Below, piece by piece: positions 1 to 64,000 of a stretch of DNA of 64,000 nucleotides. Below the pieces are notes generated by a model, which was given only the letters and a program-made list of their open reading frames with translations, was not told the DNA's origin and ran no database searches. Within the stretch, counting starts at the first letter, position 1. Each line of letters opens with the position of its first letter. Origin of the DNA: an archaeon (GTDB lineage: Archaea; Nanobdellota; Nanobdellia; Pacearchaeales; JAPDKA01). The DNA is taken from contig JAPDKA010000001.1 in NCBI GenBank assembly GCA_029258825.1, positions 35,548-99,547 on the forward strand. Direction: 5' to 3'. The position numbers were made by a program, and so were the translations under genes.

Positions 1-873
1 CTTTCTTAAGAGGGTACCATTTTTCAGGATTTAAAGATCCTAGAGGAAACTTATCTGTTGGCTTTGGTAATAAATCTTTTGGATTGCCCTCCAATTCACA
101 ATATTCCATAATTCTTTTTAATTCTTTTTCGGGATTTTTTAAAAAATTCTCTAATTTAACTACTAAACCTTTTTTTAGATACTCTAAGTCTCTCAAAGCA
201 ATCTTGTAAGTATTTCTCCAATGTTCGGCGGCCAATTTAACTTTTTCTTCTAATGGAAGGCTTCTTAAGTTTTCAGATATTGAATTTGAATAATCTCGAC
301 TTGCAACTCTCCAACAAATCGCATAAGGATTCCTCATAACAAGAATGAATTTTGCATCAGGGAATATTTTGTTCAAAAATCTTATTTTTAAGGAAAATAT
401 TTGTGATTTATCTAGGAATCTCGCTTTTTTTAAATTTATAGCGTAAGCTCTAATAAGATTTTTTATTATTTTTTTAAAAGTTTCTCCTTCTTTTTTCACA
501 TAATTTTTTTCATTCACATAATACTTCTTTACTAAATTATCTGTGGCGTACCCCCACCAGAATGCAGTCTTTCCGAAAATTTCTTCTTCTTTGTCTCTTC
601 CTTCTGGAAAGCTTGACAAACTCTTAGGAATTTTAGGTAAGAATGTTTGCAAACTTATCTCGTCTTGGTATGCCCAAAAATTTTTATTTCCTCTCATATG
701 AACGATAAAAGGATGTCTCTTTAGGCATCTAACAATTACCGATAAACCACCTCCCTGGACTCCTATAAAAAAAATAGGTTTATTCACTTTTATACTTTTA
801 AGAGGAATGTATAATCTTCTTAGTGTAAAATAGGGCAAAAGCTTCCAATATATTCTATTTAATAGTCCTAATA
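1..873 (-). CDS. sulfotransferase-family protein (partial, runs off the window edge)
   Basis: Reverse-strand ORF starts at ATG 871-873 (MKIKEVLGLLNRIYW), GGAGGG upstream, no stop before position 1. Has a P-loop-like GVQGGGLSVIVRCLKRHP and a VMRNPYAICWR (RNP) segment resembling the 5'-PSB/3'-PB motifs of Sulfotransfer_3. Not in the ORF track because it is truncated. Confidence 0.4.
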
Positions 874-885
874 CCTCTTTAATTT

Positions 886-2037
886 TCATTTTTCCCTCCA
901 AATCTTCTCGTAAAATTTTGTTATTTCTTTTGCATGTTTTTCCCAGGGGAACTTTTCTACCAATTTTCTTGCATTTTTACCCATTTTTTCAGCTTCTTTT
1001 GGATTATCATAAAAATATTTTATTTTTTCTTTTATTGCTTTGACATCTCTTATAGGAATTACAAATCCTTCTTTTCCGTCTCTTACTATAGAACCGCTGT
1101 TAAATGTTACAACTAGAGGCAATCCACTCGCCATAGCTTCATAAGTAACAAGCGCGGAACCTTCTTCTATTGAAGGGAAAACGAAAATATCTGAAATTTT
1201 ATAATATTTTTTAGGATCATCGTATCCTGTAAAGATTATTGATTTGCTTTTTTCATATCTTTTTACTATCTTTTTTGCATCTGAGCATATATTTCCAACA
1301 ATTATTAATTCAGCATTTTTTAATTTTAATTCGTCCCATGCCTTAAGTAAATAAGATATCCCCTTTCGTATAGTCACTTGTCCAACAAATAAAGCCCTAA
1401 ACTTGTGATCTTTTTTTTCTTTTACTGGAGGATATTTATCCAAATCTACTCCGAATGGGATTCTAATTAATTTTTCTTTTGGAAAATTATTTTCTAAAAA
1501 ACTTTTTTCGGCGAATTCTGAAGGAATTATTATATAATCTGCATTTTTTAGCTCCCATAAAACTCTCTCGAGCATTTTTTTTGAAAATACCTTTATTTCA
1601 ATGTTATACTTTTTATATTCTTCTTCTATAAGTTTTTTTTGAGTTAAGGGATGGGATGAAGCGTTTGTTACTATTATTTTTGCTCCCAATTTCCTAGCTT
1701 TAATTATTTGTTTTTTTGAAGTATTTCTCCAACCATGAAAGATGTCGCATTTTTCGATTTTTTTTGATGCCAATAAATCGAAACTTGAATCTATCCAGTA
1801 ATAAGAAAAAAATTTGTTTGAGATGTATTTTTCTATAAATCTTAATGGATATCTAAAAAAGTACTTATGAATTCTTATAGTCCTAACTATTTTTTTAGAG
1901 ATTTCACCCGGAAAATAATCCTCACAAATTATTTTTTTTACGTACCCTTTTTTAACGGCATCTAAGATTTGATTATAGGCTGTATTTCCAATGCCTCCTC
2001 CATTAAGAGTAACTCCAATAGAGTAAATTATTTCCAT
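886..2037 (-). CDS. glycosyltransferase family 1 (GT4-type)
   Basis: 383 aa; C-terminal EEGSALVTYEAMASGLPLVVT = GT1 E-x7-E motif region; GT-B architecture. Confidence 0.75.
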   Translation of the reverse strand: MEIIYSIGVTLNGGGIGNTAYNQILDAVKKGYVKKIICEDYFPGEISKKIVRTIRIHKYFFRYPLRFIEKYISNKFFSYYWIDSSFDLLASKKIEKCDIFHGWRNTSKKQIIKARKLGAKIIVTNASSHPLTQKKLIEEEYKKYNIEIKVFSKKMLERVLWELKNADYIIIPSEFAEKSFLENNFPKEKLIRIPFGVDLDKYPPVKEKKDHKFRALFVGQVTIRKGISYLLKAWDELKLKNAELIIVGNICSDAKKIVKRYEKSKSIIFTGYDDPKKYYKISDIFVFPSIEEGSALVTYEAMASGLPLVVTFNSGSIVRDGKEGFVIPIRDVKAIKEKIKYFYDNPKEAEKMGKNARKLVEKFPWEKHAKEITKFYEKIWREK

Positions 2038-2957
2038 TTTATTAAATGTTTATATTTATTTTTGTGTTTTTGTATTACTTCTGGAAAAGATTTATCTATT
2101 TTAACATATTTTATAGGATAATTCTTATTTATAAAATTAATTCCTTTATCGATTTTATTTTTTACTTCTTCTTTATTTTTAAGTTCATTTTTATCAAATT
2201 CGAAATGAGCAAAATTTTCTAACTTTTGTATTATTCTTTCAGCCCCTCCAAGATAAGAAAAGTGCCATCCGCCATCTTTAATTAGAATTTCTTTTTTTAG
2301 CATAGGTTTCATTCTAATTAAAGATAAAAATCTATAAATTATTTTCCAATTCCTTAAATAGTCCATTTTTTTAATTTTTTCTTTTAGTGTTTTGAATGTG
2401 CATGCTTTTGCACATTCCCATTTTTCTTCTGTCAATCCATTTAAATAATAATAGTACATTTTTTGTCTGAAACGAATTATCTTTTCTGGATTTTTCTCAA
2501 GAATTTTTTGAGCTTTTTTTATTGCTTCTTTTGAAAAAATTTCATCAGCATCTGAAAGTAAAATAATATCATAATCTTTAGCATTTTTAAGTCCATTTAT
2601 TAAATAATTCCTTTGTAAAGATTCAATCTTCCACCTTCCAAAGTTTATCTTTCTTAATATTTTTGAAATTATTTCCGATTTGACTTTTTTTTCAACAAAT
2701 CTTTCAAAACAATTTAAAAGTTCTTTTTTTGAAGGTCTATAAATTAAATGAATTATCTTATCACTCCACTTTTTATATCTTTTTTTATTTTTTTTATAAT
2801 AAAGTGGTTTTGGCTTTCCACTATGGGTAACTGTAGATTCACAAATAACAAAATAATCAACAGCATCATACAATTCGCTTAATCTAATTTCTAATAAATC
2901 AAGTTCATTAAAAAAGGGAAAACAATCATAAATCTTTGATTTATTTCTCTTTTTCAT
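2028..2957 (-). CDS. glycosyltransferase family 17-like (bisecting GlcNAc transferase-like)
   Basis: N-terminus CFPFFNELDLLEIRLSELYDAVDYFVICESTVTHSGKPKPL matches the Glyco_transf_17 signature (F-NE-D-L-RL...VD-FV-E...G-PKPL); overlaps neighbouring GT genes by a few bp (operon). Confidence 0.55.
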   Translation of the reverse strand: MKKRNKSKIYDCFPFFNELDLLEIRLSELYDAVDYFVICESTVTHSGKPKPLYYKKNKKRYKKWSDKIIHLIYRPSKKELLNCFERFVEKKVKSEIISKILRKINFGRWKIESLQRNYLINGLKNAKDYDIILLSDADEIFSKEAIKKAQKILEKNPEKIIRFRQKMYYYYLNGLTEEKWECAKACTFKTLKEKIKKMDYLRNWKIIYRFLSLIRMKPMLKKEILIKDGGWHFSYLGGAERIIQKLENFAHFEFDKNELKNKEEVKNKIDKGINFINKNYPIKYVKIDKSFPEVIQKHKNKYKHLIKWK

Positions 2958-4098
2958 TTGTTATTGCTCTTAAATATTTTTTTCCCCAATTTTCTATTGA
3001 AAATTCTTTTATTTTTTTAAAATTATTTTTTATTATTTTTGTTTTTATTTTTTTATCTTTTAATAGTCTCAAGATCTCTTTTGCTTCTTTTTTTCTAAAA
3101 TTTTTAATAATTAATCCATTTCTTTTATTTTTTATTATTTCTTGATTCGAATCTTCTGAACAAATTGGAATAACTCCAGAGGCCATCGCCTCCGCGAGAG
3201 TTAAAATAGGGGCTCCTCCCTCATATCTAGAAAAACAAAAGAAAATATCTGAAATTGCATAATAATCTGCTAATTCGTCTCTTTTAAGAACAGGAAAATA
3301 TAATACATTTTTTCCTAATTCTTTAATTAATTTAAGATTTTTAGAATTTTTTTCTGGCCCAACAACAATTAACATAAAATTAGGATTTAATTTTAAAATT
3401 TCTTTGGAGATTTTTATTGTTCTGTCCAACCCTTTTCGCCAAAAACCCCCTCTACCAACATAAAGTCCGTAAATTTTATTATTATCTAATTTTAATTTTT
3501 TTAGAATCTTTTTTTTATTTCTTGGTTTAAATTTAAATATATCAACACTACTACGAATAACAATATTTCTTTTTTTTGTCTTATATAAATTATTTATTTC
3601 TTTTTTTACATGTTCTGATACGGAAATAATAGCATCTGCCTTTTTTGTAGGTGGTTTTTCAAGAAAATATCCTAAAACCATATAGAATAATGCTCCCAAC
3701 TTCTCGATAAAATTCTTTCTAGATAAATGGCACTTATAGAAATAATATGCTACTCCATGATAAGTATTTGTAACGTAGCAGGAGGGCTTGAAATATTTGA
3801 GATAGTATCCTGCCATTGCTTGACTATTAATATAATCTACATTTTTAATAGTTTTCAAAATTTTTGTAACTTTTTTAGCATATTTTATTATATTAAATGG
3901 AAAAATTTTCCCAGTCTTTATTTCTATCAATTCTATATCATTCTCTTTAAAATGTTTATTTTCTTTTCCCGGATATAAAACAAGTATTTTAAATTTCTTT
4001 TTTGATTTTTTCAAATATTTAAGAAAGTTCTTTACATATATATTTGTTCCTCCCAAAAACTGCCAATGGGAATCTAAAATAAAACAAATTGTTTTCAT
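2941..4098 (-). CDS. glycosyltransferase family 1
   Basis: 385 aa; RYEGGAPILTLAEAMASGVIPI motif region typical of GT1/GT4. Confidence 0.75.
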   Translation of the reverse strand: MKTICFILDSHWQFLGGTNIYVKNFLKYLKKSKKKFKILVLYPGKENKHFKENDIELIEIKTGKIFPFNIIKYAKKVTKILKTIKNVDYINSQAMAGYYLKYFKPSCYVTNTYHGVAYYFYKCHLSRKNFIEKLGALFYMVLGYFLEKPPTKKADAIISVSEHVKKEINNLYKTKKRNIVIRSSVDIFKFKPRNKKKILKKLKLDNNKIYGLYVGRGGFWRKGLDRTIKISKEILKLNPNFMLIVVGPEKNSKNLKLIKELGKNVLYFPVLKRDELADYYAISDIFFCFSRYEGGAPILTLAEAMASGVIPICSEDSNQEIIKNKRNGLIIKNFRKKEAKEILRLLKDKKIKTKIIKNNFKKIKEFSIENWGKKYLRAITNEKEK

Positions 4099-4149
4099 AA
4101 TAACTACAAATGCCGAATATTTTAAAAAGTTTTAGTTTATTAAAAGATT

Positions 4150-5097
4150 ATGGTTAAAACAAGTATTATCATACCTGTAAAAAATGATGTGTCTATTTAT
4201 AACTGTATTAATTCTATTTTAAAACAAATTAGGTCTAAAAAAGATAGAGAAGTGATAATTGTTAATGATAAAAATTCTGAGGAAGAATTCTCTAAAAATT
4301 TAAAAAAGTTTTGTAAAGAAAAGAAAATAAAATATATTAAAGGGGAAAAACCTGGAGCAGCATTTAATAGAAATAAAGGAATGGCTATTGCAAAAGGAGA
4401 GAATATCCTTTTTATAGATTCTGATTGCATTGCAGGACCAAATTGGATAAAAAAAATGGAAGATTCATTAAAAGATTATGATATTGTTGAAGGAGCTATA
4501 ATTTATAATTCTCAAGAGAGACCTTTATTTGATCGGGTAATAGAAAATAAAGAAACCCCATATCGATTTTTAACAGCGAATTTAGGAATAAAAAAAGCGG
4601 TAGCAAAGAAATGCTCATTTGATGAAAGATTTATTGTGTTTAGAGAAGATACAGATTTTGGATTATGCGCTTTAGAAAAAGGTTTTAAATCTTTTTTTAA
4701 TAAAGAAGCTAAAGTCTTTCATAAAAAATCCAGGTTTTCTATTAGGGAATTTATTTTTGAAAGAAAAAGATTTATAGGAGATCCTCTTTTATTCAAGAAA
4801 CATCGTTCAAATAAGTTATTAAAAAAACACATTCCAATAATTTGTAGAATTTCTTATCCTTTAGAGCTAATTCTTTTAATTTTTATTTTTATTTCAATAT
4901 TTTTATCATGGAAACTTTTTTTAGTTGCTTATTTTTTCCCTGGAATAATTTATTCTTTAAAAAAATATCTCATAGATAAAAGAACTTTCAAAATTAAGGA
5001 TACTTTTTTAGTAATTTTACTTATTCCCTTAACGATGATTGTTAAAAGAATTTCTATTTGGAGAGGATCTATCAAATTTAAAGTTTTACTTATCTAA
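4150..5097 (+). CDS. glycosyltransferase family 2 with C-terminal transmembrane segments
   Basis: IIIPVKNDVSIYNCINSILKQ N-terminal GT-A fold; FIDSDC DxD motif; hydrophobic C-terminus (ILLIFIFISIFLSWKLFLVAYFFPGIIY). Confidence 0.7.
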   Translation: MVKTSIIIPVKNDVSIYNCINSILKQIRSKKDREVIIVNDKNSEEEFSKNLKKFCKEKKIKYIKGEKPGAAFNRNKGMAIAKGENILFIDSDCIAGPNWIKKMEDSLKDYDIVEGAIIYNSQERPLFDRVIENKETPYRFLTANLGIKKAVAKKCSFDERFIVFREDTDFGLCALEKGFKSFFNKEAKVFHKKSRFSIREFIFERKRFIGDPLLFKKHRSNKLLKKHIPIICRISYPLELILLIFIFISIFLSWKLFLVAYFFPGIIYSLKKYLIDKRTFKIKDTFLVILLIPLTMIVKRISIWRGSIKFKVLLI

Positions 5098-5158
5098 ATT
5101 ATTTCTAGTCTGAGAATTTTTCATTTTCTATGTAAATCGTTCTGGAAAACATTCTCCA

Positions 5159-6280
5159 TCATCCTAAAGCTTCTTCGTAGATTTTTTTTAATTTTTTATT
5201 TCTTTTTTTAATAGAAAATTGCCCATTTTTAATTTCTTCTATGCAATTTTTAGCCATTTTTTTTAATAATCTCTCACTTTCGATTAATCTCCTTGTTTTT
5301 TGAATCATTTTTTGTATAATTTCTTTTTCTTTTTTATTGAGAGATTCTCTTTTTAAATCATAGACATTTGAATAAGGGATAATAAATCCTGTTTTGCTAT
5401 CTTTAATTATCTCTTCTCGAGATTCTTTATTTACAGTTACTATTGGGATTCCAAAACTCATAGCTTCTAAAAATGCAAAACCAAAACTATCTGAATATCC
5501 TGGATAGATAAGTATATGAGACTTTTCATACAACTTAAATAGTTCTTGTTGCGGAATTAAAGGATAAAAACTAATTTTCTTATTTTTTGAATATTTCTTT
5601 TGTATTCTATCAGGTATTGAAGATACAAAAATTCCATAAACATTTTCGTATTTTCTGGTTAATTCATTAATGACTTCTAACGCATGTAATCCCCCTTTTT
5701 GATAGAAATATCTCGCAGAAAAAATAAGATTTATTCTTTCTTTTGGTTTTCTTTTCACTCTTTTTTTGAAAGGAACCGCAGGATAAACCACTTCAATTTT
5801 CTCTTTAATTTCTTTTTCTGGAAAGAATTTTAAGATTTGTTCTTTGACTGTATTTGTCCACGGCATTATTTTTTTACAATATTTTCTCATCAATATTCTT
5901 CTGACAGTATTAATGCTTAATTTAGTTTGTTTTCCTATCCAAAATTGCCATATCCCCTCAAAATCAGCAACCCAAGGTTTTTTATTTAAACTTAAACAAT
6001 GAGCACAGTGAATTAAATCATATTCTTGGTTTGTTGTTGTTAAATGAACATTTGGAATTGATAAGTGCAATTCGGTTAATGTTTGTCTTATTACTTTTTT
6101 TAATTTATTTACAAAAGTAAATTTTCTTTTCGAAATTATAACATCAGGTTTTTCCTTTTTTACATTAACATACTCTATTTCTTTTGGAGGATATTCTATT
6201 AAATATTTATAATAAGGGGAATCTTTGAATCTCCATGGATATTGAAGGAATATTTTCATTTGAAAATTTTTTCTAAACAT
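5159..6280 (-). CDS. glycosyltransferase family 1
   Basis: SDSFGFAFLEAMSFGIPIVTV GT1 motif; 373 aa. Confidence 0.7.
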   Translation of the reverse strand: MFRKNFQMKIFLQYPWRFKDSPYYKYLIEYPPKEIEYVNVKKEKPDVIISKRKFTFVNKLKKVIRQTLTELHLSIPNVHLTTTNQEYDLIHCAHCLSLNKKPWVADFEGIWQFWIGKQTKLSINTVRRILMRKYCKKIMPWTNTVKEQILKFFPEKEIKEKIEVVYPAVPFKKRVKRKPKERINLIFSARYFYQKGGLHALEVINELTRKYENVYGIFVSSIPDRIQKKYSKNKKISFYPLIPQQELFKLYEKSHILIYPGYSDSFGFAFLEAMSFGIPIVTVNKESREEIIKDSKTGFIIPYSNVYDLKRESLNKKEKEIIQKMIQKTRRLIESERLLKKMAKNCIEEIKNGQFSIKKRNKKLKKIYEEALG

Positions 6281-7389
6281 TTAATAAAATTTTCCAATTT
6301 TATTTTTGGTTTATTTTTTATTTTGATTTTTAGTATATTTACTAAAGCCTTTAATATTTCTTTTTTTAAATTTTTGTTTTCTTTTATCCAAATTACATGA
6401 TATTTATTATTTTTTATCAAATTTACATAACCCCCTTTATCAACAGCTATTAAAGGTTTACCACAAGCTAGAAACTCGAAAGGAACGATACCAAAATCCT
6501 CCATAAAAGGAATAAAAATTCCTGCTAAACAATTAGCATAAAGTTTCATTAAATCCTTATCACTGACATTTGTTTTTATTTCAACATTTGGAATTTTTTC
6601 TGCCATTTTTTTAACTTTATTAAAATACTTTCTATTTTCTATACTCCCAACTAAAATAAGCTTATATTGAAAGTGTTCTTTAACAAATTTTTTCCAAACT
6701 TCAAGTAAGATATCTTGTCTTTTATTATAATTAAACCTTGCAACATACAAAAAATAATTTCCTCTTTTTGTCTTTAATTTTTTAAATTTTTCAACATTAA
6801 CAGAGGGATAAACAACATAAATTTTTTTTCTTTCCAACAGACCATGCTTTTTAGCTCTCTCTAAGCTTAATTCGCTATTAAAAATAACAACATCTATTCT
6901 TTTCCATGCTAATTTTTCAAGAATTCTATAAATTTTTACAGCTATTAAATAAATAATTTTAACTAAGGGATTTTTAAACCTATACTTTAAATTCCACTTA
7001 ACGTCATCTTCATAAGCTGCTCTCAAAATTGTATGCACATAAGCATAAGTTTTTCCTGGTTTGTAATTTCTAAAAGTTATTAATTCTGCCAATCCGGCAG
7101 TTGAAATCAAAAAAATATCATATTTTTTAAGAGGGATTTTTGAAAATAAAGAAATAAAAAAAAACAACCCTCTTAAAATATAAAACCTCGCAAAATATTT
7201 TACCCATGTTGGAGCTATAACCTTAATCTTAAATTTCTTAAATTCGTCAAAAGTATTAGCCTTATCATACACCCATGTATAAATATCTACTTTATGCTCT
7301 GTATTTTTGGCAAATTCTAAAATAACTCTCTCTGCGCCACCTTTACTTTTTATCCAGGGATGAAATAAAGCAATTTTTAGTGGACACAT
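6256..7389 (-). CDS. glycosyltransferase family 1
   Basis: EDFGIVPFEFLACGKPLIAVDKGG GT1 motif; 377 aa; overlaps downstream GT by 25 bp. Confidence 0.7.
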   Translation of the reverse strand: MCPLKIALFHPWIKSKGGAERVILEFAKNTEHKVDIYTWVYDKANTFDEFKKFKIKVIAPTWVKYFARFYILRGLFFFISLFSKIPLKKYDIFLISTAGLAELITFRNYKPGKTYAYVHTILRAAYEDDVKWNLKYRFKNPLVKIIYLIAVKIYRILEKLAWKRIDVVIFNSELSLERAKKHGLLERKKIYVVYPSVNVEKFKKLKTKRGNYFLYVARFNYNKRQDILLEVWKKFVKEHFQYKLILVGSIENRKYFNKVKKMAEKIPNVEIKTNVSDKDLMKLYANCLAGIFIPFMEDFGIVPFEFLACGKPLIAVDKGGYVNLIKNNKYHVIWIKENKNLKKEILKALVNILKIKIKNKPKIKLENFIKCLEKIFK

Positions 7390-7473
7390 TTCATTTTTGG
7401 TTTAATTTTTGTTATGTATTTAATTATTAACTCTTGATACTTTAACATTTTTAAACCTTGCTCGGAAGCAAAA

Positions 7474-10194
7474 CTAAGAAGTAAATTGCAAACCATCGAG
7501 TTCTGCCCACTCTCCTCGTGTCTTTACAAACTCTGGTCTAGCGATAATGCTATCCGGATAGTTAATTTTCCATATTTTGATTGGACCTCTTAAACCATAA
7601 TAATTAAGTAAATCGCTACTAAATGGCTGCTGCTGTTTTATAGCTTCAATAACAGGATCTTGTTGACTATGCACCAATACAAATGCATCTTTATATTGAT
7701 TAAGTAAAGTGCCATTAAACAAATAAAGCTGTGCAAATAAACTATTAAATACTTTACTGCTCAACCATAAAGCCGATCCTATTGTTTTTAGCTTATTATT
7801 TTGTATAGATGGAATAATATATAGACAACCGTCCAGCATTGTTTGATTACTTGTAAAGCTGTACAGTTGTCCATTAAGCCAAACCTTAGCAATAGGTATT
7901 TTTATCTGTTTGTCTTTGAATATGACAACAGCATATGGTTGTTGTATGCTTCCATTTCTTGTTACAGGCATAACAAAACCTGCAATAACTGCCTTCTGCT
8001 TTGGAATAAGTATTGAATTATAAACAAAATCATCATCAAGCAATGTTCCACCAACATAAACATAATAAGTTGCATTAGCAGTTTCGTAGGTTTGCTTTTC
8101 ATCAAGATTAAATGTTGTAATCCAACTAAATCTGTCTTCCCCTGTTTCGTCACTACCGATCTTGCTATATGCAGAGTATTTCCCTATATCTGTTGGATCG
8201 ATAAGCAAGTAACTCACATTGTGAGACTTCATAAAGCTTAATGCTGTTTCCGGATTCGGAGTTGTTAATACATAACGGCCAATTAAGTGGTCCCAATAAC
8301 CAACAGCGTGACCTCCATCAGTTACGGCTGGACGTTGTCCTAAATATTCAACCCAGTAACCATAATCCCACCAGTGTACAAAAATAGCATCCTGTTGCGT
8401 GTTATTTCTAACCCATGCCATAGCCTTCTGCCATTGTAAATTAGCAGAAGGTGCTGTATGTTTAGCTTGTAATTTACTAGAACTAACAAAATCTGCAAAG
8501 CTAATAAGCAGGCCTATAACAGTAAATACAACCACAATCCACAATAAAATTTTAGCTAATTCGTCTTTATTAGTTTTTGCGTAATCAAAAACCTTCACTA
8601 TGAAAAAGCTTGCAGAAAAACAAACAAGAGGTGTAATAACAAAAAACAACCTGATTGCACCCCTAGCAGAGATTAGCATGAAGAATGCCCAACTAGCAAT
8701 GATAGCGAGTGATGTGTTTAACTTGATATCATCTTTGAAATACACCCATACAGCGTATGCTAAAAATACAACTAAGCCGAAAAAATAAACAAACTGGCTT
8801 ATTGCATTTTCACCATTTAGTACAGCTCTCGCTGAAATCCTACTGAAAATTAAGCAAGCAAGCATGATTAGCCAGACTAAAGAAAAAGCTATCTTGTTTT
8901 TGTTTTGTTTAATTAGCTTAGCAATCTCTATGCCTATTACAAACATACCAGCAAAAAATAACCAGAAAAACAACTTACCTGTTTGAGCAATCCAATCAAC
9001 AAGATATGGTTGTTGGTTTTCTGCAACAGTCAAACTAACTCTTCCTAAACCAAAAGGATGAAGCAACCTCAACTTAATATCGCTCAATATTGTAATTGGA
9101 TTTTTGCCAGCCATAGCTAAAAGTGAAAAACCAATAACTAGTGTGATAATAAAAGAAATTATAGGCCTGTATTGTTCAAGATTGCCAAGATTGCCTTTAT
9201 TCTTGCGATTTAATAAAAAATAATCAATAACAGTAAAAACAAACACAAAACCAGTTAACATAACATTAGAGCCAAGTAAAATCTTGTTAAGAGTAACACT
9301 AAAAGAATAACCATAAAGTTTTGTAATAACTATGCTAAATAACAACCATGAAGCATAAAAAATTAGCAGCCTCTTGTTTAAATCGGATTTAATTGTGCGT
9401 TTAGGTTGATTGATTACAAGCCAGATCAATAAAAAACTAAGTGGAATTATCATAAATACAAAATTAGCAATACCCCCCCAACTAGCAATTGTAAATGATG
9501 ATAAAATTGCTAAAGCAAAACCAAGCACAATACTAAACCAAACTTGAGAAATTTGAGCTTTATTTTTAATTTGTTTATTTATAATTACATCGATAAATAC
9601 AGCATAACAAAGTAAAGTTAAAAAAAATGCAAACATACCTATTGCTTCGTGATCAGAAAAACCTGCCATGGTTCTGTAAAGATAAGCAGGACTAAAGCTA
9701 AGAAAAGCTGTGCTAAGTAATGCTATTAACTTTGATTTTGTCAAATACATAATAAGAAAGAAAAATACAAACATACCTAAAACAAAAAATATGACTGGTA
9801 ATATAACATCAACGAATTCTATAGTTATATCTTTATCAAAAGTGCTCAACAGCTTATAGAAAAAAACAATTGCACGAGGCATTATTTCATGGGTAAAGCC
9901 AACTTTAGCGGCAGGATAACGCATAGCATCATAATCAGGTAAAGAACCATTAAGCATAAGTTTAGCTACCCTCAAGAAATAGAACGGATCTAATGCAAGA
10001 GGAATATATTTATTGGTGGTTACATCTTTAAGCAAAGGTAAATTAAGTAATCTTATATAACATGCAAAAATAAGAATAAAAAGCAAAGCTATAACAAGTA
10101 ATATATTCGCTAATTTTTTATTTTTAAAAATAGTAACGATGCTATGTTTTACTTTTTCTTGCTTGATATTTTGTGTATTTTCGCTTTGCTGCAT
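7474..10194 (-). CDS. aglB: archaeal oligosaccharyltransferase AglB (STT3 family)
   Basis: 906 aa, ~13 N-terminal TM helices, catalytic WWDYGYW motif (HWWDYGYWVEYLG), large C-terminal soluble domain; terminates with TAG. Confidence 0.9.
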   Translation of the reverse strand: MQQSENTQNIKQEKVKHSIVTIFKNKKLANILLVIALLFILIFACYIRLLNLPLLKDVTTNKYIPLALDPFYFLRVAKLMLNGSLPDYDAMRYPAAKVGFTHEIMPRAIVFFYKLLSTFDKDITIEFVDVILPVIFFVLGMFVFFFLIMYLTKSKLIALLSTAFLSFSPAYLYRTMAGFSDHEAIGMFAFFLTLLCYAVFIDVIINKQIKNKAQISQVWFSIVLGFALAILSSFTIASWGGIANFVFMIIPLSFLLIWLVINQPKRTIKSDLNKRLLIFYASWLLFSIVITKLYGYSFSVTLNKILLGSNVMLTGFVFVFTVIDYFLLNRKNKGNLGNLEQYRPIISFIITLVIGFSLLAMAGKNPITILSDIKLRLLHPFGLGRVSLTVAENQQPYLVDWIAQTGKLFFWLFFAGMFVIGIEIAKLIKQNKNKIAFSLVWLIMLACLIFSRISARAVLNGENAISQFVYFFGLVVFLAYAVWVYFKDDIKLNTSLAIIASWAFFMLISARGAIRLFFVITPLVCFSASFFIVKVFDYAKTNKDELAKILLWIVVVFTVIGLLISFADFVSSSKLQAKHTAPSANLQWQKAMAWVRNNTQQDAIFVHWWDYGYWVEYLGQRPAVTDGGHAVGYWDHLIGRYVLTTPNPETALSFMKSHNVSYLLIDPTDIGKYSAYSKIGSDETGEDRFSWITTFNLDEKQTYETANATYYVYVGGTLLDDDFVYNSILIPKQKAVIAGFVMPVTRNGSIQQPYAVVIFKDKQIKIPIAKVWLNGQLYSFTSNQTMLDGCLYIIPSIQNNKLKTIGSALWLSSKVFNSLFAQLYLFNGTLLNQYKDAFVLVHSQQDPVIEAIKQQQPFSSDLLNYYGLRGPIKIWKINYPDSIIARPEFVKTRGEWAELDGLQFTS

Positions 10195-10231
10195 GTTTAA
10201 ACAACAAATAACTAATTTTAAAATTTTTGCT

Positions 10232-10747
10232 TTAAAGTACTTGCTGCTCTAATAGCTGTCTAAAAACTAACTTGAAATCTGGACAAAATTTTTCTTGATG
10301 TTCTTGTAGCATTAGTTTCAACTTGTCTAAAGGCACAAACATGCCGGAAGCAACTTCATGTGTATTGATTTTTGGCTCTTGATCAATATTGTATGCTATA
10401 AATACAGCTGCAAATTCATACATGTTTTCTTTACAAGGAGGAAAAACCTTGATAAGCTTGAGCTGTTGTGGTTTTAAGTCTATACCAAGTTCTTCTTTAA
10501 TCTCACGTAAGGCTGCCTGCTCGTAAGACTCGCCTATATCAACATGGCCACCTACACTAAAACCAAATAAACCAGGATAAATATCTTTATTTAATGCTCG
10601 TTGCTGAATAAACAACTCGTTCTTGCTGTTAAACAACAATATTTGTACAGATCTGTGATAAAGCTTCCTTTGATGTATCACGCTGCGTTTCTCTATACCT
10701 ATAACATTATTATTTTCATCAACAATTTCAAGCAATTCGTCGTCCAT
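10232..10747 (-). CDS. NUDIX hydrolase
   Basis: Nudix box GGHVDIGESYEQAALREIKEELGI (GX5EX7REUXEEXGU). Confidence 0.7.
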   Translation of the reverse strand: MDDELLEIVDENNNVIGIEKRSVIHQRKLYHRSVQILLFNSKNELFIQQRALNKDIYPGLFGFSVGGHVDIGESYEQAALREIKEELGIDLKPQQLKLIKVFPPCKENMYEFAAVFIAYNIDQEPKINTHEVASGMFVPLDKLKLMLQEHQEKFCPDFKLVFRQLLEQQVL

Positions 10748-10774
10748 ATTAAGCTATGAAGTTTAATGAAAAAA

Positions 10775-10846
10775 TGCGCCGGCCGGGATTCGAACCCGGG
10801 TCACCGGCTTGGAAGGCCGGGGTCCTAACCACTAGACTACCGGCGC
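10775..10846 (-). tRNA. tRNA-Gly (anticodon UCC)
   Basis: Reverse complement folds as a cloverleaf: acceptor GCGCCGG/CCGGCGC, anticodon stem CCGGC-loop CUUCCAA-GCCGG, T-loop GGGUUCGAAUCCCGG, discriminator A. GC-rich island in AT-rich DNA. Confidence 0.85.
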
Positions 10847-10904
10847 GCAACTAAGAAATAATGCGGTGAAGAGTTTTTAAAATTTATCAATAAGCAATAA
10901 AAAA

Positions 10905-11195
10905 TTAATCAATACTGCAAGAATTAATACTGCATGCTGTGTTTGTTTGATTGCTTGTTTGGTTGGTTGTTTGATTCAAGCTTGCTGTGTTTTTATTTTG
11001 CGGCAACCAATCAAGTTTTATTGCATGCAAAGCAAGTGTTTTTATGTTGCTAGCTGTTTGCTTTAACCAACTTGCTAAAGCAGAAAAGAATACTTGCCTA
11101 TCTTGTTGCTGCTTAAGATTTAAGTTATAGCTAACTATAATTGAAAAACAACCTATAACAAAAAAACCGATTAGTAATAACTGTAGCAGCCTCAT
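10905..11195 (-). CDS. hypothetical small membrane-anchored protein
   Basis: 96 aa ORF between two tRNAs; N-terminal hydrophobic helix, Q/N/T-rich tail; no recognisable motif. Confidence 0.25.
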   Translation of the reverse strand: MRLLQLLLIGFFVIGCFSIIVSYNLNLKQQQDRQVFFSALASWLKQTASNIKTLALHAIKLDWLPQNKNTASLNQTTNQTSNQTNTACSINSCSID

Positions 11196-11234
11196 TTTAG
11201 CTATTTTTGTTTAGTTTTTATTTAAGCATAAAAG

Positions 11235-11309
11235 TGGGCCCGGCAGGATTTGAACCTGCGACCCCTACGTTATCAGCGTAGTGCTCTAACCAGGCTGAGC
11301 TACGGGCCC
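11235..11309 (-). tRNA. tRNA-Ile (anticodon GAU)
   Basis: Reverse complement GGGCCCGUAGCUCAGCCUGGUUAGAGCACUACGCUGAUAACGUAG...GGUUCAAAUCCUGCCGGGCCCA; anticodon loop CUGAUAA. Confidence 0.85.
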
Positions 11310-11367
11310 ACAAAAATAAAACTATAATTTGTTTTTTAAATATTTCTGTGCAAAGTACAACAAAAAA

Positions 11368-12210
11368 TTATCCTGCTTTAATACTTTCAACTATCTCGCG
11401 CATTTTAATAGCATCTTTATCAAGCAAAGGGGATTCACAAATAATCGTAAATTTATAGTTTTTCTCTACTATTAACTCTGCAAGAGGCTTAAAGTCAGGC
11501 TGCTTCCTCGCTATTGGTAAATGTTGTTTTTCACCTTTCGCAGTAAAACTTACACTGCTAAAATGGCAATGTAATGCTTCAAGATATTTTTTGCCTAATT
11601 CATCTTTTATCTTTTTGATGATTGATTCATAGTCTGATTTTGACTTTATGCAACCATTATTTCTTGCGTGAATATGTGCAAAATCAATTACTGGCTTGAC
11701 AAATTTTAACTTTTTGCTTAACCATATTATTTCATCAAGAGTGCCAACCTGCAATGGCTTGCCTGTTGTTTCTGCACCAAGCCAAACTTCAATAGCATTA
11801 TCTTGCATTTTTTCTTGCAATTGCTTTAACAACTCATATACATTAGTTAATGCTTGTTCCTGCGTTAGGTTTTGATAATAACCGGGATGAAACACTACAA
11901 TTGATGCGTTAATTAACGCTGCTGCCTGCACAGATTGCCACAGATTGCGAAAACTAATCTGTTGTTTTTCTTCCAGCGGACTTGCGGCATTTATCCAATA
12001 AGGCGCATGCGCGCTTAACAAAATATCGTGTTGTTTTGCTATCTGTTTGGCTTTTATTGCTACTTGTTTGTTTAGTCTAACACCCCTAACCCATTCAATC
12101 TCAAAAGCAAGAAGTTTATGTTTAGCGCAATACAACAACCCTTCTGGCAATGCTTTTCCTTTTAAAGACAAAGGCATACCTGCTGGGCCGAATCTAAGCT
12201 TTGCTGCCAT
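11368..12210 (-). CDS. nfo: AP endonuclease family 2 / endonuclease IV-like TIM-barrel protein
   Basis: SAHAPYWINAASP (Nfo HAPYLINLAS-like), IVVFHPGYY (FHPG), DFAHIHARNNG, EALHCHFSSVS in Nfo-like order. Confidence 0.5.
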   Translation of the reverse strand: MAAKLRFGPAGMPLSLKGKALPEGLLYCAKHKLLAFEIEWVRGVRLNKQVAIKAKQIAKQHDILLSAHAPYWINAASPLEEKQQISFRNLWQSVQAAALINASIVVFHPGYYQNLTQEQALTNVYELLKQLQEKMQDNAIEVWLGAETTGKPLQVGTLDEIIWLSKKLKFVKPVIDFAHIHARNNGCIKSKSDYESIIKKIKDELGKKYLEALHCHFSSVSFTAKGEKQHLPIARKQPDFKPLAELIVEKNYKFTIICESPLLDKDAIKMREIVESIKAG

Positions 12211-12211
12211 C

Positions 12212-12661
12212 TTAGCTAGGCATGTTCTGCACTATGTAAAGATGTAGTTTCTTTATTGTATATTCCTGTAATGCTTCTTTAAGCCATCCATGACAGTATT
12301 CAAGTTTTTCCTGTGGCATAAAACTGCCTGCTTCTGCATAAGGCACAATGCAAGTCATGTCTTTTCCTTCAACGTCAACCACAATACCCAGTTCTGCTTT
12401 CTCAAACTTAATATTTTTCACATAAACCATACAACCTTGCTTAGTAGCTCTTACAATCTTGAAATACCATTTTCCATCGTTGTAAACAGCTCTGTTGCAA
12501 TTATACAATGCATTCAAAAAACACTGTTCATCACTGCACGTAGTGTAGCTAAATTGATAAACAATTCCTGCAATCAAAAACAATACTGCTAGCACGATAA
12601 GCCAGAAAACAACCTTTCTGTTTTTCTTGTTTTGCTTAAGTTTTATTTTTTTCTTTTTCAT
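12212..12661 (-). CDS. hypothetical membrane-anchored Cys-containing protein
   Basis: 149 aa; K-rich N-terminus then a single TM helix (VVFWLIVLAVLFLIAGIVY); 7 Cys in the extracytoplasmic part. Confidence 0.35.
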   Translation of the reverse strand: MKKKKIKLKQNKKNRKVVFWLIVLAVLFLIAGIVYQFSYTTCSDEQCFLNALYNCNRAVYNDGKWYFKIVRATKQGCMVYVKNIKFEKAELGIVVDVEGKDMTCIVPYAEAGSFMPQEKLEYCHGWLKEALQEYTIKKLHLYIVQNMPS

Positions 12662-12703
12662 TTCACCTCTTTTTATTTAGTTGAACAGTAAAAGCATGAC
12701 CAA

Positions 12704-13144
12704 TCAATAAGTAATGGTTTTATCCAATGTGAGTTGTTTTTCTTTTTGCTCTTCTGTATGATTTGTGCTGTTATCATCAACATCATCAATTTTGATTACC
12801 TCAACATCTTCAGGCAAATCTTGATTTTGTTCCTGCGTTTGTTCAGCCATATCTTGCTGTTCTTCTTGTTCCATTGTCTGTGTTTGCTGTTCTTGTGTTT
12901 GTTCTTCCTGCCCTTCGCTCACTTCTTTATTTTCAGCTATGCCTATTTCGCTTTCATTAACATTATCTTCTTGTGCCTGCTTAAGTTTCTTACTGATCTC
13001 TGCAAGTAAGTCAAGCAAAGAAGATGCTGCTGTGTCGCTAATTTGCCCTTCTTCTTTTTGCATCTCTATCTCTGCAACTAAATCGTCGAGTAATGCTTCA
13101 ATCTCCACAAGCAGATCTTCACGTATTTGCATATAAATAAACAA
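12704..13144 (-). CDS. hypothetical acidic E/Q-rich protein
   Basis: 146 aa, highly acidic low-complexity (EQTQEQQTQTMEQEEQQDMAEQTQEQ); coding status uncertain. Confidence 0.3.
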   Translation of the reverse strand: MFIYMQIREDLLVEIEALLDDLVAEIEMQKEEGQISDTAASSLLDLLAEISKKLKQAQEDNVNESEIGIAENKEVSEGQEEQTQEQQTQTMEQEEQQDMAEQTQEQNQDLPEDVEVIKIDDVDDNSTNHTEEQKEKQLTLDKTITY

Positions 13145-13194
13145 TAAGTAGACTTTTTAAATCTTATTTTCGGTTTTTATCGACAAAAAAGCAA

Positions 13195-13776
13195 TTAGTT
13201 TTTGCCTCTTATCAAATTTTTAACAAAACTTGCAAGTTTCTCAACTTTTGCTCGTCGTTTTGCGTAGAGTTGTTTTACCTTTTCGTAATTGCCTCTTGCT
13301 ATTCCTATCATAAGCAATTCGTAAAATGCTCTTCCGATTATTTCGTGCAGTACAGCCCTACGTCGAATTTTATCATTAGCTTCAAATGTTGTTACAAACT
13401 TAAATTTGTCTAGCCAAGCTCTGCCATAAACTTTACTTAAGCCATATGCTGCACGCTTTACGTGAAAGTCATCAGTTACAACAATTGCTCTCGCATTAGG
13501 GTCTTTTAAAACATCATAAAAAGAAAGTGCGTTTTCTATAGTATTTCTTGCATATTCAACTTTTGCTCCTTGGATGTAAGGAGCAAACTCTCTCAAGCGA
13601 GGATCATCATATAGGCCTGTTATATTTACACTAGCATCATGCTGTTCAGGCGTATTAAATCCTGTAAAGATGATTCTATCTGGTGCTAATCCAAGCTTAG
13701 TTAAAACTTCTAGGCCTTTCTTAATCCTTCTTTTTGATGGTCTTTCATCACCGCTATATATGATAAGGTATATCAT
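13195..13776 (-). CDS. DUF218 (YdcF/SanA-like) domain protein
   Basis: IVVTDDFHVKRAAY resembles the DUF218 VTSxYHMPRA core; 193 aa. Confidence 0.45.
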   Translation of the reverse strand: MIYLIIYSGDERPSKRRIKKGLEVLTKLGLAPDRIIFTGFNTPEQHDASVNITGLYDDPRLREFAPYIQGAKVEYARNTIENALSFYDVLKDPNARAIVVTDDFHVKRAAYGLSKVYGRAWLDKFKFVTTFEANDKIRRRAVLHEIIGRAFYELLMIGIARGNYEKVKQLYAKRRAKVEKLASFVKNLIRGKN

Positions 13777-13794
13777 TTTAGCATAGACTTTTAG

Positions 13795-14811
13795 TTATAT
13801 AATCAGCCAAACTGCAACGCAAATTACAACAACAAACTGTAGGAGCAATAAAAATGCCACAACGTCTTGCTCTGTTACTCTGTTTTTTATCGATTTTAGT
13901 AGTTTAATTGTAGCATGCGTAACACTATATATGTATTTGTATGGCTCATGCAGATAACCTTGCTTATCGAGTTTTGCAAAATTTTCTGCCTTAAACTTAC
14001 TTCTTGCTTTTAGAAATCCTTCTATAACAAAAGGAATAAACATAAACAAAGCGAGCTTTTCAACATTGCCTAAAATAGCAAAACAAGCAATCAAACTGCC
14101 GACAGTAAAAGTTAAACTATCTCCTGGAAACACTTTTGATGGATACTTATTGAATATTAAAAATGCTAACAGCGAGAAAAACATGGCCAAGGCAATTAAT
14201 GCTAACCAGTATTGTTTAGTATAAACAAAAATAAAACTAAAACCAAGCATGATTATACTTGCTAGTCCTGCTTCCAAACCATTATAACCTGCAAGCAAAT
14301 TAAAACCATTTGTGAATCCAACAACGAGCAATGGCACAATAACTAAGCTGTATGCTATACCAAAATTCACAGGCCCGATAAATGGAATTGACATAGTTGT
14401 GTTGCCCAACCTTAATACAGCAAGAGGGATTGCAATTGGTATTGTTGTAACTAACTTTTTCCATCCACCAAGACCTTTCTTCCAACCCAACACATCATCA
14501 ATAAAACCGATGAAGCAAGCAAGCGTGACTGTAACTGTCAAAGCCAAAACTTCAACAAAATGAGTTACGCTTTTCAATATAAAAGTCTTGAGAAAGAAAT
14601 ATACAAAAAGCGAAAGCAAAAAAGCAATAAACACAGCAACGCCACCAGCTTCGGCAACTTCATGTTTGGTTTGTTTGTTCATATCAAAGCCGACAAGCTT
14701 ATTAGCTTTAGCAAGATTTATCCACGCTTTGGTTAGCATAAAACTTGCAAAAAATGAGATACATACATACAGCAATCCAAACACAATGTTGCCTATAGTT
14801 ATTCCATCCAT
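13795..14811 (-). CDS. UDP-GlcNAc:dolichyl-phosphate GlcNAc-1-phosphate transferase-like (MraY/WecA/AglH family)
   Basis: Polytopic membrane protein; LVGFDMNKQTKHEVAEAGGVAV (D-x-NK...K...GG) and GFIDDVLG (DDxxD) motifs typical of polyprenyl-phosphate N-acetylhexosamine-1-P transferases. Confidence 0.65.
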   Translation of the reverse strand: MDGITIGNIVFGLLYVCISFFASFMLTKAWINLAKANKLVGFDMNKQTKHEVAEAGGVAVFIAFLLSLFVYFFLKTFILKSVTHFVEVLALTVTVTLACFIGFIDDVLGWKKGLGGWKKLVTTIPIAIPLAVLRLGNTTMSIPFIGPVNFGIAYSLVIVPLLVVGFTNGFNLLAGYNGLEAGLASIIMLGFSFIFVYTKQYWLALIALAMFFSLLAFLIFNKYPSKVFPGDSLTFTVGSLIACFAILGNVEKLALFMFIPFVIEGFLKARSKFKAENFAKLDKQGYLHEPYKYIYSVTHATIKLLKSIKNRVTEQDVVAFLLLLQFVVVICVAVWLII

Positions 14812-14912
14812 ATTTGTTATTACTCATTAATAGTATTTAAAGCTTTTGGTAGCTTTTAGTTAGCAAACACTCAGAAACAAGATTTATAAATTAATGTACC
14901 ATACATAAAATA

Positions 14913-15368
14913 ATGGGGATAAAAAAAACGTCGCTTAAGTTAGACGATTTAGATAAAGCAACAAAAAATGCATTGAAAAATTGTATAAAAGAATTAAAAA
15001 CAAAACCGTATGTAGTAGGTATTTATTTATTTGGTTCTCATGCAAAAAGAAAAACACATAAGTTGTCGGATGTTGACATTGCCATAGTGACTAAAGAAAT
15101 TAGCTATAAACAACACAACAGGATAAAGCTTTATTTGTACAGCTTTTCTACAGATAGATTAGATGTAAGTTGGTTTAATGAATTGCCTGCATATATTCAA
15201 AAGGAAGTGCTTTGTAATGGAAAACTTATATTTGTTAAAGACCGTTTTAAACTTGCTGAAATAACATCCAAACATATCAAAATAGCCATAGAATTTGAGA
15301 ATAGAGCGAAAAAAATTGATACCAGAATAATAGATAAATATAATAAATACCATAATAAATACAAATAA
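14913..15368 (+). CDS. minimal nucleotidyltransferase (MNT/MntA-like antitoxin)
   Basis: GIYLFGSHAKRKTHKLSDVDIAIV = GS-x9-13-DxD nucleotidyltransferase motif. Confidence 0.7.
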   Translation: MGIKKTSLKLDDLDKATKNALKNCIKELKTKPYVVGIYLFGSHAKRKTHKLSDVDIAIVTKEISYKQHNRIKLYLYSFSTDRLDVSWFNELPAYIQKEVLCNGKLIFVKDRFKLAEITSKHIKIAIEFENRAKKIDTRIIDKYNKYHNKYK

Positions 15369-15369
15369 A

Positions 15370-15798
15370 ATGAGAATTTCGAAAATCATTAAAGATATTG
15401 ACAGCTATTTGGAAGATCTCGCTGAGATATTGCCAAACGATGAAGAAGAACTAAAAAGAAATAAAGAAAAACGATATTCAACAGCATTTCTTGTAGAGTG
15501 CGTAATTAGTGGGTGCATAGACTTGGGATTTGAAATTGTAAGCATACTAGGTTTGGCATATCCAGCAACTTACAAACAGTTATTCGAGTTATTAGAAAAG
15601 AAAAAGATAATAACAAAAACTGTTGCCGATAAACTTAAAGAACTAGTCGGTTTAAGAAATATCATTGCACACCATTACACAAAAATTGATACTGAGCTAT
15701 TGTTTGAAAAAGCAAAATATATGATAGAATCAGGAATAATTGAAAAGTTTTTAGCACAAATAATAAAAAAATTAAAAGATAAAAACATTGGAATTTAA
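15370..15798 (+). CDS. HepT-like HEPN toxin (DUF86)
   Basis: LRNIIAHHY = R-x4-HxY HEPN/DUF86 motif; start 2 nt after the MNT stop (coupled pair). Confidence 0.7.
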   Translation: MRISKIIKDIDSYLEDLAEILPNDEEELKRNKEKRYSTAFLVECVISGCIDLGFEIVSILGLAYPATYKQLFELLEKKKIITKTVADKLKELVGLRNIIAHHYTKIDTELLFEKAKYMIESGIIEKFLAQIIKKLKDKNIGI

Positions 15799-15826
15799 TT
15801 TCAACTTGATTTCTGATTTTTATTCT

Positions 15827-16636
15827 TTACCCGCTGAAAACAGGTCTATGCACTTTATAGAAAATACCTATTGGAATGCGCGTCCAGTTAGTTAGTTCTG
15901 CTTCATATGCCTTAGCCAAAGCCTCTGCCAAACTGCTGGTGTTGTGGTTGTGTTGCTGCAAATCATAAACTGCTGCATCATAGTTTGATGAAGGATTAGC
16001 AAAAACAAGACAAGGCTGCAGTACATCAACAAAACTAAAGCCACGATGCATTATTGCCTGTTTTAATATAAAAGTTAAATGCTCTAGCTTTCTTGCGTAT
16101 GCTCTAGCCACAAAAGTTGCGTTACTTATTAAGGCTAGTGCAATAGGATTTAGTGGTAGTTCATTACTTTTTATACCAGGCATTGCTTGATTAAACCAAC
16201 TTGTTGCAGTAGGTTGGCCTTTTGTGAGTGCAAATACTTTATTGTTATGCACAACAACAGTAATATCTGCATTACGTTTTGCAGCATGTATAAAATGAGA
16301 TATACCTTCATCATAAGTATCACCATCACCGACATGACAAATCACATTAAGTTTGTTGTTGCTTAATTTTATTCCAGTAGCAAGTGGAATAGAACGACCA
16401 TGTAAAGCAATAACGCTGTTAACATCTAGATAATCAGCTATCTTACCATGACAACCAATACCAGCAACAATAACAAAATTGCGTTTTTGATACCCTTGCA
16501 TTATTAAATCGTTCATCGCTTGTTTTAAAGCATGCATAATAGCAAAATTGGTACAGCCAGGACACCAGGTTGGCTTTGCATATGTATGCGTGACCTTTTT
16601 TTCTTGCTTGATCGTTTTGTTTGCTTTTCCCGGCAT
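15827..16636 (-). CDS. 2-oxoacid:ferredoxin oxidoreductase beta subunit (TPP-binding)
   Basis: GIGCHGKIADYL and GDGDTYDEG thiamine-PP binding motifs. Confidence 0.8.
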   Translation of the reverse strand: MPGKANKTIKQEKKVTHTYAKPTWCPGCTNFAIMHALKQAMNDLIMQGYQKRNFVIVAGIGCHGKIADYLDVNSVIALHGRSIPLATGIKLSNNKLNVICHVGDGDTYDEGISHFIHAAKRNADITVVVHNNKVFALTKGQPTATSWFNQAMPGIKSNELPLNPIALALISNATFVARAYARKLEHLTFILKQAIMHRGFSFVDVLQPCLVFANPSSNYDAAVYDLQQHNHNTSSLAEALAKAYEAELTNWTRIPIGIFYKVHRPVFSG

Positions 16637-16675
16637 TTTGTTTTGTTTTTGTTTTAGCTTTATCTTACTTTATTT

Positions 16676-18679
16676 TTACTTTTTGCTGGCTTTCTTTTGT
16701 TTTGCTTTAATTAATCCTGCGTTTGCATTTATCAATTGTAAAAGCATATTAGCGAGTTCGTCGGCATAAAAAGGTCTAGCATCATACTTAAGCAATTCAA
16801 TAGCATTAGCAACAGGATTGCTTAGTAATTGTTTTAATACAGAAGTTGCATTGCACTCAACAACAATAATAATGTCTGGGTTAAAGCTTTGGATAGCTTT
16901 AACAATTTTTGAACTAGCAATAGGCCACAACACAATTGGTTGAACAATCCTAATGTTAAATTGACTGCTCAATTGCTTTGCAGCATCGATAACTGCTGGT
17001 GTTGTAGAACCATAAGTAAGTAACACTACACGAATTGCGTTTGCTTTTTTTCTTGCTTTAAAATCAACAACGTTAACGCTGTCTATATGCTGCACTAGTT
17101 TTTGCAATGCTTTAAATTTGTATTGTCTTCGTTCCTGCATGTTCGCAACAGTTGCTGCATTTTCTGTAGTGATGCCATACTCATCATGCTCATAGCTATT
17201 TGCTTTAACAGTCAAACTGCTGCCTGGAAATGCCATGGGCACAGTGTGTTGGGCCAAGCTGTAGTAAGCATACATACCTTGCCTTGTTTTTTTAAGTAAT
17301 TGCTTTTTGTTTTTGCTTTGCTCTATATTAAACCAAAACTTGTTATGTTTATCTTGTGCATTTTGTTTTATGCTGTTTATATCAATTTGCATGCTAGCAT
17401 AACTTGTGCTAAGATGTTTATCAACAAGTATTATGGCTGGTACTCTAAAGTGTGAAGCAACTTCAAAAGCTACTTGCGTGTAATGCATTGCCTGTTCATT
17501 ATTTGCAGGACTTACAACAAACTTAGCAAAGCTTCCATGACCTGCATGTATTGCAAATAGCACATCGCTTTGTGCTGTATATGTCGGCACTCCTGTAGAA
17601 GGCCCGGTACGTTGACTTAGCAAGATAACTACTGGCAATTCTGCCATACCTGCCATGCTTATCGCTTCTGTCATCAAGGCAAAACCACCACCGCTTGTCG
17701 CCACCATTGTCTTATGGCCGGCATAGCTACTGCCTAAAGCCATGTTTATTACAGCAAGTTCATTTTCTGGCTGAACAACAATAATAGACCATTCGCTTCT
17801 TTTTTTCTGTAAAAAACTTAATGTGCTCGTAGCAGGTGTCATAGGATATGCATAGAATGCAGCTAAACCGGCATTGACTGCTGCTAAAGCAATTGCTTCG
17901 TTACCTTCAACCATCATAACTTGTTTAGGTTTTGCTTTTTTCATCCAGTCATTAAGAAATTTTATCGCAGCATTATTAAATTCAACAAAAGATTGCCAAC
18001 CAAAACCATATCCAGCAATAAACGCGTCAACATCAGCTTGATTTCTGTAATGTTGCATTATTGTTTGCTTAATGAAGTTAAGCCAAATCTCTTTTTGCTT
18101 TTTTGTGTAAGTACCTAAAAAATCAAACAAGTAGCCAACATAACAAACATTAAATTCACGTTTTGTTATGTTTGCCTCTCTCGAAATTACACTGAATGGT
18201 AAGGCAACAACATTATAACGTTTTAATTTATGCTTCACATTATTGTTAAGACTATTAAGCGTTGATTCTTCAATAATAATTAGTGCATCATCTGTAAGCT
18301 CGTGTAGATGCATATCAACAGAATTATCGAGGCATAACAAAATATCAATTTGTTTTTTATTGCTTTCTATTTTTGTCTTGCTAAAGGTTACGTAACTAAA
18401 GTTGTGCCCGCCAGTGATTAAACTTTGATAATCATGCGAGCAAAATACATGCAAGCCACTAGCACTAAGTATTTTTGCGATCAAACAAGCAGTACTTTTT
18501 ACACCTTGACCAGCTTGACCAGCAACAACAATGCTAAATACATTCTGTATTTGTTGATTGTTTCTGCTTTCTTGGCTTTTTTGGATGCGCTTATGCAATG
18601 GTTGTTTTGTTGCTTTTGCTTTTGATGTTTCTTTGTTTTTCTTTTTATTTGTCTTTGCTTTTCTGTTTTGTTTTTTCAT
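16676..18679 (-). CDS. 2-oxoacid:ferredoxin oxidoreductase alpha subunit (gamma-alpha fusion type)
   Basis: 667 aa; K-rich N-terminal tail, gamma-like domain then alpha pyrimidine-binding domain (GNEAIALAAVNAGLAAFYAYPMTPAT); lies directly upstream of the beta subunit as in two-subunit archaeal OFORs. Confidence 0.8.
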   Translation of the reverse strand: MKKQNRKAKTNKKKNKETSKAKATKQPLHKRIQKSQESRNNQQIQNVFSIVVAGQAGQGVKSTACLIAKILSASGLHVFCSHDYQSLITGGHNFSYVTFSKTKIESNKKQIDILLCLDNSVDMHLHELTDDALIIIEESTLNSLNNNVKHKLKRYNVVALPFSVISREANITKREFNVCYVGYLFDFLGTYTKKQKEIWLNFIKQTIMQHYRNQADVDAFIAGYGFGWQSFVEFNNAAIKFLNDWMKKAKPKQVMMVEGNEAIALAAVNAGLAAFYAYPMTPATSTLSFLQKKRSEWSIIVVQPENELAVINMALGSSYAGHKTMVATSGGGFALMTEAISMAGMAELPVVILLSQRTGPSTGVPTYTAQSDVLFAIHAGHGSFAKFVVSPANNEQAMHYTQVAFEVASHFRVPAIILVDKHLSTSYASMQIDINSIKQNAQDKHNKFWFNIEQSKNKKQLLKKTRQGMYAYYSLAQHTVPMAFPGSSLTVKANSYEHDEYGITTENAATVANMQERRQYKFKALQKLVQHIDSVNVVDFKARKKANAIRVVLLTYGSTTPAVIDAAKQLSSQFNIRIVQPIVLWPIASSKIVKAIQSFNPDIIIVVECNATSVLKQLLSNPVANAIELLKYDARPFYADELANMLLQLINANAGLIKAKQKKASKK

Positions 18680-18835
18680 TTTGAATATATATTCACAATT
18701 GAATTATGAATATTTATTCATAATTTTTATAAATTTTTATTTTATTTTTGTTTGTTTAGCTTTTCCCCTTGTTTTGTTTCTTGCTTCTGTTTTTGATTGC
18801 TTTCTTGTTTAGGCTTTCATTTATTTAAACATTTG

Positions 18836-19705
18836 TTAAAACAATAAAGGGGTTACAAACACTTCTAAAAAAGCTGAAATAATTAAAACAAAAATAGCAA
18901 GCAAAATTAAATCAAGACTATCACGCAATACCTTGTAAAATTTTTCACTTCTGAACTCATGCTTTATTATTGCTACACTTATAATGCCACCAGCAAGACC
19001 GGCAATAATGTAAGCGCTAATTTCAGGAATGCCATGAAACATATAACGCCAAAATGCCTTTGCAAAATGCACGTTTTTTGCAAGCATGCCAATGGCACTA
19101 GCTATTACGCTTGCATTCCAAGTGAGTATAAAAATTGCACCGGCACCAAACATAAATGAGAACAACAAAACAAAAAGTAACACATAAAGGTTGTTGCTTA
19201 GTATTACGGCAACCCTATTCAGTCCTTCTTTTAGCGTAATTTTTGACTTGCTTAATGTTATACCGTGCTCAACATAATCCATGCACGAATCAAGACTGTT
19301 AAAGTTTATACTACAATAGGTTGATACTTGCGCATGAAAATTTTTAGCAGTTATTGAAGAAGGTAACACCAAAAACCATAGCGTATATGCAATTAAAATA
19401 CCTAAAAACAAAAACATTAAAGCAGTCAAACATTTACTGTGTTGCTTAATTGCTTCAACCTCTGTTATTGTGTCTTCGTCTTTCCGCTCTTCTAACTTTA
19501 TAATATAATACATGAAAGGTATGCATAACATAACCGTGAAAGTTATAATGAGTATACTAACATAGTTCTCAAATACAGGATTATGCAAAAAAATTGTGTC
19601 AGCAATAAAAATTGCAAGAGAAGCATAAAAAAAACCGATAAGTAGCATTTCCCAAGGCTCACGTTCAGCTTTTTTAGGATTTGCTATCGATTCAAACATT
19701 TTCAC
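18836..19705 (-). CDS. polytopic membrane protein, SpoIIM/DUF95-like
   Basis: 289 aa, ~6 TM helices; FHGIPEISAYIIAGLAGG resembles the HG-PE motif of the stage II sporulation protein M family. Confidence 0.4.
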   Translation of the reverse strand: MKMFESIANPKKAEREPWEMLLIGFFYASLAIFIADTIFLHNPVFENYVSILIITFTVMLCIPFMYYIIKLEERKDEDTITEVEAIKQHSKCLTALMFLFLGILIAYTLWFLVLPSSITAKNFHAQVSTYCSINFNSLDSCMDYVEHGITLSKSKITLKEGLNRVAVILSNNLYVLLFVLLFSFMFGAGAIFILTWNASVIASAIGMLAKNVHFAKAFWRYMFHGIPEISAYIIAGLAGGIISVAIIKHEFRSEKFYKVLRDSLDLILLAIFVLIISAFLEVFVTPLLF

Positions 19706-19764
19706 CTCTTTTTTACAGATTGTTTTAGTTGTTCTAGATTGTTAAAAAAAGTAAAGCACAATAT

Positions 19765-20226
19765 TTAAATGTTGCTGAAATTTTTCATCTTTTGTTTTAT
19801 TATTTTCTTCAAATGTTTTATAAATTGTTTAGCATCTTCTAAAGCTATTTTTGCATCTTCTTTTTCAGCAGTATATTCAAGCCCATACATTGATTCATGT
19901 CTTTCTATTCTGTGTATATTAAGTAGATTTATAATATGTAAAGGTATTTGTTTTCTGTATTTTTCTTTTATGTAAATATAAGTTGCGTAATGGCTTTTCT
20001 CTTGTATCCCATCTAAGTAAAGCAATGCCCTAGCTGCATGAAACATAGCCATGTAAGATTGTATAATCACAAGATTGAAAAAGTTATATTTCGATTTAAA
20101 AAGTTCTTCTGCTTCTTTTATTCTATTTTTTGTTAAAGCCAATGAGGTTTTGGCTTTGTTTATGTCAGGCTTTATTTTTCGTAACAATCTTAACTTGAAA
20201 CAATCTTCAACAGTTTCGATTTTCAT
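19765..20226 (-). CDS. HEPN domain protein
   Basis: 153 aa helical protein; paralog of ORF 37982-38278; overlaps upstream MNT gene by 4 bp. Confidence 0.55.
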   Translation of the reverse strand: MKIETVEDCFKLRLLRKIKPDINKAKTSLALTKNRIKEAEELFKSKYNFFNLVIIQSYMAMFHAARALLYLDGIQEKSHYATYIYIKEKYRKQIPLHIINLLNIHRIERHESMYGLEYTAEKEDAKIALEDAKQFIKHLKKIIKQKMKNFSNI

Positions 20227-20789
20227 TTTACAATAGGTAGTTCTCCATATAAAGGAACACCATAAGCTAATACCTCGTTATAAAAAGCTGGATCGTGCTT
20301 TACTTTCTTTTTCCATTCAGTCCAGCTATAAATATGTAAACTAATAGTTCTGCCTAAGTGGTCCTCGAACTTGATTAGATTAATAGATTTTCTCTTTCCA
20401 ATTACCAATAAATCTATATCACTATCTAAAGTATCTTTACCTTGAGCAAGAGACCCAAATAATACTATAGAAGAGACATTAGGGATATTTTGAACTAAAA
20501 AATCTATCAATCCTGAATTAACAAGCTGATATATACTATAGGTGATCTTAATGTATTTAAAAACTAAATTAGAAAGATTTGGTTTTATATACCTCATTTT
20601 AGCTTTTCTTTCTTCCAAAAGAATTTTCTTTCTAACTAATACATCAACATATTTTTTTACAACAAAAGGACTCAATTTAAGAATTCTTGCAAGTTCTCTA
20701 ATATAAGTTTGTTTGTAGGGATTAAGAACAAAATATTCTATAATTTTAAATAAAGGGTGATGCGCTTCTGTCATGATATTTCTTTTCAT
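20223..20789 (-). CDS. wHTH-fused nucleotidyltransferase (MNT)
   Basis: N-terminal HTH (YIRELARILKLSPFVVKKYVDVL) plus IVLFGSLAQGKDTLDSDIDLLV GS...DxD motif; paralog of 37445-37978. Confidence 0.65.
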   Translation of the reverse strand: MKRNIMTEAHHPLFKIIEYFVLNPYKQTYIRELARILKLSPFVVKKYVDVLVRKKILLEERKAKMRYIKPNLSNLVFKYIKITYSIYQLVNSGLIDFLVQNIPNVSSIVLFGSLAQGKDTLDSDIDLLVIGKRKSINLIKFEDHLGRTISLHIYSWTEWKKKVKHDPAFYNEVLAYGVPLYGELPIVK

Positions 20790-20990
20790 AAATTGTTTTT
20801 ATTTTTTATCTTTATAAATTTATCGTTTTTAAAAAAAAACAATTGTTTTTATTTTTGAAACGATCAAATTAGAATATAAAAGTTATCAGAAGTATAACTC
20901 AGCAAGATTCTTTTCAGGCAATGGTAGCTTGAGACCGTAGTATCTAGCCAGCTTAAGAAGGTTAGAGTAACAAAAAGTTAATTTAAAGCA

Positions 20991-21428
20991 TTAGACTAAT
21001 AACCTTCGCACACCTCGCAATTCATGCGTTAAAAGTTCATCAAGAGGAGTAATACAAACACAGCCTGCTTTGCCATAAGCATGAATAACTTTGTTGTTGC
21101 CCAAGTAAATTGCAACATGACCAACTCCGTTAGGCCATTTATCATTTGTATGAAACTTGTTGCCTTTAACAAAAATTAAATCTGCAGGCTGCAACTCGTT
21201 AAGCGAAATTGGAATGCCGCATTCTATTTGTTCAATACTACAACGTGGCAAGTTTACGTTAACATGAGCAAAAACAAACTTAACAAAAGAAGAACAGTCA
21301 AAGTAATGCGGTGCTTCATCGAGAGTAGCGCCATATTTGTATTTAGCGTTAAGACAAGCCAAAGCTATAGAAAGCACTTTTTTTACTTTTTCTTCCTGGT
21401 TTTGTGCTCTATTTATTTGAATTTGCAT
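20991..21428 (-). CDS. NlpC/P60 family cysteine peptidase
   Basis: YKYGATLDEAPHYFDCSSFV (catalytic Cys in the FDCS motif), GHVAIYLG...VIHA (catalytic His); 145 aa. Confidence 0.65.
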   Translation of the reverse strand: MQIQINRAQNQEEKVKKVLSIALACLNAKYKYGATLDEAPHYFDCSSFVKFVFAHVNVNLPRCSIEQIECGIPISLNELQPADLIFVKGNKFHTNDKWPNGVGHVAIYLGNNKVIHAYGKAGCVCITPLDELLTHELRGVRRLLV

Positions 21429-21436
21429 TTTAAAGA

Positions 21437-24071
<2,635 letters not shown>

Positions 24072-24111
24072 TTTGTGTATTTTTTTTGGATTTTATTTTG
24101 AGGCATACACA

Positions 24112-24136
24112 ATGTATATATAGAATATATATACAT
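24112..24136. promoter_or_regulatory. perfect palindrome ATGTATATATA-gaa-TATATATACAT in a divergent intergenic region
   Basis: 11-bp inverted arms seen directly; same ATGTATA/TATACAT core as the palindromes at 37338, 38417, 61678 and 61721. Confidence 0.3.
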
Positions 24137-24269
24137 GGTTTTTAAATGTTTCGGTTTATCTTCAGTTCATGAGGTACCATTTTTTAGTAATTAAACGAAA
24201 AATTTTTAAATAATAAAAATAAATTAGGAGTCGGTCAAAAGAAATAAAAAATTAAAAAACACTAAAAAA

Positions 24270-24659
24270 ATGTTTCACTATCCACTTCCCTCTAAAGAAA
24301 AAAGTAAAAAAAAGGGTAAACGAAGATTAGTTGATAGAATATTAAGAGATATAAAAGAATGGGAAAAAGATGAATGGAATACAGGAAAGGGCCTATGGAC
24401 AGAACAGTACAAAAGTAATCCTATAAAAATTACTGTGAAGTATGGGGACATAGAAAAAAAATGCACTATTCAAGTAATTATACAAAGATTATACTCTCGT
24501 TCAGAAAAGCAAGATTTAGAAAAGGGAATATATGATGTATTCATTTATCTTACTGATTTTTTTAAAAGATTAGGTATTTCATCTAATTTTACAGAAAATG
24601 AAATGATAGAGTTATTTAAAAAAGCAAAATCGTATGTGGAACAACGCGAGTCTAACTAA
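24270..24659 (+). CDS. hypothetical protein
   Basis: 129 aa ORF with A-rich leader and plausible RBS; no recognisable motif. Confidence 0.35.
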   Translation: MFHYPLPSKEKSKKKGKRRLVDRILRDIKEWEKDEWNTGKGLWTEQYKSNPIKITVKYGDIEKKCTIQVIIQRLYSRSEKQDLEKGIYDVFIYLTDFFKRLGISSNFTENEMIELFKKAKSYVEQRESN

Positions 24660-24661
24660 GC

Positions 24662-26206
24662 TTACCCAAAATACTTCGCTTTTTCTTCTTCAAATTTGTC
24701 TTTTCCTGTAAAAAAAGAAAACCAAGGGTATGATGCAATAAATTTTTCTCGCAAATAGGAAGCAAGTTGGCGGATTTCCCATTGAGCATGTTTGTCGTAT
24801 CTCAAATTAAGAAAATGATAAAACTCGCGAAAATTCATCATGCAGTAAACACGTCTTTTGTGAGCATTAGTAAGCACATATGCTGCATTCCAATAACCGC
24901 GTTCTCGCTCGATTTTCCTGTACAACGCTGAAGACGATTCTATTATTTGAATATACCTTTTAGCCAGCTCTTCATTGTTTGCAATACTTTCAGGAATTAC
25001 AAACCCAAACTCTGGCATGTATTGTTGCGGTAATAATGTCATCATTCTATGTCTCTTTAGTTGCGCAAAACAAGAAGCACTCATCACAGCAGAAAATGAT
25101 ATTGATGCATTTTCGAATTCTCTAGGTAAATCGTGATATGATTGCATGTACTCAAGAATCGCTTTGATTAATTCTCGTTTTTGTGCTTCAGTTAAATTTT
25201 TTGCCAGTTCTAAACATATATTATAATCGCGCCGTGTATGATGGAACAAGAAAGCTGCAAAGATCGGTGCATCATCGTCTAGCTTCACATATTCAACTGT
25301 ACAAGTTCTGCTATTTTCAGCTTTAGCATGATTATTAACAGCAACCGATTCTGTTAGAGATTTGCATAATTCTTCTAACTTATTTTGTTTATAATATTCA
25401 TCCGCATTTGTATACTTAATAAGATGTTCGACATATGGAACTTTATAAACTACTTGTTTTAATTTTTCAGCTAAGGCTTTTGCTTCATTTAACTCATGCG
25501 AGGCAAGCTTCTGAATTATGTATTCTAATTCCCTGCCATTAACACTAAACTCAAGTTTTGTCAATGTAAAAAGTGGTAAAATAAAACGTGCGTCCTCTTT
25601 TGGTATACCTGCTCTAATAGCGTGATTATAAAAAGAGATTTGTTGATCACGCAAACCAGCAACATCAGCACAATCTTGTAATTCTGGTGGTATAGGCAAT
25701 TCTGCTGAGTTAACATCAACAAACCGTTGTGATTTTTCTGTATAGCTTGCTAAGCGATGTTTTTCGATTATTTCCATCAATAATCGTGTTCCTATAATGT
25801 CAACATTAAAGTACATATGTTCAACTATCGATTTGTGACCCATTCTAACAAGTTTTCGGTCAAGTTTAACCAATTCTTCTATATTATTCCTGTAATAATT
25901 CCGCAGTTGCTCGAAACTTTTCTTTTGATGACTAATACCAGCACATGCTGTAGCAATCACAGCAGGTGAAATCCTTGAAAGAAAACCTTCAAAACATGCA
26001 AGAGCTGCAGTTTTTCCTTGTTTATTTAAAGTATTATTTAAAGTATCAACAAATTGCGCGATTTCCTTGGAAAGTTGTTCAATATCAACATTGTAGCCAT
26101 AAAGATTTACATAAGGCAAATCTGCAGACTTGCCATCAAGCATAACTGAATAATCCTGCATAGAAAACTGCAACTCGAGAAATTTAAAAAGATTTTTATA
26201 TTGCAA
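24662..26206 (-). CDS. thyX: flavin-dependent thymidylate synthase ThyX-like, tandem Thy1 domains
   Basis: First half MGHKSIVEHMYFNVDIIGTRLLMEIIEKHRLASYTEKSQRFV matches the ThyX core (HxS..EH....RHR-x7-S-x-R). Second half has a degenerate repeat (FAQLKRHRMMTLLPQQYM) lacking the Ser/Arg. Confidence 0.55.
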   Translation of the reverse strand: MQYKNLFKFLELQFSMQDYSVMLDGKSADLPYVNLYGYNVDIEQLSKEIAQFVDTLNNTLNKQGKTAALACFEGFLSRISPAVIATACAGISHQKKSFEQLRNYYRNNIEELVKLDRKLVRMGHKSIVEHMYFNVDIIGTRLLMEIIEKHRLASYTEKSQRFVDVNSAELPIPPELQDCADVAGLRDQQISFYNHAIRAGIPKEDARFILPLFTLTKLEFSVNGRELEYIIQKLASHELNEAKALAEKLKQVVYKVPYVEHLIKYTNADEYYKQNKLEELCKSLTESVAVNNHAKAENSRTCTVEYVKLDDDAPIFAAFLFHHTRRDYNICLELAKNLTEAQKRELIKAILEYMQSYHDLPREFENASISFSAVMSASCFAQLKRHRMMTLLPQQYMPEFGFVIPESIANNEELAKRYIQIIESSSALYRKIERERGYWNAAYVLTNAHKRRVYCMMNFREFYHFLNLRYDKHAQWEIRQLASYLREKFIASYPWFSFFTGKDKFEEEKAKYFG

Positions 26207-26272
26207 TATCGATAATTGAAAAAGTTGCGAAAATATTTAAAAATAAAAGACTATGTTATGGGCAGAAGCTGA

Positions 26273-26345
26273 AGCCCGGTGGTGTAGCGGTCAAGCATAC
26301 CAGGCTCTGGACCTGGTGACGGCGGTTCGAATCCGCCCCGGGCTA
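26273..26345 (+). tRNA. tRNA-Gln (anticodon CUG)
   Basis: AGCCCGG acceptor, anticodon stem CCAGG-loop CUCUGGA-CCUGG, T-arm GGCGGUUCGAAUCCGCC, acceptor CCGGGCU + discriminator A. Confidence 0.8.
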
Positions 26346-26380
26346 TACCAATCATTCTAATTCTAAAGAAAAAACCGAAA

Positions 26381-29300
26381 TCACAACTTAATGCTTACAA
26401 CCTTACTAACTCCATCACGCATTGTTACACCGTAAAGATATTCAGCTTGACTTATTATGGCATCGTTATGCGTTATGATTATACATTGGTTATGTTTTAT
26501 ATGTTTCCTCATCAACTCTGCCAATCTTTCTGAATTATGTTTGTCCAAAGCTGCGTCAATTTCATCAAAAATGTAGAAAAAGTATGGCCTGAACTTTTGA
26601 ATAGCAAAGATAAAAGCAAGAGCAACAAGCGTTTTTTCCCCACCGCTCAAGCTGTTTATGTCAAAATATTTACCTTTAGCAAGTTTTATTACAATATCAA
26701 CACCTCCAGCAAAAGGATCCTCCTTATTTTCAAGTTCAAGCATTGCTGTGCCTTTACTGCTTAAACTGGCAAAATTCCGAGTGAACTCACTATTGATCTG
26801 CTCGAATGTTTTCATGAACGTTCTTTTCTTTTTTCTATCGATCTGCTGTATCATTTTTAATATACTCTCTTTCTCTTTTACTAATTGTTGCATTTTTTGT
26901 TCTATTTTTTCATATTCTTGCTTAACATCATCATAAACTTCAAGAGCGCGTAAATTAACGCTGCCGATTTCACGCAATTGCTGTTCAACTGCAATCAGCC
27001 TTGCTTTTAAATCATCAATGCTGCGCTTAACTGCAATCTTTGCTGCTATTTCAAGTTTTTGCTCATCACTCATAACTTTTGCTTTTTGCTGTGTTTCAAC
27101 TTGTTCAGGCTCTTTGAGTTGAAGCTGTATTTCTTGCTGTTTCTCACTATCTTTTGTTTGCTCTTGCCTGTCTAGCTTAGAAACAAGTAAAGCAAATTGT
27201 TGTGGATGCTCTTCAATCTCAGTAAGTATTTCTGAGCGTAAAGCATGGATTTCAGCGTCAATCTTAGCCAACTCTATCTTGGTTTCATTAATCACAGACT
27301 GCAAACTGTATGCTGCTCCCTGCAGTTCACTATGTTTTTTATCTATTTCTAAAAGTTTGTTCTGCAACTTTGTTTTCTCATCAAGAAGCTTCTTAAATTT
27401 CTCATTTAGTTTTTGTTCTTGCAATTGTTTTTGTTTAAGTTCCGATGTAATGTTGCTAAACTCTTGTTGCAACTCACTAAGTTCTTGTTCTGTTTTGGGT
27501 ATATCTTCCTCAATTTTCTTTATAACAAACTCTATACGCGATAATTCTTTTCTTGCCATACTGAGTTGCAAATCAACATTGGGCTTGTTTGTTATGCTTA
27601 GCCTTGCTATTTCTTGTTCGATTGTTTTTATCTGTTCTGTAATGCTAAAGATTTGTTGAGAAACGTGCTGCTCGTCTTGCATAATTTTTAATGCATCATC
27701 ATATTTTTTCTTTAGCTCATCTATTTGCTTTGCTAATTCTCGCTTTTTTTCTTCTAGCTGTTGCTTGTTCTGCTCTAAAGCATTTATTTGTTTAGCAATC
27801 AACATATCTTCTTTTGCTTTTTCCAACTCAACATTAAGAGATGTAATTTTCTCATTTATGGCTTGTTCTTGTTTTTGCAATTGCTGCAATCTTGAAGTTA
27901 ACTGCTGGATTGTTGTAGATATATTGTTAATTATTTCGGAAAACTTTCGATGTATTTCTTCTCTGGCTGCATCATCAATAACACGTAAGCATGTAGGGCA
28001 CTGTTGAGACGCTTTAATTTTGTCAAGATCTTGCTTGTGCATATTTTGTTTTGTTGTTAGCTCAACGATTTGCTGTTCTATTTGCTTTATTCTCTGTCTT
28101 ACTTTTTGCAATTCTTCTTGCTGTTTTTCTAGCTGATTATTTATGTTAACTGTGTCTATGCCTGTAAGGTTTTTTTCTAGCTCGACAATATTTTTGTTAA
28201 TATTTTCTATTTCATTAGCTACAGAAAGCAATTGTTTTTCTTTTTCCTCAATCAAGGCTTTAGCCTTGTTGCATTCTTGACTTGCCTGCGTTATGCTTAA
28301 TTGCTTTTTTTCGTAGTACTTCAATCTTGCTTTAAGTTGCTCAAGCTGTTGCTTAAGTTTTTTCAATTTAGCATTAACATTGCTGCTTAATGCTGTTTCT
28401 TGTTCTGCCTCTAGCTCGGAGATTTGTTTTTGTAAATTGCTGATGTCCTGCTGCAATTGTTTTTTTCTTGCTTTAAGTTGTTCGAGTTGTTGCTTGCGAT
28501 TTTCGATGGTAACGCTTAGTCTTGCCTGTTCTGCTTTCAATTCTGTAATAGATTTACGTAATTCTTCTTGTCCTTGGCCAGCTTCACTTTTTATTTTTTC
28601 ATCGATAGAGTTAATGCTGTTAACTATGCTTGCTCTCTTTTGCTTTAATTGTTCGATTTGTTTAGCAATGCGGTCTTGTTCCTTTGCTTTTGCTTTTAAT
28701 TTAGCTTCAGCTTTTTGTTTTGCCTCTTGTTTTTCTTTTTGTTTTTTTACAAGCAAAGACAAACGCAATTTCAGCAGTGTTGCCTCAAGCTGCTTGAACT
28801 TCAATGCTTGTTTACGTTCTGCCTCGAGATTTTTCAGATATGCATAACGCTCATTCAAAATTGTTCTAACCTCTTTTAGTTTTGCTTCTGTCTTTTCTAA
28901 TTCGCGTAATGCTTTTTGCTTTCTTGCTTCATAAATACCGATACCAGAAATATCTTCAATCAGCTTACGTCTGTCTTCAGAACGCATTGTTACGAATTTA
29001 AAAATTTCATCCTGCAAAATAATGTTAAACCCATATGGATCTATACCTTGTTGGCCGAGCAATTCTAGCAGCTCTTGTCTTGTGCATGTTTTATCGTTAA
29101 TCTTGTATTGGCTCTGGCCGTCTCGTCGTATTATTCTTGAAATCTTTATTTCTTTTGGCTTTTCATTGCCTAAAACAAATGCGCCATCAGAATTATCAAT
29201 ATAAAGCTCAACAATTGCCTGCTTTGCAGGTTTTTCATATTTACCACCATTATAAATCAATCCAGACAATTTTTCAGCACGCATACTTTTAATGCTAAGC

Positions 29301-29452
29301 CTACCCAAAACAAAGCATAAACCATCTGTAATGTTGCTTTTGCCAGCTCCGTTAGGACCAATAAACACGTTCATACCTCTGGCTAATTCAATAGTCGTCG
29401 GTTTCGCAAATGACTTAAAACCATTCATAACAATACGCTTAATATAAGGCAT
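26381..29452 (-). CDS. smc: chromosome segregation ATPase SMC
   Basis: 1023 aa; N-terminal Walker A GPNGAGKSN, long coiled coil with a central hinge, C-terminal ABC signature LSGGEKTLVALAFIFAIQ and Walker B YIFDEIDAALD. Confidence 0.9.
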   Translation of the reverse strand: MPYIKRIVMNGFKSFAKPTTIELARGMNVFIGPNGAGKSNITDGLCFVLGRLSIKSMRAEKLSGLIYNGGKYEKPAKQAIVELYIDNSDGAFVLGNEKPKEIKISRIIRRDGQSQYKINDKTCTRQELLELLGQQGIDPYGFNIILQDEIFKFVTMRSEDRRKLIEDISGIGIYEARKQKALRELEKTEAKLKEVRTILNERYAYLKNLEAERKQALKFKQLEATLLKLRLSLLVKKQKEKQEAKQKAEAKLKAKAKEQDRIAKQIEQLKQKRASIVNSINSIDEKIKSEAGQGQEELRKSITELKAEQARLSVTIENRKQQLEQLKARKKQLQQDISNLQKQISELEAEQETALSSNVNAKLKKLKQQLEQLKARLKYYEKKQLSITQASQECNKAKALIEEKEKQLLSVANEIENINKNIVELEKNLTGIDTVNINNQLEKQQEELQKVRQRIKQIEQQIVELTTKQNMHKQDLDKIKASQQCPTCLRVIDDAAREEIHRKFSEIINNISTTIQQLTSRLQQLQKQEQAINEKITSLNVELEKAKEDMLIAKQINALEQNKQQLEEKKRELAKQIDELKKKYDDALKIMQDEQHVSQQIFSITEQIKTIEQEIARLSITNKPNVDLQLSMARKELSRIEFVIKKIEEDIPKTEQELSELQQEFSNITSELKQKQLQEQKLNEKFKKLLDEKTKLQNKLLEIDKKHSELQGAAYSLQSVINETKIELAKIDAEIHALRSEILTEIEEHPQQFALLVSKLDRQEQTKDSEKQQEIQLQLKEPEQVETQQKAKVMSDEQKLEIAAKIAVKRSIDDLKARLIAVEQQLREIGSVNLRALEVYDDVKQEYEKIEQKMQQLVKEKESILKMIQQIDRKKKRTFMKTFEQINSEFTRNFASLSSKGTAMLELENKEDPFAGGVDIVIKLAKGKYFDINSLSGGEKTLVALAFIFAIQKFRPYFFYIFDEIDAALDKHNSERLAELMRKHIKHNQCIIITHNDAIISQAEYLYGVTMRDGVSKVVSIKL

Positions 29453-29545
29453 GACTATGTTATTTTGCTTTGCATTATAAATATTTCGTTAAAACACGAA
29501 ATGCAAACTTTAAAGTTGCAACGACACATTTTTAAAAGTTGAAAC

Positions 29546-29962
29546 TTGAAAAGGTTTATGAAAGGAACAATTTTAGATTTGATGCATTTAGGTTTATTTG
29601 GATGGTTTGTTGGAAGCGTGGCAGTAATAACAACGATAATAGCATATGTATATATTTCAATTGTGCTGTATACTATTGCAAAAAAACTAAAAAAACCGTA
29701 TGCATGGATGGCATGGATACCGTTAGTAAACTTAATATTTTATATGCCGATGTTAGCAGGGTATGAATGGTACTTTGGTTTTCTGTATATACTTATGTTT
29801 ATTCCATGGGTGGGAGTGCTTGTACCTATCGCATTGATGGTTTGGTGGTGGTGGAGAATAGCAGAAAACAGGAACTTTCCGGGATGGCTTGGAATACTGA
29901 TGATAATACCAGTAGTGAACATAATCATACCAGCAATAATAGCATGGGCTGAAAACAAATAA
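29546..29962 (+). CDS. small Trp-rich integral membrane protein
   Basis: 138 aa, 4 predicted TM helices, WWWWRIAENRNFPGW segment; divergent from smc. Confidence 0.45.
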   Translation: MKRFMKGTILDLMHLGLFGWFVGSVAVITTIIAYVYISIVLYTIAKKLKKPYAWMAWIPLVNLIFYMPMLAGYEWYFGFLYILMFIPWVGVLVPIALMVWWWWRIAENRNFPGWLGILMIIPVVNIIIPAIIAWAENK

Positions 29963-30003
29963 AACTCGTTTTTATTTTTTTATTTTTATTATTTTTTTAT
30001 TTG

Positions 30004-30714
30004 TTAAAAAAACTCGTCAAGTTTTTTCTGTTGTTTTTTATTTATAGCATTTTTCCATGTTTGCCAAGATTTTCTAAAAATTCCAGCATGTTTAAACTTG
30101 TGTGCATGTTCTTCAAGAAAGTGTATTGTTAAGGGATCGCTCGGATAACCGCTACCAAAATCAAAACCAATTTGCTTTTTTATTTTTTCAATCTGTTGAT
30201 CGCGAACTGTTTTGGCAATTATTGATGCTGCTCCGACTACAACATGTTTTGCATCAGCTTTGTGCTCAACAATTAATGTGCAATCATAATCGATGTATTG
30301 CTGGAGATAATTCTTCCATGCTTTTATATTTGTTGAAGGACAATCGATAAAAACTGTGGGTCTTTCCCTGCGTAGTTCTGTTTGTGATTTGGTTTGAACT
30401 TGTTGTATTTTTTTGATTAGCTCATTAATAATTTTGGCAAATTTAATTGCTTCAAGTTTATTCATGTTTAATCCTGCATTAACTCTTGCGTCAATTTCTG
30501 TTGGTTGTATTATTGCTGTGATATAAGCTAAACAAGTTTGCTTTATCAATTCAGCAAGTTGTTTACGCTTGTTTGCGCTTAATTTTTTACTGTCACGCAC
30601 CCCTGCTTTCTTCATAGCTCTTATTTGTTGCCATGTTGCTGCAACACCGGCAAGCACCATCGGCCCAATTACAGGACCTCTACCGCTATCGTCAACACCT
30701 ATGTAGATTTTCAT
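30004..30714 (-). CDS. rnhB: ribonuclease HII
   Basis: N-terminus MKIYIGVDDSGRGPVIGPMVLAGV = RNase HII DEAGRGPV-GP motif; 236 aa. Confidence 0.85.
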   Translation of the reverse strand: MKIYIGVDDSGRGPVIGPMVLAGVAATWQQIRAMKKAGVRDSKKLSANKRKQLAELIKQTCLAYITAIIQPTEIDARVNAGLNMNKLEAIKFAKIINELIKKIQQVQTKSQTELRRERPTVFIDCPSTNIKAWKNYLQQYIDYDCTLIVEHKADAKHVVVGAASIIAKTVRDQQIEKIKKQIGFDFGSGYPSDPLTIHFLEEHAHKFKHAGIFRKSWQTWKNAINKKQQKKLDEFF

Positions 30715-30787
30715 AAATAAAACATGCTAAACGTATTTTTAAATCTGCGTATTTAAGCTGCTGTTTTGTCAAAAAAGAAACAGAAAG

Positions 30788-30862
30788 TAGCGGGGGGTGG
30801 ATTTGAACCACCGACCTTCGGGTTATGAGCCCGACGAGCACTCCTGGCTGCTCCACCCCGCT
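30788..30862 (-). tRNA. tRNA-Met (anticodon CAU), initiator-type
   Basis: Reverse complement AGCGGGGUGGAGCAGCC...UCGGGCUCAUAACCCGA...GGUGGUUCAAAUCCACCCCCCGCUA; A1:U72 and G29-G31:C39-C41 are typical of archaeal initiator tRNA. Confidence 0.85.
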
Positions 30863-31033
30863 GTTATTATTATAACATTGCTACTTTTAAAATCTAACGA
30901 TTGATAGAATTTAAGTAAACATGTATAAATTATATATCTTTGTTAATTCACAAACCACAAATAAATTTTTGGTTATAAATGAAATTAAAAATAAAATTTT
31001 TTAATAATGAAAAATACAAAAATTTATCAATAA

Positions 31034-31528
31034 TCAATGAATAATTATTCTATCATATGATCTCTTAATTCTAAAACTTATCCTTTCTCCTTCTATATCA
31101 AATTCTATAGACTTATACATTTTTTTCCCAAATGCAATCCTTTTACCATCTTTGTAGTAAACTTCTCTTTCTCCCTTAATAATTATTCTAATTTCTTCTT
31201 TATCTCCATCATTAATCTCTGACTCTATTCTAGAAGCTAGATATACTATATTTGATAGATCTCCAAACCCTCTCTCTGGACTCACATCTCGACATAGGTT
31301 ACACAAAACAGATTTTTTCTTTTTTCCATTTTCTACTACAACGCTTATTACACCCCGCAACCGAGCTTCAATTACATCAGAGTAGTCTCTAATATGGCTA
31401 ACAGTATATGCTACTCCAGTAGGTTGGCCAGAAATTACTGTTTCGAAATCTTGGATTACTGGTTTTGATAATTTTGTAGATGAGCCCCAAAATGCAGTCA
31501 GTAAAAGTAAAATATTAGGCAGTTTCAT
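31034..31528 (-). CDS. hypothetical secreted protein
   Basis: 164 aa; N-terminal signal-peptide-like MKLPNILLLLTAFWGSS; no catalytic motif recognised. Confidence 0.4.
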   Translation of the reverse strand: MKLPNILLLLTAFWGSSTKLSKPVIQDFETVISGQPTGVAYTVSHIRDYSDVIEARLRGVISVVVENGKKKKSVLCNLCRDVSPERGFGDLSNIVYLASRIESEINDGDKEEIRIIIKGEREVYYKDGKRIAFGKKMYKSIEFDIEGERISFRIKRSYDRIIIH

Positions 31529-31627
31529 GCATTAGATTAATTAATTAGCTTTTAAAAATCTTTCGGTTAACCACTTTATAATTAATACGTTTCCATCTTT
31601 TTGATACAACCCCCTGCATTTAGATAA

Positions 31628-31996
31628 TCAAAAACTAAGCAAAGTGATGCTGTATTTTCGTTTTACTGAGAAGTTTTTTGCTGCTAAAAATTTTAGATGC
31701 TTGTTTTCTGCCAGCCTTATTATTTCATCTGTGGCTTTACCGTCTATGATAACACCGACTGCATTTTTTAGTTTTGATTTCTTTAGCACTTTTATCAAAT
31801 CGTTAGCAGATAGTTTTTTAATAACATTAAAAGCGCTGTCAACTATATAAGCTTGTTTCGTATCGCTAATTTCAATGAATAATGGGGATAGTTTATCATA
31901 GATTTCTTCAAGGTTCTGATTAATATTAAGTTCTATTCCTGTTATTTTTGCAGTTTGTGTAGTTTGCTTTTGCCTTTGCTTTAGTTGTCGCTTTTG
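31628..31996 (-). other. Met-less 123-codon in-frame extension immediately downstream of the dnaG TAG stop (probable DnaG C-terminal region)
   Basis: Hand translation in the dnaG frame right after TAG (31997-31999): QKRQLKQRQKQTTQTAKITGIELNINQNLEEIYDKLSPLFIEISDTKQAYIVDSAFNVIKKLSANDLIKVLKKSKLKNAVGVIIDGKATDEIIRLAENKHLKFLAAKNFSVKRKYSITLLSF then TGA (31628-31630). Stop-free for 123 codons in ~30 percent GC DNA and contains no ATG. 307 + 123 = 430 aa (431 codons counting the TAG position) matches typical archaeal DnaG length. Confidence 0.45.
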
Positions 31997-32920
31997 CTAT
32001 TGTTTTTGCTTTGATTGTTGTTTCGCCTGTTTTGCTCTAGTTTGTTTTTGCTTTAACTTTGGTTTTCGCTTTTCTTTTTCTGCTTTTGCTTTTTTGAAGT
32101 ATTTAGCAATAAAATCGTCTACAGGCATACGCTTTCTCAAGCAATTCAATATTTCTTTCTCTGTAAGTTCCTCTACTTCCTTGCCGTCCGGTGCTCTAGC
32201 AATATACTTAACGTTTGCATTGGCTATTGCATCTTTGGCTATCAATAAACCGCCGCGATCGCCATCAACAAACAATGTGATTTCTTTTTCTTTACTTAGT
32301 TTCTTAATTGTTTCTGGCATTGAAGCACCTTCCATAGCTATAACATTGCAGATACCATATTTAACAAGATTAATAACATCAGCACGACCTTCAACCACAA
32401 TTAGTTCATTGCTGCTTAAGTCAGGACCTGCAGTCAATTTTTCTTTACCATATTTTTGAATTTCAGAAATCTTTGTTTCTGCCTTTACGGCTTCCTCAAG
32501 TTCTTTTGATTCTGGCAACTGCTTGCTTATCTGCTTTAACAACTCTTTTGCACGCTTAATTATGTATTCACGTTTATTCTCTCGCACATCTTCAATACGT
32601 GCTATCTCAAATTTTGCTTCAGCAGGCCCGATTCTATCGATAGTTTCAAGAGCTGCGGCAATCAATGTTGTCTCTGTTTTGTCAACTGCAGTCGGCACTA
32701 TCACTTCACCATAGCTCTTGCTATCTTTATGTTTAACAATTACATCAATTCTGCCGATTTTACCTTTCTTTTGCAAATCTCTCAACTCTAGTTCCTCACC
32801 AAGCAAGCCTTCTGTTTGGCCGAACACAGCACCTATAACATCTGGCTTTTCCACAATCCCGTTAGCAGTAAACTTCACGATAATCTTATATTTAATGGAT
32901 ACGGGACTTATCTTTCCCAT
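31997..32920 (-). CDS. dnaG: archaeal DNA primase DnaG (TOPRIM), terminated by an in-frame TAG
   Basis: LIVVEGRADVINLVKYGICNVIAMEGAS (TOPRIM Glu) and ITLFVDGDRGG (DxD); K/Q-rich linker, then TAG at 31997-31999. Confidence 0.8.
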   Translation of the reverse strand: MGKISPVSIKYKIIVKFTANGIVEKPDVIGAVFGQTEGLLGEELELRDLQKKGKIGRIDVIVKHKDSKSYGEVIVPTAVDKTETTLIAAALETIDRIGPAEAKFEIARIEDVRENKREYIIKRAKELLKQISKQLPESKELEEAVKAETKISEIQKYGKEKLTAGPDLSSNELIVVEGRADVINLVKYGICNVIAMEGASMPETIKKLSKEKEITLFVDGDRGGLLIAKDAIANANVKYIARAPDGKEVEELTEKEILNCLRKRMPVDDFIAKYFKKAKAEKEKRKPKLKQKQTRAKQAKQQSKQKQ

Positions 32921-33008
32921 GTTTCCTCCTAGAAACCCCGCTGATAAGCGTGAGTTTCTGATAAGTTTAATTGATGATTTGTGATGGTTGATATATTATA
33001 GGATAGTG

Positions 33009-33533
33009 CTAAGCATATATAAACGTTTCTCTTCTCGTTTTTACCCAAATCACAACCAATATCAAAACAGCAGTAACATTAAACAAATCGGCTAAATTAA
33101 AAGAAGGAAAAGCAAAATAGCAAAAACCAATAAAATCACGCACATAGTTAAATGCAAGCCTGTCAATGAGATTGCTTATTGTGCCAGCAAGTAGTAAACA
33201 TAATGCTAATACAAACAGATTAAATCTTGCTTGTTTTTTCACCTGCATGAAAATAAAAGCAAAACAAGCAAATATGACAGCAAGACTTATGGCTGTAACC
33301 AAAGCAAAGATAAACACATTGTTGATGTTAAGCAAACCAAAACTTACGCCATAGTTGAAAGCTTTCTTAAGACAGAAAAAACCAAGCTGTAATTGTTTAG
33401 CATTAATCGCAGCAAACTTGGTTAATTGATCAATAACAACCAATAAAGCAATAAACATAACAAGAAAGATAATATACATTGTTTTGCCCTCATGCAATTT
33501 CACTGCTTGTTTTGTCTTGTTTTGTTTTTTCAT
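33009..33533 (-). CDS. lspA: lipoprotein signal peptidase II (LspA)
   Basis: All LspA boxes present: DQLTK, NYGVSFG (NxGxAFG), SNLIDRL (GNxxDR), FNLADLF (FNxAD); 4 TM helices; 4-bp overlap with metG. Confidence 0.7.
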   Translation of the reverse strand: MKKQNKTKQAVKLHEGKTMYIIFLVMFIALLVVIDQLTKFAAINAKQLQLGFFCLKKAFNYGVSFGLLNINNVFIFALVTAISLAVIFACFAFIFMQVKKQARFNLFVLALCLLLAGTISNLIDRLAFNYVRDFIGFCYFAFPSFNLADLFNVTAVLILVVIWVKTRRETFIYA

Positions 33534-35224
33534 TTAAACAACTCTTCAAGCTGTAATGGTTGGGATGTTATTTGTTTTAGCTTTTCAAGAGTGTTATCAT
33601 CAATACGCTTGAACAAGTGCTTTGGCTGTTGTAATTGAATATCAACATTAAAATCATTAAGCAATTTAATATCAATACTTATGCCCAGCATAGATGCTAT
33701 TTTTTCTGCAGTTGAAGGTAAAAAAGGCCATAACAAAATGGCCATATCTTTAATCAGGTAAACAAGAAAACTAACTGCTGCTTGATCTTTCGTTTTCCAT
33801 ATTTGCTTTTCGTCAGTAAATTTATTGCCAAAATCTGCCAGCTCAAGAATAAGCTTTAATGCTTTTCTCAATTCAACATGTTCATATGCTTCAAGGATTG
33901 CCTTACTATATTGCCTAACAATATTGCAATGTTCATCATCGCTAACTGCAACAATGTTAATGTTATTTTTATAAGCAAAACTTAAAACACGATACACCAA
34001 ATTAGCAAGTTTACCTATCAACTCTGCATTGATGCGTGTTTTAAAGTCATTCCAATCAAACTCTGTGTCTTTAGTTTCGGGGATAAGCAAAGATAAGTAA
34101 AAACGCCAGTAATCTGCAGTAATGCCAAGCTGCTGCTCTGCTTTCATCAATGTTTCGCAGAACACACCACGTTTTTTGCTTTTGGAAAATTTACCTTCAG
34201 CAAGATTTAGGTAGTTAAGACCAACAACATTGTAAGGCAAAGTAAAGCTGCCGTGTGCAATCAACATGCCTGGGAAAAATATGGTGTGAAAAGGTATGTT
34301 GTCTTTTCCTATAAAAAAGTATATTTTTGCTTTTTCATTTTTCCAATATTGTTGCCAATCTTGATGTAATTGTTGACATACTTCTTTTGTAAAAGTTATA
34401 TATCCAATTGGTGCATCAAACCAAACATACAAAGTTTTATCTTCAAAACCTTTTAATGGCACGGGAACGCCAAACTTTACGTTACGCGTAATGCATCTCG
34501 GCTTTAGGCCTGCATCAAGCCAAGCATTGGCTATTGCTTTAACATGTTTTCTCCATTTAGCATTGCTTATCCATCGCTTAAGTTTGTCTGCTACCTTAGG
34601 CAATTCAAAGAAAAGATGTTTTTCTTGTTTGAATTCTATAGCTGTTGAGCCACATATAACACATTTTGGATTTATCAACTGTGACGGCTCTAACAATTTA
34701 CCGCATGCTTCACACTGATCGCCGTGTGCATGTTCATAACCACAATAAGGACACTGCCCAACCATGTAGCGATCTGATAAATAATGCTTACAGTTTTTGC
34801 AATATGCCACATTAATTATTTTCTCACTTATGTAGCCATTCTCATAAAGCTTTAAGAAAAAATCCTGTGTAGTTGCGTAATGCAGTTGCTTAGATGTGCG
34901 TGAGAAAATGTCATAGCTAAAATTAAACCAATCATAAATTTCTTTATGGATTGCATAAAGCCTATCACAAAGTTGTTGCTCATCTACGCCAAGTTTATAT
35001 GCAGTTACTTCAGTTGTTGTGCCGTTTTCATCTGTTCCGCCAACAAACAATACTTGCTTATTTGTTAATTTGCAATATCTCGCAAATATATCAGCTGGTA
35101 AATGACTGCCAACGATATTGCCTAAATGAGGGATGTTATTAACATACGGCAGGGCTGCTGTAACTAAAACAACCTCGTTTGCATTTGTTGAATTTGCATC
35201 ATTTGCATGTTGTGTTTGGTTCAT
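33530..35224 (-). CDS. metG: methionyl-tRNA synthetase
   Basis: Class I HIGH-type motif PHLGNIVGS, KMSKS as KFSKSKK, zinc knuckles CKNCKHY...CPYCGYEHAHGDQCEACG; 564 aa. Confidence 0.9.
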   Translation of the reverse strand: MNQTQHANDANSTNANEVVLVTAALPYVNNIPHLGNIVGSHLPADIFARYCKLTNKQVLFVGGTDENGTTTEVTAYKLGVDEQQLCDRLYAIHKEIYDWFNFSYDIFSRTSKQLHYATTQDFFLKLYENGYISEKIINVAYCKNCKHYLSDRYMVGQCPYCGYEHAHGDQCEACGKLLEPSQLINPKCVICGSTAIEFKQEKHLFFELPKVADKLKRWISNAKWRKHVKAIANAWLDAGLKPRCITRNVKFGVPVPLKGFEDKTLYVWFDAPIGYITFTKEVCQQLHQDWQQYWKNEKAKIYFFIGKDNIPFHTIFFPGMLIAHGSFTLPYNVVGLNYLNLAEGKFSKSKKRGVFCETLMKAEQQLGITADYWRFYLSLLIPETKDTEFDWNDFKTRINAELIGKLANLVYRVLSFAYKNNINIVAVSDDEHCNIVRQYSKAILEAYEHVELRKALKLILELADFGNKFTDEKQIWKTKDQAAVSFLVYLIKDMAILLWPFLPSTAEKIASMLGISIDIKLLNDFNVDIQLQQPKHLFKRIDDNTLEKLKQITSQPLQLEELFK

Positions 35225-35232
35225 TTTTTATG

Positions 35233-36225
35233 TTATTTTGTTTTGCTTTTTTGCTTGCAATTTTGTTTATTTACTTGTTTACAATTGCCAATTCTTGTTT
35301 TTATCTTTTTCGTTTTGAATTTTGCTTTTTTATTTTTAAGTTTGTCTATCTCAAGCAGATGCAAAAATAACAACAGTTCATCAAGATTAGCGAGGTTAGC
35401 ATAATCAAGGTTTACGCCAGGACAAGCAAGAGCAACATAAAAATCTAACCCAAAATTGATAAGTTCTGCTTCAGTTATGTTGTCTGCAAGAAAGAAATAA
35501 ACCTTTTTATTTATTCGTTGTAATCGCTGCAATGCTCTTAATACTCTATCAAGTTGCATATTTTGCAGCATGAACTGCCCGGGCTTTACACTTATTATCA
35601 ACCCTATATTTGTGGCATAAACAAACCTAACAAATTTAGCTTTCTTTTGCTTCAACAATTGTTTTGCTATATCATTGTGATGCTGTAAAGTAATCTTGCC
35701 TAATGCTTGTAGTGAGGCTTGTATCGAGTAAACATGAAGCTTAGGCAATGTAAACTGTTTTTGCTTTCTTGCTGTATAATTCAGCAGTGCGTCAACAAAC
35801 ATTTTGATGTGAAATGTGCCAGAACCAACAAATAAAAAAATACAATCGTCAAACCTTAATTTTGATTTTTTTATTGCTGTGTAAATGATATTGAATGATT
35901 GACAACCAAGCACAGTGCCAGCATAAATAGCACTGCAGTGCTGCGCTACAAAGCTATAAACAATTTTGGCTATTGCCTCATCTTGCAATGTTGTAAATAC
36001 AACAATTGTTTTGTTTTTATTTTTTGCATGCTCAACTAGTTCAGCGATTTTTTTATTGTTTTTTAACGCTTTAGAATATTGCTTGCTTGCGGGTTTTACT
36101 GCTTTAACAACAATTACATCAATTTTGTCAAGCTTTTTATGCTGTTTGTTTTGCTCTTTGTGTTTTCTAACAGATTTGGCCATAGGAAAAAAAATCAAAA
36201 TAGATTTAAAAATATCATGGTTCAA
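35233..36225 (-). CDS. dph2: diphthamide synthase Dph2-like (2-(3-amino-3-carboxypropyl)histidine synthase family), N-terminally abbreviated
   Basis: KTIVVFTTLQDEAIAKI, GTVLGCQSFNI, IFLFVGSGTFH, IGLIISVKPGQ and YVALACPGVNLD resemble the domain 2/3 motifs of archaeal Dph2 (GSG-FH, ACP-V-LD), recalled from memory. The first ~70 aa are K-rich low complexity and a domain-1 Cys motif was not found. Confidence 0.5.
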   Translation of the reverse strand: MNHDIFKSILIFFPMAKSVRKHKEQNKQHKKLDKIDVIVVKAVKPASKQYSKALKNNKKIAELVEHAKNKNKTIVVFTTLQDEAIAKIVYSFVAQHCSAIYAGTVLGCQSFNIIYTAIKKSKLRFDDCIFLFVGSGTFHIKMFVDALLNYTARKQKQFTLPKLHVYSIQASLQALGKITLQHHNDIAKQLLKQKKAKFVRFVYATNIGLIISVKPGQFMLQNMQLDRVLRALQRLQRINKKVYFFLADNITEAELINFGLDFYVALACPGVNLDYANLANLDELLLFLHLLEIDKLKNKKAKFKTKKIKTRIGNCKQVNKQNCKQKSKTK

Positions 36226-36370
36226 TAAGAATAGCTCGAAAAATTACATTTTAAAAATCTGTGTATTTGTTACCTTTATTAAATAGTAAATAGAAAAATT
36301 TATAAACGAGTGAGTTTTAGTAAAGTTAAACTAAAGGTGAAATTAGAAAAAGAAGCAACACCAAAGCAGA

Positions 36371-37288
36371 ATGGAACACCAAATCCAAATCATAGGAAAC
36401 AGAAAAGATGGAAGGTTGGATAGTCTAGTTAGGGAAGCATTAGATAGTGGTTTATTTAGAAGAGCATATGAAAGAGTGATGGGGATAAGAACAAAACAAA
36501 AAGCAAGAACAAAGCAAGAATCACAAAATATTGAAAAGAAGTTGATAAGTAGTGTTGATGATTTAAAGGAAATTGAGGGTGTTTGTGAACTTCAACCTGG
36601 AAAGTATAACATATATTTTGAAATTGAGATTCCTGAAGGAAGTAAGCTTATATTGCCGGCTGGTGTTGAGCTTTATTTTGCTGAAAATTGTGGCATAACA
36701 TGTGATGGAGAGCTTGAAGTGAAAGGAAAGAAAGGTTTAGAAGTTATAATTAGTGCTTTAGACAAAGACAAAGGATGGAAGAATATTGTGGTTGGAGAAA
36801 AAGGTAAGGCAAAGTTTAATTATGCTAAGGTTAGTTATGGTAGGGGAAGAAAAGATAAAGATGGTGATGTTAGTGGAGGGGCTGTCTCGGTTTATGGGGA
36901 ATTCTATGCTGATAATTCTGTGTTTGAGGAGAATAGTGCAAAATATGGTGGGGCAATAAGGAATTATAAAGGAAAAGTAGAGATAGGGGAGAATAATGTG
37001 TTTAGAGGGAATAGTGCAGAAAATAATGGTGGGGCAATAAGGAATTATAAAGGAAAAGTAGAGATAGGGGAGAATAATGTGTTTAGAGGGAATAGTGCAG
37101 AAAATAATGGTGGGGCAATAAGGAATTATGAAGGAAAAGTAGAGATAGGGGAGAATAATGTGTTTAGGGAGAATAGTGCAGAAAATGATGGTGGGGCAAT
37201 AAGGAATTATGAAGGTGAACTAAATATAGATAAAAGTAAAAACACATTTATAGGAAATAAACCAGATGATATTTATATTGGAGATTAA
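36371..37288 (+). CDS. repeat protein: conserved N-terminal module + Pmp-like (GGAI / FxxN) beta-helix repeats
   Basis: N-terminal 47 aa MEHQIQIIGNRKDGRLDSLVREALDSGLFRRAYERVMGIR nearly identical to the N-terminus of ORF 43408-44460. C-terminal three 27-aa repeats GGAIRNYKGKVEIGENNVFRGNSAENN carry the GGAI and FxxN motifs of polymorphic-membrane-protein type parallel beta-helices. Confidence 0.6.
   Translation: MEHQIQIIGNRKDGRLDSLVREALDSGLFRRAYERVMGIRTKQKARTKQESQNIEKKLISSVDDLKEIEGVCELQPGKYNIYFEIEIPEGSKLILPAGVELYFAENCGITCDGELEVKGKKGLEVIISALDKDKGWKNIVVGEKGKAKFNYAKVSYGRGRKDKDGDVSGGAVSVYGEFYADNSVFEENSAKYGGAIRNYKGKVEIGENNVFRGNSAENNGGAIRNYKGKVEIGENNVFRGNSAENNGGAIRNYEGKVEIGENNVFRENSAENDGGAIRNYEGELNIDKSKNTFIGNKPDDIYIGD
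36947..37189 (+). repeat. 3 x 81-bp near-identical tandem coding repeats
   Basis: ggtggggcaataaggaattataaaggaaaagtagagataggggagaataatgtgtttagagggaatagtgcagaaaataat repeated three times with 1-3 substitutions. Confidence 0.7.
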
Positions 37289-37358
37289 TTGTTAATACTA
37301 TTAAAACATTGTAGAAAGTCAATATTTCTGTTTTTAACATGTATAAACTATACATGTT

Positions 37359-37397
37359 CTGCAAAATATATGTTGCAGATTATGTATAGAATTACAT
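37359..37397 (+). repeat. ~40-nt intergenic repeat element, copy A, upstream of the MNT-HEPN cassette
   Basis: ctgcaaaatatatgttgcagattatgtatagaattacat; preceded at 37338-37356 by palindrome catgtataaactatacatg; related copies at 38394-38433 and 61698-61737. Confidence 0.4.
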
Positions 37398-37444
37398 TTT
37401 AAAAATGGAAAAATTTATAAACAATTGGAAGGAAATATTTACAT

Positions 37445-37978
37445 ATGGAAAAAAAATTAACCATACTAAAACCATTTTTCGAGAATCCAAATAGGGAATT
37501 TCACATAAGAGAGCTCTCTAGGATGCTCAAAATAAACCATACTACAGTAAGGCAATATCTTAACAAATTCGTGAAAGAAAATTTACTCGAAATGAAGAAG
37601 GAAAGAAAATTTAAATTATTTAAAGCGAAGATTAATAGAAAATTCTTAAACTTAAAATTATTTTATAATTTAGAAAAAATCAGAAAGAGTGGTTTGATAG
37701 AAGATTTAGAAAGAAATTTTGATTTTCCACCAATTGTAATTTTTGGTTCTTATGCTCAAGCTATGGACAACAAAAACAGCGATATTGATATATGTATCAT
37801 TACTAACATTAAGAAAAAATTTAATACAACAAAGTATGAAAAAAAGCTTAATAGAAAATTAAGCTTACATATTTTTTCTGAAAAAGAGTGGGAAAAATTA
37901 AAGGTTACAAATCCAGAATTGGTAAACAGCATTTGTAATGGGATTGTTTTAGCAGGACAGTTAGAAGTAGTAAAATGA
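37445..37978 (+). CDS. wHTH-fused nucleotidyltransferase (MNT)
   Basis: HIRELSRMLKINHTTVRQYLNKFV HTH + IVIFGSYAQAMDNKNSDIDICII GS...DxD motif; paralog of 20223-20789. Confidence 0.65.
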   Translation: MEKKLTILKPFFENPNREFHIRELSRMLKINHTTVRQYLNKFVKENLLEMKKERKFKLFKAKINRKFLNLKLFYNLEKIRKSGLIEDLERNFDFPPIVIFGSYAQAMDNKNSDIDICIITNIKKKFNTTKYEKKLNRKLSLHIFSEKEWEKLKVTNPELVNSICNGIVLAGQLEVVK

Positions 37979-37981
37979 ACT

Positions 37982-38278
37982 TTGAAGAAAGCCTTAAAAA
38001 AGAGTTATGTAAAAAAGGTTAAAAAAGATAAATTTAGAGCAAAAAGCTTGATTAAGTCTGCAGAATTAATTTTAAAGACAATTAAACAAATTCCATTGAA
38101 TAAAACAAGTGCAAATACAATCTTAAGAGAACTTTATGAAGCGCTAAGACAATGCTGCGAAGCTATAGGTTATTTATACAGGTATAAATTTTTATCACAT
38201 GAAGCAATAACTTACTTTATTTCGGATGTTCTTGAAGACAAAAGACTTGCTCTAAAGTTTGATAGATACAGAAAATAA
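37982..38278 (+). CDS. HEPN domain protein
   Basis: 98 aa helical; paralog of 19765-20226; starts 4 nt after the MNT stop. Confidence 0.55.
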   Translation: MKKALKKSYVKKVKKDKFRAKSLIKSAELILKTIKQIPLNKTSANTILRELYEALRQCCEAIGYLYRYKFLSHEAITYFISDVLEDKRLALKFDRYRK

Positions 38279-38393
38279 GAAATTCAATAAATTACTATGG
38301 ACATTTTATAGACATATTAAGTGTTAATCATGCATTAATTGAAATTCCACAGATGATAGAAAAATTAAAGAAATTTATTTCAACATTATAATG

Positions 38394-38433
38394 CTGTAAA
38401 ATATATGTTAGAGATTATGTATAAACTATACAT
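38394..38433 (+). repeat. ~40-nt intergenic repeat element, copy B, downstream of the MNT-HEPN cassette
   Basis: ctgtaaaatatatgttagagattatgtataaactatacat; ends in palindrome atgtataaactatacat (38417-38433); direct orientation relative to copy A. Confidence 0.4.
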
Positions 38434-38490
38434 CTTTATTAAGTTTACAGTACTGCATAACAAGAAAAAGTAAAGTAATGCTGTCGATGT

Positions 38491-38859
38491 TTATTCTATT
38501 TTTTCTACTTTTTCTTTCTTCTCTTCACCTTTGTAAATTTCAGCAAACTCTGGCGTTACTATCACTATACTTTCACCAAACCCTGCTATATCGCCTTCAA
38601 GAGCGTCGCATGTTTTTTTCAATTTGCTTATCGCTCTTTTCAATTCAATAAGATCTCTGTTTTTCAACGGCGAAATGTCAATAATAGCAATAGTGTAACC
38701 TTCACGTAATGCATTCAAGATTTTGTTAACATCCTCAAATTCACGCAACACAAACGGCCTTACCACCACTTTTTGCTTTTTCACCTCTTTTCCTATATCT
38801 ATTTCAATATATTCCGGCTCATCCTGTTGCTTTTTTGCTCTTCGAAATCTGAACACCAT
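38491..38859 (-). CDS. sepF: cell division protein SepF-like (DUF552)
   Basis: VVVRPFVLREFEDVNKILNALREGYTIAIIDISPLKNRDLIELKRAISKLKKTCDALEGDIAGFGESIVIVTP matches the SepF/YlmF core pattern (P..f.da..i.d.l..g..v..nL..l......Ri.DFl.G...AL.G.i....i). Confidence 0.55.
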   Translation of the reverse strand: MVFRFRRAKKQQDEPEYIEIDIGKEVKKQKVVVRPFVLREFEDVNKILNALREGYTIAIIDISPLKNRDLIELKRAISKLKKTCDALEGDIAGFGESIVIVTPEFAEIYKGEEKKEKVEKIE

Positions 38860-38953
38860 TTTAAAATTTATTGTGTTGGCATTTATAAATATTTTGTTTG
38901 ATTAAGCTTGGTTATTATTGTTTTTCCCAGGTTATTTTTAAATGTTTCTATAC

Positions 38954-39280
38954 CTATTTTGCTTTTTTCAATATTTCCTCTCTAAGCTTTAATGCCTTTT
39001 CTTTTAACACTTCTTCTTGCTTTTCTATGCTTTTAATCCTTAACTCAAGTAACTCGTGTTTTTCCTTCAGCTCTTTCTCAAGTTGTTCTTTGTTTGCTTT
39101 GACCATTACACTACCTACAACCTTAAACACATCGCCTTGTTTACTTTTCTTTACTTCCTCAAGAGCATCAAGCGTTTCCTTAATCTCAAGCTGAAATAAT
39201 TGTTTTTGTACAGCAAGCTGCTGAAGATTATGCTCGATAAGTTGCAATTCTTCAAGTTTTTTTTGTTGTTGCGCATCCAT
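38954..39280 (-). CDS. pfdB: prefoldin beta subunit
   Basis: 108 aa two-helix coiled coil flanking a beta-hairpin (DVFKVVGSVMVKANKE); conserved archaeal neighbourhood with rpoP and rpl37ae. Confidence 0.65.
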   Translation of the reverse strand: MDAQQQKKLEELQLIEHNLQQLAVQKQLFQLEIKETLDALEEVKKSKQGDVFKVVGSVMVKANKEQLEKELKEKHELLELRIKSIEKQEEVLKEKALKLREEILKKAK

Positions 39281-39281
39281 A

Positions 39282-39419
39282 TTAGTCTGTTTTTACACGT
39301 TTAATTCTTGTTCTTGGTTTATAAAAGATACGTGAACCGCAGTGTGGACAAACAAAACGCTTTTCCAAGTTTTTGTGTGAAATCTGCTTACCGCAAACAT
39401 AACATTTGTATATTGCCAT
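39282..39419 (-). CDS. rpoP: DNA-directed RNA polymerase subunit P (Rpo12/RpoP)
   Basis: Hand translation MAIYKCYVCGKQISHKNLEKRFVCPHCGSRIFYKPRTRIKRVKTD (45 aa): CxxC...CxxC zinc ribbon typical of RpoP. Absent from the ORF track (<60 aa). Sits between rpl37ae and pfdB as in many archaea. Confidence 0.75.
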   Translation of the reverse strand: MAIYKCYVCGKQISHKNLEKRFVCPHCGSRIFYKPRTRIKRVKTD

Positions 39420-39464
39420 TTTGTTTTTTGATTATTTTGTTTTATTTTTTATATTAATGTCTTT

Positions 39465-39686
39465 CTAATCTCTTTTCACAAAATATGCACCGCCTGTAAA
39501 TTTTTTGTCACAACTTTTACAATAAAATATGCCGCTTGCAAGTCTCTTAACAGAAAACTTCTTGCAATATGGGCATTGTTGTTTTGCTCTCTGCTTTCGT
39601 TCTATTGCTGCAACTTTGTGTCGTATTCTAGCACCATAATTAGCACGAAACCTTCCAGCACTCGCAACCTTTTTTGTTCTTGCCAT
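39465..39686 (-). CDS. rpl37ae: ribosomal protein L37ae (eL43)
   Basis: MARTKKVASAGRFRANYGARIRHKV...CPYCKK...CKSCDKKFTGGAY: conserved N-terminus and C4 zinc ribbon of eL43. Confidence 0.8.
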   Translation of the reverse strand: MARTKKVASAGRFRANYGARIRHKVAAIERKQRAKQQCPYCKKFSVKRLASGIFYCKSCDKKFTGGAYFVKRD

Positions 39687-39737
39687 TTTAACGCAAGCTT
39701 TGCGGCATTTAAAAAAGTTTTGTTAAACAAAATAAAG

Positions 39738-39812
39738 TGGGGCTGCCCGGATTCGAACCGGGGTCTCGAGCTCCCAAGGCTCGGATGCTAGACCAGGCTA
39801 CACCACAGCCCC
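39738..39812 (-). tRNA. tRNA-Pro (anticodon UGG)
   Basis: Reverse complement GGGGCUGUGGUGUAGCCUGGUCUAGCAUCCGAGCCUUGGGAGCUCGAGACCCCGGUUCGAAUCCGGGCAGCCCCA; anticodon loop CUUGGGA. Confidence 0.85.
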
Positions 39813-39895
39813 TCATAACCTTAGCTGATAAAATAAATATGTTTTAAAAGTTTTTTGAAAAATGTTCTCTCTAAGACCAACCGAAGGATTTATAA

Positions 39896-41854
39896 ATGAG
39901 TTTTATTTGTTACTATATGATGGTAAAAATGATAAATCAGATTAAAAACAAAGCAGAAAAAGAAAAAAGAGAAGCAAAATTTGAAGGTAGCATCAGTATA
40001 GAAGAAAAAGAAGTAATTATAGATCCTTTAACTAGACTGCCTCAAAAAAATTCTTTTGCCGGTGTAATTGATCCAAAAACTAAGCAAATCAACATCCAAT
40101 ATAAAAAAGAGTATGCTGAAAAGAAACCAGAAAAAACAGAGAAGGTTGTTATAGATATCGAAAGACACGAAATTAACCATATAGGGGATGTAAGAACAAA
40201 AAAAGGATGTCCTGGAACTTTGGAAAAGCACCTTGAAATTTATGAAGCAGTGGCTGAAGTTTTAAAACCTATGGGATATAACCAATTCGATGTTCAATAT
40301 GTGGTTAATGCATTCGAAGATTTCATTGATAATATTAACCTCTCAAACAAATTTGATATAGAGGGATTAATAAGATTCTATGAAGATGTTGGAGAGAACT
40401 GTGAAAGTTTAGTAGAAAAATTTGAGAAGATGTTTAATGTCAAAGTAAAAGCAAAAAGAAAACCAAAATATACTCCATTCTATGAAGCATTTGTTAAGCT
40501 TCAAGCATTGTTCTGGAATCATCCGGAAAAAAGAATTCTTAACAAATACTACACACATAAGCCAGAAATAAAAGAGACTCTTGAAAATTTTCTTGAAAGG
40601 AGTGGTTTAAGAAATTTTAAAAGGAAAATTCATATTGGACGTAAGGTAATAGAAACAAATGAAAAAGATAGAGAAGCTATGCTTAATTATTTAAACGATG
40701 AAGAAAGATGGCCTAAGTTAGCTAAAATTTTTGCAGAAGAATTCAGTAAGTTAATACAGCCAGGTTATGCCTTGCCCATTCCTGGTTTGGGTGGTGCTGG
40801 AACAAGAGGAAGAGAAAACGAAGTTGAAGTAAGAATTAAAGTAAAGAAGAAAAAAAGTGGTGATGAAGATGAAGAAGAAAGTGAGGAAGAAGGAATTGAC
40901 TGGGACAATTTTGAAGAAGGCAACTACTTTGATAGAGAGATGAAGGATCCAGAAAAAAGAAAAGAGCAAGCTTGGAAAGATTTTAACAAAGGTAAAGGTC
41001 GACCAGACTGGCTCAATTATTATGAGGCTTTAGATGCAGTTTATGAAAGACTTGCAAGAAGGCTTAATATTAAAGCAGAGGTTTTTACAAGAACAACAAA
41101 GATGCCTCTTGCTTGGTATGGAAAACGCGACTTTGATCCTGAAAGAGACAAACCAAAGCATTTAACTTTTGGTTTTAATGAGAAAGGTAATGTTGTACGA
41201 AAAAAGAAAAGATGGCACTATGACATGAACCTTGAATACAGAGTTGCTGAAAAAGGTTTTCCGGAAGTTAGGTTTGTTATGGTTGATACCTCTAGTAGTA
41301 TGAAAAAAGACCCAGAAGGTGGAAATAACGTAGGAGACACAAGCTACATTCCTTGGGGAACAAACAGTAAGTATCACTATGCATTACTTGCATGGTATGG
41401 TTTTCTTGAGTATCTAAGGCAAAATCACTTGCTTAAGAAAACAACAATAAGCCTAGCGAATTTCTCTGATGTTACTGTCTTAGCTAAAGGCCTAGAACAA
41501 GCAAAAAAACTTGCTTTAAAACCACAATTTGGAAGCACATATGTAGATCTTGATAAAGTAAAAGAAATTTTAAGCGGGCACGGAAATCTAATATTCACAA
41601 TTTCAGATGGAGAAATATTTAACTGGGAGGACATCAAAGACGAGTTCATCAAGAATGCAAAGAATAATTACTATTTCCATATCCAAATAGGTTCTTCTAA
41701 TGAAGTAACGAATGATTTGGAAGCAGAAGGAATTCCTGTTTACTATGTTAAAGGCGAACTTGATTTGTGGCAGAAAGTAATAGAGATTACTGATAATCTT
41801 TATAGAAAAAAATCTAAAGGAAAACTTTCACTTGCGAAATATTATAAAAAATAG
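39896..41854 (+). CDS. HExxH-motif N-terminal domain + C-terminal von Willebrand factor A (MIDAS) domain protein
   Basis: IERHEINHIGD (HExxH) at ~residue 90; acidic linker DEDEEESEEEG; C-terminal VRFVMVDTSSSMKKD (MIDAS DxSxS), TISLANFSD (Thr) and LIFTISDGE (Asp); 652 aa; directly upstream of the MoxR ATPase. Confidence 0.55.
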   Translation: MSFICYYMMVKMINQIKNKAEKEKREAKFEGSISIEEKEVIIDPLTRLPQKNSFAGVIDPKTKQINIQYKKEYAEKKPEKTEKVVIDIERHEINHIGDVRTKKGCPGTLEKHLEIYEAVAEVLKPMGYNQFDVQYVVNAFEDFIDNINLSNKFDIEGLIRFYEDVGENCESLVEKFEKMFNVKVKAKRKPKYTPFYEAFVKLQALFWNHPEKRILNKYYTHKPEIKETLENFLERSGLRNFKRKIHIGRKVIETNEKDREAMLNYLNDEERWPKLAKIFAEEFSKLIQPGYALPIPGLGGAGTRGRENEVEVRIKVKKKKSGDEDEEESEEEGIDWDNFEEGNYFDREMKDPEKRKEQAWKDFNKGKGRPDWLNYYEALDAVYERLARRLNIKAEVFTRTTKMPLAWYGKRDFDPERDKPKHLTFGFNEKGNVVRKKKRWHYDMNLEYRVAEKGFPEVRFVMVDTSSSMKKDPEGGNNVGDTSYIPWGTNSKYHYALLAWYGFLEYLRQNHLLKKTTISLANFSDVTVLAKGLEQAKKLALKPQFGSTYVDLDKVKEILSGHGNLIFTISDGEIFNWEDIKDEFIKNAKNNYYFHIQIGSSNEVTNDLEAEGIPVYYVKGELDLWQKVIEITDNLYRKKSKGKLSLAKYYKK

Positions 41855-41947
41855 TATGTTACTACATACAAATAGTGAACACCGAAAAATTTATAAGCCC
41901 TGTTGGCTTTATATATTAACTTGATAGTAATAAAATATAAATAAAAA

Positions 41948-43396
41948 ATGAAAATGGAAAAACAAAATAAAAACCTGGAAGAATTAACGTATGAAGAATT
42001 AATGTTGCCTGATGTACAATATTCCACAATAGCAGCAAGAATAGGTGATGTAGAACTCACTGTTTTAGATGTTATAGCTGCGGCTGTACTATCTGGAAGA
42101 TCTCTATTAATAGTTGGACATTCTGAAAAAGGAAAGTCATACATAGCAAGAATGATAAGAGATTATTGGTTCGGGGGAAGAGGCCATCTTATCCAAGCTG
42201 CATCACTTGATGACACCTCTGATCTGTTTACCCAAGTATTCAAGGAGTTAAGTAAAGAACAAGCTTCCGAAATTGTATTAGAAGAAAAACTTGCATATCC
42301 ATTCATTTTTGTCGATGAAGTTGGAGCGGTGCCAAAAGCTCTTCAGTCTCAATTTTGGCCAATTGGAGATGGAAAAATACCACATAAAGGGAAAGAGTAT
42401 TATCTTGGAATCCCAATAGAAGAAAAACAAAATATAAAAAGAAGATATCTATCCTATATAGCCTGTACCAATACAATAAGAGAGAGTGAAGATGGAGAAT
42501 ACAGCAATTTTGGCATTACTAAAGCAACGGCATCAAGATTCCATCTTTTATTAGACACAAGAAGAAAACTTAGAAGAAAAGAGGAGGACATTATAGATAT
42601 TATTATGTCAGATAATGTTGATGTAAGACATACAGAAACAATAGAAAAAAAAGACATAACACACAAAATAATTAATGCTCATAAAAAAATAATCAAGTTA
42701 GCTGAGAATACATCAATAGAAGAACGCATTGTTCTTGCATATTTAGGAATCGGAACTGGAAAATGTAAAAAAGGAGAAAAATATGAAGATGGGTGGCAAT
42801 TAAAATGTATGGATTGTAAAGAACAAGAAGACTGTCCTAATGCATATTTGTTTAATTATGAAATGTTAAGACAAGTAAAAAATATTAAAATATTTGCTAA
42901 TGCTTTATATTATGTGGCTTCCTTAAAAAGTAAAGGGGTAAATGGCCAAGTGGACCCTTATGATGCTGTTTTTGAGGCTGCAAAATTTGTTATAGCAGGA
43001 AAGTACTCTACAATGAATGAACTCTTGATGAGAGAAAAACAGTTACCGGATTATGATTTTGTTGAAAATGCGATAGACAAACTAAAACAAGAATTCAACA
43101 AAGTAAGGCCATTCATAGAAGTAAGCATTGAGGTGGCCGAAAAATATGGTGAGGTTGTAACTCAGTTTTATGAAGATAATAATAGAGTATATCCAATAAG
43201 CGAAAGATTCTTTGAAGAAGTAGGTAAGGCCAGAGGATTGAAAGGAGAAAAACTTCAATCCTACGTTAAAGAAATCTACAATGAAATTCAAAAAAGCAAC
43301 ATAATAGAGCCATACAATGATAATGGCTATGTCTCCCTATCTTGGTTCCCAAAACTACTTGAAAGATATATAACAAAATTAAAGCAAGAAAAATAA
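41948..43396 (+). CDS. MoxR-like AAA+ ATPase with C-terminal Cys-cluster extension
   Basis: Walker A LLIVGHSEKGKSYIARMI, Walker B FIFVDEVGAVP, sensor region ACTNTIRESEDGEYSNFGITKATASRFHLLLD (MoxR AT-NP...L-RF-like); C-terminal CKKGEKYEDGWQLKCMDCKEQEDCPNAY. Confidence 0.65.
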   Translation: MKMEKQNKNLEELTYEELMLPDVQYSTIAARIGDVELTVLDVIAAAVLSGRSLLIVGHSEKGKSYIARMIRDYWFGGRGHLIQAASLDDTSDLFTQVFKELSKEQASEIVLEEKLAYPFIFVDEVGAVPKALQSQFWPIGDGKIPHKGKEYYLGIPIEEKQNIKRRYLSYIACTNTIRESEDGEYSNFGITKATASRFHLLLDTRRKLRRKEEDIIDIIMSDNVDVRHTETIEKKDITHKIINAHKKIIKLAENTSIEERIVLAYLGIGTGKCKKGEKYEDGWQLKCMDCKEQEDCPNAYLFNYEMLRQVKNIKIFANALYYVASLKSKGVNGQVDPYDAVFEAAKFVIAGKYSTMNELLMREKQLPDYDFVENAIDKLKQEFNKVRPFIEVSIEVAEKYGEVVTQFYEDNNRVYPISERFFEEVGKARGLKGEKLQSYVKEIYNEIQKSNIIEPYNDNGYVSLSWFPKLLERYITKLKQEK

Positions 43397-43407
43397 ACAA
43401 AGCTAAA

Positions 43408-44460
43408 ATGGAAAACAAAATTTTGATTATAGGAAACAGAAAAGGTGGAAGGTTGGAGGGTTTAGTTAGGGAAGCATTAGATAGTGGTTTATTTAGAAGA
43501 GTATATGAAAAGGTGATGGGGATAAGGAGAGAGAAGAAACGGGAAGAAATAAAAAGCAAGCCAATTTCAAAATTAGAATCTGGACTGTATATTGGTGGAG
43601 ATTTTACTAAAGTTGGTCGTTTGAAATTGGATGATAGAGGTATTGTAAAGTATGAGAATGGTAGAATAGAGAAGGTTGTGGATGGGTTTGATTGGATTGA
43701 GCATTTCATTGAGAAGGATGGTGTGTTGTATATTGGTGGAGGTTTCACTAAGGTTGGTGGTTTGAAATTGAATGATAGAGGTATTGTAAAGTATGAGAAT
43801 GGTAGAATAGAGAAGGTTGTGGATGGGTTTAATGGTCGGATTAAGCATTTCATTGAGAAAGATGGTGTGTTGTATATAGGTGGAGGTTTTACTAAGGTTG
43901 ATGGTTTGAAATTGGATGGTTGTGGTATTGTAAAGTATGAGAATGGTAGAATAGAGAAGGTTGTGGATGGGTTTAATGATCGGATTATGCATTTCATTGA
44001 GAAAGATGGTGTGTTGTATATTGGTGGAGGTTTCACTAAGGTTGGTGGTTTGAAATTGGATGGTTGTGGTATTGTAAAGTATGAGAATGGTAGAATAGAG
44101 AAGGTTGTGGATGGGTTTAATGATTGGATTATGCATTTCATTGAGAAGGATGGTGTGTTGTATATAGGTGGAGGTTTTACTAAGGTTGATGGTTTGAAAT
44201 TGGATGGCAGAGGTATTGTAAAGTATGAGAATGGTAGAATAGAGAGGGTTGTGGATGGGTTTGATGATCGGATTAAGCATTTCATTGAGAAGGATGGTGT
44301 GTTGTATATTGGTGGAGGTTTTACTAAGGTTGATGGTTTGAAATTGGATGGCAGAGGTATTGTAAAGTATGAGAATGGTAGAATAGAGAGGGTTGTGGAT
44401 GGGTTTGATGATTGGATTAGGCATTTCATGGAAATTAAAAATAAAACAAAATTAGAATGA
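43408..44460 (+). CDS. repeat protein: conserved N-terminal module + six 47-aa Kelch-like (beta-propeller blade) repeats
   Basis: N-terminus MENKILIIGNRKGGRLEGLVREALDSGLFRRVYEKVMGIR shared with ORF 36371-37288. Six repeats LYIGGGFTKVxGLKLDxxGIVKYENGRIEKVVDGFxxxIxHFIEKDGV with a GG doublet and conserved Y/W/G spacing reminiscent of Kelch blades. Confidence 0.6.
   Translation: MENKILIIGNRKGGRLEGLVREALDSGLFRRVYEKVMGIRREKKREEIKSKPISKLESGLYIGGDFTKVGRLKLDDRGIVKYENGRIEKVVDGFDWIEHFIEKDGVLYIGGGFTKVGGLKLNDRGIVKYENGRIEKVVDGFNGRIKHFIEKDGVLYIGGGFTKVDGLKLDGCGIVKYENGRIEKVVDGFNDRIMHFIEKDGVLYIGGGFTKVGGLKLDGCGIVKYENGRIEKVVDGFNDWIMHFIEKDGVLYIGGGFTKVDGLKLDGRGIVKYENGRIERVVDGFDDRIKHFIEKDGVLYIGGGFTKVDGLKLDGRGIVKYENGRIERVVDGFDDWIRHFMEIKNKTKLE
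43585..44430 (+). repeat. 6 x 141-bp near-identical tandem repeats (coding)
   Basis: Period-141 repetition seen directly, e.g. ttgtatattggtggaggtttcactaaggttggtggtttgaaattg...gagaatggtagaatagagaaggttgtggatgggttt recurring at 43729, 43870, 44011, 44152 and 44293 with few substitutions; this also generates long spurious ORFs on the minus strand. Confidence 0.8.
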
Positions 44461-44502
44461 AACACTAAATTTAAATCATAGGAAAAAACAGATTTTCTCC
44501 TT

Positions 44503-45126
44503 TTATTTCTTCTCCTCGTTACCTTCTTCCTTCTTTTCCTCGGCTGGCTTTTCAGCTGGCTTCACTTTTTTCTCGAGTTGTGCTTTGATTGTTTCTAGTT
44601 CTCGTTTTAGTTTAGCTTGCTTTTCTGGGCTAACTGTTAGCATTTCTTGTTCAGCTTTTGCTATAAGATCGTCATATTTACCTTCTTCAACCTCTTTAAT
44701 AACTTCCCTAGGATCTTTACTTTCGACTAATACACCCATACTAACACAACTACCAAGCACTGTTTTAAGAGCATTCTTCAAACTTAATGTCGGCAATGCT
44801 TCAAGCTTTGACTTAGCTATGTTTATTGCCTGTTCTATAGCAAGATTACCGACCTTAATTACATGCGGTTGTGATGATGCAGTCTCTATGCTGAGTTCCT
44901 TCTTAATTAATTCAGTCGCAGGCGGTGTTAAAACTTTAACATTAAAGTCTTTAGTTTTCGTATCTATGTCAAGCACAACAGGAACACGCATACCTTTAAA
45001 CTGTTGAGTAGCTTTGTTAACTTCACTAATTACCTTACCTAAATTAATACCTAAAGGCCCAAGCTTTTGGCTGATGTCTGGGCCTGGCTTCATGTTGCCG
45101 CCTTCAACAAGTATCTTGATTTCCAT
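44503..45126 (-). CDS. rpl11: ribosomal protein L11 (uL11) with K/E-rich C-terminal extension
   Basis: From internal Met: MEIKILVEGGNMKPGPDISQKLGPLGINLGKV...VLTPPATELIKK...GSCVSMGV matches uL11. The track ORF (to 45297) has a 57-aa non-conserved N-terminal over-extension. ~70-aa K/E-rich tail. Confidence 0.8.
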   Translation of the reverse strand: MEIKILVEGGNMKPGPDISQKLGPLGINLGKVISEVNKATQQFKGMRVPVVLDIDTKTKDFNVKVLTPPATELIKKELSIETASSQPHVIKVGNLAIEQAINIAKSKLEALPTLSLKNALKTVLGSCVSMGVLVESKDPREVIKEVEEGKYDDLIAKAEQEMLTVSPEKQAKLKRELETIKAQLEKKVKPAEKPAEEKKEEGNEEKK

Positions 45127-45375
45127 ATTTGAGTTAGCACCATAAACATTTTTAAATTTTTGCATTCTTAGATTTGTATCTGCAATGAAGACTGTATTGT
45201 GACAGGATGTACAATAGATTGTCAAAGCAGGTTTGAACAAGAAAGGATGAGCATATGCATACTGCCAGAATTGCCTATTCCAACGCAACGAATACAACTA
45301 GGCTATGAGTGTATATAGCTAATAAATGTTCATGGCAAAAACAAAATAAAAAATAAAAAATTAATAAAAATAAAC

Positions 45376-46146
45376 ATGAAAAGCAAAAAACCAAACAAGA
45401 TAGCTACAGGCAATGCAGCATTTACACAATGGCTTGATGGTGGTTATGAGCGTGACATAATCACAACCATATACGGACCGCCCGGCACAGGCAAAACAAA
45501 TTTTTGTTTAATGGCAAGTGCAATCCAAGCAGAACTTAACAACAAAGTGATTTACATAGACACAGAAGGTGGCTTCTCTGTTGAAAGACTAAAGCAAATT
45601 ATAACTGCAGATAAATGGTTCAAGAAAAGTCCAACACAATTAATGCAAAATATATTGCTGTTAAAGCCAACAAGTTTCGCTGAACAAAAACAAGCATTCA
45701 ACAGGCTTAACCAAGAAATCAAAAAAGCAAAGAAGGTATCGTTGATTATTGTTGATAGCATTGCTATGCTTTATAGACTTGAACTAGGCATAGTAAGACA
45801 AGATTTAAAACAACAAGCGGAAGAAGAAATAATAAAACAAAAAGAAAAAGAAAAAATCCGCGACATCAATTTAGCGTTAGCGAGACAATTAAAGCAACTC
45901 AATGAAATAGCTAGAAAACACAACATAGCTGTGCTTGTAACTAATCAAGTGTATTCGCAAGCAGATGAAATACATATGGTCGGTGGAGACATATTGAAAT
46001 ATTGGAGTAAATGTTTGATAGAGCTAAAAAAAGAGGATAACATTTACATTGCAATACTACAAAAGCATAGGTATTTACCTCAACGCGAGTTCGCTTATAA
46101 AATATGCAATGCTGGAATAGCAAAAGTACGCTTTAGGTTGTTTTAA
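45376..46146 (+). CDS. radB: RadB-like RecA-family ATPase (short Rad51/RadA paralog)
   Basis: Walker A GPPGTGKT, Walker B LIIVDSIA; no N-terminal HhH domain; 256 aa. Confidence 0.65.
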   Translation: MKSKKPNKIATGNAAFTQWLDGGYERDIITTIYGPPGTGKTNFCLMASAIQAELNNKVIYIDTEGGFSVERLKQIITADKWFKKSPTQLMQNILLLKPTSFAEQKQAFNRLNQEIKKAKKVSLIIVDSIAMLYRLELGIVRQDLKQQAEEEIIKQKEKEKIRDINLALARQLKQLNEIARKHNIAVLVTNQVYSQADEIHMVGGDILKYWSKCLIELKKEDNIYIAILQKHRYLPQREFAYKICNAGIAKVRFRLF

Positions 46147-46147
46147 A

Positions 46148-46546
46148 ATGAAAAACATCGTAGGATGTTTTGTTGAATATAATGGCAAGTTCATTATTCT
46201 ACTTAGAGCGAACAATAAACCGCAAGGATATACATGGGCATTGCCAGGAGGAAAAATTGAAGCAAATGAAACTTGTTTAGATGCCATAATTAGAGAAGTT
46301 GAAGAAGAAATAGGATACAAAGCTAAAAAAAGCGAGATCGAATTTATAGGAGCGTGGCCTTTCGGCAATATAATGTATCATACATTTAGAATACAACTTA
46401 AACAACCAATCGATGTTAAACTTAACCAAGAAGAACATACAGCATTCAGATGGGTAACACCTGAAGAATGCTACAACATACATAACCTAATTCCTGGGTT
46501 TCATAGATTGCTCGAACTTGTTGGTTATATAAAACCACAACAATAA
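46148..46546 (+). CDS. NUDIX hydrolase
   Basis: Nudix box GGKIEANETCLDAIIREVEEEIGY; start overlaps the radB stop. Confidence 0.7.
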   Translation: MKNIVGCFVEYNGKFIILLRANNKPQGYTWALPGGKIEANETCLDAIIREVEEEIGYKAKKSEIEFIGAWPFGNIMYHTFRIQLKQPIDVKLNQEEHTAFRWVTPEECYNIHNLIPGFHRLLELVGYIKPQQ

Positions 46547-46568
46547 AACAATTAGAAAAATTTTAATC

Positions 46569-47255
46569 TTACTTCCTTGCTTTTTTTCTTTGTTTTACTT
46601 TTTTTATTTTTTCTTTTGTTTTCTTTTTGAGTTCTTCAAGCAGTTTAAGCTGTTCTGGCTTAATAAAGTCTTCTAATTTGAAATTAACAGGTTTAGCACG
46701 GGCTTCATTGTAACCTTTAGCGAGCAAGTAGAACACTAAAGCAAGACTTAGTTCGTTTCTATTGTTGGCAGGCAAAACAAAATCGATATAAGCAGTTCTA
46801 CTGCTTGATGTGCATACAGCCATCACAGGTATATTAACTTGTTTTGCGTCTTTTACAGCATTTCTATCTTGCCAAGGATCAACAACAAACACAAGTTTCG
46901 GCTGAATAAAGTTGTCAAGCTTAGGATTAGTTAATATGCCAGCCGGATATTTACGAATAAACGCTTTGATGCCTGTTACTTCACTAAACTTTTTGACAGC
47001 ATACCAACCTTCTTCACGCTTACATACAACAATTACATCTTCAGGATTATAGTTAGATAAAAATTTTATCGCAAGTTTCATGCGCTCGTTAACGAGCAAT
47101 GTATTAAATACAGCAACACCATCAGCTTTACGTCTGTAAATGTAGTGTCTCATATCAGGGCTGATAACTTTAGTGCCTAAATGCACCTGATGGGCTAAGT
47201 AGGTTTCTAAACTAACAAGAAAATCATCCTGCTGCTTTTGTTTTTTTTCTGCCAT
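46569..47255 (-). CDS. rps2: ribosomal protein S2 (uS2)
   Basis: LAHQVHLGTKVISPDMRHYIYRRKADGVAVFNTLLVNERMKLAIKF ... VFVVDPWQDRNAVKDAKQVNIPVMAVCTSSS typical of archaeal uS2; K-rich C-terminal tail. Confidence 0.8.
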   Translation of the reverse strand: MAEKKQKQQDDFLVSLETYLAHQVHLGTKVISPDMRHYIYRRKADGVAVFNTLLVNERMKLAIKFLSNYNPEDVIVVCKREEGWYAVKKFSEVTGIKAFIRKYPAGILTNPKLDNFIQPKLVFVVDPWQDRNAVKDAKQVNIPVMAVCTSSSRTAYIDFVLPANNRNELSLALVFYLLAKGYNEARAKPVNFKLEDFIKPEQLKLLEELKKKTKEKIKKVKQRKKARK

Positions 47256-47380
47256 GTTTAATCTGACTGCACGGGCTTTTTAAAGTTTTTTGTTAGCTTT
47301 GTTGGTTTAAAGAAAAACCTGACTAACAAAAACAAACTGCCTTACTTCTTATGGCTAGTATGCATTTTTGTTGTCCGATG

Positions 47381-47749
47381 TCACAGATGCTCTCGTTTTA
47401 GCATGAACACTTCAACGCTGCAATTAAGTTTGTGCTTAAAAAAGTCTATTACAGCTTGTTTCTTTTCACTAAGCCTGTATTGTTTGCTTCCGCTCACTGT
47501 AAAAAATATCTTGTTATGCTCTGGATAACTATGCACGTCAATACTGCTCAAACCAATTGTTAAATGTGCTGTTACACCTGCTGGAATATGCTCTGCTATC
47601 TTCGGAAATTCATGTACAATAACATCACCCATTTTTCTAGCATTGATTGCATCGGCCAAGCCCTCAGTTAACTCTGCTATAGTTGCTGGTAAAAATGCTT
47701 GTTTGTCTTCCGTCGTTACAACTATCTCCAAGTATTCGAGTTCAACCAT
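47381..47749 (-). CDS. speH: pyruvoyl-dependent S-adenosylmethionine decarboxylase-like proenzyme (SpeH/AdoMetDC class 1)
   Basis: TAHLTIGLSSIDVHSYPEHN resembles the AdoMetDC self-processing region (LSESHISIHTWPE); 122 aa is the typical size. Confidence 0.5.
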   Translation of the reverse strand: MVELEYLEIVVTTEDKQAFLPATIAELTEGLADAINARKMGDVIVHEFPKIAEHIPAGVTAHLTIGLSSIDVHSYPEHNKIFFTVSGSKQYRLSEKKQAVIDFFKHKLNCSVEVFMLKREHL

Positions 47750-47872
47750 TTTTACATAGAGTTTAATTTAAAATTTAACAACAAAAGACTGAACTAATAA
47801 AAACGATTTATTTAAAAACATAACGTTTTATTTTTATAGAGATAACAAGAACATTAAACAAACACGCTAAAG

Positions 47873-48088
47873 ATGCTAATCAAAGTTAAAGTAAAACCCA
47901 ATGCAAAGCAAGATAAAATAGAAATAAGTAAGGATTGTATTATGGTTTATACAAAACAACCGGCAGAAAAAGGTAGAGCAAACGCTGCTGTAGTAAAATT
48001 AATTGCAAAACATTTTGGCGTTAGTACTTCATACGTGAAGATTGTCAAAGGAAAAACGTCAAGAGAAAAACTAGTAGAAGTAAAATGA
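47873..48088 (+). CDS. DUF167 (YggU-like) protein
   Basis: IKVKVKPNAKQDKIEI...AEKGRANAAVVKLIAKHFGVSTSYVKIVKGKTSREKLVEV follows the DUF167 pattern (v.P.ak...i......pp.dGkAN.al..fla..l.v....v.i..G.tsr.K.v.i). Confidence 0.6.
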   Translation: MLIKVKVKPNAKQDKIEISKDCIMVYTKQPAEKGRANAAVVKLIAKHFGVSTSYVKIVKGKTSREKLVEVK

Positions 48089-48540
48089 AAGTAAAAATAA
48101 AAAAACAAAATAGACAAAAACAAATAAAATATGAAATTGCTGACGATGTCAAACAACTTGTTCTAGACATTATTGAAGTCTTAAAGCTGAAACACATAGA
48201 TACTAACAGACTAGCATGCGTTAGAAGCAGAAACAGCAAAACAAAAAATACTATAGCAAGATGTCACGGTACTGCAAAAATACTGCAGATAGCATTCAAC
48301 ATAAAACCGCATTACGTTATTGAAGTGATCAGCGAAAAATTTGACAAGCTCGATAAGAGCGAAAAGATTAAAGTATTAATTCATGAACTAATGCACATTC
48401 CGAAAAATTTTGGAGGGGGCTTCAGGCATCATGACTTTGTGAATGATAATCTCGTCGAGAAATTGTACGCAAGATACGTTAACGCTAAATACATGAAGGA
48501 AAAATATGGTTTAGTCGTCGAAAAAACGAAAGATATTTAA
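48085..48540 (+). CDS. putative zinc metallopeptidase (HExxH; SprT/Wss1-like)
   Basis: IHELMHIPKNFGGGFRHHDF contains HELMH (HExxH) plus downstream His; N-terminal basic region; 151 aa; 4-bp overlap with DUF167. Confidence 0.4.
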   Translation: MKVKIKKQNRQKQIKYEIADDVKQLVLDIIEVLKLKHIDTNRLACVRSRNSKTKNTIARCHGTAKILQIAFNIKPHYVIEVISEKFDKLDKSEKIKVLIHELMHIPKNFGGGFRHHDFVNDNLVEKLYARYVNAKYMKEKYGLVVEKTKDI

Positions 48541-48588
48541 ACTTACGAGCATGTGTATTTTCAACTAAATCAAATAAAAGAGGTAAAA

Positions 48589-48894
48589 ATGGGAACTGTA
48601 ATTTTGAAGAAAGCTGTTAAAAGAGAAAAAGGTTACTTGTACTATGTTGATGCGAAGGGTAATGTTTGTATGGCACCGATGGCAAGAGGAAAAAAGAAAG
48701 CAAAGGGAAAAGCAAAGGTATTGGTGAAAAATGCAGTGAAAAGAAAACCAGGTTACTTGTACTATGTTGATGCGAAGGGTAATGTTTGTATGGCAAAAAT
48801 GGCTCGCGGTGGTAAGAAGAAAAAGAAAAAGGCAAAGAAAGCGAAAAAGACAAAAGCAAAGAAAGCAAAGGCAAAGAAAAAGAAAAGAAGATAA
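48589..48894 (+). CDS. small basic protein with internal 40-aa duplication and poly-Lys tail (putative nucleic-acid binding)
   Basis: KAVKREKGYLYYVDAKGNVCMAPMARG / NAVKRKPGYLYYVDAKGNVCMAKMARG repeat, then a KKKKKKAKKAKKTKAKKAKAKKKK tail; RBS aagagg 6 nt upstream of ATG 48589. Confidence 0.45.
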   Translation: MGTVILKKAVKREKGYLYYVDAKGNVCMAPMARGKKKAKGKAKVLVKNAVKRKPGYLYYVDAKGNVCMAKMARGGKKKKKKAKKAKKTKAKKAKAKKKKRR

Positions 48895-49026
48895 ACAAAT
48901 AACGCTAAAGGGAAGGGCTAACGTTTATTTTTTATTTTTATTTTTATTCTTTAATTGGATTAATTTTTTAACGATTATTGCATAAATTGTATAAAAGTTT
49001 AAAAATTATGCAGATGTTGCATTTAT

Positions 49027-50043
49027 ATGATTGTGTTAGGCATAGAGAGCACTGCACATACTTTTGGTGTCGGCATCATTGACGCAAGCAAAAAGCGTTA
49101 TGGAGAAAAAGCCATACTTGCTAATGCAAAACATGTTTATACTACTGAAAAAGGTGGTATTATTCCTATAGAGGCTGCAAAACACCATAAGCATTATAAA
49201 CAAGCGGTACTTGAGACTGCGCTTAATCAAGCTGATGTTAATTTTAATGAAATAGATGTTGTGGCGTATTCTAGAGGGCCTGGCCTAGCTCCTTGTTTGC
49301 TTGTTGGACTAGAAACTGCAAAACAAATCGCATTAAAAGCAAATGCTCCTCTTGTTGGGGTTAACCATTGTATTGCACATTTAGAAATAACGCAACTAGT
49401 TTGTAAAGCTAAAAATCCAGTATTGCTTTACACAAGCGGAGCAAACACCCAAGTAATTGCTTACGCTGCAGGTAAGTTTCGTGTTTTCGGTGAAACTCTT
49501 GATATAGGAGTAGGTAATTTTCTTGACGCATTTGCACGCTACATAGGGCTGGGCTTTCCTGGAGGTCCTAAACTTGAACAACTTGCAAAAAAATCAAACA
49601 ATTTTATTGAGTTGCCTTACAGTGTTAAAGGAATGGATGTAAGTTTTTCTGGCTTATTAACAAACCTAAAGCAAAAAATCGATAAAGGCTATAAACCAGA
49701 AGATCTTGCGTACAGCCTACAAGAAGTTGCTTTTGCTATGCTAATTGAAGTTGCAGAACGTGCAATGGCTCATCTTAAAGCTAAAGAACTAGCTTTAGGT
49801 GGTGGTGTTGCATGCAATACAAGACTGCAACAAATGGCAAAGCTTATGTGCAAGCAAAGAAAGGCAAAGTTGCATGTTCCACCAAACAGTTTGCTTGTTG
49901 ATAACGCTGCTATGATTGCTTGGCTTGGTTATCTGCAATACAACGCAAAACCAGTTAAAAAAAGCAAAATTAAGGAAACTATTGCTAATGCTGACATAAA
50001 GCCTTACGAAAGAACAGATGATGTTGATGTGACATGGCGATAA
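49027..50043 (+). CDS. kae1: tRNA N6-threonylcarbamoyladenosine synthase Kae1 (TsaD/Kae1/Qri7 family)
   Basis: MIVLGIESTAHTFGVGIID, HHKHY (metal-binding His pair), SRGPGLAPCLLVGLETAK, VGVNHCIAHLE; 338 aa, no Bud32 fusion. Confidence 0.9.
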   Translation: MIVLGIESTAHTFGVGIIDASKKRYGEKAILANAKHVYTTEKGGIIPIEAAKHHKHYKQAVLETALNQADVNFNEIDVVAYSRGPGLAPCLLVGLETAKQIALKANAPLVGVNHCIAHLEITQLVCKAKNPVLLYTSGANTQVIAYAAGKFRVFGETLDIGVGNFLDAFARYIGLGFPGGPKLEQLAKKSNNFIELPYSVKGMDVSFSGLLTNLKQKIDKGYKPEDLAYSLQEVAFAMLIEVAERAMAHLKAKELALGGGVACNTRLQQMAKLMCKQRKAKLHVPPNSLLVDNAAMIAWLGYLQYNAKPVKKSKIKETIANADIKPYERTDDVDVTWR

Positions 50044-50157
50044 ACATAAAACCAAGCGTAAGGTTAGAAAATTATAAAAATACAAATTAGCTTGATAAAA
50101 TCGGTAAAAAAACAAAAAACAAACATAAATCAACATAAAACAAAAAAGAGGTGAAAA

Positions 50158-50937
50158 ATGAAGGCTATATGGAAAGGTAGTATTGCATTTGGTCTTGTCA
50201 ACATTCCTGTAAAGTTGTATGCAGCAGTACAACCAAAACAGATAAGCTTCAAGTTGTTATGTGGCAAATGTCATACACCATTAAAGTATAAACGTTATTG
50301 TCCTAAATGCAAACGGGAAGTTGTATGGCAAGATGTTGTTAAAGGCATCAAAATAGGTAATAAATACATAGTATTAAGTAAAGAACAACTAAAAAAGTTA
50401 AGGCCGGAACAACTAAACGTGATAGAAATAGTCGGGTTCATCAAACCTGAAACTGTAGACAAGATTTACTTTCATAATAACTATTATATTGCACCAGACA
50501 CCAAATCAGCAAAAGCATACTTTTTACTGCAAGAGGTGTTAAGAACAACTGCAACTGCTGCAGTCGCGAGACTTGTGTTGCATGAAAAAGAATACACAGC
50601 ATTAATTACAGCATATAAACAAGGGTTGCTTTTAACGACACTCTATTATGATTATGAAGTGCGCGACATTAATGCAATTACAGAGATTGCTGAAGCTAAA
50701 AAAAAGACAAAAATAACAAAACAAGAGTTGCAGCTCGCGTTAATGCTTGTCGAAAAGTTAAGCAAAAAACAACTTAAGTTGGAGCAATTCAAAGATAGTT
50801 TTGTTGAAAAACTCAAGGCTATGCTTGCAGGCAAAATAGAAAAGCCTGCTCAGCCTCAACCAGAAAAACTAATTGAAGCTTTACAGCTAAGCATAAAACA
50901 AAGCGTCAAGCAAAGAAAAAGAAAAAAGGAAGTTTAA
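50158..50937 (+). CDS. ku: Ku protein (bacterial-type NHEJ end-binding)
   Basis: MKAIWKGSIAFGLVNIPVKLYAA N-terminus diagnostic of prokaryotic Ku; LKYKRYCPKCKREV zinc-ribbon-like insert as in mycobacterial Ku. Confidence 0.8.
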   Translation: MKAIWKGSIAFGLVNIPVKLYAAVQPKQISFKLLCGKCHTPLKYKRYCPKCKREVVWQDVVKGIKIGNKYIVLSKEQLKKLRPEQLNVIEIVGFIKPETVDKIYFHNNYYIAPDTKSAKAYFLLQEVLRTTATAAVARLVLHEKEYTALITAYKQGLLLTTLYYDYEVRDINAITEIAEAKKKTKITKQELQLALMLVEKLSKKQLKLEQFKDSFVEKLKAMLAGKIEKPAQPQPEKLIEALQLSIKQSVKQRKRKKEV

Positions 50938-51008
50938 GAAGAATTTAATTTTTGGAACTAATTAATTAACAAAAAATTTATAAATATTTAGAAATCATTA
51001 ATACATTA

Positions 51009-51347
51009 ATGGAAGAACTTAAACAAATGGCAGAAGAATTTCTCGAAGCAGGTAAAGATAACTTAACTAAAAAAAGGTTTAATGCGGCAATATCAGATTT
51101 TTTCAAAGCTATTGCCATCTATTGTGATTATCTAATGTACTTAGAAGCAAGAATAATTCCAAAAAACCACACAGAAAGGTTTGCCTTACTCAAAAAGTAT
51201 TTTCCTGCTATATACGTTAAAGTCTCTTCTCTGTTTTCTCTGTATACAAAATCATACAATATGAAAGTGAATGAAAAAGATGTAAAAATAGTAAAGGATT
51301 ATGCTTATGAGATCAAAAAATTTATTGAAAATAAAGAAACTATTTAG
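51009..51347 (+). CDS. HEPN domain protein
   Basis: 112 aa all-helical; FFKAIAIYCDYLMYLEARIIPKNHTERF typical of HEPN of HEPN/MNT pairs; overlaps the downstream MNT gene. Confidence 0.5.
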   Translation: MEELKQMAEEFLEAGKDNLTKKRFNAAISDFFKAIAIYCDYLMYLEARIIPKNHTERFALLKKYFPAIYVKVSSLFSLYTKSYNMKVNEKDVKIVKDYAYEIKKFIENKETI

Positions 51348-51834
51348 AGATATATTGGAAGATAAAAACATAATAGACATAATTGTATTCGGTTCAGCTG
51401 TAAAAGGAAAAGCATTACCACAGGATATAGACATCGCTTTGATATATAAAAATAAAATAAATAAAAATAAGATTCCTAGAGAAAAAAACCTGCATATTAG
51501 TTTTATCTCAGTTGAAGAATTCTTTCGAGGATTACCATTAACAAATATCTTATTACGAGAGGGTATAAGTTTAAAGTATAAAAAACCTCTTGCAGAAATT
51601 TTTAGATTTAAGAATATGGTATTATTTGCTTATTCTCTTGAGGGATTAAGAAGTAGTAAAAAAGTAAAGATCGTAAATTGGTTGAAAAATAAAAAAACTG
51701 GAATAACTAAATATGGTGGAGTATGGGTTAGAAGAAGTGTATTTTTTGTGCCTTGCGTGTATGAAAAAATTTTTGCAGATTTTTTTATAAAAAACAAAGT
51801 AAAATTTAAAAAATGGTATTCTTTAATACATTAA
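51301..51834 (+). CDS. nucleotidyltransferase (MNT)
   Basis: IIDIIVFGSAVKGKALPQDIDIALIY GS...DxD motif. Confidence 0.6.
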   Translation: MLMRSKNLLKIKKLFRDILEDKNIIDIIVFGSAVKGKALPQDIDIALIYKNKINKNKIPREKNLHISFISVEEFFRGLPLTNILLREGISLKYKKPLAEIFRFKNMVLFAYSLEGLRSSKKVKIVNWLKNKKTGITKYGGVWVRRSVFFVPCVYEKIFADFFIKNKVKFKKWYSLIH

Positions 51835-51849
51835 TAAAAAATTGAAAAA

Positions 51850-52089
51850 ATGAAAAGAAAGGATAATATATTAATAATTTCCAAAATTAGACAGTTAATG
51901 AAAAAAAAGAAGATAAAAGCAAGTAACAAAGTTATTTCACAATTAGATAAATTCGTTAGAGATGTAGTAAACTACATATTAGATATCGCCAAGTATGAAA
52001 CATTAACTGCAGGAAAAAAAATCGTTAGTGTTACAGAATTAAAAAATGCTATACAAAAACTAAAAGAAGAAAAATCTTTAGAAATTTGA
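51850..52089 (+). CDS. hypothetical small protein
   Basis: 79 aa, K-rich helical; sits between the MNT and ligase genes; 4-bp overlap with ligase start. Confidence 0.3.
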   Translation: MKRKDNILIISKIRQLMKKKKIKASNKVISQLDKFVRDVVNYILDIAKYETLTAGKKIVSVTELKNAIQKLKEEKSLEI

Positions 52090-53108
52090 TAGAAATGAAA
52101 ACTTATGAAAAATGTTTTATGCTTGCTTTTCCAACAGATAGAACAATACTAAAGAGTTCTCAGTATATTTTTGAACCAAAATTGGACGGAACACGCGTGC
52201 ATATAATTAAAAAAGGTAAAAGTGTAAAACTAATTAACAGACGTGGTAAAGATATAAGCTACAGATATCCTGAATTGCAGCATGTATGGAAAAACATTAA
52301 AGCAAAAACTGCAATTCTTGATGCTGAACTTGTTGTATTAAATCAGCAGCAAAAACCTGACTTTAACTTATTGCAACAGAGGGAACAGCAAGATAAAAAA
52401 ATAAACATAGCTTTATTAGCGAAACAAATTCCTGCAGTGTTGTTTGTTTTTGACGTACTAATGCTGAATGATAAAATTACAGCAAGCAAGACATTGCTGG
52501 AACGAAAAAGTATACTTGATAGTGTGATTAAGCAAGACAAAAACATTGTTGTATGTCCTTATACATTCGACGGAATTAAACTTTGGAAGGCTGTAAAAAA
52601 ATTGAAGTTAGAAGGAGTAATGGCAAAACGCATTGATAGTGTTTATGAGTGCTGCAGAAGCAAATCATGGCTAAAGATAAAAAACATAAAAACAATCGAT
52701 GCTATCGTAATCGGTTATACAATTAAACAAAGACAAAATGCAAGCAAATCAAAACGTTGCATTAGTGCATTATTGCTAGCGCTATATGAAAAACCGAAAA
52801 CAAAAAAGCAAGAAAAAATAAAGCAACGAAAACTTGTTTATATAGGCAGGGTAGGAACAGGTTTCAGTGCAGAACAACTTGAGACAATTAAAGCTATACT
52901 TGATAAACATAAATCTAAACAAATGCCAGCATTGAAAAATAAACAAATGTTAAACAAAATAAAAAGCAATACAGTAATTGTATGGTTAAAGCCGGAAGTA
53001 ATTGCAGAGATCAAATATCTTGAATTTACAAAACAAAAAGAACTAAGAGCAAGTAGTTTTGTTAGACTCAGATTTGATAAACCACCAGAAGAATGTGTTA
53101 TGGAATAA
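52086..53108 (+). CDS. ligD: ATP-dependent DNA ligase (LigD ligase-domain-like)
   Basis: Motif I FEPKLDGTR (KxDG adenylation lysine), motif IV EGVMAK, OB-fold C-terminus; 340 aa minimal ligase, same strand as ku. Confidence 0.75.
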   Translation: MIEMKTYEKCFMLAFPTDRTILKSSQYIFEPKLDGTRVHIIKKGKSVKLINRRGKDISYRYPELQHVWKNIKAKTAILDAELVVLNQQQKPDFNLLQQREQQDKKINIALLAKQIPAVLFVFDVLMLNDKITASKTLLERKSILDSVIKQDKNIVVCPYTFDGIKLWKAVKKLKLEGVMAKRIDSVYECCRSKSWLKIKNIKTIDAIVIGYTIKQRQNASKSKRCISALLLALYEKPKTKKQEKIKQRKLVYIGRVGTGFSAEQLETIKAILDKHKSKQMPALKNKQMLNKIKSNTVIVWLKPEVIAEIKYLEFTKQKELRASSFVRLRFDKPPEECVME

Positions 53109-53114
53109 CTTTAA

Positions 53115-54311
53115 CTAACTCGTAACAATCCTAATCACATCGTTGTGTTTTAAAACATAATCTTTGCTCAATCTTTTTCCTGTTCGTACATCTATCGCTG
53201 CAACAAAATTTTTTGCAAGGTCGCTATGTATTGCTTCAGCTAAATCGAGTGCTGTTGCATGTTCTGGCATCAATAAAGCGTCTGGCAAAACATTGCCGTC
53301 TTTATCAGTCAACTTTTCATTCTCAACAGGGTATACAACTTTATACTTAAGCAACCCAAAAACTGCTTTGTTAATTACCTCTTGCACTCCTGTCGGGTGT
53401 TCCTGCAAAAACATTTTTATCTTGCTTAGTGCTTGTCGTTGTTTTTCATTGAGCTTTTCTCTTGCAAATATTTCGAAAGTTGAACTGCCAGGAACATACT
53501 TAATTAGACCATGATGGGCTGCTTCTCTCAAAGCAAGTTCAATTTCCGCAGAACCAAAAACAACGCTGAGCCCTTGCTGCTGGCAAAACTGTTCGAGCTT
53601 GGTTATGTTTTGCTTGCTTGCTATGTCTATCTTGTTACCAAAAACGATGATAGGTTTAGCTATACTTCTCAAGCAGCAAACAAAATTCTCAAGCTGTTCA
53701 TCGCTCCGGTCTGGAGTCTCGCTCAATCCGGCTTTTGCTATAGCCTTCTTGATTTGTTCATGCGTAATTTTCAAACCACTAAATTTTTCTGCGAGAGCAT
53801 CAACAAGACTAATGTGTTCAATTTTGATTTTACGCTTTAACATTAGCCAATCTTTTTTAAGCAATTGTAACATCCAAGCATTAAGTTCATCAATAATAAA
53901 CCGTACATCATTACAAACATCATAGTTGGTTGTTGGTTTTCCTTCTTCATCAGTTGTGCCGCTTGTATCGACAATCAAAATTAAAACATCTGCCTGTCTT
54001 AAATCATCCAAAAACTTGTTGCCTAAGCCCCTGCCTTCGTGTGCTTTTGGCACCAAACCTGCAACATCAATCAATTTTACAGGAATAAACCTTTTAGCAT
54101 TAATGCAAAAACCATGTCTAGGCCTACATCTAACATTAAATTCAGCTTCAACGCAGTCTGTACTAACATACCCTATTGCTTGGTTTGCTTTAATTGTTGT
54201 AAAAGCATAATTGGCTATTTCAACGTCTGCGAGAGTTGCTGCTTTAAAAAAAGTGCTCTTGCCTGCATTTGGCTTGCCAACTATGCCGATCAGCATTTTA
54301 AAATTAAACAT
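53115..54311 (-). CDS. Obg-like GTPase/ATPase of the YchF/OLA1 family with C-terminal TGS domain
   Basis: G1 GIVGKPNAGKST, ANYAFTTIKANQAIG (switch/G2 as in YchF NFPFCTIEPN), DVAGLV (G3); C-terminal HNDVIRIVTS TGS-like. Confidence 0.6.
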   Translation of the reverse strand: MFNFKMLIGIVGKPNAGKSTFFKAATLADVEIANYAFTTIKANQAIGYVSTDCVEAEFNVRCRPRHGFCINAKRFIPVKLIDVAGLVPKAHEGRGLGNKFLDDLRQADVLILIVDTSGTTDEEGKPTTNYDVCNDVRFIIDELNAWMLQLLKKDWLMLKRKIKIEHISLVDALAEKFSGLKITHEQIKKAIAKAGLSETPDRSDEQLENFVCCLRSIAKPIIVFGNKIDIASKQNITKLEQFCQQQGLSVVFGSAEIELALREAAHHGLIKYVPGSSTFEIFAREKLNEKQRQALSKIKMFLQEHPTGVQEVINKAVFGLLKYKVVYPVENEKLTDKDGNVLPDALLMPEHATALDLAEAIHSDLAKNFVAAIDVRTGKRLSKDYVLKHNDVIRIVTS

Positions 54312-54422
54312 AAATTAGTTTAAAATTGTGTCGATTTTGCTGGAAAGAGACAAGGCTAAAAAGACACAAGGCTAACTTTTTAAAATAATAAAAATTAAAA
54401 TTGTAAACTTTCAAATGATAGT

Positions 54423-54497
54423 GGGCCCGTAGCTCAGTCTGGATAGAGCACCGGCCTCCTAAGCCGGGGGTCGCAGGTTCGAATCCTGCCGGGCCCG
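54423..54497 (+). tRNA. tRNA-Arg (anticodon CCU)
   Basis: GGGCCCGUAGCUCAGUCUGGAUAGAGCACCGGCCUCCUAAGCCGGGGGUCGCAGGUUCGAAUCCUGCCGGGCCCG; anticodon loop CUCCUAA. Confidence 0.85.
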
Positions 54498-54549
54498 CTG
54501 CTTAGAAAATTCTATAAAGAAAAGCAAAGAAGAATTTAGATCAAAACAA

Positions 54550-54900
54550 TTAAATTATTTCATCATTTTCTATCTCTAGTATATTTTTTAAATTTTCTCT
54601 ATGTTTTTGTTTCATGTACAGGCTCGCAACTCTCTCAATAATTGGTTTTACAAGTTTCTCATCATATTTTTGATCAAGCAATTGTTGTAATGTTTTTGTT
54701 TTATTCTTTTTATTTTGTAAGAAAATTTTCAATATATGATACTCTAACCCAGGATCGACTGGTTGTGTATCGCGTGGCAATTTTATATCTTTATATCGCT
54801 CTCTCAATTCTGGTATTATTGGTTCACATTCATTGCCATTACACTCTACATATATTAACTTGCTATCTTCTATTGTTATATAAGGGTATATCTTTCCCAT
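54550..54900 (-). CDS. hypothetical protein
   Basis: 116 aa; CNGNEC pair near the N-terminus; no recognised domain. Confidence 0.3.
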   Translation of the reverse strand: MGKIYPYITIEDSKLIYVECNGNECEPIIPELRERYKDIKLPRDTQPVDPGLEYHILKIFLQNKKNKTKTLQQLLDQKYDEKLVKPIIERVASLYMKQKHRENLKNILEIENDEII

Positions 54901-54983
54901 TAAATCAAATATACAAACAATTCTTTTTTAATTTTTTGGTAGTAAACCGAAAATGTTAAATAAATAGAAGCACTAACATTAAC

Positions 54984-56099
54984 ATGAGCAGACAATCACT
55001 GCTGGAAAAAGTAAAAGAAGTTTTTACAGAACCAAAGTTTAAAGAACTGAAGTGGAGTATAACATTTCAAGCAGAACAGGCTTCGAGAAAACGTGCTATT
55101 AAATCGTTAGTTGAATTAATTGAAAATTATAATGAGTTAAAAGACACAAAAATAATTCTTGATGGAGTAATACCTCAATTTTTAGAAGAAGGATTAAAAA
55201 ATAAAAGTTTGATCAGTCAATTAAAGAATTATTTTGATACAGTAAAGTTAAAGAGATATACAACAAGAAAGAAAGCAGAACAAGACAAAGTGTTACCATT
55301 TAAACTTTATGAAGAAGCTATAGAAAAATACAAAAAGAGAATAGAAGCCAATCCAAAAAGGATTTATCTTGGATTCAATTTTGCGGGTACATCAGCAGAA
55401 CAAAGATACAAATCAAAATCGTTTTTGCTAGTTCATCTTATTGAAGGATGGATGATTTATGAGTTAATGAAACAATATTATTTCAATGTAAAGCTATATT
55501 TTACTCCTGAAGAAAAAAACGCAACAAGTAGAGAAGAAAAAAACAGAATAAAACGCGAGATAGTTCTAGCTTTGAAAGAAATGGACAAAAAACCTGCAGG
55601 AAAAAAATTGCTAGAAAAAATACTGCAAAAAGGTGGTTTTGCCACAGTAAAAGTTCCGTCAGCAAGTAAAAATGAATATTATAATGTAGAATTACAGCAT
55701 CTTCCATTAGCATACGGTAGAAATAGAAAAAAAGCATACAGCAACTGGTCCAATTTTGATAGTACCCATTATTGTGAATTTGAACAGTATAGAGAGCTTA
55801 ACTATATAAGGCCAAATGAAAGATGGCTATGTCGTCATGTAATTGCTGCTGCGTTTGCGGTTATGGAACAACAAGATAGAGAATACTGCGTAAATGCACC
55901 CTATATTATGGTAATTCCTTTTGTTAGACCATCAGACGAATTAAGAAAAATCTATGAAGGTTTAAAGCATTGCTTTGTAAGAAAAAGGATAAAAACAAAA
56001 ACAGGTAAGATTGGCATAAGGCATAGACATCTAACACTGTTAGAGAAAGAATTTATTTTAATAAGAGCAGTACTTTACAGTATTGTGCCTCTGTTTTAA
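54984..56099 (+). CDS. hypothetical protein
   Basis: 371 aa, divergent from the previous ORF, bracketed by tRNA-Arg and tRNA-Glu; a C-E-F...LCRH segment near the C-terminus fits neither SWIM nor any domain I recognise. Confidence 0.35.
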   Translation: MSRQSLLEKVKEVFTEPKFKELKWSITFQAEQASRKRAIKSLVELIENYNELKDTKIILDGVIPQFLEEGLKNKSLISQLKNYFDTVKLKRYTTRKKAEQDKVLPFKLYEEAIEKYKKRIEANPKRIYLGFNFAGTSAEQRYKSKSFLLVHLIEGWMIYELMKQYYFNVKLYFTPEEKNATSREEKNRIKREIVLALKEMDKKPAGKKLLEKILQKGGFATVKVPSASKNEYYNVELQHLPLAYGRNRKKAYSNWSNFDSTHYCEFEQYRELNYIRPNERWLCRHVIAAAFAVMEQQDREYCVNAPYIMVIPFVRPSDELRKIYEGLKHCFVRKRIKTKTGKIGIRHRHLTLLEKEFILIRAVLYSIVPLF

Positions 56100-56181
56100 T
56101 AACAAATTTAACAAAGAAGAATAATATTTTTAAATCATTTCATATTGTTCTATATTGTCTAAGTTTATTAGCGTTAGCTTT

Positions 56182-56254
56182 GCCCCCATGGTGTAGAGGC
56201 CAAGCATACAGCCCTCTCGAGGCTGAGACCCGGGTTCGAATCCCGGTGGGGGCA
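56182..56254 (+). tRNA. tRNA-Glu (anticodon CUC)
   Basis: GCCCCCAUGGUGUAGAGGCCAAGCAUACAGCCCUCUCGAGGCUGAGACCCGGGUUCGAAUCCCGGUGGGGGCA; anticodon loop CUCUCGA. Confidence 0.85.
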
Positions 56255-56297
56255 CTTCATAAATTTTTTTATTACTTCTTTAAAACAATTAATCAAA

Positions 56298-57224
56298 TTA
56301 TTTAATTCCCAATTTTTCCTTCAACAAACATGCTTTGCAAATTTTTGCGCTTGCTGGTTGACCGCAGCGTTTGCATTTGCTTATACGCTTATCCTGCTTC
56401 AGCTGTTTGCTATAATGTTTTTTAAGTAACGGCAATATTTCAATAAAGCTGTTCACTATTGCACGTTTTACTTCTGGATGGTGCTTCTCAAGTTGCATTA
56501 GAAAATTTCTTATTTTAACACGTAAGGTTTCAGGTCTATATGGGCAGGCCTTTAACGACAAAGGTAAGTTTAAAGCTTTATTATAAGCAATCACTTCTCT
56601 TGTTGTTACAAAATAGAGTGGCTTAATACGTTGTACAAAACCTGGCAGTTCTGTGATACCAGTTTTTGGTCCAAGCTTGGCTAGTAATATTGCATTGCCT
56701 TTGATTTGATTAAGCAAAATAGTTTCAGCTTCATCATCTATGCAATGCCCTGTCGCAACTTTATCGGCTTTAAGTTGCTTTAGTTTTGCATTCAAAATCC
56801 ATCTTTTAAAGATGCTACACACATAGCAGCAAGTTAAGCCAAGTTTAGCAATTTTTGGTTTTAGCTTAGCTAATGTAACGCCGAGTTCTTGTTTGAAAGA
56901 ATAAACCTTTAGCTGTATGTCTAGATGCTGTGTTAATTCTCGCAGATTTTTAATTAGCTTATCCCTGTAACCTGGAATACCTTCATCGATTGCTACTGCT
57001 ATGAGTTTTATGTTAAACTTAAACTTGTATTTTTCAGCAAAATGTTTCAATGCAACTAAAGCAGCATTGCTATCTTTGCCACCACTCGCAGCAATTGCAA
57101 TAAGTTTATCTTTTTTTGTTATAAGTTTATAATCAAGTATTGTCTTGAATACTTTACGCTCAAAATATCTAACAAAATCGCGCTTGCTTAAAGTTTTGCC
57201 CGATTCAAGAGTATAAAACGTCAT
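56298..57224 (-). CDS. PP-loop ATPase of the TtuA/NcsA tRNA 2-thiolation family
   Basis: LIAIAASGGKDSNAAL (SGGxDS PP-loop), C-terminal CKRCGQPASAKICKAC zinc finger; 308 aa. Confidence 0.6.
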   Translation of the reverse strand: MTFYTLESGKTLSKRDFVRYFERKVFKTILDYKLITKKDKLIAIAASGGKDSNAALVALKHFAEKYKFKFNIKLIAVAIDEGIPGYRDKLIKNLRELTQHLDIQLKVYSFKQELGVTLAKLKPKIAKLGLTCCYVCSIFKRWILNAKLKQLKADKVATGHCIDDEAETILLNQIKGNAILLAKLGPKTGITELPGFVQRIKPLYFVTTREVIAYNKALNLPLSLKACPYRPETLRVKIRNFLMQLEKHHPEVKRAIVNSFIEILPLLKKHYSKQLKQDKRISKCKRCGQPASAKICKACLLKEKLGIK

Positions 57225-57394
57225 ACATAACTATAGTTATTGTTTTTATAAGTGTTTTTGTAGATTGTAAAAAATTATTCTATTATTAGGATTAGAAAGT
57301 TTATAAATCTTTGATTAAGTTGGATTAGTCAAAATCGAAGCTTCAAGTTTGAACAAAAGTTTTTTAACTCTAAATATTTCTGAAAGTATGAAAG

Positions 57395-58651
57395 CTATTC
57401 AAAAGAAATTTTTACTATGTTTTTCAAAATAATCTTCTTATTTTTTTCTTCAACGATTTTTTCTTTACCTTGATAAATAATCCATCCTTTTTTGACATTA
57501 TATTTTTTCATGAACCATCCCAAATTTTTTAGTTTCTTTTTTTCTATCTCTTCTCTTGATGTTACTTCTATAGGTAAAATTTCTTTATTCTTTTTTATGA
57601 AATCTATTTCTTTATCCTTCTCTCTAAAATATTTATCTAAATTAAGAATGTGCATTATTAAATTTTCATAAAGCTTTCCTTTATCTTCGAAAAAATACAC
57701 TTTAGCTAGGCTTGGATGATAAGCATAGATTTTTTGCATCTTTCTTGATTCTGCCATTATAGATGGTCTATAATTCTTCACAATCCTTATGAGTTTTCCA
57801 AATTCTAAAAAGAATAAATGTTCTTTTAAAGTGAGTTTGTGAACATGAAAATTTTTACTTAGTTCATCTATGTTAAGTATCATTCCATTATTTTTATAAA
57901 ATAACTCAAGTAAAGCCCTTAAGAGTGAAATATTTACTTTTTTGAAAATCATTGGTATATCGCTAACAACTTTTTCTATAATCATGCTTGTTATGTATTC
58001 ATTAACTTCTTCTTTATTTTCCCATTTAACTATTTCTGGAAATGGCCTTTCAAGATAATCATCAAAAACAGCTTCGATTTTGTCTTGAAAAAGTTCAAAA
58101 TTTTCTATTGTTTTTCCATAATAAAGTTCTGCAAATTCTTTAAGACTTAATGGACTTACTTCTAACTTAAAGTGTCTCCCAGCAAGATTATCTATAGCTC
58201 CTTTTTCAAGCATTAAACCTGCTGATCCGCTGAGACAAAATTTTATATTCGGTAGAGAATCATAAAGGAGTTTTATTTTTTCATGCCAGTTTTTAAGTTT
58301 TTGTATTTCATCAAAAAAAACAAAAATCTTTTCTTTTTTCCAATCAACCTTTGTTATTTTCTCACATTCTTTAAAGATTTCTATAGGCTCTTCAATTCTT
58401 TTATCAAAATTGAAGTAGATTATGTTTTTTGCATTTATACCTCTATCTAGAAGTTTTTTTATTAATTGATACATTAATGTTGTTTTGCCTACTCTTCTTA
58501 ATCCAGTAAGTATCAATATTTGTCTATGTCTGAAACGTTCCATAATCTTTTCCATTATCTTTCTTTCGTATGGCAATGCTTTTTGCTTGCTTATTCCTTG
58601 TGTCTGCCACCATTCATTAAAAATTAATAATTCTTCCATATTAGTTCTCAT
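57395..58651 (-). CDS. ATPase of the AAA_14/DUF4143 family (archaeal ATPase)
   Basis: Walker A ILILTGLRRVGKTTL, Walker B VFFDEIQ; C-terminal DUF4143-like region; 418 aa. Confidence 0.55.
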   Translation of the reverse strand: MRTNMEELLIFNEWWQTQGISKQKALPYERKIMEKIMERFRHRQILILTGLRRVGKTTLMYQLIKKLLDRGINAKNIIYFNFDKRIEEPIEIFKECEKITKVDWKKEKIFVFFDEIQKLKNWHEKIKLLYDSLPNIKFCLSGSAGLMLEKGAIDNLAGRHFKLEVSPLSLKEFAELYYGKTIENFELFQDKIEAVFDDYLERPFPEIVKWENKEEVNEYITSMIIEKVVSDIPMIFKKVNISLLRALLELFYKNNGMILNIDELSKNFHVHKLTLKEHLFFLEFGKLIRIVKNYRPSIMAESRKMQKIYAYHPSLAKVYFFEDKGKLYENLIMHILNLDKYFREKDKEIDFIKKNKEILPIEVTSREEIEKKKLKNLGWFMKKYNVKKGWIIYQGKEKIVEEKNKKIILKNIVKISFE

Positions 58652-58903
58652 TCAGAACGAATATTTAAATTTTTCGTTTATTTTATGAACGAATGTATTG
58701 TTTAAGCTGAAGAAAAAATAAAAGGAAAGTAAGTTAAGTTTGAGTTAAGTTTGTGCCCTTGGTTTTCACACCCATAAGCATCAATTTTCTTGACTTTCTT
58801 GGGTAACTTTCTCCAATCAAGCTTTGTTATCCCTGTCCTACTAAGATCTATCCATTCACATTCTTCAATACCACTCAGATCATATATAAATTTTTATTTC
58901 AGT

Positions 58904-59920
58904 CTATTTCTTGTATGCATCAATAATATTGCTATACTTGCTTTGTTTGTTTTTGAGTAGCACAATTCTGCTTGCTGGATGTTCGTCTTCAAACTTAAAG
59001 CCATCTAAATATTTTAGTAGCTTTAAAGCAAATGTCTTAACTTGTTCATGAGAAGGCATGTTATGTTTGCTTAGCCTTTTCATACTATAGCCTAAAAACA
59101 TATATGCTTTTACCTCAACAAAATCAGGGTTGGCTTTTTTAATAAGTTTGGCAAATTGTTTAATGTGGTGTGGCTTATCATTTATACCGGCAATAAGTGT
59201 AAGTCTTATAACTGTTCTGCAATTTAAACTGGCAAGTATGTCGAGTGATTTAAGTAGCCTTTGCCACCCATCAACATATACGCTTCTATTAACTTTATTA
59301 AACAGTGTTTTGTTGCAAGCTGTTAAAGATAAATAAAACTGGGTAGGCAAACATTTATGCTGTTTTAACTTTAACATTGCTTCTGGCTCTAGACCATTAC
59401 TAACAATAAAAATGCTTTTAGCTTTGTATTTTGTTTTTAACAACTGTACAAGCTCGCATAATTTTGCATACAGTAACGGCTCGCCCACAAGGCTTATTGC
59501 GTAATGTACAGGCGCTATTGCTTCATCGAATAGTTTTCTATTAAGCTTGTTATAGCCTAAATAGCCTATCAAAAGTTTTTTTCTTTCTTTTAGTAATGCC
59601 TCAACCATTTCTTCTGGCTCTGCCAAGTTAAGCTGCTTAAATATTGCTTCATAATTCGTCCTTTTACTTGCTTTAATCAAGCTGATAAATTGTTTTGGCT
59701 TAACAAGTTCTTGTGGACGCCAACAATAAATGCAAGAGTTTTGGCAGAAAACAATAGGCGTAAATTGCATACATCTATGTGAAGGCACACCATAAAATTT
59801 TTGTTTATAACAAACACCTTGCTCTCTTATTGCTTTCTTTGTCCAACTACAAATTTGAACAGCAGCGTTTTTGTAAAAACCGTAATGCTTTTTTCTCAAT
59901 GCCTGTTCGAGCGAGACCAT
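58904..59920 (-). CDS. taw1: tRNA 4-demethylwyosine synthase Taw1/TYW1 (radical SAM)
   Basis: CYKQKFYGVPSHRCMQFTPIVFCQNSCIYCWRP: auxiliary-cluster Cys region followed by radical-SAM C-x3-C-x2-C (CQNSCIYC), as in TYW1/Taw1. Confidence 0.65.
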   Translation of the reverse strand: MVSLEQALRKKHYGFYKNAAVQICSWTKKAIREQGVCYKQKFYGVPSHRCMQFTPIVFCQNSCIYCWRPQELVKPKQFISLIKASKRTNYEAIFKQLNLAEPEEMVEALLKERKKLLIGYLGYNKLNRKLFDEAIAPVHYAISLVGEPLLYAKLCELVQLLKTKYKAKSIFIVSNGLEPEAMLKLKQHKCLPTQFYLSLTACNKTLFNKVNRSVYVDGWQRLLKSLDILASLNCRTVIRLTLIAGINDKPHHIKQFAKLIKKANPDFVEVKAYMFLGYSMKRLSKHNMPSHEQVKTFALKLLKYLDGFKFEDEHPASRIVLLKNKQSKYSNIIDAYKK

Positions 59921-60047
59921 AACAACAACACAGAGCTTGAGTTTATAAACCTTTACTGCACCTTTGATTAAACTAATTTTAATTTTTGAATAAAAGTTTT
60001 TTTAGCAATAACAAGAATCTTAGCAAATTCTCAATTAAAAAACCTTT

Positions 60048-61016
60048 TTATTGGTTTTCATTGCTTTTGCTCAAATACTTGAAAGCAGAATATGCCGCAA
60101 TAGCCCCGTCTGCACATGCTGTTATGATCTGCCTCAAAACAGTGTTTGTGCAGTCTCCAGCAGCGAAAATGCCATTGACATTAGTGCGTTTTTCTTTATC
60201 AACAATAATAAAACCATGCTCGTCTGTATTAACACCAAGTTGTTTAGCCAAGGCTGTGTTGGGAATTTCACCAATTTCTATAAAACAGCCATCCACATTA
60301 AGTTTACTCACAACAGCTTTTGATTTGTCAAAAGCGTCTAGCAGTATTGCTTTAAGCGTATCATCGCCAATAAATTTTACCGGAATAGCATTAAAGATCA
60401 CTTCCACATTCTGCTTTGCTTTTAGCTTTTGTATTAATGCATGTTGAGCTTTAAGCTTATTTCGCCTATAAACAACATAAACCTTTTTTGCTATCTCGCT
60501 TAGCAGCAAAGCAGCAAGCACTGCTGAATCACCACCGCCAATCACAGCAACAGTTTTACCAGAAAAAAAAGCTGCATCACATGTATAGCAGTAACTTACG
60601 CCCTTACCAATAAACTTATCTTCCCCTTCTATGTTTAACTTTTTCTTTTCTGTACCTAAAGCAAGTATTAATGCTCTAGCAATTATTGTCTCACCTGAAT
60701 CGAGCACAATTTCAAACTGTTCTGTTTCTGTCAAAAGTTTTCTTGCCTGCACAACTGTTGCATGTTTAATGTTTACACCAAGTTTTGTTGCGTGTTGCAT
60801 AAATTTCTGCATAAGTTCTGCTCCACTAATAGCTTTAAATCCTGGATAGTTTTCAATTTCATGTGCATGCATTGCTAGACCTCCAGGCTGATTACCCACA
60901 ACAACCACGTTGAGGCCATAACGCACTGCATAGATGCCTGCTGTAATGCCTGCAGGCCCAGCACCAATCACAGCAAGATCAACTTCCATTTTGTTACGCA
61001 TTTTTATTTGCATCAA
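60048..61016 (-). CDS. trxB: thioredoxin reductase (NADPH, low-Mr TrxB type)
   Basis: FAD motif VDLAVIGAGPAGITAGIYA, redox-active CYTC, NADPH motif VAVIGGGDSAV, C-terminal FAAGDCTN. Likely true start at MEVDLAVIG (~60992), giving a 3-bp overlap with the trxA stop. Confidence 0.8.
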   Translation of the reverse strand: MMQIKMRNKMEVDLAVIGAGPAGITAGIYAVRYGLNVVVVGNQPGGLAMHAHEIENYPGFKAISGAELMQKFMQHATKLGVNIKHATVVQARKLLTETEQFEIVLDSGETIIARALILALGTEKKKLNIEGEDKFIGKGVSYCYTCDAAFFSGKTVAVIGGGDSAVLAALLLSEIAKKVYVVYRRNKLKAQHALIQKLKAKQNVEVIFNAIPVKFIGDDTLKAILLDAFDKSKAVVSKLNVDGCFIEIGEIPNTALAKQLGVNTDEHGFIIVDKEKRTNVNGIFAAGDCTNTVLRQIITACADGAIAAYSAFKYLSKSNENQ

Positions 61017-61323
61017 TCAACCGCTGCAATCTCGCTTTCAACATTTCCTTTGGCATAGACCCAACAATCCTGTCAACAAGGTTGCCATTAACAAACACAA
61101 GTAAAGTAGGAATTGACATAATGCCATATTTCATTGCTAGCTCTCTTGCATTGTCAACATTCACCTTAGCAAAACTTATGCTTGGCATTTCTGCAGCAAG
61201 TTGCTCAATTATTGGTGCTAACATCATGCATGGACCACACCATACTGCATAAAAATCTACAACAACAATTTTATTTTGCTTTACGAATTCATCAAAATTT
61301 TCTCTGTTAAGTTCAACAACCAT
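60994..61323 (-). CDS. trxA: thioredoxin
   Basis: VVDFYAVWCGPCMMLAP: WCGPC active site; 109 aa. Confidence 0.8.
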   Translation of the reverse strand: MVVELNRENFDEFVKQNKIVVVDFYAVWCGPCMMLAPIIEQLAAEMPSISFAKVNVDNARELAMKYGIMSIPTLLVFVNGNLVDRIVGSMPKEMLKARLQRLIDANKNA

Positions 61324-61324
61324 T

Positions 61325-61609
61325 TTACAACAATTTGCGTAGTTTTAGTTTAGTTTTTAAGCAAAAACTTATGCCTGCTCGAGTAAGTTTGTAAGCATAT
61401 ACTTTGCGCCCATCTTTGTAGCGTTTTATTAGCTTTCTTTCAAGATAACCTTGCTTAAGCATTTTTTTAAGCAAAGGATAGATTTGCGCTGAACCCACTT
61501 TACAATTTAATTTTGCATTAACAATTTTAATTATATCATAACCTGTGTACCATTTCGAAGGTTTAAAAGCACATAAAACACACAATTCAACTATTGTTTT
61601 TATTTTCAT
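61325..61609 (-). CDS. PadR-like winged-helix transcriptional regulator
   Basis: 94 aa; YTGYDIIKIVNAK...SAQIYPLLKKMLKQGYLERK...YAYKLT fits the PadR wHTH pattern; promoter region carries two ATGTATAAtTTATACAT palindromes. Confidence 0.5.
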   Translation of the reverse strand: MKIKTIVELCVLCAFKPSKWYTGYDIIKIVNAKLNCKVGSAQIYPLLKKMLKQGYLERKLIKRYKDGRKVYAYKLTRAGISFCLKTKLKLRKLL

Positions 61610-61697
61610 TTTTCACTCGTTTTTGTTATTTTTTCATTTAATATTTTGTTTTTAAGATCAAAGCATTTATAAACATTATGTATAATTTATACATAAT

Positions 61698-61737
61698 CTG
61701 TAATATATATTTTGCAAAAGATGTATAATTTATACAT
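61698..61737 (+). repeat. ~40-nt intergenic repeat element, copy C, upstream of the PadR-like gene
   Basis: ctgtaatatatattttgcaaaagatgtataatttatacat; a second palindrome atgtataatttatacat lies at 61678-61694. Confidence 0.4.
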
Positions 61738-61784
61738 CATAATAAATAAACAAAAACAAGAATCATTAAATTACAAACTCTAAT

Positions 61785-61991
61785 TTAATCTTCAATCTTT
61801 TTTATCTCTATTGCTTCTGTTGGGCATATCTCCATTGCCTGCAAGTTGCAATCATACTCCTCTTGAGTTATTTCTGTCTTTTTCGGTTTTGCCTTATTGC
61901 CTTGCATCGCCCAGTTTTGAGGACACACACTAACACAACCTCCACAGCCAATGCATTTATCTTCATGATGGACGATCTTGTATTTTGCCAT
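61785..61991 (-). CDS. 4Fe-4S ferredoxin
   Basis: CIGCGGCVSVCP (CxxCxxCxxxCP) plus a second partial cluster motif C...CPTEAI; 68 aa. Confidence 0.7.
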   Translation of the reverse strand: MAKYKIVHHEDKCIGCGGCVSVCPQNWAMQGNKAKPKKTEITQEEYDCNLQAMEICPTEAIEIKKIED

Positions 61992-62135
61992 TTTCTAGCA
62001 CGTTGTCTTTTACTTATTTTTTCTGAGTCAGAGTTATTTAAAAATTTTTGCATAAAGTAAAGAAAATAAAGAAATCAACAAAAAAACAAAAGTTAAATAA
62101 AAAATTTTAGGTTCAGATGCTATTGCCATCTAAGC

Positions 62136-62414
62136 TTAGCTATTTTTCTTCACAATGTTTACGGCTTTCTTACCTTTTTCACCGTCAACTATATCGAACT
62201 CAACAATGTCGCCTTCAACAAGAAAGCCACGCCTGATGCCTGTTTTATGGAAAAACACATCTGGCTGGCCTTCAACTGCTATAAAGCCATAACGCTTTTT
62301 TGGATTGTACCACTTGACCTTACCAATGCATCTTGCTTTTTTATTTTCCTCTATTTTCGGTTTTTTTTGTATTTTTGATTTTTTATCTTGCACGATTTTC
62401 TTTTTCTCTTTCAT
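62136..62414 (-). CDS. csp: cold-shock domain protein (CspA family) with K-rich N-terminal extension
   Basis: GKVKWYNPKKRYGFIAVEGQPDVFFHKTGI...EGDIVEFDIVDGEKGKKAVNIV: RNP1-like KRYGFI and RNP2-like VFFH motifs of the CSD. Confidence 0.7.
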   Translation of the reverse strand: MKEKKKIVQDKKSKIQKKPKIEENKKARCIGKVKWYNPKKRYGFIAVEGQPDVFFHKTGIRRGFLVEGDIVEFDIVDGEKGKKAVNIVKKNS

Positions 62415-62619
62415 TTTAACTAAAAAGTAACTTTACTTCAATTTGCTTTGCGCTAAGAACAGTAAGAAATAAGCAAAAATTCAGCTTATCCTTACTGTCT
62501 TGTTAATTAAATAAAATTACATTTAAATATGTTTGCATTATAGCATCAAAAACAATAAACACTGTAACACTAGAGTAACACCAAAAAGTTTATTAAGGCT
62601 AAAATCGTGTTAAGAATAA

Positions 62620-62710
62620 GGCAAGCGGGCAAACTAGGGGTTACAGTTATGCACTTCGGTGCATAGCAATGTCTTCCCTTGTGGAAGACACCCTAGGCCT
62701 ATAGCTTGCC
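62620..62710 (+). ncRNA. candidate structured RNA (GC-rich, nested stems, UUCG tetraloop hairpin); strand uncertain
   Basis: Outer stem GGCAAGC(62620-26)/GCUUGCC(62704-10), inner stem CUAGGG/CCCUAG, hairpin UAUGCAC-UUCG-GUGCAUA (62648-65), hairpin GUCUUCC-CUUGU-GGAAGAC (62671-89). Lies 30 nt upstream of the flavin-reductase-like CDS and ~200 nt upstream of csp on the other strand. Confidence 0.35.
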
Positions 62711-62739
62711 ATTGCTTTAAATTTCTTATTTTGATTAAA

Positions 62740-63225
62740 ATGTCTGAAATAACTGGGCCAAGGCAAGTAGTCATAATTACTTGTCGAAACAAAAATAAAA
62801 AAATAGATAATAGCATTACAGTAGCTTGGCATACACAGTTAAGCTTTAAACCATTTTTGTATGGAATTGCAATAGGAAAAACAAGATACAGTTGTGGCAT
62901 TATTAAAGCAAGCAAGTGTTTTTGCGTCAATTTTATTTCTGCTAAGCTTAAGCAACTTGCAATAGATATAGGCACTATTTCTGGAAGAAGCATTAATAAA
63001 GACAAAATATTAGCTAAACATAATGTGAAAAAAATTGAATGTAAATACATTGATTGTTTTAGGCTAGATAAAGCAATAGCATGGCTTGAGTGTGAAGTAA
63101 TTAAGCAAATCGATGCTGGTGACCATATACTATTTATTGGTAAAGTAGTTCACATGCAACAAAGTCAAGCAAGTAAAGCAAAAAGATTGATGCACATAAC
63201 TGGAGATTTGTTCAAAGAGTGTTAA
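62740..63225 (+). CDS. flavin reductase-like FMN-binding split-barrel protein
   Basis: From internal Met MSEITGPRQVVIITCRNKNK...ITVAWHTQLSFKPFLYGIAIGK...FCVNFIS...DHILFIGKVVHM follows the Flavin_Reduct-domain pattern. The 27 codons upstream in the track ORF overlap the structured RNA and are probably not coding. Confidence 0.5.
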   Translation: MSEITGPRQVVIITCRNKNKKIDNSITVAWHTQLSFKPFLYGIAIGKTRYSCGIIKASKCFCVNFISAKLKQLAIDIGTISGRSINKDKILAKHNVKKIECKYIDCFRLDKAIAWLECEVIKQIDAGDHILFIGKVVHMQQSQASKAKRLMHITGDLFKEC

Positions 63226-63273
63226 TAGCGTAGTAAGTTTTAAAAATACCCGGCAACTTGGTTTAACATTAAA

Positions 63274-64000
63274 ATGCCTGTAAAAAAGAAAAAAGGTAAA
63301 GTAAAGAAAGCAAAAGCAAAATCAAAAGCTGGAAGCAAAGCAAGACCCTACAAAACATTAAGTAAAAAACATTCTGTATTGACAATCTATACAAATAGCT
63401 TTGTTAAAGTTTTCAAAAACCCTGTAGTAATGATGCCTATCGTGTTTACACTGACAGTTGTTATTATAATAATGGCTATTGTTGCTTTAACATCACTAAA
63501 GTTCTTTCTTTCTGCTGGTGTTAGTGCTATATCACCAGAAACATTTGATGCAAAAACAATAGCAGCACTTATAGCTAACAAACAATTTGTTAAGTGGTTA
63601 TTAACAACTATCGGAATAGCGACGCTTGCGCTGATCTTTACTTATTCATATTTTTACAGTAGCTTGATTGGTTTAAGTATAAGTAGCATAAAACAAAAAA
63701 AGGTAACATTCAAACAAGGTATTAAGCAGCTATGGAAGTATGCAAACAAATACTGGTATAAATATTTAGCAATAAAGATCGTCATTGCTATAGCAACTAT
63801 TGCTTACTTAATAGCTCTGATAGCAATAACTGAAACTATAAAGTCAACCATACTAAGCATAAGCTTATTGCTCGCTGGGATTATTATAATGTTCTTGCTA
63901 TTAGTTTTCTTATTGCTTTCGCCGCAAGCATTAATTTTTGATGAAACAGGCATAGTGCAAGCATTAACTAAGAGCTGTAAGACTGTAAAGAAAAACTACC
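63274..64000 (+). CDS. polytopic membrane protein (partial, continues beyond the window)
   Basis: Hand translation from ATG 63274: MPVKKKKGKVKKAKAKSKAGSKARPYKTLSKKHSVLTIYTNSFVKVFKNPVVMMPIVFTLTVVIIIMAIVAL... with several hydrophobic helices and no stop before 64000; not in the ORF track. Confidence 0.4.
   Translation, partial: MPVKKKKGKVKKAKAKSKAGSKARPYKTLSKKHSVLTIYTNSFVKVFKNPVVMMPIVFTLTVVIIIMAIVALTSLKFFLSAGVSAISPETFDAKTIAALIANKQFVKWLLTTIGIATLALIFTYSYFYSSLIGLSISSIKQKKVTFKQGIKQLWKYANKYWYKYLAIKIVIAIATIAYLIALIAITETIKSTILSISLLLAGIIIMFLLLVFLLLSPQALIFDETGIVQALTKSCKTVKKNY

Follow-up and report, generated by a model that had tools for sequence, protein, structure and literature searches.

The first 14,811 positions of a 64,000-nt stretch of archaeal DNA (GCA_029258825.1 JAPDKA010000001.1:35548-99547, below called the window) are best read as an aglB-anchored N-glycan assembly locus of a tiny-celled (DPANN) archaeon of the Pacearchaeota/Woesearchaeota type, with an interchangeable gene cassette downstream of aglB; we put the probability of this reading at roughly 0.7. 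Seven glycosyltransferase (GT) genes, a sulfotransferase-like gene and a methyltransferase gene are clustered with aglB within 9.5 kb downstream of it. Comparison with about 85 Pacearchaeota/Woesearchaeota loci, in which orthologues were counted among 80 relatives, shows that, throughout the lineage, the site right after aglB serves as a slot for interchangeable cassettes of glycan genes. Such a layout, namely a low-GC and hypervariable agl cluster, is already known in archaea and has been described in Haloferax.

Gene content of the locus

The features are listed in Table 1. The gene content fully supports the aglB-anchored glycosylation cluster proposed in an earlier note on this DNA: AglB with its WWDYGYW motif, four genes of the GT1 group (all of GT4 type) and a GT17-like gene on the aglB strand, a GT2 gene on the opposite strand, a sulfotransferase-like gene at the window edge, and an AglH-like gene 3.6 kb from aglB are all present. 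The GT genes were said there to precede aglB, which is right in the sense of coordinates; transcriptionally they lie downstream.

Table 1. Features of the glycan locus in window coordinates
Feature	Position	Strand	Evidence and remarks
Sulfotransferase-like gene	2..889	-	PF13469 (Sulfotransfer_3), 51 bits vs cut-off 27; N-terminal 296 of 339 codons, runs off window start
GT4a, soluble GT4-type (Glycos_transf_1) glycosyltransferase	886..2037	-	PF00534, 121 bits; GC 0.287; no hydrophobic segments
GT17-like (Glyco_transf_17) glycosyltransferase	2028..2957	-	PF04724, 95.6 bits vs cut-off 26; GC 0.226
GT4b, soluble GT4-type glycosyltransferase	2941..4098	-	PF00534, 86 bits, and PF13439; GC 0.240
GT2 glycosyltransferase, C-terminal hydrophobic segments	4150..5097	+	PF00535 (Glycos_transf_2), 84 bits; GC 0.244
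GT4c, soluble GT4-type glycosyltransferase	5159..6280	-	PF00534, 75.6 bits; GC 0.256
GT4d, GT4-type glycosyltransferase, first gene after aglB	6256..7389	-	PF00534, 87.7 bits; GC 0.248
Intergenic spacer at compositional boundary	7390..7473		GC step in 400-nt windows
AglB/STT3 oligosaccharyltransferase	7474..10194	-	PF02516, PF21436, TIGR04154; GC 0.326
Genome-average-GC block: NUDIX, tRNA-Gly, orf96, tRNA-Ile, xylose-isomerase-like TIM barrel, two hypothetical genes, DUF218	10232..13776	-	Pfam and tRNA calls
tRNA-Gly	10775-10846		within block 10232..13776
tRNA-Ile	11234-11309		within block 10232..13776
AglH-like polyprenol-phosphate HexNAc-1-P transferase, initiating enzyme	13795..14811	-	PF00953 (Glycos_transf_4), 117.8 bits

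AglB is the sole oligosaccharyltransferase in the window. The protein has about 13 hydrophobic segments and a multi-TM N-terminal half; HWWDYGYW lies at residues 606-613 (WWDYG at 607-611) and the DK motif, DIGK, at 668-671, the WWDYG and DIGK residues being invariant across 25 homologues. The AglH-like protein, with about 10 hydrophobic segments, supplies the linked initiating polyprenol-phosphate sugar-1-P transferase. It is 41-47% identical to the product of the gene immediately upstream of aglB in relatives, where, in 41 of 54 loci, under 300 nt separate the end of AglH from aglB. The proteins encoded between the two genes here have zero matches in the loci of 80 relatives, and the two genes were ancestrally adjacent, the 3.6-kb gap being a derived interruption. 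The upstream synteny kept in relatives comprises the ribosomal operon, SecY, prefoldin, IF-2B, SpoIIM, AglH and AglB, and the SpoIIM-AglH-AglB core is vertically inherited.

Of the genes downstream of aglB, those for six of the seven GTs, the sulfotransferase and the methyltransferase share its orientation. The minus-strand genes form units, GT4b being the first gene of the second; the overlap of genes within each unit (for example, an ATGA joins the start of the sulfotransferase-like gene to the stop of GT4a) suggests that the units are co-transcribed. The spacer between aglB and GT4d contains a 5-bp hairpin immediately behind the aglB stop codon; ahead of the start of GT4d it has a TTTAAAAA stretch. 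The two are a putative terminator and a putative promoter, respectively. Hydrophobic segments are absent from all GT4s, the GT17-like protein, GT9, the sulfotransferase and the methyltransferase, and present at the C-terminus of GT2 (hydrophobic 19-mers at residues 227-305), which we infer to be of the polyprenol-phosphate sugar synthase type. By sequence, the GT17-like protein belongs to CAZy GT17, the MGAT3-like beta-1,4-GlcNAc transferase family; its metagenomic homologues number over 4,000, some of them labelled Woesearchaeota, and all of those listed carry PF04724. The island extends at least 2 kb beyond the window start with a GT9 gene and an FkbM methyltransferase gene, the visible cassette is at least 9.5 kb long, and its far (left) boundary lies beyond both the window and L086.

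The sulfotransferase-like protein

The full-length protein encoded at the window edge (P0121) is 100% identical to the window fragment. When its AF2 model (pLDDT 91.9, pTM 0.91) was compared with the PDB by Foldseek, at least the 30 best matches were all sulfotransferases, most with bound PAP, and the top ones were the PAPS sulfotransferases Stf9, CurM ST and TPST1/2; a profile search of the PDB also gave the CurM ST (E 4e-10). We are confident that the modelled structure represents a PAPS-sulfotransferase fold. The fold is that of the CurM/OLS sulfotransferase domains, TPST1/2 and mycobacterial Stf1/Stf9 (Foldseek probability 1.0, TM 0.5-0.65), and the profile match spans the 3'-PB region RxPY and the DKS motif of solved PAPS sulfotransferases. 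Unlike in these enzymes, to which identity is 15-17%, the PRSGxT loop has become VQGGGL(S/T), and a sugar is the presumed acceptor, in place of a polyketide, tyrosine or trehalose.

The 5'-PSB loop of P0121 reads G43-V-Q-G-G-G-L-S50 (GVQGGGLS) and aligns to SSPRSGST of CurM; the basic catalytic Arg/Lys of this loop (PKxGTT or PRSGxT) is absent from the protein. In the 3'-PB motif (RxPxxxxxS), the invariant R186 and P188 align to RHPY of CurM, and position +8 holds Arg/Lys or another residue instead of Ser. The subfamily is mostly bacterial. Its homologues lie in glycan or polysaccharide clusters in every context examined, the nearest non-DPANN ones in bacteria, within polysaccharide clusters of the Wzx/Wzy type that include Wzz, Wzy and Bac_transf genes. 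Three relatives (L004, L006 and L022) carry canonical Sulfotransfer_3/1 genes in the same slot, so the lineage evidently has access to PAPS. APS-kinase and ATP-sulfurylase motifs of PAPS synthesis were seen neither in the 64-kb window nor in any fetched locus, these covering a fraction of each genome.

A sulfated N-glycan, as predicted in the earlier note, is thus plausible but unproven, because the fold and the gene contexts fit, as do the canonical enzymes of the three relatives, yet the 5'-PSB loop lacks its basic residue and genes for PAPS synthesis were not seen. It is a minority possibility, to be taken seriously, that the protein does not sulfate a glycan at all, being inactive or having its fold reused for another transfer or binding. 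The replaced loop and +8 Ser would fit this, as would the unseen PAPS-synthesis genes and the reduced metabolism of DPANN genomes. However, all 41 members of the subfamily, from bacteria and archaea, share the Gly-rich loop that lacks Arg/Lys as well as R186, P188, S162, H223 and W224, which argues for a functional enzyme under selection. Sulfation of the glycan is further favoured by the structural matches, every top one being a PAPS sulfotransferase, by the constant location of the gene within glycan clusters and by the canonical enzymes in the same slot.

Base composition, variability and probable exchange of the cassette

The earlier note held the GT block to be far more AT-rich than aglB and the downstream housekeeping genes, and the profile agrees: GC content is 25.1% in the block 886-7389 and 33.3% in the remaining window, and composition is nowhere near uniform by GC, GC3 or dinucleotide deviation, all of which set the block apart. 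The lowest-GC 6.5-kb segments of the window all begin at positions 251-1501. The dinucleotide deviation (delta* x1000) reaches 240-270 in the block, the strongest in the window, vs 20-80 across most of it. The five lowest GC3 values among 66 ORFs (0.142-0.175) belong to the five genes at 2028-7389, with the minimum in the GT17-like gene (0.142). GC1 and GC2 are lowered as well, and the FYMINK fraction amounts to 0.47 vs 0.34. The compositional step, from about 0.26 to about 0.33 GC in 400-nt windows, coincides with the aglB stop codon at about 7.3-7.5 kb. The GT block is therefore supported as compositionally foreign. Its description as laden with poly-A/T holds as far as density goes, with 13.4 A/T runs of at least 6 per kb vs 4.8 elsewhere; however, the look is mainly an effect of base composition, since the ratio of observed runs to the shuffled expectation is similar (3.2x in the block vs 2.7x elsewhere).

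In relatives, the conserved SpoIIM-AglH-AglB core is likewise followed by a glycan-gene slot of varying content (about 85 loci). The earlier expectation that relatives keep aglB and differ in the downstream GT and sugar-modification sets is borne out by this comparison, the same GT set in all relatives not being found. The ORFs downstream of aglB in 22 relatives are mostly GT1-group (34), GT2 (14), methyltransferases, NAD-epimerases and UDP-GlcNAc 2-epimerases. In the 66 loci classified, aglB is followed first by an epimerase gene in 21, by a GT4d-like gene in 9 and by another gene in 36, and this does not go along with AglB similarity. As to the single genes, GT4a and GT4b have orthologue-level matches in only 4 of the 80 relatives each, and the GT17-like gene occurs near aglB in 4 of 80. 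No GT2 orthologue at 38% identity or more is present among them, while GT4c has a homologue at 38-55% identity in 27, at variable distance from aglB. GT4d is the best-conserved (semi-conserved) member of the cassette; about 12 of 80 relatives have an orthologue with 50-73% identity, mostly immediately downstream of aglB. A partly shared cassette type, without sulfotransferase or GT9, is found in L031, and on another DPANN contig (L087) the sulfotransferase/GT4/GT17 module recurs beside aglB, GT4a being 40% identical to the gene adjoining the sulfotransferase homologue there.

GC downstream of aglB is below that of aglB in 43 of 46 relatives, by 3.2 points on average, while upstream GC equals that of aglB. 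The dip is therefore a lineage-wide property and not a one-off acquisition here, the drop of 7-8 points in the present cassette being unusually strong. In addition, pairwise identities of AglB and AglH are correlated (rho 0.59) whereas those of AglB and GT4d are not (rho 0.07; non-independent pairs from 12 genomes), and GT4d is 70-73% identical to that of a genome (L079) whose AglB is only 41% identical. GT4d thus appears to evolve independently of AglB, as judged by an identity-matrix correlation, which is a crude proxy and not a tree reconciliation. Lateral exchange of the GT cassette is supported by this apparent decoupling. The features of a horizontally exchanged island seen here are deviating composition, variable content at a conserved insertion point, and incongruence with the flanking core genes. 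Mobility signatures (integrase, repeats, boundary tRNA) are absent from the aglB-side boundary, the one visible, and the two tRNAs are separated from the composition break by aglB, at a distance of over 3 kb.

Low GC might alternatively reflect in-situ AT drift of fast-evolving, weakly constrained and lowly expressed accessory genes in an AT-biased genome rather than horizontal transfer, which we consider rather unlikely. The dip is systematic in 43 of 46 relatives regardless of genome GC; low GC is shared by other accessory genes of the window, namely MNT/HEPN toxin-antitoxin pairs and an AAA_14 ATPase; mobility genes were not observed; and the depressed GC1/GC2 and raised FYMINK fraction suggest a long-term compositional shift rather than a recent import. 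However, relatives differ in gene content as well as in sequence, which speaks against drift, as do the high identity of GT4d to that of L079, the uncorrelated identities of GT4d and AglB and the mostly bacterial sulfotransferase subfamily. Actually, drift and transfer are compatible, for both patterns would arise if the lineage exchanged cassettes from a shared pool of low GC. Of the horizontal acquisition or hypervariable locus suggested earlier, foreign composition, varying gene sets and the decoupled GT4d speak for exchange at a variable locus, whereas the dip shared by relatives speaks against a single event of acquisition.

Comparison with known systems

The 'alternative' N-glycosylation clusters of Haloferax (agl5-agl15 region) vary strongly in content among related genomes, and their G+C content of 52%, vs about 65% for the genome, has been read as lateral transfer giving serotype-like surface diversity (Shalev et al. 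2018, PMC5867893). Similarly, the present locus has archaeal N-glycosylation genes of variable content with G+C below that of the genome. Unlike the Haloferax cluster, which is not anchored on aglB and often comes with orc1 or other mobile-element traces, the cassette here follows directly on aglB and shows no visible mobility genes, and the host is a DPANN archaeon whose genome is already AT-rich. Bacterial O-antigen and capsule loci also consist of low-GC, laterally exchanged cassettes of GT4/GT2 and sugar-modifying genes at a fixed chromosomal slot. The resemblance to such Wzx/Wzy-dependent loci lies in the exchanged low-GC cassette, and clusters of this kind hold homologues of the window sulfotransferase; they differ in that here Wzx, Wzy and Wzz are missing, the transferring enzyme is archaeal STT3/AglB and the initiator is of AglH type.

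In Halobacterium salinarum, an aglB-anchored cluster encodes the sulfotransferases Agl30 and Agl31, which belong to the alkaline-phosphatase/sulfatase-like superfamily and act on the dolichol-phosphate-linked glycan to give a sulfated N-glycan (Zaretsky et al. 2025, PMC11980604). The present locus is alike in encoding a predicted sulfate-adding enzyme in an aglB-anchored cluster. The window protein is not of the Agl30/Agl31 type but of another enzyme class, matching PF13469 and P-loop PAPS-sulfotransferase structures and not sulfatases.

Proposed N-glycan assembly

The link of the GT block to an N-linked glycan would follow from guilt by association, via adjacency to aglB. No Polysacc_synt/Wzx-like or other flippase candidate is among the Pfam matches of 1-15 kb and the 2-kb extension, archaeal flippases being poorly defined, and no window protein reaches the NCBIfam equivalog cut-offs of named Agl proteins. 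These two results, the closest non-DPANN sulfotransferase homologues in Wzx/Wzy-type clusters and the spacer that may divide the transcription units would agree with a block making a non-N-linked glycoconjugate (glycolipid, lipoglycan, exopolysaccharide or O-glycan) and lying beside aglB since surface-glycan genes share the dolichol carrier and cluster, but this is improbable: the visible 9.5-kb cassette lacks Wzx, Wzy, Wzz and any alternative ligase, leaving AglB as the only glycan-transferring enzyme at the locus, the slot right after aglB is filled with glycan genes in essentially all relatives, and the matching initiating enzyme AglH is ancestrally adjacent to aglB.

For the N-glycan locus, family knowledge of the enzymes suggests the following pathway. 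AglH would prime dolichol phosphate with HexNAc-1-phosphate, and the soluble GT4d, GT4c, GT4b, GT4a, GT17-like and GT9 enzymes would extend the lipid-linked glycan at the cytoplasmic face, with a dolichol-phosphate sugar probably made by the membrane-anchored GT2. The glycan may then be decorated by the FkbM-type methyltransferase and the PAPS-type sulfotransferase-like enzyme, and would finally be flipped and moved by AglB onto Asn of surface proteins.

Gene content and extent of the glycosylation locus

We recovered every gene that the earlier note had listed, each in its place, in the initial 15 kb of the window; their positions are collected in the table below, in which GT4a to GT4d denote the four Glycos_transf_1 genes.

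Genes and features of the aglB locus, in order from AglH to the window edge
Feature	Position (nt)	Strand	Evidence
AglH-like polyprenol-phosphate HexNAc-1-P transferase	13795-14811	minus	PF00953, 117.8 bits
Between AglH and aglB, in transcription order: DUF218, two hypothetical genes, xylose-isomerase-like TIM barrel, tRNA-Ile, small ORF, tRNA-Gly, NUDIX hydrolase		minus	
AglB/STT3	7474-10194	minus	
GT4d	6256-7389	minus	
GT4c	5159-6280	minus	
GT2	4150-5097	plus	
GT4b	2941-4098	minus	
GT17-like	2028-2957	minus	
GT4a	886-2037	minus	
Sulfotransfer_3 gene	889 down to 2, off window edge	minus	

AglB is the only STT3 protein of the window and has the HWWDYGYW and DIGK (DK) motifs together with a multi-spanning N-terminal half, the residues of both motifs being invariant in 25 homologues. 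All proteins stay below the NCBIfam equivalog cut-offs, the glycosyltransferases among them below those of every named Agl or Pgl family, so that sugar identities and specificities are not assignable. Database entries 100% identical to the sulfotransferase and to the GT17-like protein exist. The idea that the GT17-like gene is a rare, eukaryote-like trait was rejected, as it has more than 4,000 environmental homologues, annotated Woesearchaeota proteins among them. A search of the window for sequon-rich surface proteins as candidate glycosylation targets found none.

The glycosylation cluster proposed earlier for positions 1-14811 is present and runs on beyond the window. A Logan contig (L086, 8,074 nt) is 100% identical to positions 1-5996 and reaches 2,078 nt past the window start. 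This extra stretch completes the sulfotransferase, 339 aa in full, and adds a GT9-family gene and an FkbM-type methyltransferase, all at 26-29% GC. The window start is therefore not the limit of the island, which measures at least 9.5 kb. An exact-DNA scan of JGI metagenomes for its left boundary gave no match, and the boundary in view, on the aglB side, showed no integrase, other mobility genes or repeats. Integration linked to a tRNA was rejected, the tRNA-Gly and tRNA-Ile genes lying upstream of aglB in the normal-GC block, away from the composition break.

Compositional break downstream of aglB

The glycosyltransferase block at 886-7389 has a G+C content of 25.1% while the remaining window has 33.3%, and the lowest-GC 6.5-kb windows in the whole 64 kb are all located at the left end. 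Among 66 ORFs, the five lowest GC3 values (0.14-0.175) belong to the five genes of 2028-7389; GC1 and GC2 are also lowered in the block, with a FYMINK fraction of 0.47 vs 0.34, and the dinucleotide deviation delta* (x1000) is 240-270 there vs 20-80 across most of the window. In 400-nt windows the GC step falls within the 84-nt spacer 3' of the aglB stop codon. The profiles of GC and GC3 thus bear out, as a sharp one, the break that had been described between the AT-rich block and aglB with the downstream genes. The same description had called the block laden with poly-A/T runs. A/T homopolymers are indeed 2.8 times denser in it, but their excess over composition-matched shuffles is similar in the block (3.2 times) and elsewhere (2.7 times), so that we do not count them as an independent signal.

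The other markedly AT-rich genes of the window are only the loci of MNT-type nucleotidyltransferases and an AAA_14/DUF4143 ATPase (57395-58651, GC 0.263). Four MNT genes are present in the 64 kb, with GC of 0.25-0.29; two are paired with a recognised HepT or HEPN protein (14913-15798 and 19765-20789), and the other two adjoin a small ORF that has no Pfam match (37445-38278 and 51009-51834). The region at 36-44 kb has the second-highest delta* in the window (about 130-140) and a G>C skew of up to 0.54. Paralogous proteins at 36371-37288 and 43408-44460, with near-identical N-termini (M-E-x-x-I-x-I-I-G-N-R-K-x-G-R-L-x-x-L-V-R-E-A-L-D-S-G-L-F-R-R), flank two large ORFs that match no Pfam family (652 and 482 aa); N-glycosylation sequons number 0-2 in each of these four, showing no excess. 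Right after the aglB stop codon, at 7451-7476, there is a short hairpin (TTGCT-TCCG-AGCAA), followed by a TTTAAAAA stretch located some 55 nt 5' of the GT4d start. On visual reading, the hairpin and TTTAAAAA may form a terminator/promoter pair dividing aglB from the cassette.

Conserved gene order upstream of aglB

We compared the window with 80 aglB loci from species-representative genomes and with five contigs from protein look-ups. The AglB homologues are at most 52% identical and all belong to MAGs of Pacearchaeota, Woesearchaeota or Nanoarchaeota. Upstream of aglB the relatives keep the order ribosomal spc operon, SecY, EMC3-like, prefoldin, IF-2B, SpoIIM, AglH, AglB, with SpoIIM directly before AglH in 48 of 52 loci and, in 41 of 54, a gap of under 300 nt between the end of AglH and aglB. 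The window departs from this order at two places: a 3.6-kb normal-GC insert (10232-13776, including a 96-aa ORF) parts AglH from AglB, and POR alpha/beta genes (2-oxoacid:ferredoxin oxidoreductase) with an MNT/HepT toxin-antitoxin pair (14913-18679) part SpoIIM from AglH. The genes inserted between SpoIIM, AglH and AglB have no match in any of the 80 loci. The distance of 3.6 kb given in the earlier note is therefore right, but judged by gene order the gap is derived, adjacency being the typical state.

The ribosomal operon and SecY block found before SpoIIM in the relatives is absent from the window, where CDC48, ThyX, SMC and RNase HII stand instead. The ThyX (Thy1) gene (24662-26206) encodes 514 aa, about twice the usual length, with two Thy1-matching stretches, and may be a tandem-domain ThyX. 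In a Pacearchaeota contig with a different core arrangement (L079, 12636-14785), an AglH homologue lies downstream of aglB, and the GT4d orthologue closest to that of the window (70-73% identical) comes after it. Besides, two relatives have two aglB loci per assembly, L001/L017 in CAZJVQ01 and L009/L010 in CAYVGH01; these archaea may have two oligosaccharyltransferases, or the bins could be of mixed strains.

A variable low-GC cassette after aglB

In the relatives the stretch downstream of aglB always contains glycan genes, with differing content, which agrees with the expectation that aglB is kept while the glycosyltransferases differ. The 150 downstream ORFs examined in 22 loci include 34 of the GT1 group, 14 GT2, about 19 methyltransferases, 12 NAD-epimerases/dehydratases, 11 UDP-GlcNAc 2-epimerases and 8 FkbM methyltransferases, along with several radical-SAM enzymes; NeuB/CMP-sugar genes, acetyltransferases or deacetylases occur in single loci. 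Directly after aglB, 21 loci have an epimerase, 9 a GT4d-like gene and 36 another gene. Across the 80 loci, GT4d has about 12 orthologues, GT4a, GT4b and GT17 have 4 each, GT2 has none, and the window's sulfotransferase subfamily occurs in none. One locus, L031, shares five families with the window in similar order, with neither the sulfotransferase nor GT9. Contig ends, considered as a possible sign of strain variability, fall downstream of aglB in 34 cases and upstream in 24, a difference that is not significant (p = 0.12).

The G+C content downstream is lower than that of aglB in 43 of 46 relatives, by 3.2 points on average, while upstream it equals that of aglB; the drop of 7 points in the window is at the strong end of this lineage-wide range. 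The pairwise identities of AglB correlate with those of AglH (rho 0.59) and not with those of GT4d (rho 0.07), and the genome with the best GT4d match (70-73%) has an AglB of only 41% identity. Cassette type likewise shows no association with AglB similarity (p = 0.65), which we count as support for shuffling. The decoupled GT4d and AglB identities and the turnover of gene content together favour the exchange of cassettes from a shared low-GC pool. AT drift in situ of weakly constrained genes probably contributes too; low GC is also seen in other accessory genes of the window. The earlier proposal of horizontal acquisition or a hypervariable locus is largely right, with the correction that the GC dip belongs to the whole lineage.

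The sulfotransferase-like protein

The protein matches PF13469, and its profile matches CurM ST, OLS ST and TPST1/2. An AF2 model built from a 41-sequence alignment has a pLDDT of 91.9, and its best PDB matches are all PAPS sulfotransferases. The closest homologue (51%) lies on another DPANN contig (L087), directly after SpoIIM-AglH-AglB and adjoining GT4a-like and GT17-like genes; for more distant subfamily members (Salinibacter, Lentisphaerae and unbinned contigs), every context examined was a cluster of Wzx/Wzy type or another sugar-nucleotide/GT cluster. Three relatives (L004, L006 and L022) have canonical Sulfotransfer_3/1 genes, with GxPRxGT loops, downstream of aglB, so that sulfotransferases are a recurrent optional part of the slot. 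On the other side, the 5'-phosphosulfate loop of the subfamily is VQGGGL(S/T), lacking the Arg/Lys of canonical enzymes; in the 3'-phosphate binding motif R186-x-P188 is conserved and the Ser is not; and six-frame translations of the window and the fetched loci, which are parts of genomes only, contain no APS-kinase, ATP-sulfurylase or PAPS-reductase motifs. With fold and context in favour, and the loop, the 3' motif and the lack of PAPS-synthesis genes in the sequence available against, we estimate a probability of roughly 0.5-0.6 for sulfation of the glycan by this enzyme.

The reduced genomes of Pacearchaeota-type DPANN are probably unable to activate sulfate, so PAPS would have to be supplied by the host or the environment. 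A wider and distinctly tentative idea, to which we lean less than to its opposite, is that these archaea sulfate N-glycans by P-loop (PAPS-type) sulfotransferases with PAPS so obtained, the window's enzyme being from a bacterial-derived Gly-rich-loop subfamily. If true, their surface-glycan chemistry would depend on symbiosis.

Two further contexts were observed. A sulfotransferase homologue (43%) on L092 (545-9243, 28% GC) adjoins a UDP-GlcNAc 2-epimerase, a GT4, a heparinase II/III-like protein and a UDP-sugar dehydrogenase, a set reminiscent of uronic-acid or GAG-like glycan synthesis. On L089, a Sulfotransfer_2 gene (6320-7027) is two genes from a Sulfotransfer_3 homologue in a bacterial-type polysaccharide cluster with CMP-sugar synthesis genes.

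Proposed pathway and relation to known systems

Gene overlaps suggest two minus-strand transcription units, and solubility or membrane anchoring was predicted from hydrophobic segments. With steps drawn from established knowledge of archaeal N-glycosylation, AglH would prime dolichol phosphate; soluble GT4, GT17 and GT9 enzymes would lengthen the lipid-linked glycan at the cytoplasmic face, with GT2, which has C-terminal membrane segments, making a Dol-P-sugar; the methyltransferase and sulfotransferase would modify the glycan before flipping; and AglB would transfer it to Asn.

Sulfated archaeal N-glycans have long been known, and to our knowledge no archaeal N-glycan sulfotransferases other than Agl30 and Agl31 have yet been characterised. 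These two, from Halobacterium salinarum, were the first to be found, in an aglB-anchored cluster, and have a sulfatase-like fold (PMC11980604), whereas the enzyme of the window is of the P-loop (PAPS) type, a different enzyme class. In Haloferax, highly variable N-glycosylation clusters with 52% G+C vs about 65% were read as laterally acquired (PMC5867893). Low-GC exchangeable glycan cassettes are a known pattern of haloarchaea and of bacterial O-antigen loci, here extended to DPANN. Our literature search for Pacearchaeota agl clusters found no paper describing them, and a 2024 review from the search on DPANN and AglB names DPANN once, as a major archaeal group, and does not mention sulfotransferases.

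The locus overturns nothing in current understanding. What is modestly new is a non-canonical PAPS-fold sulfotransferase linked to an archaeal OST, and a lineage-wide low-GC cassette slot after aglB in DPANN. The former, together with the GT17-like and GT9-like transferases linked to the same OST, offers candidate enzymes for new N-glycan chemistry. A fixed slot directly after aglB with interchangeable low-GC cassettes should give serotype-like surface diversity, which may set the host and virus specificity of contact-dependent episymbionts facing viruses.

Follow-up and report, generated by a model that had tools for sequence, protein, structure and literature searches.

An in-frame TAG in the linker of an archaeal dnaG gene is probably a nonsense mutation of very recent date or a miscalled base, and not a sign of altered codon meaning

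The stretch of DNA analyzed here (64,000 nucleotides, hereafter the window) carries on its minus strand a dnaG gene whose reading frame is broken by one in-frame TAG codon. The gene begins as an ATG-started open reading frame (ORF) of 307 codons and stops at the TAG, which reads 'cta' on the plus strand and lies in the context ...AKQQSKQKQ*QKRQLKQRQKQ... (Table 1). Beyond this codon the frame remains open for 122 sense codons (123 if the closing TGA is counted), and the joined product comprises 430 residues, the TAG position counted. An earlier note on this DNA left the strand of the gene unstated. It gave the extension as 123 codons and the joined length as 430 aa from 431 codons; the frame is indeed open and the joined length is normal for the DnaG family, but the first figure holds only with the TGA included, the last 10 residues (...KYSITLLSF) had been missed, and the second figure is off by one, since 430 already includes the TAG position. 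The extension has no methionine, in agreement with the statement in that note that it lacks an ATG, and the earliest in-frame ATG, GTG or TTG is a TTG at position 31798, with 56 codons remaining. Of the triplets on the minus strand, 6.2% are stops, which puts the probability of 122 open codons at ~4e-4. Because of this low probability, and because the extension has a significant match of its own to the DnaG C-terminus (see below), chance is excluded as the source of the open frame, which had likewise been judged unlikely before. Among 65 proxy genes in the window, dnaG is the only one followed in frame by a long open stretch other than the next gene. If dnaG is considered to end at the TAG, 468 nt separate it from the next gene; this gap is among the largest in the window, where most gaps are <200 nt, and it shows how recently the stretch was coding.

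Table 1. Features of the interrupted dnaG locus and a nearby tRNA gene, in window coordinates
Feature	Position	Strand	Evidence
dnaG 5' part: N-terminal RNA-binding domain, TOPRIM and first half of the linker; 307 codons plus TAG	31997..32920	-	ORF list, NF003108, Pfam
TOPRIM domain, residues ~171-251, with invariant EGRAD and DGDRGG motifs	32168..32410	-	Pfam PF13662/PF01751/PF13155
K/Q/R-rich linker, residues ~272-328, holding the TAG	31937..32107	-	Alignment, dN/dS, ortholog pLDDT
In-frame TAG, codon 308; CAG (Gln) in the closest relative	31997..31999	-	Sequence, DNA and codon alignments
DnaG C-terminal domain, residues 329-430, wholly downstream of the TAG	31631..31936	-	NF003108, conserved columns, dN/dS
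TGA, ancestral dnaG stop, common to the closest relative	31628..31630	-	Translation, alignment with L002
tRNA-Gln(CUG), near-cognate candidate for UAG misreading (putative role)	26273..26345	+	ARAGORN, Rfam

Both parts of the interrupted frame match NF003108, the profile of archaeal DnaG. The 307-aa part covers positions 1-298 of 419 with 403 bits, and the 122-residue extension on its own covers positions 307-417 of 419 (E 1.1e-6). When the two are joined, the match spans positions 1-417 of 419 and the score rises from 403 to 437.7 bits, so that the product passes the curated cutoff of 300 bits nearly end to end. An alignment to archaeal DnaG had been proposed in the earlier note, and in it the downstream frame falls on the conserved C-terminal domain; the extension beyond the TAG is the true C-terminal domain of DnaG. 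Translation, the NF003108 match and Pfam also bear out the earlier description of an archaeal DnaG (TOPRIM) gene broken by one in-frame TAG in a K/Q-rich linker. Pfam recognizes TOPRIM alone on the joined product, and within this domain E177, G178, R179, A180 and D181, together with D219, G220, D221, R222, G223 and G224, are invariant among 64 sequences. The conserved acidic Glu and the DxD motif of TOPRIM are both present in the dnaG product. Conserved columns continue into the extension (D393, G394, A404, E405, A414, N416, F417, L427 and S429, in alignments with 8 and with 63 homologs), and tryptic peptides of the C-terminal domain include ITGIELNINQNLEEIYDK, LSPLFIEISDTK and ATDEIIR. In archaeal DnaG the C-terminal domain is contiguous with TOPRIM in one polypeptide, whereas here the in-frame TAG lies between them. 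The gene is a member of the archaeal DnaG family, and the product that it encodes as written is truncated.

The linker that holds the TAG is unalignable, and its length varies among orthologs. In the AlphaFold2 model of the closest intact ortholog (P0001), the N-terminal domain and TOPRIM are modeled with pLDDT >90 up to about residue 284, linker residues 288-324 are disordered (pLDDT <50), and residues 330-426 form a compact alpha/beta C-terminal domain with pLDDT of 94-97. A Foldseek search of this model against the PDB returned only bacterial DnaG cores and the RNase M5 TOPRIM, with no archaeal DnaG structure among the hits. On the P0001 model, the TAG maps into the disordered linker, and the whole folded C-terminal domain comes after it.

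Judging by homolog names, the window belongs to Pacearchaeota-type DPANN archaea. P0001 is the best database match after the window's own 307-aa product. It is 426 aa long, uninterrupted, and 87-89% identical at 100% coverage, and the Logan contig that encodes it (L002) was used as the reference for codon comparison. The codon alignment sets CAA-AAG-CAA-CAG-CAA in L002 against CAA-AAA-CAA-TAG-CAA in the window, and the two genes end at the same TGA. A CAG-to-TAG point change was among the options listed in the earlier note, and it is borne out directly by the closest ortholog, which carries CAG at that very codon. A single C-to-T transition separates the TAG from the ancestral Gln codon CAG, and C-to-T is the mutation direction expected in a genome of ~33% GC. 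Three indels separate the two dnaG genes, all of them in the linker and 3, 6 and 9 nt long, with the 9-nt one downstream of the TAG; because all are multiples of three, the reading frame is intact upstream as well as downstream of the TAG.

Constraint on each part of the gene was estimated by the Nei-Gojobori method from the window and L002. The dN/dS ratio is 0.049 for the N-terminal domain plus TOPRIM (dN 0.036), 0.40 for the linker, and, beyond the TAG, 0.041 for the C-terminal domain, where there are 34 synonymous and 9 nonsynonymous differences (dS 0.92, dN 0.038). We looked for relaxed constraint or further lesions after the TAG relative to L002 and found no nonsynonymous excess, frameshift or second stop. 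The lack of decay implies that the stop is very young compared with the divergence of the lineages, or that it is not real, or that the domain is still translated.

For a broader comparison, we collected 80 dnaG loci at no more than 54% identity from species-representative MAGs of related DPANN archaea (Pacearchaeota, Woesearchaeota and Nanoarchaeota); 78 of these loci hold the whole gene. Each of these 78 complete orthologs is a single uninterrupted ORF of 368-431 codons. The earlier note had considered that DnaG homologs might end at the same point, and this proved not to be the case, as all 78 run on without interruption. TAG is the normal terminator in 14 of the 78. Among the best 120 database matches, P0002 is the only protein of ~307 aa. 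In these comparisons the interruption is private to this lineage.

The same TAG is present in a second contig, L001 (ENA ERZ25515926 NODE_352, 8.2 kb), which aligns with the window over 5937 nt at 99.93% identity; the 4 positions that differ are confined to 30000-30951 of the window. According to its header, the contig has a coverage of ~8x, and the two assemblies may derive from the same reads; no gene is called on the dnaG extension in L001. A degenerate-codon pattern scan of genome and metagenome contigs found no further alleles at the TAG site, a genus-level conserved stretch used as a pattern had no match in metagenome contigs, and a search for further copies by way of two neighboring proteins led only to NODE_352 again. 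A protein query with the C-terminal 169 residues returned nothing and missed even P0001, which reflects a word-index limit and is not evidence.

The use of TAG elsewhere in the window is that of an ordinary stop codon. The 65 proxy genes end in TAA (45), TGA (11) or TAG (9, dnaG included), and in the 8 of the 64 other genes that end in TAG, just 1-23 open codons follow. Several of these ends can be compared with family profiles. The YchF-like GTPase matches NF007171 at positions 3-395 of 397 on residues 6-397 of 398, TYW1 takes TIGR03972 to position 297 of 297, prefoldin beta takes TIGR02338 to 106 of 110, and LspA takes PF01252 to 139 of 142. In each of these four conserved genes the terminal TAG coincides exactly with the end of the family profile, and TAG is an ordinary terminator here. 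The earlier note had come to the same view from aglB, which indeed ends ...TS-TAG and meets further stops soon after. It had also suggested a check for pyrrolysine (Pyl) machinery or a suppressor tRNA(CUA); within the window, ARAGORN and Rfam detected no tRNA with a CUA anticodon among 7 tRNAs and no other RNA family, and no Pyl genes were found among the annotated ORFs. No other conserved gene with an in-frame TAG was found in the 64 kb.

Several other pairs of ORFs in the same frame were considered and rejected. The pairs at TAG 21447, 53923 and 32712 run antisense to CDC48, the YchF-like gene and dnaG and are artifacts. The ORF at 37445-37978 (TGA) encodes a nucleotidyltransferase, and the one that follows at 37982-38278 is a small partner gene in its own right; the ORF at 48085-48540 (TAA) is a complete phage-type metallopeptidase followed by a separate gene (48553-48894), and the ORFs at 13795-14811 and 13195-13776 are two genes. 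Because the other same-frame pairs are all artifacts or separate genes, dnaG is the sole interrupted gene in the window.

Signals that might promote read-through were sought around the TAG. No stimulatory RNA structure was found in the 131 nt around and downstream of it, where the minimum free energy is -5.9 kcal/mol (z = +1.31), weaker than in shuffled sequences. The stop context is CAA-UAG-CAA-AAG, in which the first three downstream bases alone match a known six-base read-through motif. The +4 C also occurs at 2 of the 8 genuine TAG terminators of the window; the +4 base fails to separate the dnaG TAG from them, and a special termination context was rejected as evidence. Glutamine is encoded here mainly by CAA (540 times, against 167 for CAG), and the CAA codons on either side of the TAG just encode Gln residues in the Q-rich linker.

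On balance, and with moderate confidence, we favor a recent, lineage-private CAG-to-TAG nonsense allele in the linker of an otherwise normal dnaG, in a Pacearchaeota-type (DPANN) genome. Under this interpretation, one C-to-T transition would have turned a Gln codon into TAG within the disordered K/Q-rich linker. Translation would mostly end at codon 308 and yield a 307-residue protein consisting of the N-terminal RNA-binding domain and TOPRIM. Lacking the ~100-residue C-terminal domain, the truncated DnaG would probably be uncoupled from the exosome. In Sulfolobus solfataricus, DnaG without its C-terminal domain is impaired in binding to the Csl4-exosome (Csl4 being the exosome cap), and conservation of the DnaG C-terminal domain tracks the presence of the exosome (PMC4227792). 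Any full-length DnaG would presumably arise where a near-cognate tRNA such as tRNA-Gln(CUG) misreads UAG at background level, and insertion of Gln would restore the ancestral sequence. A consideration that counts against the nonsense allele is that DnaG is universally conserved in archaea, and a truncating allele should therefore be selected against.

The dnaG TAG falls in a well-known class, that of genes with a single (or apparent) nonsense change, and is not a new kind of element. Like archaeal DnaG (NF003108/PRK04031), which is exosome-associated, for example in S. solfataricus, the gene has a three-part architecture and a normal joined length of 430 residues; unlike archaeal DnaG, its frame is broken by the linker TAG and its annotated product is just 307 aa. 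It resembles the ordinary nonsense-mutated genes and incipient pseudogenes of prokaryotic genomes and MAGs in that the sister still has CAG, the change is lineage-private and there is no recoding signal. It differs from incipient pseudogenes in showing zero secondary decay, with a dN/dS of 0.04 downstream, and this implies that the dnaG lesion is extremely young, or is not real, or that the truncated protein plus some leak is tolerated.

The main rival to the nonsense allele is a sequencing, consensus or assembly artifact, in which case dnaG would be intact in the actual genome, with CAG at this codon, and the T would be a wrong call or minority variant that entered the consensus of a low-coverage metagenome assembly. 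We regard this as a serious, though distinctly less probable, explanation. The difference from the ancestral CAG is a single base, in the only interrupted gene of ~65 in the window, and that gene is a universally conserved housekeeping gene that is otherwise sound; its low dN/dS downstream (0.04) and its freedom from frameshifts and second stops fit a wrong base equally well. The coverage of the second contig, at only ~8x, points the same way. However, the TAG is present in both assemblies, which differ at 4 sites, the site is neither a homopolymer nor a contig end in the window, and substitution errors are rare in short-read consensus sequences. That the T reflects a true allele and not an error in the consensus is our inference. 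A different possibility, which accepts the T as real, is functional read-through, in which a leaky UAG would be read by tRNA-Gln(CUG) to give both short and full-length DnaG, the allele being tolerated or regulatory. The extension retains its frame and its preservation is perfect, the linker around the TAG is predicted to be disordered and would tolerate whichever residue was inserted, and a tRNA-Gln(CUG) gene is present. In addition, CAA-UAG-CAA recalls the leaky context of the tobacco mosaic virus type. The likeness to that context (CAA-UAG-CAA-UUA) lies in the local CAA-UAG-CAA and in the tRNA-Gln(CUG) encoded nearby, but leaky stops of this type belong to eukaryotes and viruses, the dnaG site has only half of the downstream motif, its stop is unconserved, and nothing comparable has been demonstrated in Archaea. 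In yeast, near-cognate tRNAs read UAG as Gln (via tRNA-Gln CUG), Tyr or Lys (PMC4150775). Recoding in Archaea has been shown just for selenocysteine (Sec), Pyl and -1 frameshifting, and read-through just for Sec and Pyl, according to a 2021 review (PMC8211752). The stop is also not conserved, with CAG in the nearest relative and a stop in 0 of the 78 others. No RNA structure lies downstream (z = +1.31), the +4 C is undistinctive, the downstream motif is matched over three of six bases, and a very recent origin explains the preserved extension equally well. Programmed read-through of the dnaG TAG, one of the options in the earlier note, is unlikely in light of the stop's absence from all 78 relatives and the lack of downstream RNA structure, and we rate functional read-through in general as unlikely too. 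Still less probable is that the TAG is real, fixed and partly read by tRNA-Gln(CUG), with a major DnaG that lacks the exosome-docking domain and a minor full-length isoform.

A split gene, in which the C-terminal domain would be translated from its own start and join the N-terminal fragment non-covalently, is highly improbable. The predicted independent folding of this domain beyond a disordered linker is consistent with such an arrangement. However, no ATG, GTG or TTG lies between the TAG and the domain, the TTG at 31798 leaves 56 of its ~102 residues, no gene is called there in the public assembly, and 0 of the 78 orthologs are split. Recoding of TAG, whether as pyrrolysine, through a suppressor tRNA(CUA), or as a genome-wide reassignment to Gln, is close to refuted, and the in-frame TAG itself, and nothing else, speaks for it. 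As in the pyrrolysine UAG recoding of methanogenic and related archaea, the codon lies within a conserved archaeal gene. Unlike pyrrolysine UAG, its position is unconserved, TAG freely terminates, the window holds no tRNA(CUA), and the ancestral residue is a Gln in a disordered linker, not a catalytic one. TAG ends 8 other genes of the window, four of them exactly at the profile end, and is about as frequent as TGA (8 vs 11 genes); the local recoding suggested in the earlier note finds no support, as TAG is not depleted as a stop and the window lacks a tRNA(CUA). Fourteen of the 78 clade dnaG orthologs end in TAG, the window contains no other in-frame TAG in conserved genes, and no paper describing a reassigned stop codon in DPANN archaea turned up in a full-text literature search. 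Considered as a whole, the evidence makes the dnaG TAG look like either an ordinary nonsense mutation of very recent date or a miscalled base, and not like a genetic-code change.

The finding is mainly an annotation issue. The public call of 307 aa falls short of the complete dnaG locus, and what would pass for 468 nt of 'intergenic' DNA behind it is, by the comparisons above, really the DnaG C-terminal domain. Efficient read-through, only if shown, would bear on whether Archaea use stop-codon read-through other than for Sec and Pyl, and the two-isoform scenario, if true, would be the first natural case of such read-through in Archaea. If the nonsense allele is real, DnaG is naturally truncated at its C-terminus in a DPANN lineage with a reduced genome, and the domain that docks onto the exosome would seem to be dispensable there, at least temporarily.

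Directly downstream of dnaG, the archaeal primase gene interrupted by an in-frame TAG, lies a 164-aa ORF whose N-terminus (MKLPNILLLLTAFWG...) is hydrophobic and signal-like and for which a Pfam search gave no match. When the window was compared with L002, the Logan contig that carries the dnaG of the closest relative, this ORF was absent from the relative (L002 2575-2694), where sequence that aligns with the tRNA-Met locus of the window (30810-30930) follows dnaG after ca. 50 nt or less. By this comparison, the ORF looks like a lineage-specific gene inserted between dnaG and tRNA-Met. The premature dnaG stop itself is surrounded by CAA-TAG-CAA (31991-32005, minus strand), which recalls the opening half of the classical leaky-stop motif of the tobacco mosaic virus type. 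Most simply, this context is a by-product of the CAA-rich glutamine linker, the disordered stretch that contains the TAG.

Features discussed in this part, with coordinates counted within the window
Feature	Coordinates	Strand	Basis or remark
514-aa ORF, ThyX match	24662-26206	-	thymidylate synthase ThyX profile
164-aa ORF	31034-31528	-	directly downstream of dnaG
HTH + nucleotidyltransferase (Polbeta/NTP_transf_2) ORF, 177 aa	within 37445-38278	+	ends in TGA
Long ORF, 399 aa	43266-44465	-	opposite the 350-aa ORF
Long ORF, 350 aa	43408-44460	+	opposite the 399-aa ORF
Ribosomal protein L11 ORF, 264 aa as listed, TTG start	44503-45297	-	L11 profile
"Putative phage metallopeptidase"	48085-48540	+	PF18894, E 7e-25
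AAA_14/DUF4143 ATPase	57395-58651	-	family match

The plus-strand segment 37445-38278 was considered as an interrupted gene, that is, as same-frame ORFs parted by one stop. Here, a 98-aa ORF begins 3 nt after the TGA of the nucleotidyltransferase ORF, with the frame unchanged, and a family search with its product returned no match. The interrupted-gene reading was set aside in favor of a two-gene nucleotidyltransferase/partner module, which the segment looks like and which would be toxin-antitoxin-like.

The 514-aa ORF matches the ThyX profile in two separate stretches and has roughly double the length normal for ThyX, which suggests a tandem duplication or fusion. The 164-position L11 profile covers only residues 59-217 of the L11 ORF, leaving a C-terminal tail of ca. 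45 residues; the true start is probably downstream of the listed TTG.

The 399-aa and 350-aa ORFs, both very long, face each other on the two strands with nearly full overlap, and a third ORF (283 aa) overlaps them as well. GC skew is strongly positive (+0.37) across this region, and the sole match obtained is a faint acylphosphatase-like one, to the plus-strand product. Cumulative GC skew reaches its minimum at ca. 36200-36400, where gene orientation changes from nearly all minus upstream to mostly plus downstream; this divergence point could be a replication-related boundary. Finally, the metallopeptidase and the AAA_14/DUF4143 ATPase may be what is left of mobile or viral DNA within this archaeal chromosome segment.

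Follow-up and report, generated by a model that had tools for sequence, protein, structure and literature searches.

Two open reading frames in the window (the whole stretch of 64,000 nucleotides of archaeal DNA that was analysed) begin with nearly the same 5' module and continue into unrelated repeat bodies, and both exist as the initial annotation had described them. Gene A stands 2.6 kb from the operon that carries gene B and has its own promoter-like element. Gene B starts 12 nt past the stop codon of a gene for a MoxR-like AAA+ ATPase, which in turn follows the gene for a 652-aa VWA-like protein. The shared module, hereafter the head, is followed in both proteins by a charged linker and then by the repeat body (Table 1).

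Table 1. Positions of the head-bearing genes, their parts and their neighbours in the window
Feature	Position	Strand	Description
TATA-like element	36288..36312	+	AAATAGAAAAATTTATAAACGAGTG, about 60-80 nt upstream of gene A
ORF A	36371..37288	+	305 aa
Head copy A	36371..36490	+	codons 1-40 of ORF A, MEHQIQIIGNRKDGRLDSLVREALDSGLFRRAYERVMGIR; T1 head HMM 92.8 bits
Protein A linker	36491..36535	+	charged, K/Q/E-rich; not alignable to protein B linker
Body A	36536..37288	+	right-handed beta-helix of PMP/POMP (GGAI, FxxN) repeats; AF2, Foldseek and profile matches
652-aa VWA-like protein	39896..41854	+	N-terminal region with HExxH, acidic linker, C-terminal VWA-like domain
MoxR-like AAA+ ATPase	41948..43396	+	Walker A GHSEKGKS, Walker B FVDE, four invariant Cys; directly 5' of head B
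ORF B	43408..44460	+	six 48-residue propeller-blade repeats
Head copy B	43408..43527	+	codons 1-40 of ORF B, MENKILIIGNRKGGRLEGLVREALDSGLFRRVYEKVMGIR; T1 head HMM 84.6 bits
Protein B linker	43528..43585	+	charged
Body B	43586..44460	+	5.9 tandem 144-nt (48-aa) propeller-blade-like repeats, 94% alike
Third head start, degenerate	44457..44491	+	ATGAAACACTAAATTTAAATCATAGGAAAAAACAG; nucleotide match to head

In an ungapped comparison, the heads of ORFs A and B are 87.5% identical in DNA and 80% identical in protein over codons 1-40, with 15 differences in 120 nt. The similarity begins at the ATG and ends at codon 40, both boundaries being sharp: identity per 20-nt segment is 70-100% across 36371-36490 and 43408-43527, stays at a background level of 5-45% upstream of both ATGs, and falls to 25-45% past codon 40. 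The module is real, but the 47 codons (about 140 nt) originally assigned to it were reduced to 40 codons (120 nt), the remainder being the unalignable K/E/Q-rich linker; a repeat finder gave 85% over 133 nt. A perfect run of 39 nt lies inside the heads (36426-36464, identical to 43463-43501), for which 0 matches were obtained in 100 shuffles.

The head consists of an N-terminal motif and two short amphipathic helices (predicted), with a flexible charged linker leading to the repeat body. The motif, I-I-G-[ND]-x(1,2)-K-x(1,2)-[RK]-[LI]-[DE], is located within eight residues of the N-terminus, and the low-complexity linker after the head is exposed and varies in length. In agreement with the first description of the module as hydrophilic and not a signal peptide, no hydrophobic stretch longer than ILIIG is present, the remainder being charged or amphipathic, and neither an h-region nor a twin-arginine segment of a Sec, Tat or class III signal peptide was detected in the head. 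Searches of Pfam (E up to 10), NCBIfam, PHROGs, PADLOC and Rfam gave no match to the head. In the AF2 model the head and linker (residues 1-53) have pLDDT below 50 and form two helices that are not packed on the body, residues 1-14 being unstructured at low confidence; this picture is consistent with a tethered binding element. A ribbon-helix-helix domain, suggested by the succession of a strand and two helices, was rejected, since no RHH family was matched even at E up to 10 and AF2 gave no confident RHH fold.

Body A is Pmp-like, as had been proposed. It matches Pfam Chlam_PMP PF02415 (E 3.8e-10, 39.4 bits against a cut-off of 20.6) and TIGR01376 (52.4 bits, cut-off 15), includes a tandem unit of 81 nt repeated 3.7 times at 95% (36919-37215), is modelled by AF2 as a beta-helix with pLDDT above 90, and matches beta-helix proteins in Foldseek; the gene is listed in the protein collection as P0079. 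The GGA[ILV] and FxxN repeats and the parallel beta-helix are common to body A and the chlamydial Pmp/POMP proteins. In contrast to the latter, protein A carries neither signal peptide nor autotransporter barrel, is only 305 aa in length and ends after the last repeat, and its head is unlike anything in chlamydial Pmp proteins. The label Kelch-like, previously given to body B, was rejected, because the Pfam scan gave no Kelch family but Reg_prop (23.3 bits) and Rax2 for body B and DUF5122 for its relatives (DUF5122 and Rax2 for the relative P0011); body B also matches phrog_5490 at E 1.2e-29.

The ATPase of the window is itself below the Pfam thresholds, and its assignment to the MoxR group was made via orthologues: the homologues P0004 and P0005 carry PF07728 AAA_5 (P0004 with 33.6 bits, cut-off 22), and the family profile matches the MoxR structure 2r44 at E 1e-4. 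For the 652-aa protein, Pfam, PDB, PADLOC and PHROG gave no sequence match. Its motifs DxSxS (464-468), G-x-T (546-548) and SDG (570-572) are invariant and in the correct order in the alignment, and hhalign weakly placed its MIDAS loops on E. coli ViaA (P 0.002) and YehP (P 0.028), suggesting that the protein is VWA(MIDAS)-like. Its single-sequence AF2 model, with pLDDT 35, is too low to use.

Possible traces of recombination are seen in the window and on a related contig. A third, degenerate head start had escaped the initial annotation. Its ATG overlaps the TGA of gene B (ATGA), both Gln codons are now TAA, and the nucleotide match to the head has 3 mismatches in 23, against 0 expected. This segment appears to be what is left of another gene with a head, downstream of B; an intact counterpart is located at the same position in a related contig, L007. 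In L007, a contig of 606 nt that could be chimeric, an A-B-A-B mosaic head is joined to the sequence found upstream of gene A, including its promoter-like element, and to a B body. The TATA-like element upstream of gene A, of which a near copy (37403-37427) precedes the gene after A, is a putative archaeal promoter.

Relatives were collected by an exhaustive HMMER profile search of 1.84 billion proteins and by synteny. In the profile search no more than four true relatives came up, each with its head starting at residue 1, and synteny added more. The head occurs on more than 25 proteins in several genomes; window-type heads were sampled from about four lineages, mostly on contigs of 0.6-8 kb. 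The search of related genomes suggested at the outset thus returned further copies of the module, plus head-only remnants, one relative retaining just a 36-codon head. In the window and on the related metagenome contigs, the head invariably forms the very N-terminus, and a charged linker comes next. The gene for a MoxR-like AAA_5 ATPase almost always stands immediately before the head gene, and an HExxH/VWA-like protein is often encoded nearby. The head gene starts 7-13 nt past the ATPase stop, or overlaps it, in the window, L009, L010/L006 and L012, and L003 keeps a remnant; the VWA-like gene adjoins in the window, L003/L004, L009 and L013, and the gene upstream of the ATPase in L010/L006 is not the VWA-like gene. 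After the ATPases P0004 and P0005, which are 90% identical, follow a head with a propeller in one case and a head with a beta-helix in the other, so that a conserved head on variable bodies does form a cassette-like family, as was originally supposed, with bodies exchanged in one and the same slot.

A diverged head, TNIIGDTCKDRRIDY..., is carried by about 20 beta-helix homologues (40-49% identity), the genes of which form tandem ATGA-coupled arrays of 3-5 genes behind an ATPase or VWA gene. Residues I8, K12 and D17 are invariant across 21 sequences, the counterpart of D17 in protein B being E17. A regular expression of the motif, run on six frames of the window and of all loci, matches nothing but these N-termini. 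Neither the head HMMs nor this expression ever detected the head on an ATPase or VWA-like protein. Because HMMER gave no cross-match between window-type and diverged heads, and hhalign only P 0.018 over 16 residues, the homology of the two types is argued mainly from position and context. The association of heads with ATPases could be explained by linkage alone; a co-variation of head type with ATPase type was dropped, since the ATPase is a mosaic (its C-terminal 100 aa being 75% conserved) and adjacency alone could explain the pattern.

A word-indexed protein search with the 51-aa head gave nothing; as the exhaustive search did yield relatives, that tool apparently lacks the sensitivity for a query of this length. 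GTDB genomes, scanned with degenerate DNA and peptide patterns, gave nothing, the source genome lying outside the species representatives, and in JGI metagenomes a first pattern gave nothing and a second only L010 again. Scans of IMG/VR were also negative, and therefore there is no sign of viral origin. The head defines a small, lineage-restricted and undescribed archaeal family without signal peptide.

The heads are under purifying selection. By the Nei-Gojobori method, nearly all pairs of heads have a dN/dS of 0.2-0.4, while their dS reaches 1.2; for the pair in the window dN/dS is 0.24. The heads also cluster by lineage, being more alike within a lineage (80% between the two window copies, 75% between L009 with an A body and L010 with a B body) than between proteins of the same body in different lineages (69% for window A and L009, 56% for window B and L010). 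For recent gene conversion, claimed initially for the window pair, the support is modest: dS of this pair, 0.37, is below the 0.65-1.2 between lineages but is not near zero, and the P value of the perfect 39-nt run is about 0.03 when all sites are counted and 0.18 for third positions. Antigenic variation of the shufflon or invertible-cassette type was rejected, as the head copies are direct, without inverted repeats, the neighbours are housekeeping genes, and no site-specific recombinase or integrase is nearby.

The reading that we prefer, and to which we give about an even chance, is that the head is an N-terminal handle for the capture of interchangeable repeat proteins by the ATPase/VWA pair, and also a homology patch for recombination. 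Proteins would be captured by docking of the head to the VWA or MoxR partner, either an invariant acidic residue binding the MIDAS metal or the ATPase engaging the free N-terminus, and the beta-helix and propeller bodies would serve as cargo or sensor parts that evolve fast and can be exchanged. Since the same 120 nt open every gene of the family, the head may act as a homology patch: we infer that gene conversion keeps heads alike within one genome and that bodies are added, deleted or swapped when heads recombine unequally or ectopically, which would account for the DNA-level identity in the window. A more far-reaching version, which we hold to be rather doubtful, makes the head a portable tag for a MoxR/HExxH-VWA machine, with the acidic residue captured by MIDAS, the protein remodelled or processed by the ATPase and the cargo shuffled, duplicated and deleted through the 120 nt, giving a combinatorial system of cassettes for fast-evolving binding proteins that possibly serves in host-symbiont or virus conflict.

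The literature offers two parallels. The vWA domains of MoxR pairs have been proposed to capture substrate peptide (PMC7159879), and the MIDAS domain of Rea1 binds the N-terminal domains of two different beta-propeller proteins via an acidic residue (PMC6624252). In the MoxR-vWA ternary systems (Kaur, Burroughs, Iyer, Aravind 2020, eLife; PMC7159879), as here, where the vWA-like gene is a putative one, a MoxR ATPase and a vWA partner are accompanied by variable components, these components are displaced from one close relative to the next and exist in several paralogous versions, and peptide capture of a partner by vWA is the proposed logic. In contrast to those systems of multicellular bacteria, the present one is located in a small low-GC genome region of an archaeon, its third component is a repeat protein of 110-370 aa with a novel 40-aa head and no enzymatic effector, and its vWA-like protein has an N-terminal HExxH region instead of C-terminal effectors. 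The third genes showed no match to VMAP-C, iSTAND/STAND or FtsH, and the propeller is a separate gene, not fused to vWA.

With Rea1/Midasin and its partners Rsa4 and Ytm1, which carry an N-terminal UBL (MIDO) (PMC6624252), the present system has in common an AAA_5-type ATPase and, putatively, a MIDAS domain. There, similar to the situation here, two different beta-propellers carry a common recognition module at the N-terminus in which an acidic residue is essential. The resemblance is functional only, because the head is not a UBL fold but a coil or motif plus two helices (predicted, with low confidence); moreover, ATPase and putative MIDAS are on separate small proteins here and no link to ribosome biogenesis was found. 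The EADs and Death-like adaptors of prokaryotic conflict systems (PMC7159879, PMC8195603) are likewise short non-enzymatic N-terminal modules of unrelated neighbouring proteins. EADs, however, are present on both core component and effector and can pair homotypically, whereas the head is only on repeat proteins. In bacterial microcompartment enzymes, encapsulation peptides consist of a short N-terminal amphipathic helix and a poorly conserved linker and serve as a common targeting tag. The head resembles them in having such a helix and linker at the N-terminus of unrelated proteins, but differs in that there are no shell genes, its most conserved part is non-helical and the host is an archaeon.

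The initial annotation had suggested a targeting, secretion or assembly tag. The association with ATPase and VWA gives the targeting and assembly part a more specific meaning, and a secretion signal is not supported, with no hydrophobic region in the head and no membrane or secretion genes nearby. A reading in which the head takes the place of a signal peptide, as a non-classical signal for export or surface targeting, and the ATPase/VWA pair is an export or assembly chaperone, is in our judgement unlikely. It is favoured by the more distant PMP-repeat homologues, most of which start with classical signal peptides, as the head-bearing clade never does. Bodies of both types are mostly extracellular, beta-helix and DUF5122-type propellers being typical of secreted adhesins, and the MoxR/VWA pair p618/p892 is reportedly implicated in the extracellular tail growth of an archaeal virus. 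Against export stand the absence of a hydrophobic or twin-arginine segment from the head and of any membrane, secretin or transporter gene from the operons examined; in addition, we know of no archaeal export route that uses such a tag.

To the same degree improbable is self-association, the helical hairpin of the head oligomerising the bodies and the ATPase being linked only indirectly. Two amphipathic helices are predicted for the head, and the 1-2 blades of the B-type relatives are too few for a propeller on their own, so that ring closure would need oligomers. Yet conservation is best in the non-helical N-terminal IIGN-K-R-L-D motif, the helices differing completely between the two head types; beta-helix bodies need no oligomerisation; and the constant ATPase adjacency is left unexplained.

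Slightly less probable again is a variant of the capture model, in which the HExxH domain of the VWA-like protein would act on the head as on a propeptide or recognition site, cleavage in the linker freeing the mature body. The invariance of HExxH in three divergent orthologues of the 652-aa protein and the exposed linker of variable length behind the head agree with this; that the HExxH region matches no peptidase family and has no identified third zinc ligand, and that L010/L006 are without a VWA-like gene next to the ATPase, does not.

The view that the head is a functionless by-product, the first 120 nt having been copied between genes by recent partial duplication or conversion, is disfavoured and has little probability: the few differences and sharp boundaries of the window copies would fit, but the head is conserved at the N-terminus under low dN/dS across lineages with near-saturated synonymous sites, it occurs on the more than 25 proteins noted above, and, behind two unrelated upstream regions, the similarity sets in precisely at the ATG. 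Least probable of all, and rejected, is an element acting as RNA or DNA (5' coding structure, translational control or recombinase site) and not as peptide. The stretch CAAATCCAAATCATAGGAAA is nearly invariant between lineages even at synonymous sites, but the RNAalifold consensus reaches just -1.9 kcal/mol and shows almost no covariation, the single-sequence z-scores are +0.27 and -0.73, Rfam finds only tRNAs, no recombinase gene is nearby, and the substitution patterns fit protein-level selection.

To our knowledge, for most MoxR AAA+ ATPases and VWA partners neither the substrates nor their mode of recognition is known. The head is a sequence-defined tag with three invariant residues and a candidate recognition element at the free N-terminus of every protein encoded beside such a pair, whatever its fold; if the more far-reaching version above is true, MoxR/VWA pairs would have in it their first substrate tag defined by sequence. 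Short-read assemblies break at the recurring head and at the repeats inside the bodies, and the family is therefore likely under-represented or mis-assembled in metagenomes. The family represents natural domain shuffling in an uncultured archaeal lineage, in which unrelated bodies are exchanged in one slot behind a constant region of 120 nt.

The initial annotation had described a near-identical N-terminal module of 47 codons on two genes with unrelated repeat arrays, here called genes A and B. The shared DNA was confirmed, with 15 differences in 120 nt and one perfect 39-nt run, and the arrays are indeed unrelated, a beta-helix in A and a propeller in B. In an ungapped comparison with 20-nt windows, the identity between the two genes, which are separated by 7037 nt, was 5-45% upstream of both ATGs, rose to 70-100% over codons 1-40 and dropped to 25-45% beyond. 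Since the identity falls away after codon 40, the common part, hereafter the head, is 40 codons and not 47; the next 12-15 codons form a K/E/Q-rich linker in both proteins, unalignable between A and B. A 40-nt head probe detected exactly two sites in the window (0 in 100 shuffles), and tblastn with either head detected no further intact copy there. With a 23-nt head-start probe, a degenerate third copy was detected (3 mismatches, 0 expected); its ATG and the TGA stop codon of gene B overlap, and both of its Gln codons are now TAA.

Coordinates of the heads, repeat genes and neighbouring features in the window
Feature	Position	Strand	Description
Gene A	36371-37288	+	305 aa
Gene B	43408-44460	+	350 aa
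Third head	44457-44491		35 nt, probe site 44463-44485
39-nt run	36426-36464 = 43463-43501		Identical in both heads
Constant stretch	36380-36399		Codons for QIQIIGN
VWA-like protein	39896-41854		652 aa
ATPase	41948-43396		482 aa
Antisense ORF	43266-44465	-	399 aa
Gene A length difference	36919-37215		One 81-nt unit
TATA-like element	36288-36312, 37403-37427		Before gene A and the next gene
Direct repeats, ~45 nt	37339-37388, 38394-38436		Near-identical
MntA-like protein	37445-37978		HTH + nucleotidyltransferase
Small ORF	37982-38278		98 aa
Signal peptidase II	33009-33533	-	Peptidase_A8, E 1e-22
Metallopeptidase-domain protein	48085-48894		PF18894, E 7e-25
ThyX ORF	24662-26206	-	514 aa

The window belongs to an archaeal chromosome of low GC content (about 32%) and is a region of housekeeping genes, encoding SMC, CDC48, an STT3-like oligosaccharyl transferase, archaeal DnaG, Kae1, MetRS, Dph2, SepF, prefoldin, L37ae, L11, S2, RadB and seven tRNAs. 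Gene B follows the 652-aa protein and the ATPase, starting 12 nt past the ATPase stop. Gene A is found 2.6 kb before this operon; a TATA-like element, AAAT[AG]GAAAAATTTATAAAC, precedes both gene A and the next gene and is probably an archaeal promoter type that they share. The ~45-nt direct repeats, containing the palindrome ATGTATA-AAC-TATACAT, bracket a unit of ~1 kb with the MntA-like protein and the small ORF; this unit is possibly a toxin-antitoxin cassette that was inserted here; alternatively, the repeats could be shared terminators. Elsewhere in this archaeal genome, signal peptidase II adjoins MetRS, the 'putative phage metallopeptidase' gene is followed by a small ORF with 120-nt and short AAGAAA-type tandem repeats, and the ThyX match of the 514-aa ORF is limited to residues 335-496, the long N-terminal part being either unassigned or the result of a miscalled start.

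Body A consists of PMP/POMP repeats (81-nt unit, 3.7 copies, 95% identity), as the initial annotation had proposed. AlphaFold with a 21-sequence alignment modelled residues 54-305 with confidence (pLDDT >90) as a parallel beta-helix, for which Foldseek returned generic beta-helix proteins; residues 1-53 (pLDDT <50) were modelled as coil with helices at 15-25 and 28-40, unpacked against the body. In L008, a second assembly of the window strain (flanks 99.8% identical), gene A is one unit shorter (278 aa), reflecting either repeat-number polymorphism or assembly collapse. Body B (144-nt unit, 5.9 copies, 94% identity) is not Kelch-like as first labelled, matching instead the propeller-blade families Reg_prop and Rax2, with DUF5122 in relatives. 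Protein B also matches the viral family phrog_5490 (unknown function) through the blade repeats (E 1.2e-29). An antisense ORF, longer than gene B, crosses its tandem repeats; it is probably an artefact of repeat composition that could mislead gene callers. Within the family, the bodies vary from 1 to 6 blades and from about 1 to 7 PMP units.

The window ATPase carries both Walker motifs, A and B. Two orthologues, the database proteins P0004 and P0005, exceed the Pfam AAA_5 threshold, and a family profile matches the MoxR structure 2r44 (E 1e-4). Four invariant cysteines (C273, C287, C290 and C296) suggest a zinc-ribbon insert after the AAA domain, and the orthologue of metagenome contig L012 has a weak Zn_ribbon_6 match. 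The 652-aa protein combines an HExxH motif that is invariant, an acidic linker and a C-terminal part whose DxSxS, G-x-T and SDG motifs, likewise invariant, follow one another as they would in a VWA MIDAS site. By hhalign, its G-x-T loop was placed on the corresponding loop of E. coli ViaA (P 0.002), and its DxSxS strand on the one in YehP (P 0.028); family libraries and a PDB sequence search gave no match. On the motifs and these placements, and given the lack of such a match, we treat this protein as likely VWA-like. On contigs L010 and L006, a small unrelated protein (positions 1-165) lies directly upstream of the ATPase in place of the VWA-like gene, and therefore the VWA partner is not always adjacent.

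The head gave no match to Pfam (even at E 10), NCBIfam, PADLOC, PHROGs or Rfam, and almost nothing came from scanning GTDB genomes, JGI metagenomes and IMG/VR for its pattern. Further genes starting with it were found by HMMER and synteny. An exhaustive HMMER search of 1.84 billion representatives yielded four true relatives: P0007 (gene A minus one repeat unit), P0008 (B-type), and P0009 and P0011 (diverged B-type with one and two blades, respectively). By synteny, we found the VWA-like gene, ATPase and then head plus beta-helix in L009; the ATPase and then head plus two-blade propeller in L010 and L006; two tandem B-type genes in L005; and, in L003, the VWA-like gene, an ATPase 68% identical to that of the window and a 36-codon degenerate head, MENNIRIDDLFESDFFRRVYEE..., without a body. 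The sampling is thin, resting on short metagenome contigs. A full-length search with protein A added about 20 beta-helix homologues (40-49% identity). Each of them opens with a diverged head, M-x-Q-T-N-I-I-G-D-T-C-K-D-R-R-I-D-Y-x-L-I-D-R-I-N-x-Q-Y-E, and continues into a long K/E linker. On two contigs these homologues are encoded in arrays of three to five ATGA-coupled genes, which come after the ATPase in L012 and after the VWA-like gene in L013. Conservation within the arrays is among the highest over the first 120 nt and lowest in the linker. HMMER gave no link between the two head types; hhalign aligned their first 16 residues (P 0.018). I8, K12 and D17 are invariant in the full-length alignment, and a six-frame search of the window and all loci for I-I-G-[ND]...K...[RK]-[LI]-[DE] gave matches at these N-termini only.

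By the Nei-Gojobori method over the 40 head codons, dN/dS was 0.2-0.4 for nearly all pairs, and dS was 0.37 for the window pair, against 0.65-1.2 when the window was compared with other lineages; the head is under purifying selection at the protein level. The heads cluster by lineage and not by body type: protein identity is 80% between the two window heads and 75% between those of L009 (A-type) and L010 (B-type), versus 69% (window A and L009) and 56% (window B and L010) for the same body in different lineages. For the A bodies themselves, the window and L009 share 80% identity. A cassette-like family was largely the right description, as the ATPases P0004 and P0005, 90% identical, are followed by similar heads, one with a propeller body and the other with a beta-helix in the same slot. 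The operon (39896-43396) is mosaic: between the window and L009, identity is 83% for the VWA-like protein and 45% for the ATPase (75% in the C-terminal 100 aa, 20-30% in the middle). In L007, a 606-nt contig of another strain, the upstream region of gene A is joined to an A|B|A|B head with at least three switches, followed by a B linker and body and a new head start that overlaps the stop and matches window nt 36380-36402 exactly. Assemblies of the window strain from short reads are interrupted within repeats: L002 ends at 43492 inside the 39-nt repeat, and L001 breaks inside the tandem repeats. Lineage clustering, the mosaic head and the remnants, taken together, point to concerted evolution of the heads and recombination at them. 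The recent gene conversion proposed for the window pair has only moderate support; evidence for a very recent tract is modest, because P for the 39-nt run is about 0.03 when all sites are counted and 0.18 when third positions are. The window copies are direct repeats on either side of SepF, prefoldin, L37ae and tRNA-Pro; a cross-over between the two would probably kill the cell, and conversion, not deletion, is the likely mode here.

We propose that the ATPase/VWA pair would recognise the repeat proteins through the head. VWA co-chaperones are characteristic partners of MoxR ATPases, and MIDAS sites bind an acidic ligand side chain; the [RK]-[LI]-[DE] of the head, with its invariant acidic residue, resembles integrin-type LDV/IDS ligand motifs, which we take as a lead only. 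In MoxR systems, the VWA has been proposed to capture a substrate peptide (Kaur et al., PMC7159879), and the MIDAS domain of Rea1 recognises, via an acidic side chain, an N-terminal domain common to two different beta-propeller proteins (PMC6624252). In a variant of this model, the head would be a propeptide for the HExxH domain. An oligomerisation element would fit in part, agreeing with the helices and the one- and two-blade proteins and disagreeing with the conservation pattern. The secretion role first suggested, an export tag, has some appeal, since signal peptides occur in distant PMP homologues and are missing from the head clade; it is nevertheless unsupported, with no sign of membrane targeting in the head or the operons. 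A functionless duplication is contradicted by the selection and distribution data. An RNA or DNA element is contradicted by negative folding tests and the absence of a recombinase, yet the first 20 nt past codon 3, CAAATCCAAATCATAGGAAA, are unusually constant: at the orthologous positions of L005, L009 and L010 they are almost invariant even at synonymous sites, despite including ATC, a minor codon of this AT-rich genome, although such sites are few. Nor is the head a signal peptide, an RHH domain or a UBL.

Our literature searches turned up no description of the head. MoxR-vWA ternary systems are the closest described kind, having likewise an ATPase, probably a VWA, and displaced variable partners; unlike them, the present operons have no third component of a described kind and no effector enzymes, and their host is an archaeon. 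The core proteins lack the head, which is therefore not an EAD. The head is thus a module that is conserved, always N-terminal and joined by a flexible tether to interchangeable repeat bodies, and it is encoded beside a MoxR-type ATPase. Under recognition of the head by the ATPase/VWA pair, the variable bodies would be cargo or sensing surfaces.

Follow-up and report, generated by a model that had tools for sequence, protein, structure and literature searches.

A two-gene wHTH-MNT cassette bracketed by direct copies of a predicted PadR-type operator module in an archaeal genome

The cassette and the repeated module

The window, by which we mean the whole 64-kb stretch of archaeal DNA analysed here, carries on its forward strand a two-gene cassette that lies between direct copies of a short repeated element. 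The first gene (37445–37978) is intact and encodes a wHTH-MNT protein of 177 aa, with an N-terminal winged helix and a nucleotidyltransferase domain of the Pol-beta type. This protein matched the Pfam families PF18765 (33.1 bits) and PF01909 (31.9 bits), both over cut-off, and HTH_5 weakly, and its residues 5–165 matched the PADLOC model PDC-M05A (E = 9.7e-19). The NCBIfam equivalog for MntA scored 29 bits against a cut-off of 60. At least 511 homologues with 60–73% identity were found.

The second, partner gene (37975–38391, forward strand) forms a two-gene operon with the first, the stop and start codons overlapping as ATGA. It is intact in approximately 75 of 80 related loci but disrupted in the window, where frameshifts of +1 near 38002 and of −1 in the A-run at 38272–38275 mean that intact homologues (135–137 aa) align to frame 1, then frame 2, then frame 1 again, up to a restored stop codon at 38389–38391. 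The frameshifted sequence is identical in two other assemblies. An intact homologue of the partner matched PDC-M05B over residues 10–127 (E = 2.1e-5), hence the cassette type has adjacent genes that match M05A and M05B, as in PDC-M05, a PADLOC candidate defence system of a nucleotidyltransferase and a HEPN protein which is enriched in archaea (PMC12988326). The partner had been called HEPN in an earlier note on this DNA. Intact homologues gave no Pfam HEPN match and no PDB match by single sequence (phmmer) or by profile, and an hhalign comparison of the partner with the other HEPN protein of the window found no match (probability 0.1%). The invariant motif of the partner, RYRK(I/L)RNGINYYG, is not a clear Rx4-6H. 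The pair thus resembles HepT/MntA (HEPN-MNT, type VII) and PDC-M05 in its overlapping operon, its Pol-beta/MNT nucleotidyltransferase and its PDC-M05A/B matches, whereas it differs from HepT/MntA in the winged helix fused to the MNT domain and in a partner that gave no Pfam HEPN match and is here frameshifted twice. The second HEPN-MNT pair of the window (51009–51834) has neither the repeated element nor a flanking duplication.

The cassette is preceded by its own promoter block, AATGGAAAAATTTATAAACAATTGGAAGGAAATATTTACAT (37404–37444), with a BRE-like GGAAA, a TATA box TTTATAAA at 37414–37421 and a dyad, TGGAA-N8-TT(C/A)CA, at the start codon; the generic promoter of this lineage is GGAAA-N-ATTTATAAAC. 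The wHTH-MNT mRNA is probably leaderless, and the dyad is a probable operator for the wHTH-MNT protein itself. The palindrome of the neighbouring repeats was considered for this role and rejected, as 80 homologous cassettes lack it and conserve the dyad TGGAA-N8-TTCCA at the start site instead.

Three copies of a repeat of about 40 nt had been noted in the window, and these are real and far above chance: AAAATATATNTTNNAGATTATGTATA, comprising spacer and palindrome start, has exactly three matches (37363 and 38398 on the forward strand, 61688 on the reverse) where none is expected, and the quoted sequences are present at their coordinates. The repeat is however part of a larger module of about 60 nt, in which a 26-nt spacer with the dyad CTGCAA-N8-TTGCAG separates two copies of one 17-bp palindrome, ATGTATA-N3-TATACAT (ATGT-N9-ACAT by its half-sites), spaced 43 bp apart. 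Complete modules lie at 37339–37397 and 61678–61737, and 38394–38433 is a partial copy without the first palindrome; two perfect palindromes, at 37339–37355 and 61678–61694, had been overlooked. Module A, upstream of the cassette, consists of a palindrome ATGTATAAACTATACAT (37339–37355), the dyad spacer CTGCAAAATATATGTTGCAG (37359–37378) and a second palindrome ATGTATAGAATTACAT (37382–37397), which is degenerate, an N8 version with one base missing and one arm mutated. Copy B (38394–38438, forward strand) starts 3 nt past the stop codon of the partner gene and joins a decayed spacer, CTGTAAAATATATGTTAGAG, to an intact palindrome ATGTATAAACTATACAT (38417–38433), followed by a TATA-like TTTATTAA at 38435–38442. 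Module C (61678–61737) lies upstream of the PadR-like gene as had been described, but aligns better on the reverse strand (58 nt at 86% identity to copy A and 39 nt at 90% to copy B) than in the orientation first given (only ~78%), and so points at that gene. Its spacer is flanked by two palindromes of the form ATGTATAA(A/T)TTATACAT, distal at 61721–61737 and proximal at 61678–61694.

The palindromes at 38417–38433 and 37339–37355 agree letter for letter, as do the two palindromes of module C. Copies A and B share 84% identity, and each is 86–90% identical to module C. With up to one mismatch, ATGTATANNNTATACAT has five sites in 64 kb (0.02 expected), and ATGT-N9-ACAT occurs at 37339, 38417, 61678 and 61721, with the N8 form at 37382. 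With so few sites, the element does not behave like a promoter sequence in general use; such a sequence would precede many unrelated genes, and in the 64 kb the element is found at three loci only. A lone palindrome with one mismatch, ATGTATAAATTATATAT (30921–30937, strand unassigned), lies upstream of tRNA-Met; it could be one more operator or have arisen by chance. A scan of genome contigs with the bare 15-base palindrome listed random, mostly bacterial matches. Among the matches listed, a Woesearchaeota MAG (L067) has one palindrome, which precedes a small AbrB-like gene and is uninformative here.

The module at the padR-thioredoxin operon

Module C precedes a reverse-strand operon (60048–61609) that encodes a PadR-like regulator (61609–61325), thioredoxin (61323–60994) and thioredoxin reductase (61016–60048), with Pfam matches to PF03551 (PadR), PF00085 and PF07992. 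The regulator is a short, single-domain, PadR-s2-like protein of 94 aa with a CxxC motif at residues 10–13. It passed the PF03551 threshold (34.3 bits, cut-off 27) and matched NCBIfam PadR models only under their cut-offs. A TATA box TTTATAAA (61666–61673) follows the proximal palindrome after 4 nt and the padR ATG after 64 nt, hence the palindromes sit in the promoter of the regulator’s own operon, the location typical of autoregulation. The order padR, thioredoxin, thioredoxin reductase is the same at the loci L003, L004 and L125. L125, the only relative found in the search for PadR homologues (88% identical), keeps the arms ATGTATA/TATACAT and the TATA box and has a changed 3-nt centre, a pattern expected of protein binding; this footprint comes from one relative, whose contig begins inside the module and covers its proximal half only.

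PadR operators have been described as inverted repeats of ATGT and ACAT half-sites, with 8–10 nt between them (PMC3506622, PMC5050560). The palindromes of the window fit this consensus, derived from bacterial rather than archaeal operators, with N9, or N8 in the degenerate copy. A shared operator was one reading already proposed for the repeats and it is supported by the fit to the consensus, the position in the padR promoter and the conservation in the relative. From the sequence we infer both that the PadR-like regulator encoded at 61609–61325 has the 17-bp palindrome as its operator and in which direction it regulates. Two such operators, set 43 bp or about four helical turns apart upstream of the TATA box, would therefore lie on the same face of the helix. 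PadR dimers bound there would cover the position of the BRE and control access of TFB and TBP, and padR could thereby be autoregulated, possibly in a thiol-responsive manner through the CxxC motif.

The arrangement shares with operators of the PadR/LmrR type the ATGT/ACAT half-sites, the spacer of 9 (8 in the degenerate copy), the location in the promoter of the regulator’s own operon, and a short, single-domain, PadR-s2-like regulator over the Pfam PadR threshold. It differs in its archaeal host, in a BRE/TATA promoter instead of −35/−10 boxes, in the two identical sites 43 bp apart around a conserved dyad spacer, in arms extended to 7 nt (ATGTATA) and in its cargo, the thioredoxin system, binding being predicted. 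Twin predicted ATGT-N9-ACAT operators at the BRE/TATA of an operon with a CxxC regulator make padR-trx-trxR a candidate archaeal PadR regulon and a testable model of thiol-based control of the thioredoxin system.

Cassette boundaries and flanking duplications in related loci

Across 80 loci that hold a homologous cassette, the DNA is conserved from 41 nt upstream of the wHTH-MNT start codon up to the stop codon of the partner gene. The left edge is sharp, with information content rising from ≤0.3 to 1.3–2.0 bits at −41/−40 (71 distinct loci). The conserved unit, about 985 bp including its 41-nt promoter, holds the two genes only; no transposase or integrase was found in it and no integrase in the flanks inspected. 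Terminal inverted repeats were likewise absent when left ends were compared with reverse-complemented right ends in 62 loci (median score 15 vs 14 for shuffled sequence). The genomic contexts of the 80 loci all differ, and in none is the cassette adjoined by SepF, Pfd, RpoP, L37ae or PMP. The module was found at none of the 80, and the closest homologue of the cassette (73% identical) has neither module nor duplication. We therefore rejected the module as a component of the cassette, since conservation in related loci stops at the cassette edges and the module is absent there. In relatives with a SepF 72–79% identical to that of the window, sepF and dph2 are adjacent, separated by 190–210 nt with no cassette and no palindrome; these are the nearest SepF relatives, and the empty site proposed earlier for comparison is thus seen at approximately genus or family level, not at strain level.

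At the window cassette, local alignment of the two flanks gave a score of 51 (84% identity over 45 columns; control maximum 36). The left copy (37359–37401, forward strand) ends 2 nt before the conserved left edge and the right copy comprises 38394–38438, so that the duplication abuts both edges of the cassette. Using a score cut-off of 30, the 99th percentile of 600 mismatched flank pairs, we detected flanking direct repeats in 18 of 60 testable loci, representing the window and 15 other distinct loci, whereas of 814 mock segments taken from these contigs only 1.2% exceeded it. One more locus (L163) was found by BLAST, giving 16 other distinct loci with bracketing duplications. The repeats are 23–99 nt long without a fixed length, 78–100% identical, and unrelated between loci, with cross-locus matches only among duplicate contigs. 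They often copy the 5′ or 3′ end of an adjacent gene. The downstream copy begins 0–3 nt past the stop codon in 11 loci and the upstream copy ends 0–23 nt before the left edge in most, or up to ~50 nt before it in two (L127 and L202), with short non-homologous filler at many junctions. Approximately 30% of cassette loci carry a duplication and ~70% do not. The window follows this family pattern exactly, its upstream copy running from −44 to −1 and its downstream copy beginning 3 nt after the stop codon. A literature search found no report of flanking duplications around HEPN-MNT cassettes.

The repeats around the cassette had also been read as the footprint of a mobile unit, and the likeness of the A/B pair to the duplications around 16 other members of the family argues for this. 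Those 16 loci are bracketed by their own local sequence and not by this element.

Origin of the bracketing repeats

The operator and mobile-footprint readings are best combined. The joint explanation we favour, with a probability of roughly 0.65, is a pair of PadR-type operators together with insertion of the cassette and duplication of its target. Under this explanation the PMP-repeat gene and sepF once had a second PadR-type module between them, and the mobile two-gene cassette (41-nt promoter, wHTH-MNT and PDC-M05B/HEPN-like partner) entered just downstream of it. The insertion would have duplicated a target of ~45 bp, consisting of the spacer, the second palindrome and TTTA, leaving one copy at each end of the cassette. 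The copies would later have diverged to 84% identity, the left losing its palindrome and the right its spacer dyad, and the partner (toxin) gene would have gained its two frameshifts after insertion. The identity of the palindromes at 38417 and 37339, as in the module C pair, fits a single module split by duplication. Since A resembles B no more than either resembles module C, the duplication would be either old or constrained. The repeats are best read as target DNA duplicated at insertion, rather than as sequence carried by the cassette or as a recombination site. Before insertion the module would have been a promoter-like element aimed at the 3′ end of sepF, with no obvious purpose.

That likeness to module C, together with the perfect palindrome at 38417 followed by the TATA-like TTTATTAA and the position of module A only 17 nt upstream of the cassette TATA box, could also be explained if A and B were two independently placed PadR-type operator modules, functional at the cassette edges without any duplication, which might act through looping or roadblocking, for instance, to control the cassette or to promote antisense transcription into sepF. 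We consider this unlikely, as copy B lacks the first palindrome and has a decayed spacer dyad, the second palindrome of copy A is decayed too, and the 16 other loci are bracketed by unrelated local sequences that are not palindromic, some of them pieces of adjacent coding regions; the bracketing therefore belongs to cassette insertion and not to the PadR operator. The same variety among loci weighs against repeats of the att or attC type, between which a circular cassette with one copy would have integrated by site-specific or homologous (Campbell-type) recombination. Direct repeats around an inserted unit are the expected product of a Campbell-type event, the module is imperfectly palindromic like an attC site, and at one related locus (L211) the cassette sits in a head-to-tail array of toxin-antitoxin cassettes. 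However, the flanking repeats differ wholly between loci and are mostly non-palindromic, the module is missing from the 80 other loci and from the closest homologue, there is no integrase in or beside the cassette, and homologous recombination could only reuse existing sites, not make new ones, which leaves this route very improbable.

Long hairpins are predicted for the complete modules (z = −5.5 for A; −3.3 and −4.5 for C), module A lies where REP elements typically do, between convergent genes, homology between modules reaches past the palindromes over 58 nt, and the L125 contig breaks within the module. These features would suit a small extragenic palindrome, mobile or repeated and of the REP or MITE kind, that acts as a DNA or RNA hairpin and is dispersed in the genome, with the cassette merely lying between two copies. 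Yet copy B does not fold (z = +0.5), and within a module both palindromes carry the same 3-nt centre in direct orientation (AAC/AAC, ATT/ATT) and not its complement, hence the hairpin is not the conserved feature. Only two complete copies and one partial copy occur in 64 kb, the spacer-plus-palindrome pattern had no match in JGI metagenome contigs or IMG/VR, and the arms fit the PadR consensus, with one copy exactly at the padR TATA box, so that we regard such an element as quite improbable. To a small RNA encoded by the repeat, the third reading of the earlier note, we give almost no credence: only the hairpin potential of full modules speaks for it, whereas the element had no Rfam match at E up to 1 (36200–39900; only a tRNA rose above threshold in the Rfam searching), copy B shows no significant fold, the element lacks a framing promoter or terminator that would make it a transcription unit, and the arms are kept while the centre is free, as expected of a protein-binding site. 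A scan for bacterial promoters and terminators, uninformative for an archaeon, gave one terminator-like match, made up of the spacer dyad and the AT-rich tract behind it.

Returning to insertion with target duplication, our best guess at its enzymology, held with low confidence, is that a linear fragment was captured at staggered breaks, followed by fill-in and ligation; the organism encodes Ku and an ATP-dependent ligase. On a wider scale, and with the odds somewhat against it, the wHTH-MNT/PDC-M05-like pair of Woese-/Pacearchaeota-type (DPANN) archaea might be a transposase-less mobile unit of ~1 kb, using an undescribed insertion route that duplicates 23–99 bp, often with a few nucleotides of filler. 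Possible routes would be Ku/ligase-mediated capture at staggered breaks or an enzyme acting in trans. Target duplication, a hallmark of transposons and insertion sequences, is present here, while a transposase or integrase and terminal inverted repeats are not. Insertion sequences of the IS1634/IS1549 type produce target duplications of 8–514 bp that are very variable and have no mechanistic model (PMC2266710). The cassette shares their long, variable duplications and differs in having no transposase gene, no terminal inverted repeats and filler at many junctions. Integron cassettes and Campbell-type integration (attL/attR) also place a small gene cassette, promoter-carrying or promoterless, between direct repeats, and toxin-antitoxin cargo is common to both. 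Here, in contrast, the repeats are locus-specific target sequence with no conserved attC/att core, integrase is lacking, and the cassettes are scattered among housekeeping genes. The mechanism of insertion appears to be undescribed.

Toxin-antitoxin and defence gene pairs are routinely called mobile. To our knowledge, the insertion step of free-standing chromosomal toxin-antitoxin pairs is essentially undocumented, and we know of few recognisable mobile-element enzymes in DPANN-type archaea. One conserved cassette family, with sharp ends, placed at dozens of unrelated sites among housekeeping genes and flanked in ~30% of loci by long, variable duplications of local sequence, offers a signature that can be mined and tested, and which points to a non-canonical insertion process in these archaea. 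If correct, this would be a new way for defence and toxin-antitoxin genes to spread in very small archaeal genomes with their neighbours left intact, and the cassette of the window would have hijacked a promoter of the PadR/thioredoxin type, possibly a redox-responsive one.

The repeat module and its predicted operators

A sequence check recovered, at the positions given, all three sequences quoted in the earlier note, which had described two direct copies of a ~40-nt element bracketing a wHTH-MNT cassette and a third copy at 61698, and the repeat observation is both confirmed and extended here. The window contains exactly three occurrences of the 26-nt pattern common to all copies, AAAATATATNTTNNAGATTATGTATA, against none expected, and the palindrome ATGTATANNNTATACAT occurs five times with up to one mismatch against 0.02 expected; the repeat copies are far from chance. 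Two more perfect palindromes, absent from the earlier description, were found at 37339-37355 and 61678-61694. The full unit is a module of ~60 nt, in which a 17-bp palindrome is followed by a 26-nt spacer and the same palindrome again, the pair lying 43 bp apart centre to centre. Modules A (37339-37397) and C (61678-61737) are complete and copy B (38394-38433) consists of the spacer and second palindrome only. Both palindromes of a module are identical (ATGTATAAACTATACAT at 37339 and 38417, ATGTATAATTTATACAT at 61678 and 61721), and the 3-nt palindrome centre is not the same from module to module. Module C aligned with A over 58 nt at 86% identity and with B over 39 nt at 90%, the minus strand giving the better alignment. 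It can be aligned in both orientations because the module is nearly symmetric, with the minus-strand orientation pointing to a PadR-like gene. The spacer also carries its own dyad, CTGCAA-N8-TTGCAG (37359-37378, also 61698-61717).

Operators of the PadR family are ATGT/ACAT inverted repeats spaced 8-10 nt apart in both PadR subfamilies (PMC3506622, PMC5050560), and the window palindromes match them in half-sites and spacing (ATGT-N9-ACAT, with N8 in a degenerate copy). Downstream of module C lie genes for the PadR-like regulator, thioredoxin and thioredoxin reductase, in that order, and the proximal palindrome ends 4 nt ahead of a TTTATAAA box, the TATA consensus of the lineage. The protein database held only one relative of the PadR-like protein (88% identity), whose contig starts inside the module and reads tatatgttgcagatt-ATGTATACACTATACAT-aatgTTTATAAAtg, then padR and trx. 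This relative retains the 7-nt arms and TATA box with a changed centre, and arms kept around a variable centre are what one would expect where a dimeric regulator binds. In all likelihood the palindromes serve the adjacent PadR-like regulator as operators, its binding being predicted, and they are placed where they would occlude the BRE/TATA region. As such they would represent another ordinary example of an operator of known kind.

The regulator is the first gene of the operon (60048-61609, minus strand) with thioredoxin and thioredoxin reductase. Its residues 10-13 form a CxxC motif (ELCVLCAF), retained in the 88%-identical relative, and it may control the Trx system as a thiol switch. An isolated palindrome, ATGTATAAATTATATAT (30921-30937), with one mismatch to the predicted operator, was also detected 59 nt upstream of tRNA-Met (30862-30787, minus strand).

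The cassette and its boundaries

Around A and B the gene order is a PMP-repeat gene (plus strand), wHTH-MNT (37445-37978), its partner gene and a convergent sepF (minus strand). The window has a GC content of 32% and belongs to a DPANN-type archaeon, as homologues of its proteins carry Pace-, Woese- or Nanoarchaeota labels, and the cassette stretch is identical in two other assemblies of the same genome. The wHTH-MNT family is large and very conserved, with 511 matches, nearly all of 176-177 aa and 60-73% identity. Both cassette proteins are hits to PADLOC's candidate defence system PDC-M05, a nucleotidyltransferase and HEPN protein pair enriched in archaea (PMC12988326), and the partner is presumably the toxin; sequence searches with the partner gave no confirmation of the HEPN membership. 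For comparison, 80 cassette loci were fetched from metagenomes, where a frameshift-repaired version of the window's own partner gene, used as query, aligned without a change of frame over residues 1-134 in ~75 of 80. Relative to intact homologues the window gene runs through frames 1, then 2, then 1, indicating a +1 frameshift near 38002 and a -1 frameshift in the A-run at 38272-38275, and here it is a pseudogene.

With loci aligned on the start codon, information content rises from ≤0.3 bits to 1.3-2.0 bits at -41/-40 and returns to ≤0.4 bits directly after the partner stop codon. The 41 nt upstream of the start codon form a promoter block, AATGGAAAgATTTATAAACAagTGGAAATATATATTTCCAaATG, whose DNA sequence is conserved in every locus. 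It includes a BRE-like GGAAA, TTTATAAA at -31 to -24, the position of which implies a leaderless mRNA, and a dyad TGGAA-N8-TTCCA across the start site that is probably wHTH-MNT's own operator. This dyad and that of the module spacer share a 5+8+5 architecture with different arms. The lineage promoter consensus is apparently (A/G)GAAA-N-ATTTATAAAC, seen at the cassette (37403-37422), the PMP gene (36288-36307) and a VapB gene of another genome (locus L211, 590-615). The same L211 contig carries HicA-type, PIN/VapC-type and wHTH-MNT cassettes head to tail in one orientation (118-2220), a small toxin-antitoxin array.

No conservation was found upstream of -41 across the loci, and the ATGTATA palindrome was absent from 80 of 80 loci and from the closest homologue (73% identity), hence the module lies outside the cassette and is not the operator of wHTH-MNT; both possibilities were rejected. 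Cassette contexts were many and differing, and in none of the 80 loci (0/80) were the window's neighbouring genes next to the cassette.

Flanking duplications across cassette loci

The 300 nt left of the conserved left edge were aligned against the 300 nt right of the stop codon, giving a score above 30 in 18 of 60 testable loci. After merging duplicate contigs (L167/L172 and L186/L189) and discarding the artefact L179, these represent 15 distinct loci besides the window, with L163, found by BLAST, bringing the others to 16. Among 600 mismatched flank pairs the 99th percentile was 30 and the maximum 36, and 1.2% of 814 same-length mock segments in the same contigs scored above 30. The repeats span 23-99 nt with 78-100% identity. 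The downstream copy begins 0-3 nt past the stop codon in 11 loci, and in most loci 0-23 nt separate the end of the upstream copy from the left edge (up to ~50 nt in L127 and L202), frequently with short non-homologous filler in between. Several repeats copy part of an adjacent gene which itself remains intact, either the first 24-31 nt of the neighbouring gene (L156, L203) or the final codons of a convergently oriented gene (L192, L126, L138). Flanking duplication is a property of the cassette family, and the window follows this pattern, as its left copy (37359-37401) stops 2 nt short of the conserved left edge, its right copy (38394-38438) starts 3 nt past the stop codon, and the two show 84% identity over 45 columns (score 51). 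Approximately 70% of cassette loci have no duplication and may be older insertions or vertically inherited at conserved sites; one upstream context is common to a clade that includes L145, L166, L169 and L194. The right junction also appears unstable, with the related genomes of L166/L176 and L179/L180 sharing downstream context but differing by 40-59 nt inserted or deleted directly after the partner stop.

These data bear on several other readings of the repeats. A purely regulatory design would have operator copies bracket the cassette in the window, however, it does not explain bracketing elsewhere, where the flanking sequences are unrelated. Because each locus has repeats of its own, recombination sites of the att/attC type are excluded; in an all-against-all BLAST, upstream-to-downstream matches across loci occurred only between duplicate contigs. 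A REP/MITE-like hairpin element is weakened as the palindrome centres are direct copies rather than complementary, copy B has no fold, and only three copies occur in 64 kb. The small repeated RNA proposed in the earlier note found no support, whereas its shared-operator and mobile-cassette proposals are both right, each for a different layer of one locus: the palindromes fit the PadR consensus, and the window matches the family-wide duplications.

The cassette possesses no terminal inverted repeats and no transposase or integrase. What was unexpected, and potentially important, is the family-wide occurrence of long, variable target duplications around such a transposase-free unit. In the literature searched, duplications of this kind were not described for HEPN-MNT or PDC-M05 cassettes. 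IS1634 and IS1549 also generate long target duplications of variable length (8-514 bp), for which a mechanistic model is lacking (PMC2266710), but these elements encode a transposase. In variable duplication length and filler, the cassette loci resemble end-joining capture at staggered breaks, which we propose as a hypothesis for cassette insertion; the window encodes Ku and an ATP-dependent ligase.

A proposed history of the window locus

In relatives with SepF at 72-79% identity, L37ae, prefoldin, SepF and Dph2 genes are contiguous, and the SepF-Dph2 gap of 190-210 nt holds no PMP gene, cassette or ATGT-N8/9-ACAT site. By comparison with these genomes, 36226-38490 of the window is therefore inserted DNA, and the PMP gene, absent from the same gap, also appears to be an insertion. 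In the simplest history, another PadR-type module, with a pair of identical palindromes followed by a TATA-like box, TTTATTAA (38435-38442), would have lain downstream of the PMP gene. The cassette would then have inserted at this module, duplicating the spacer, second palindrome and TTTA, after which the left duplicate would have lost a palindrome and the right duplicate its spacer dyad, followed by decay of the partner gene. The similarity of A to B is no greater than that of either to C, hence sequence alone cannot prove the former identity of A and B. In this history the pre-insertion module would have faced the 3' end of sepF; it may have served as an antisense promoter or been a duplicate without function.

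Ku (PF02735, E 1.7e-44) and the ATP-dependent DNA ligase lie within 50158-53108 (plus strand), hence this small archaeal genome has NHEJ genes. Between them are a 79-aa histone-fold-like ORF and a second, unrelated HEPN-MNT pair (51009-51834), the latter without flanking duplication. The PMP-repeat (Chlam_PMP) gene (36371-37288) contains 81-nt tandem repeats, and a paralogue (43407-44564), 85% identical at its 5' end, contains repeats of 144 nt.
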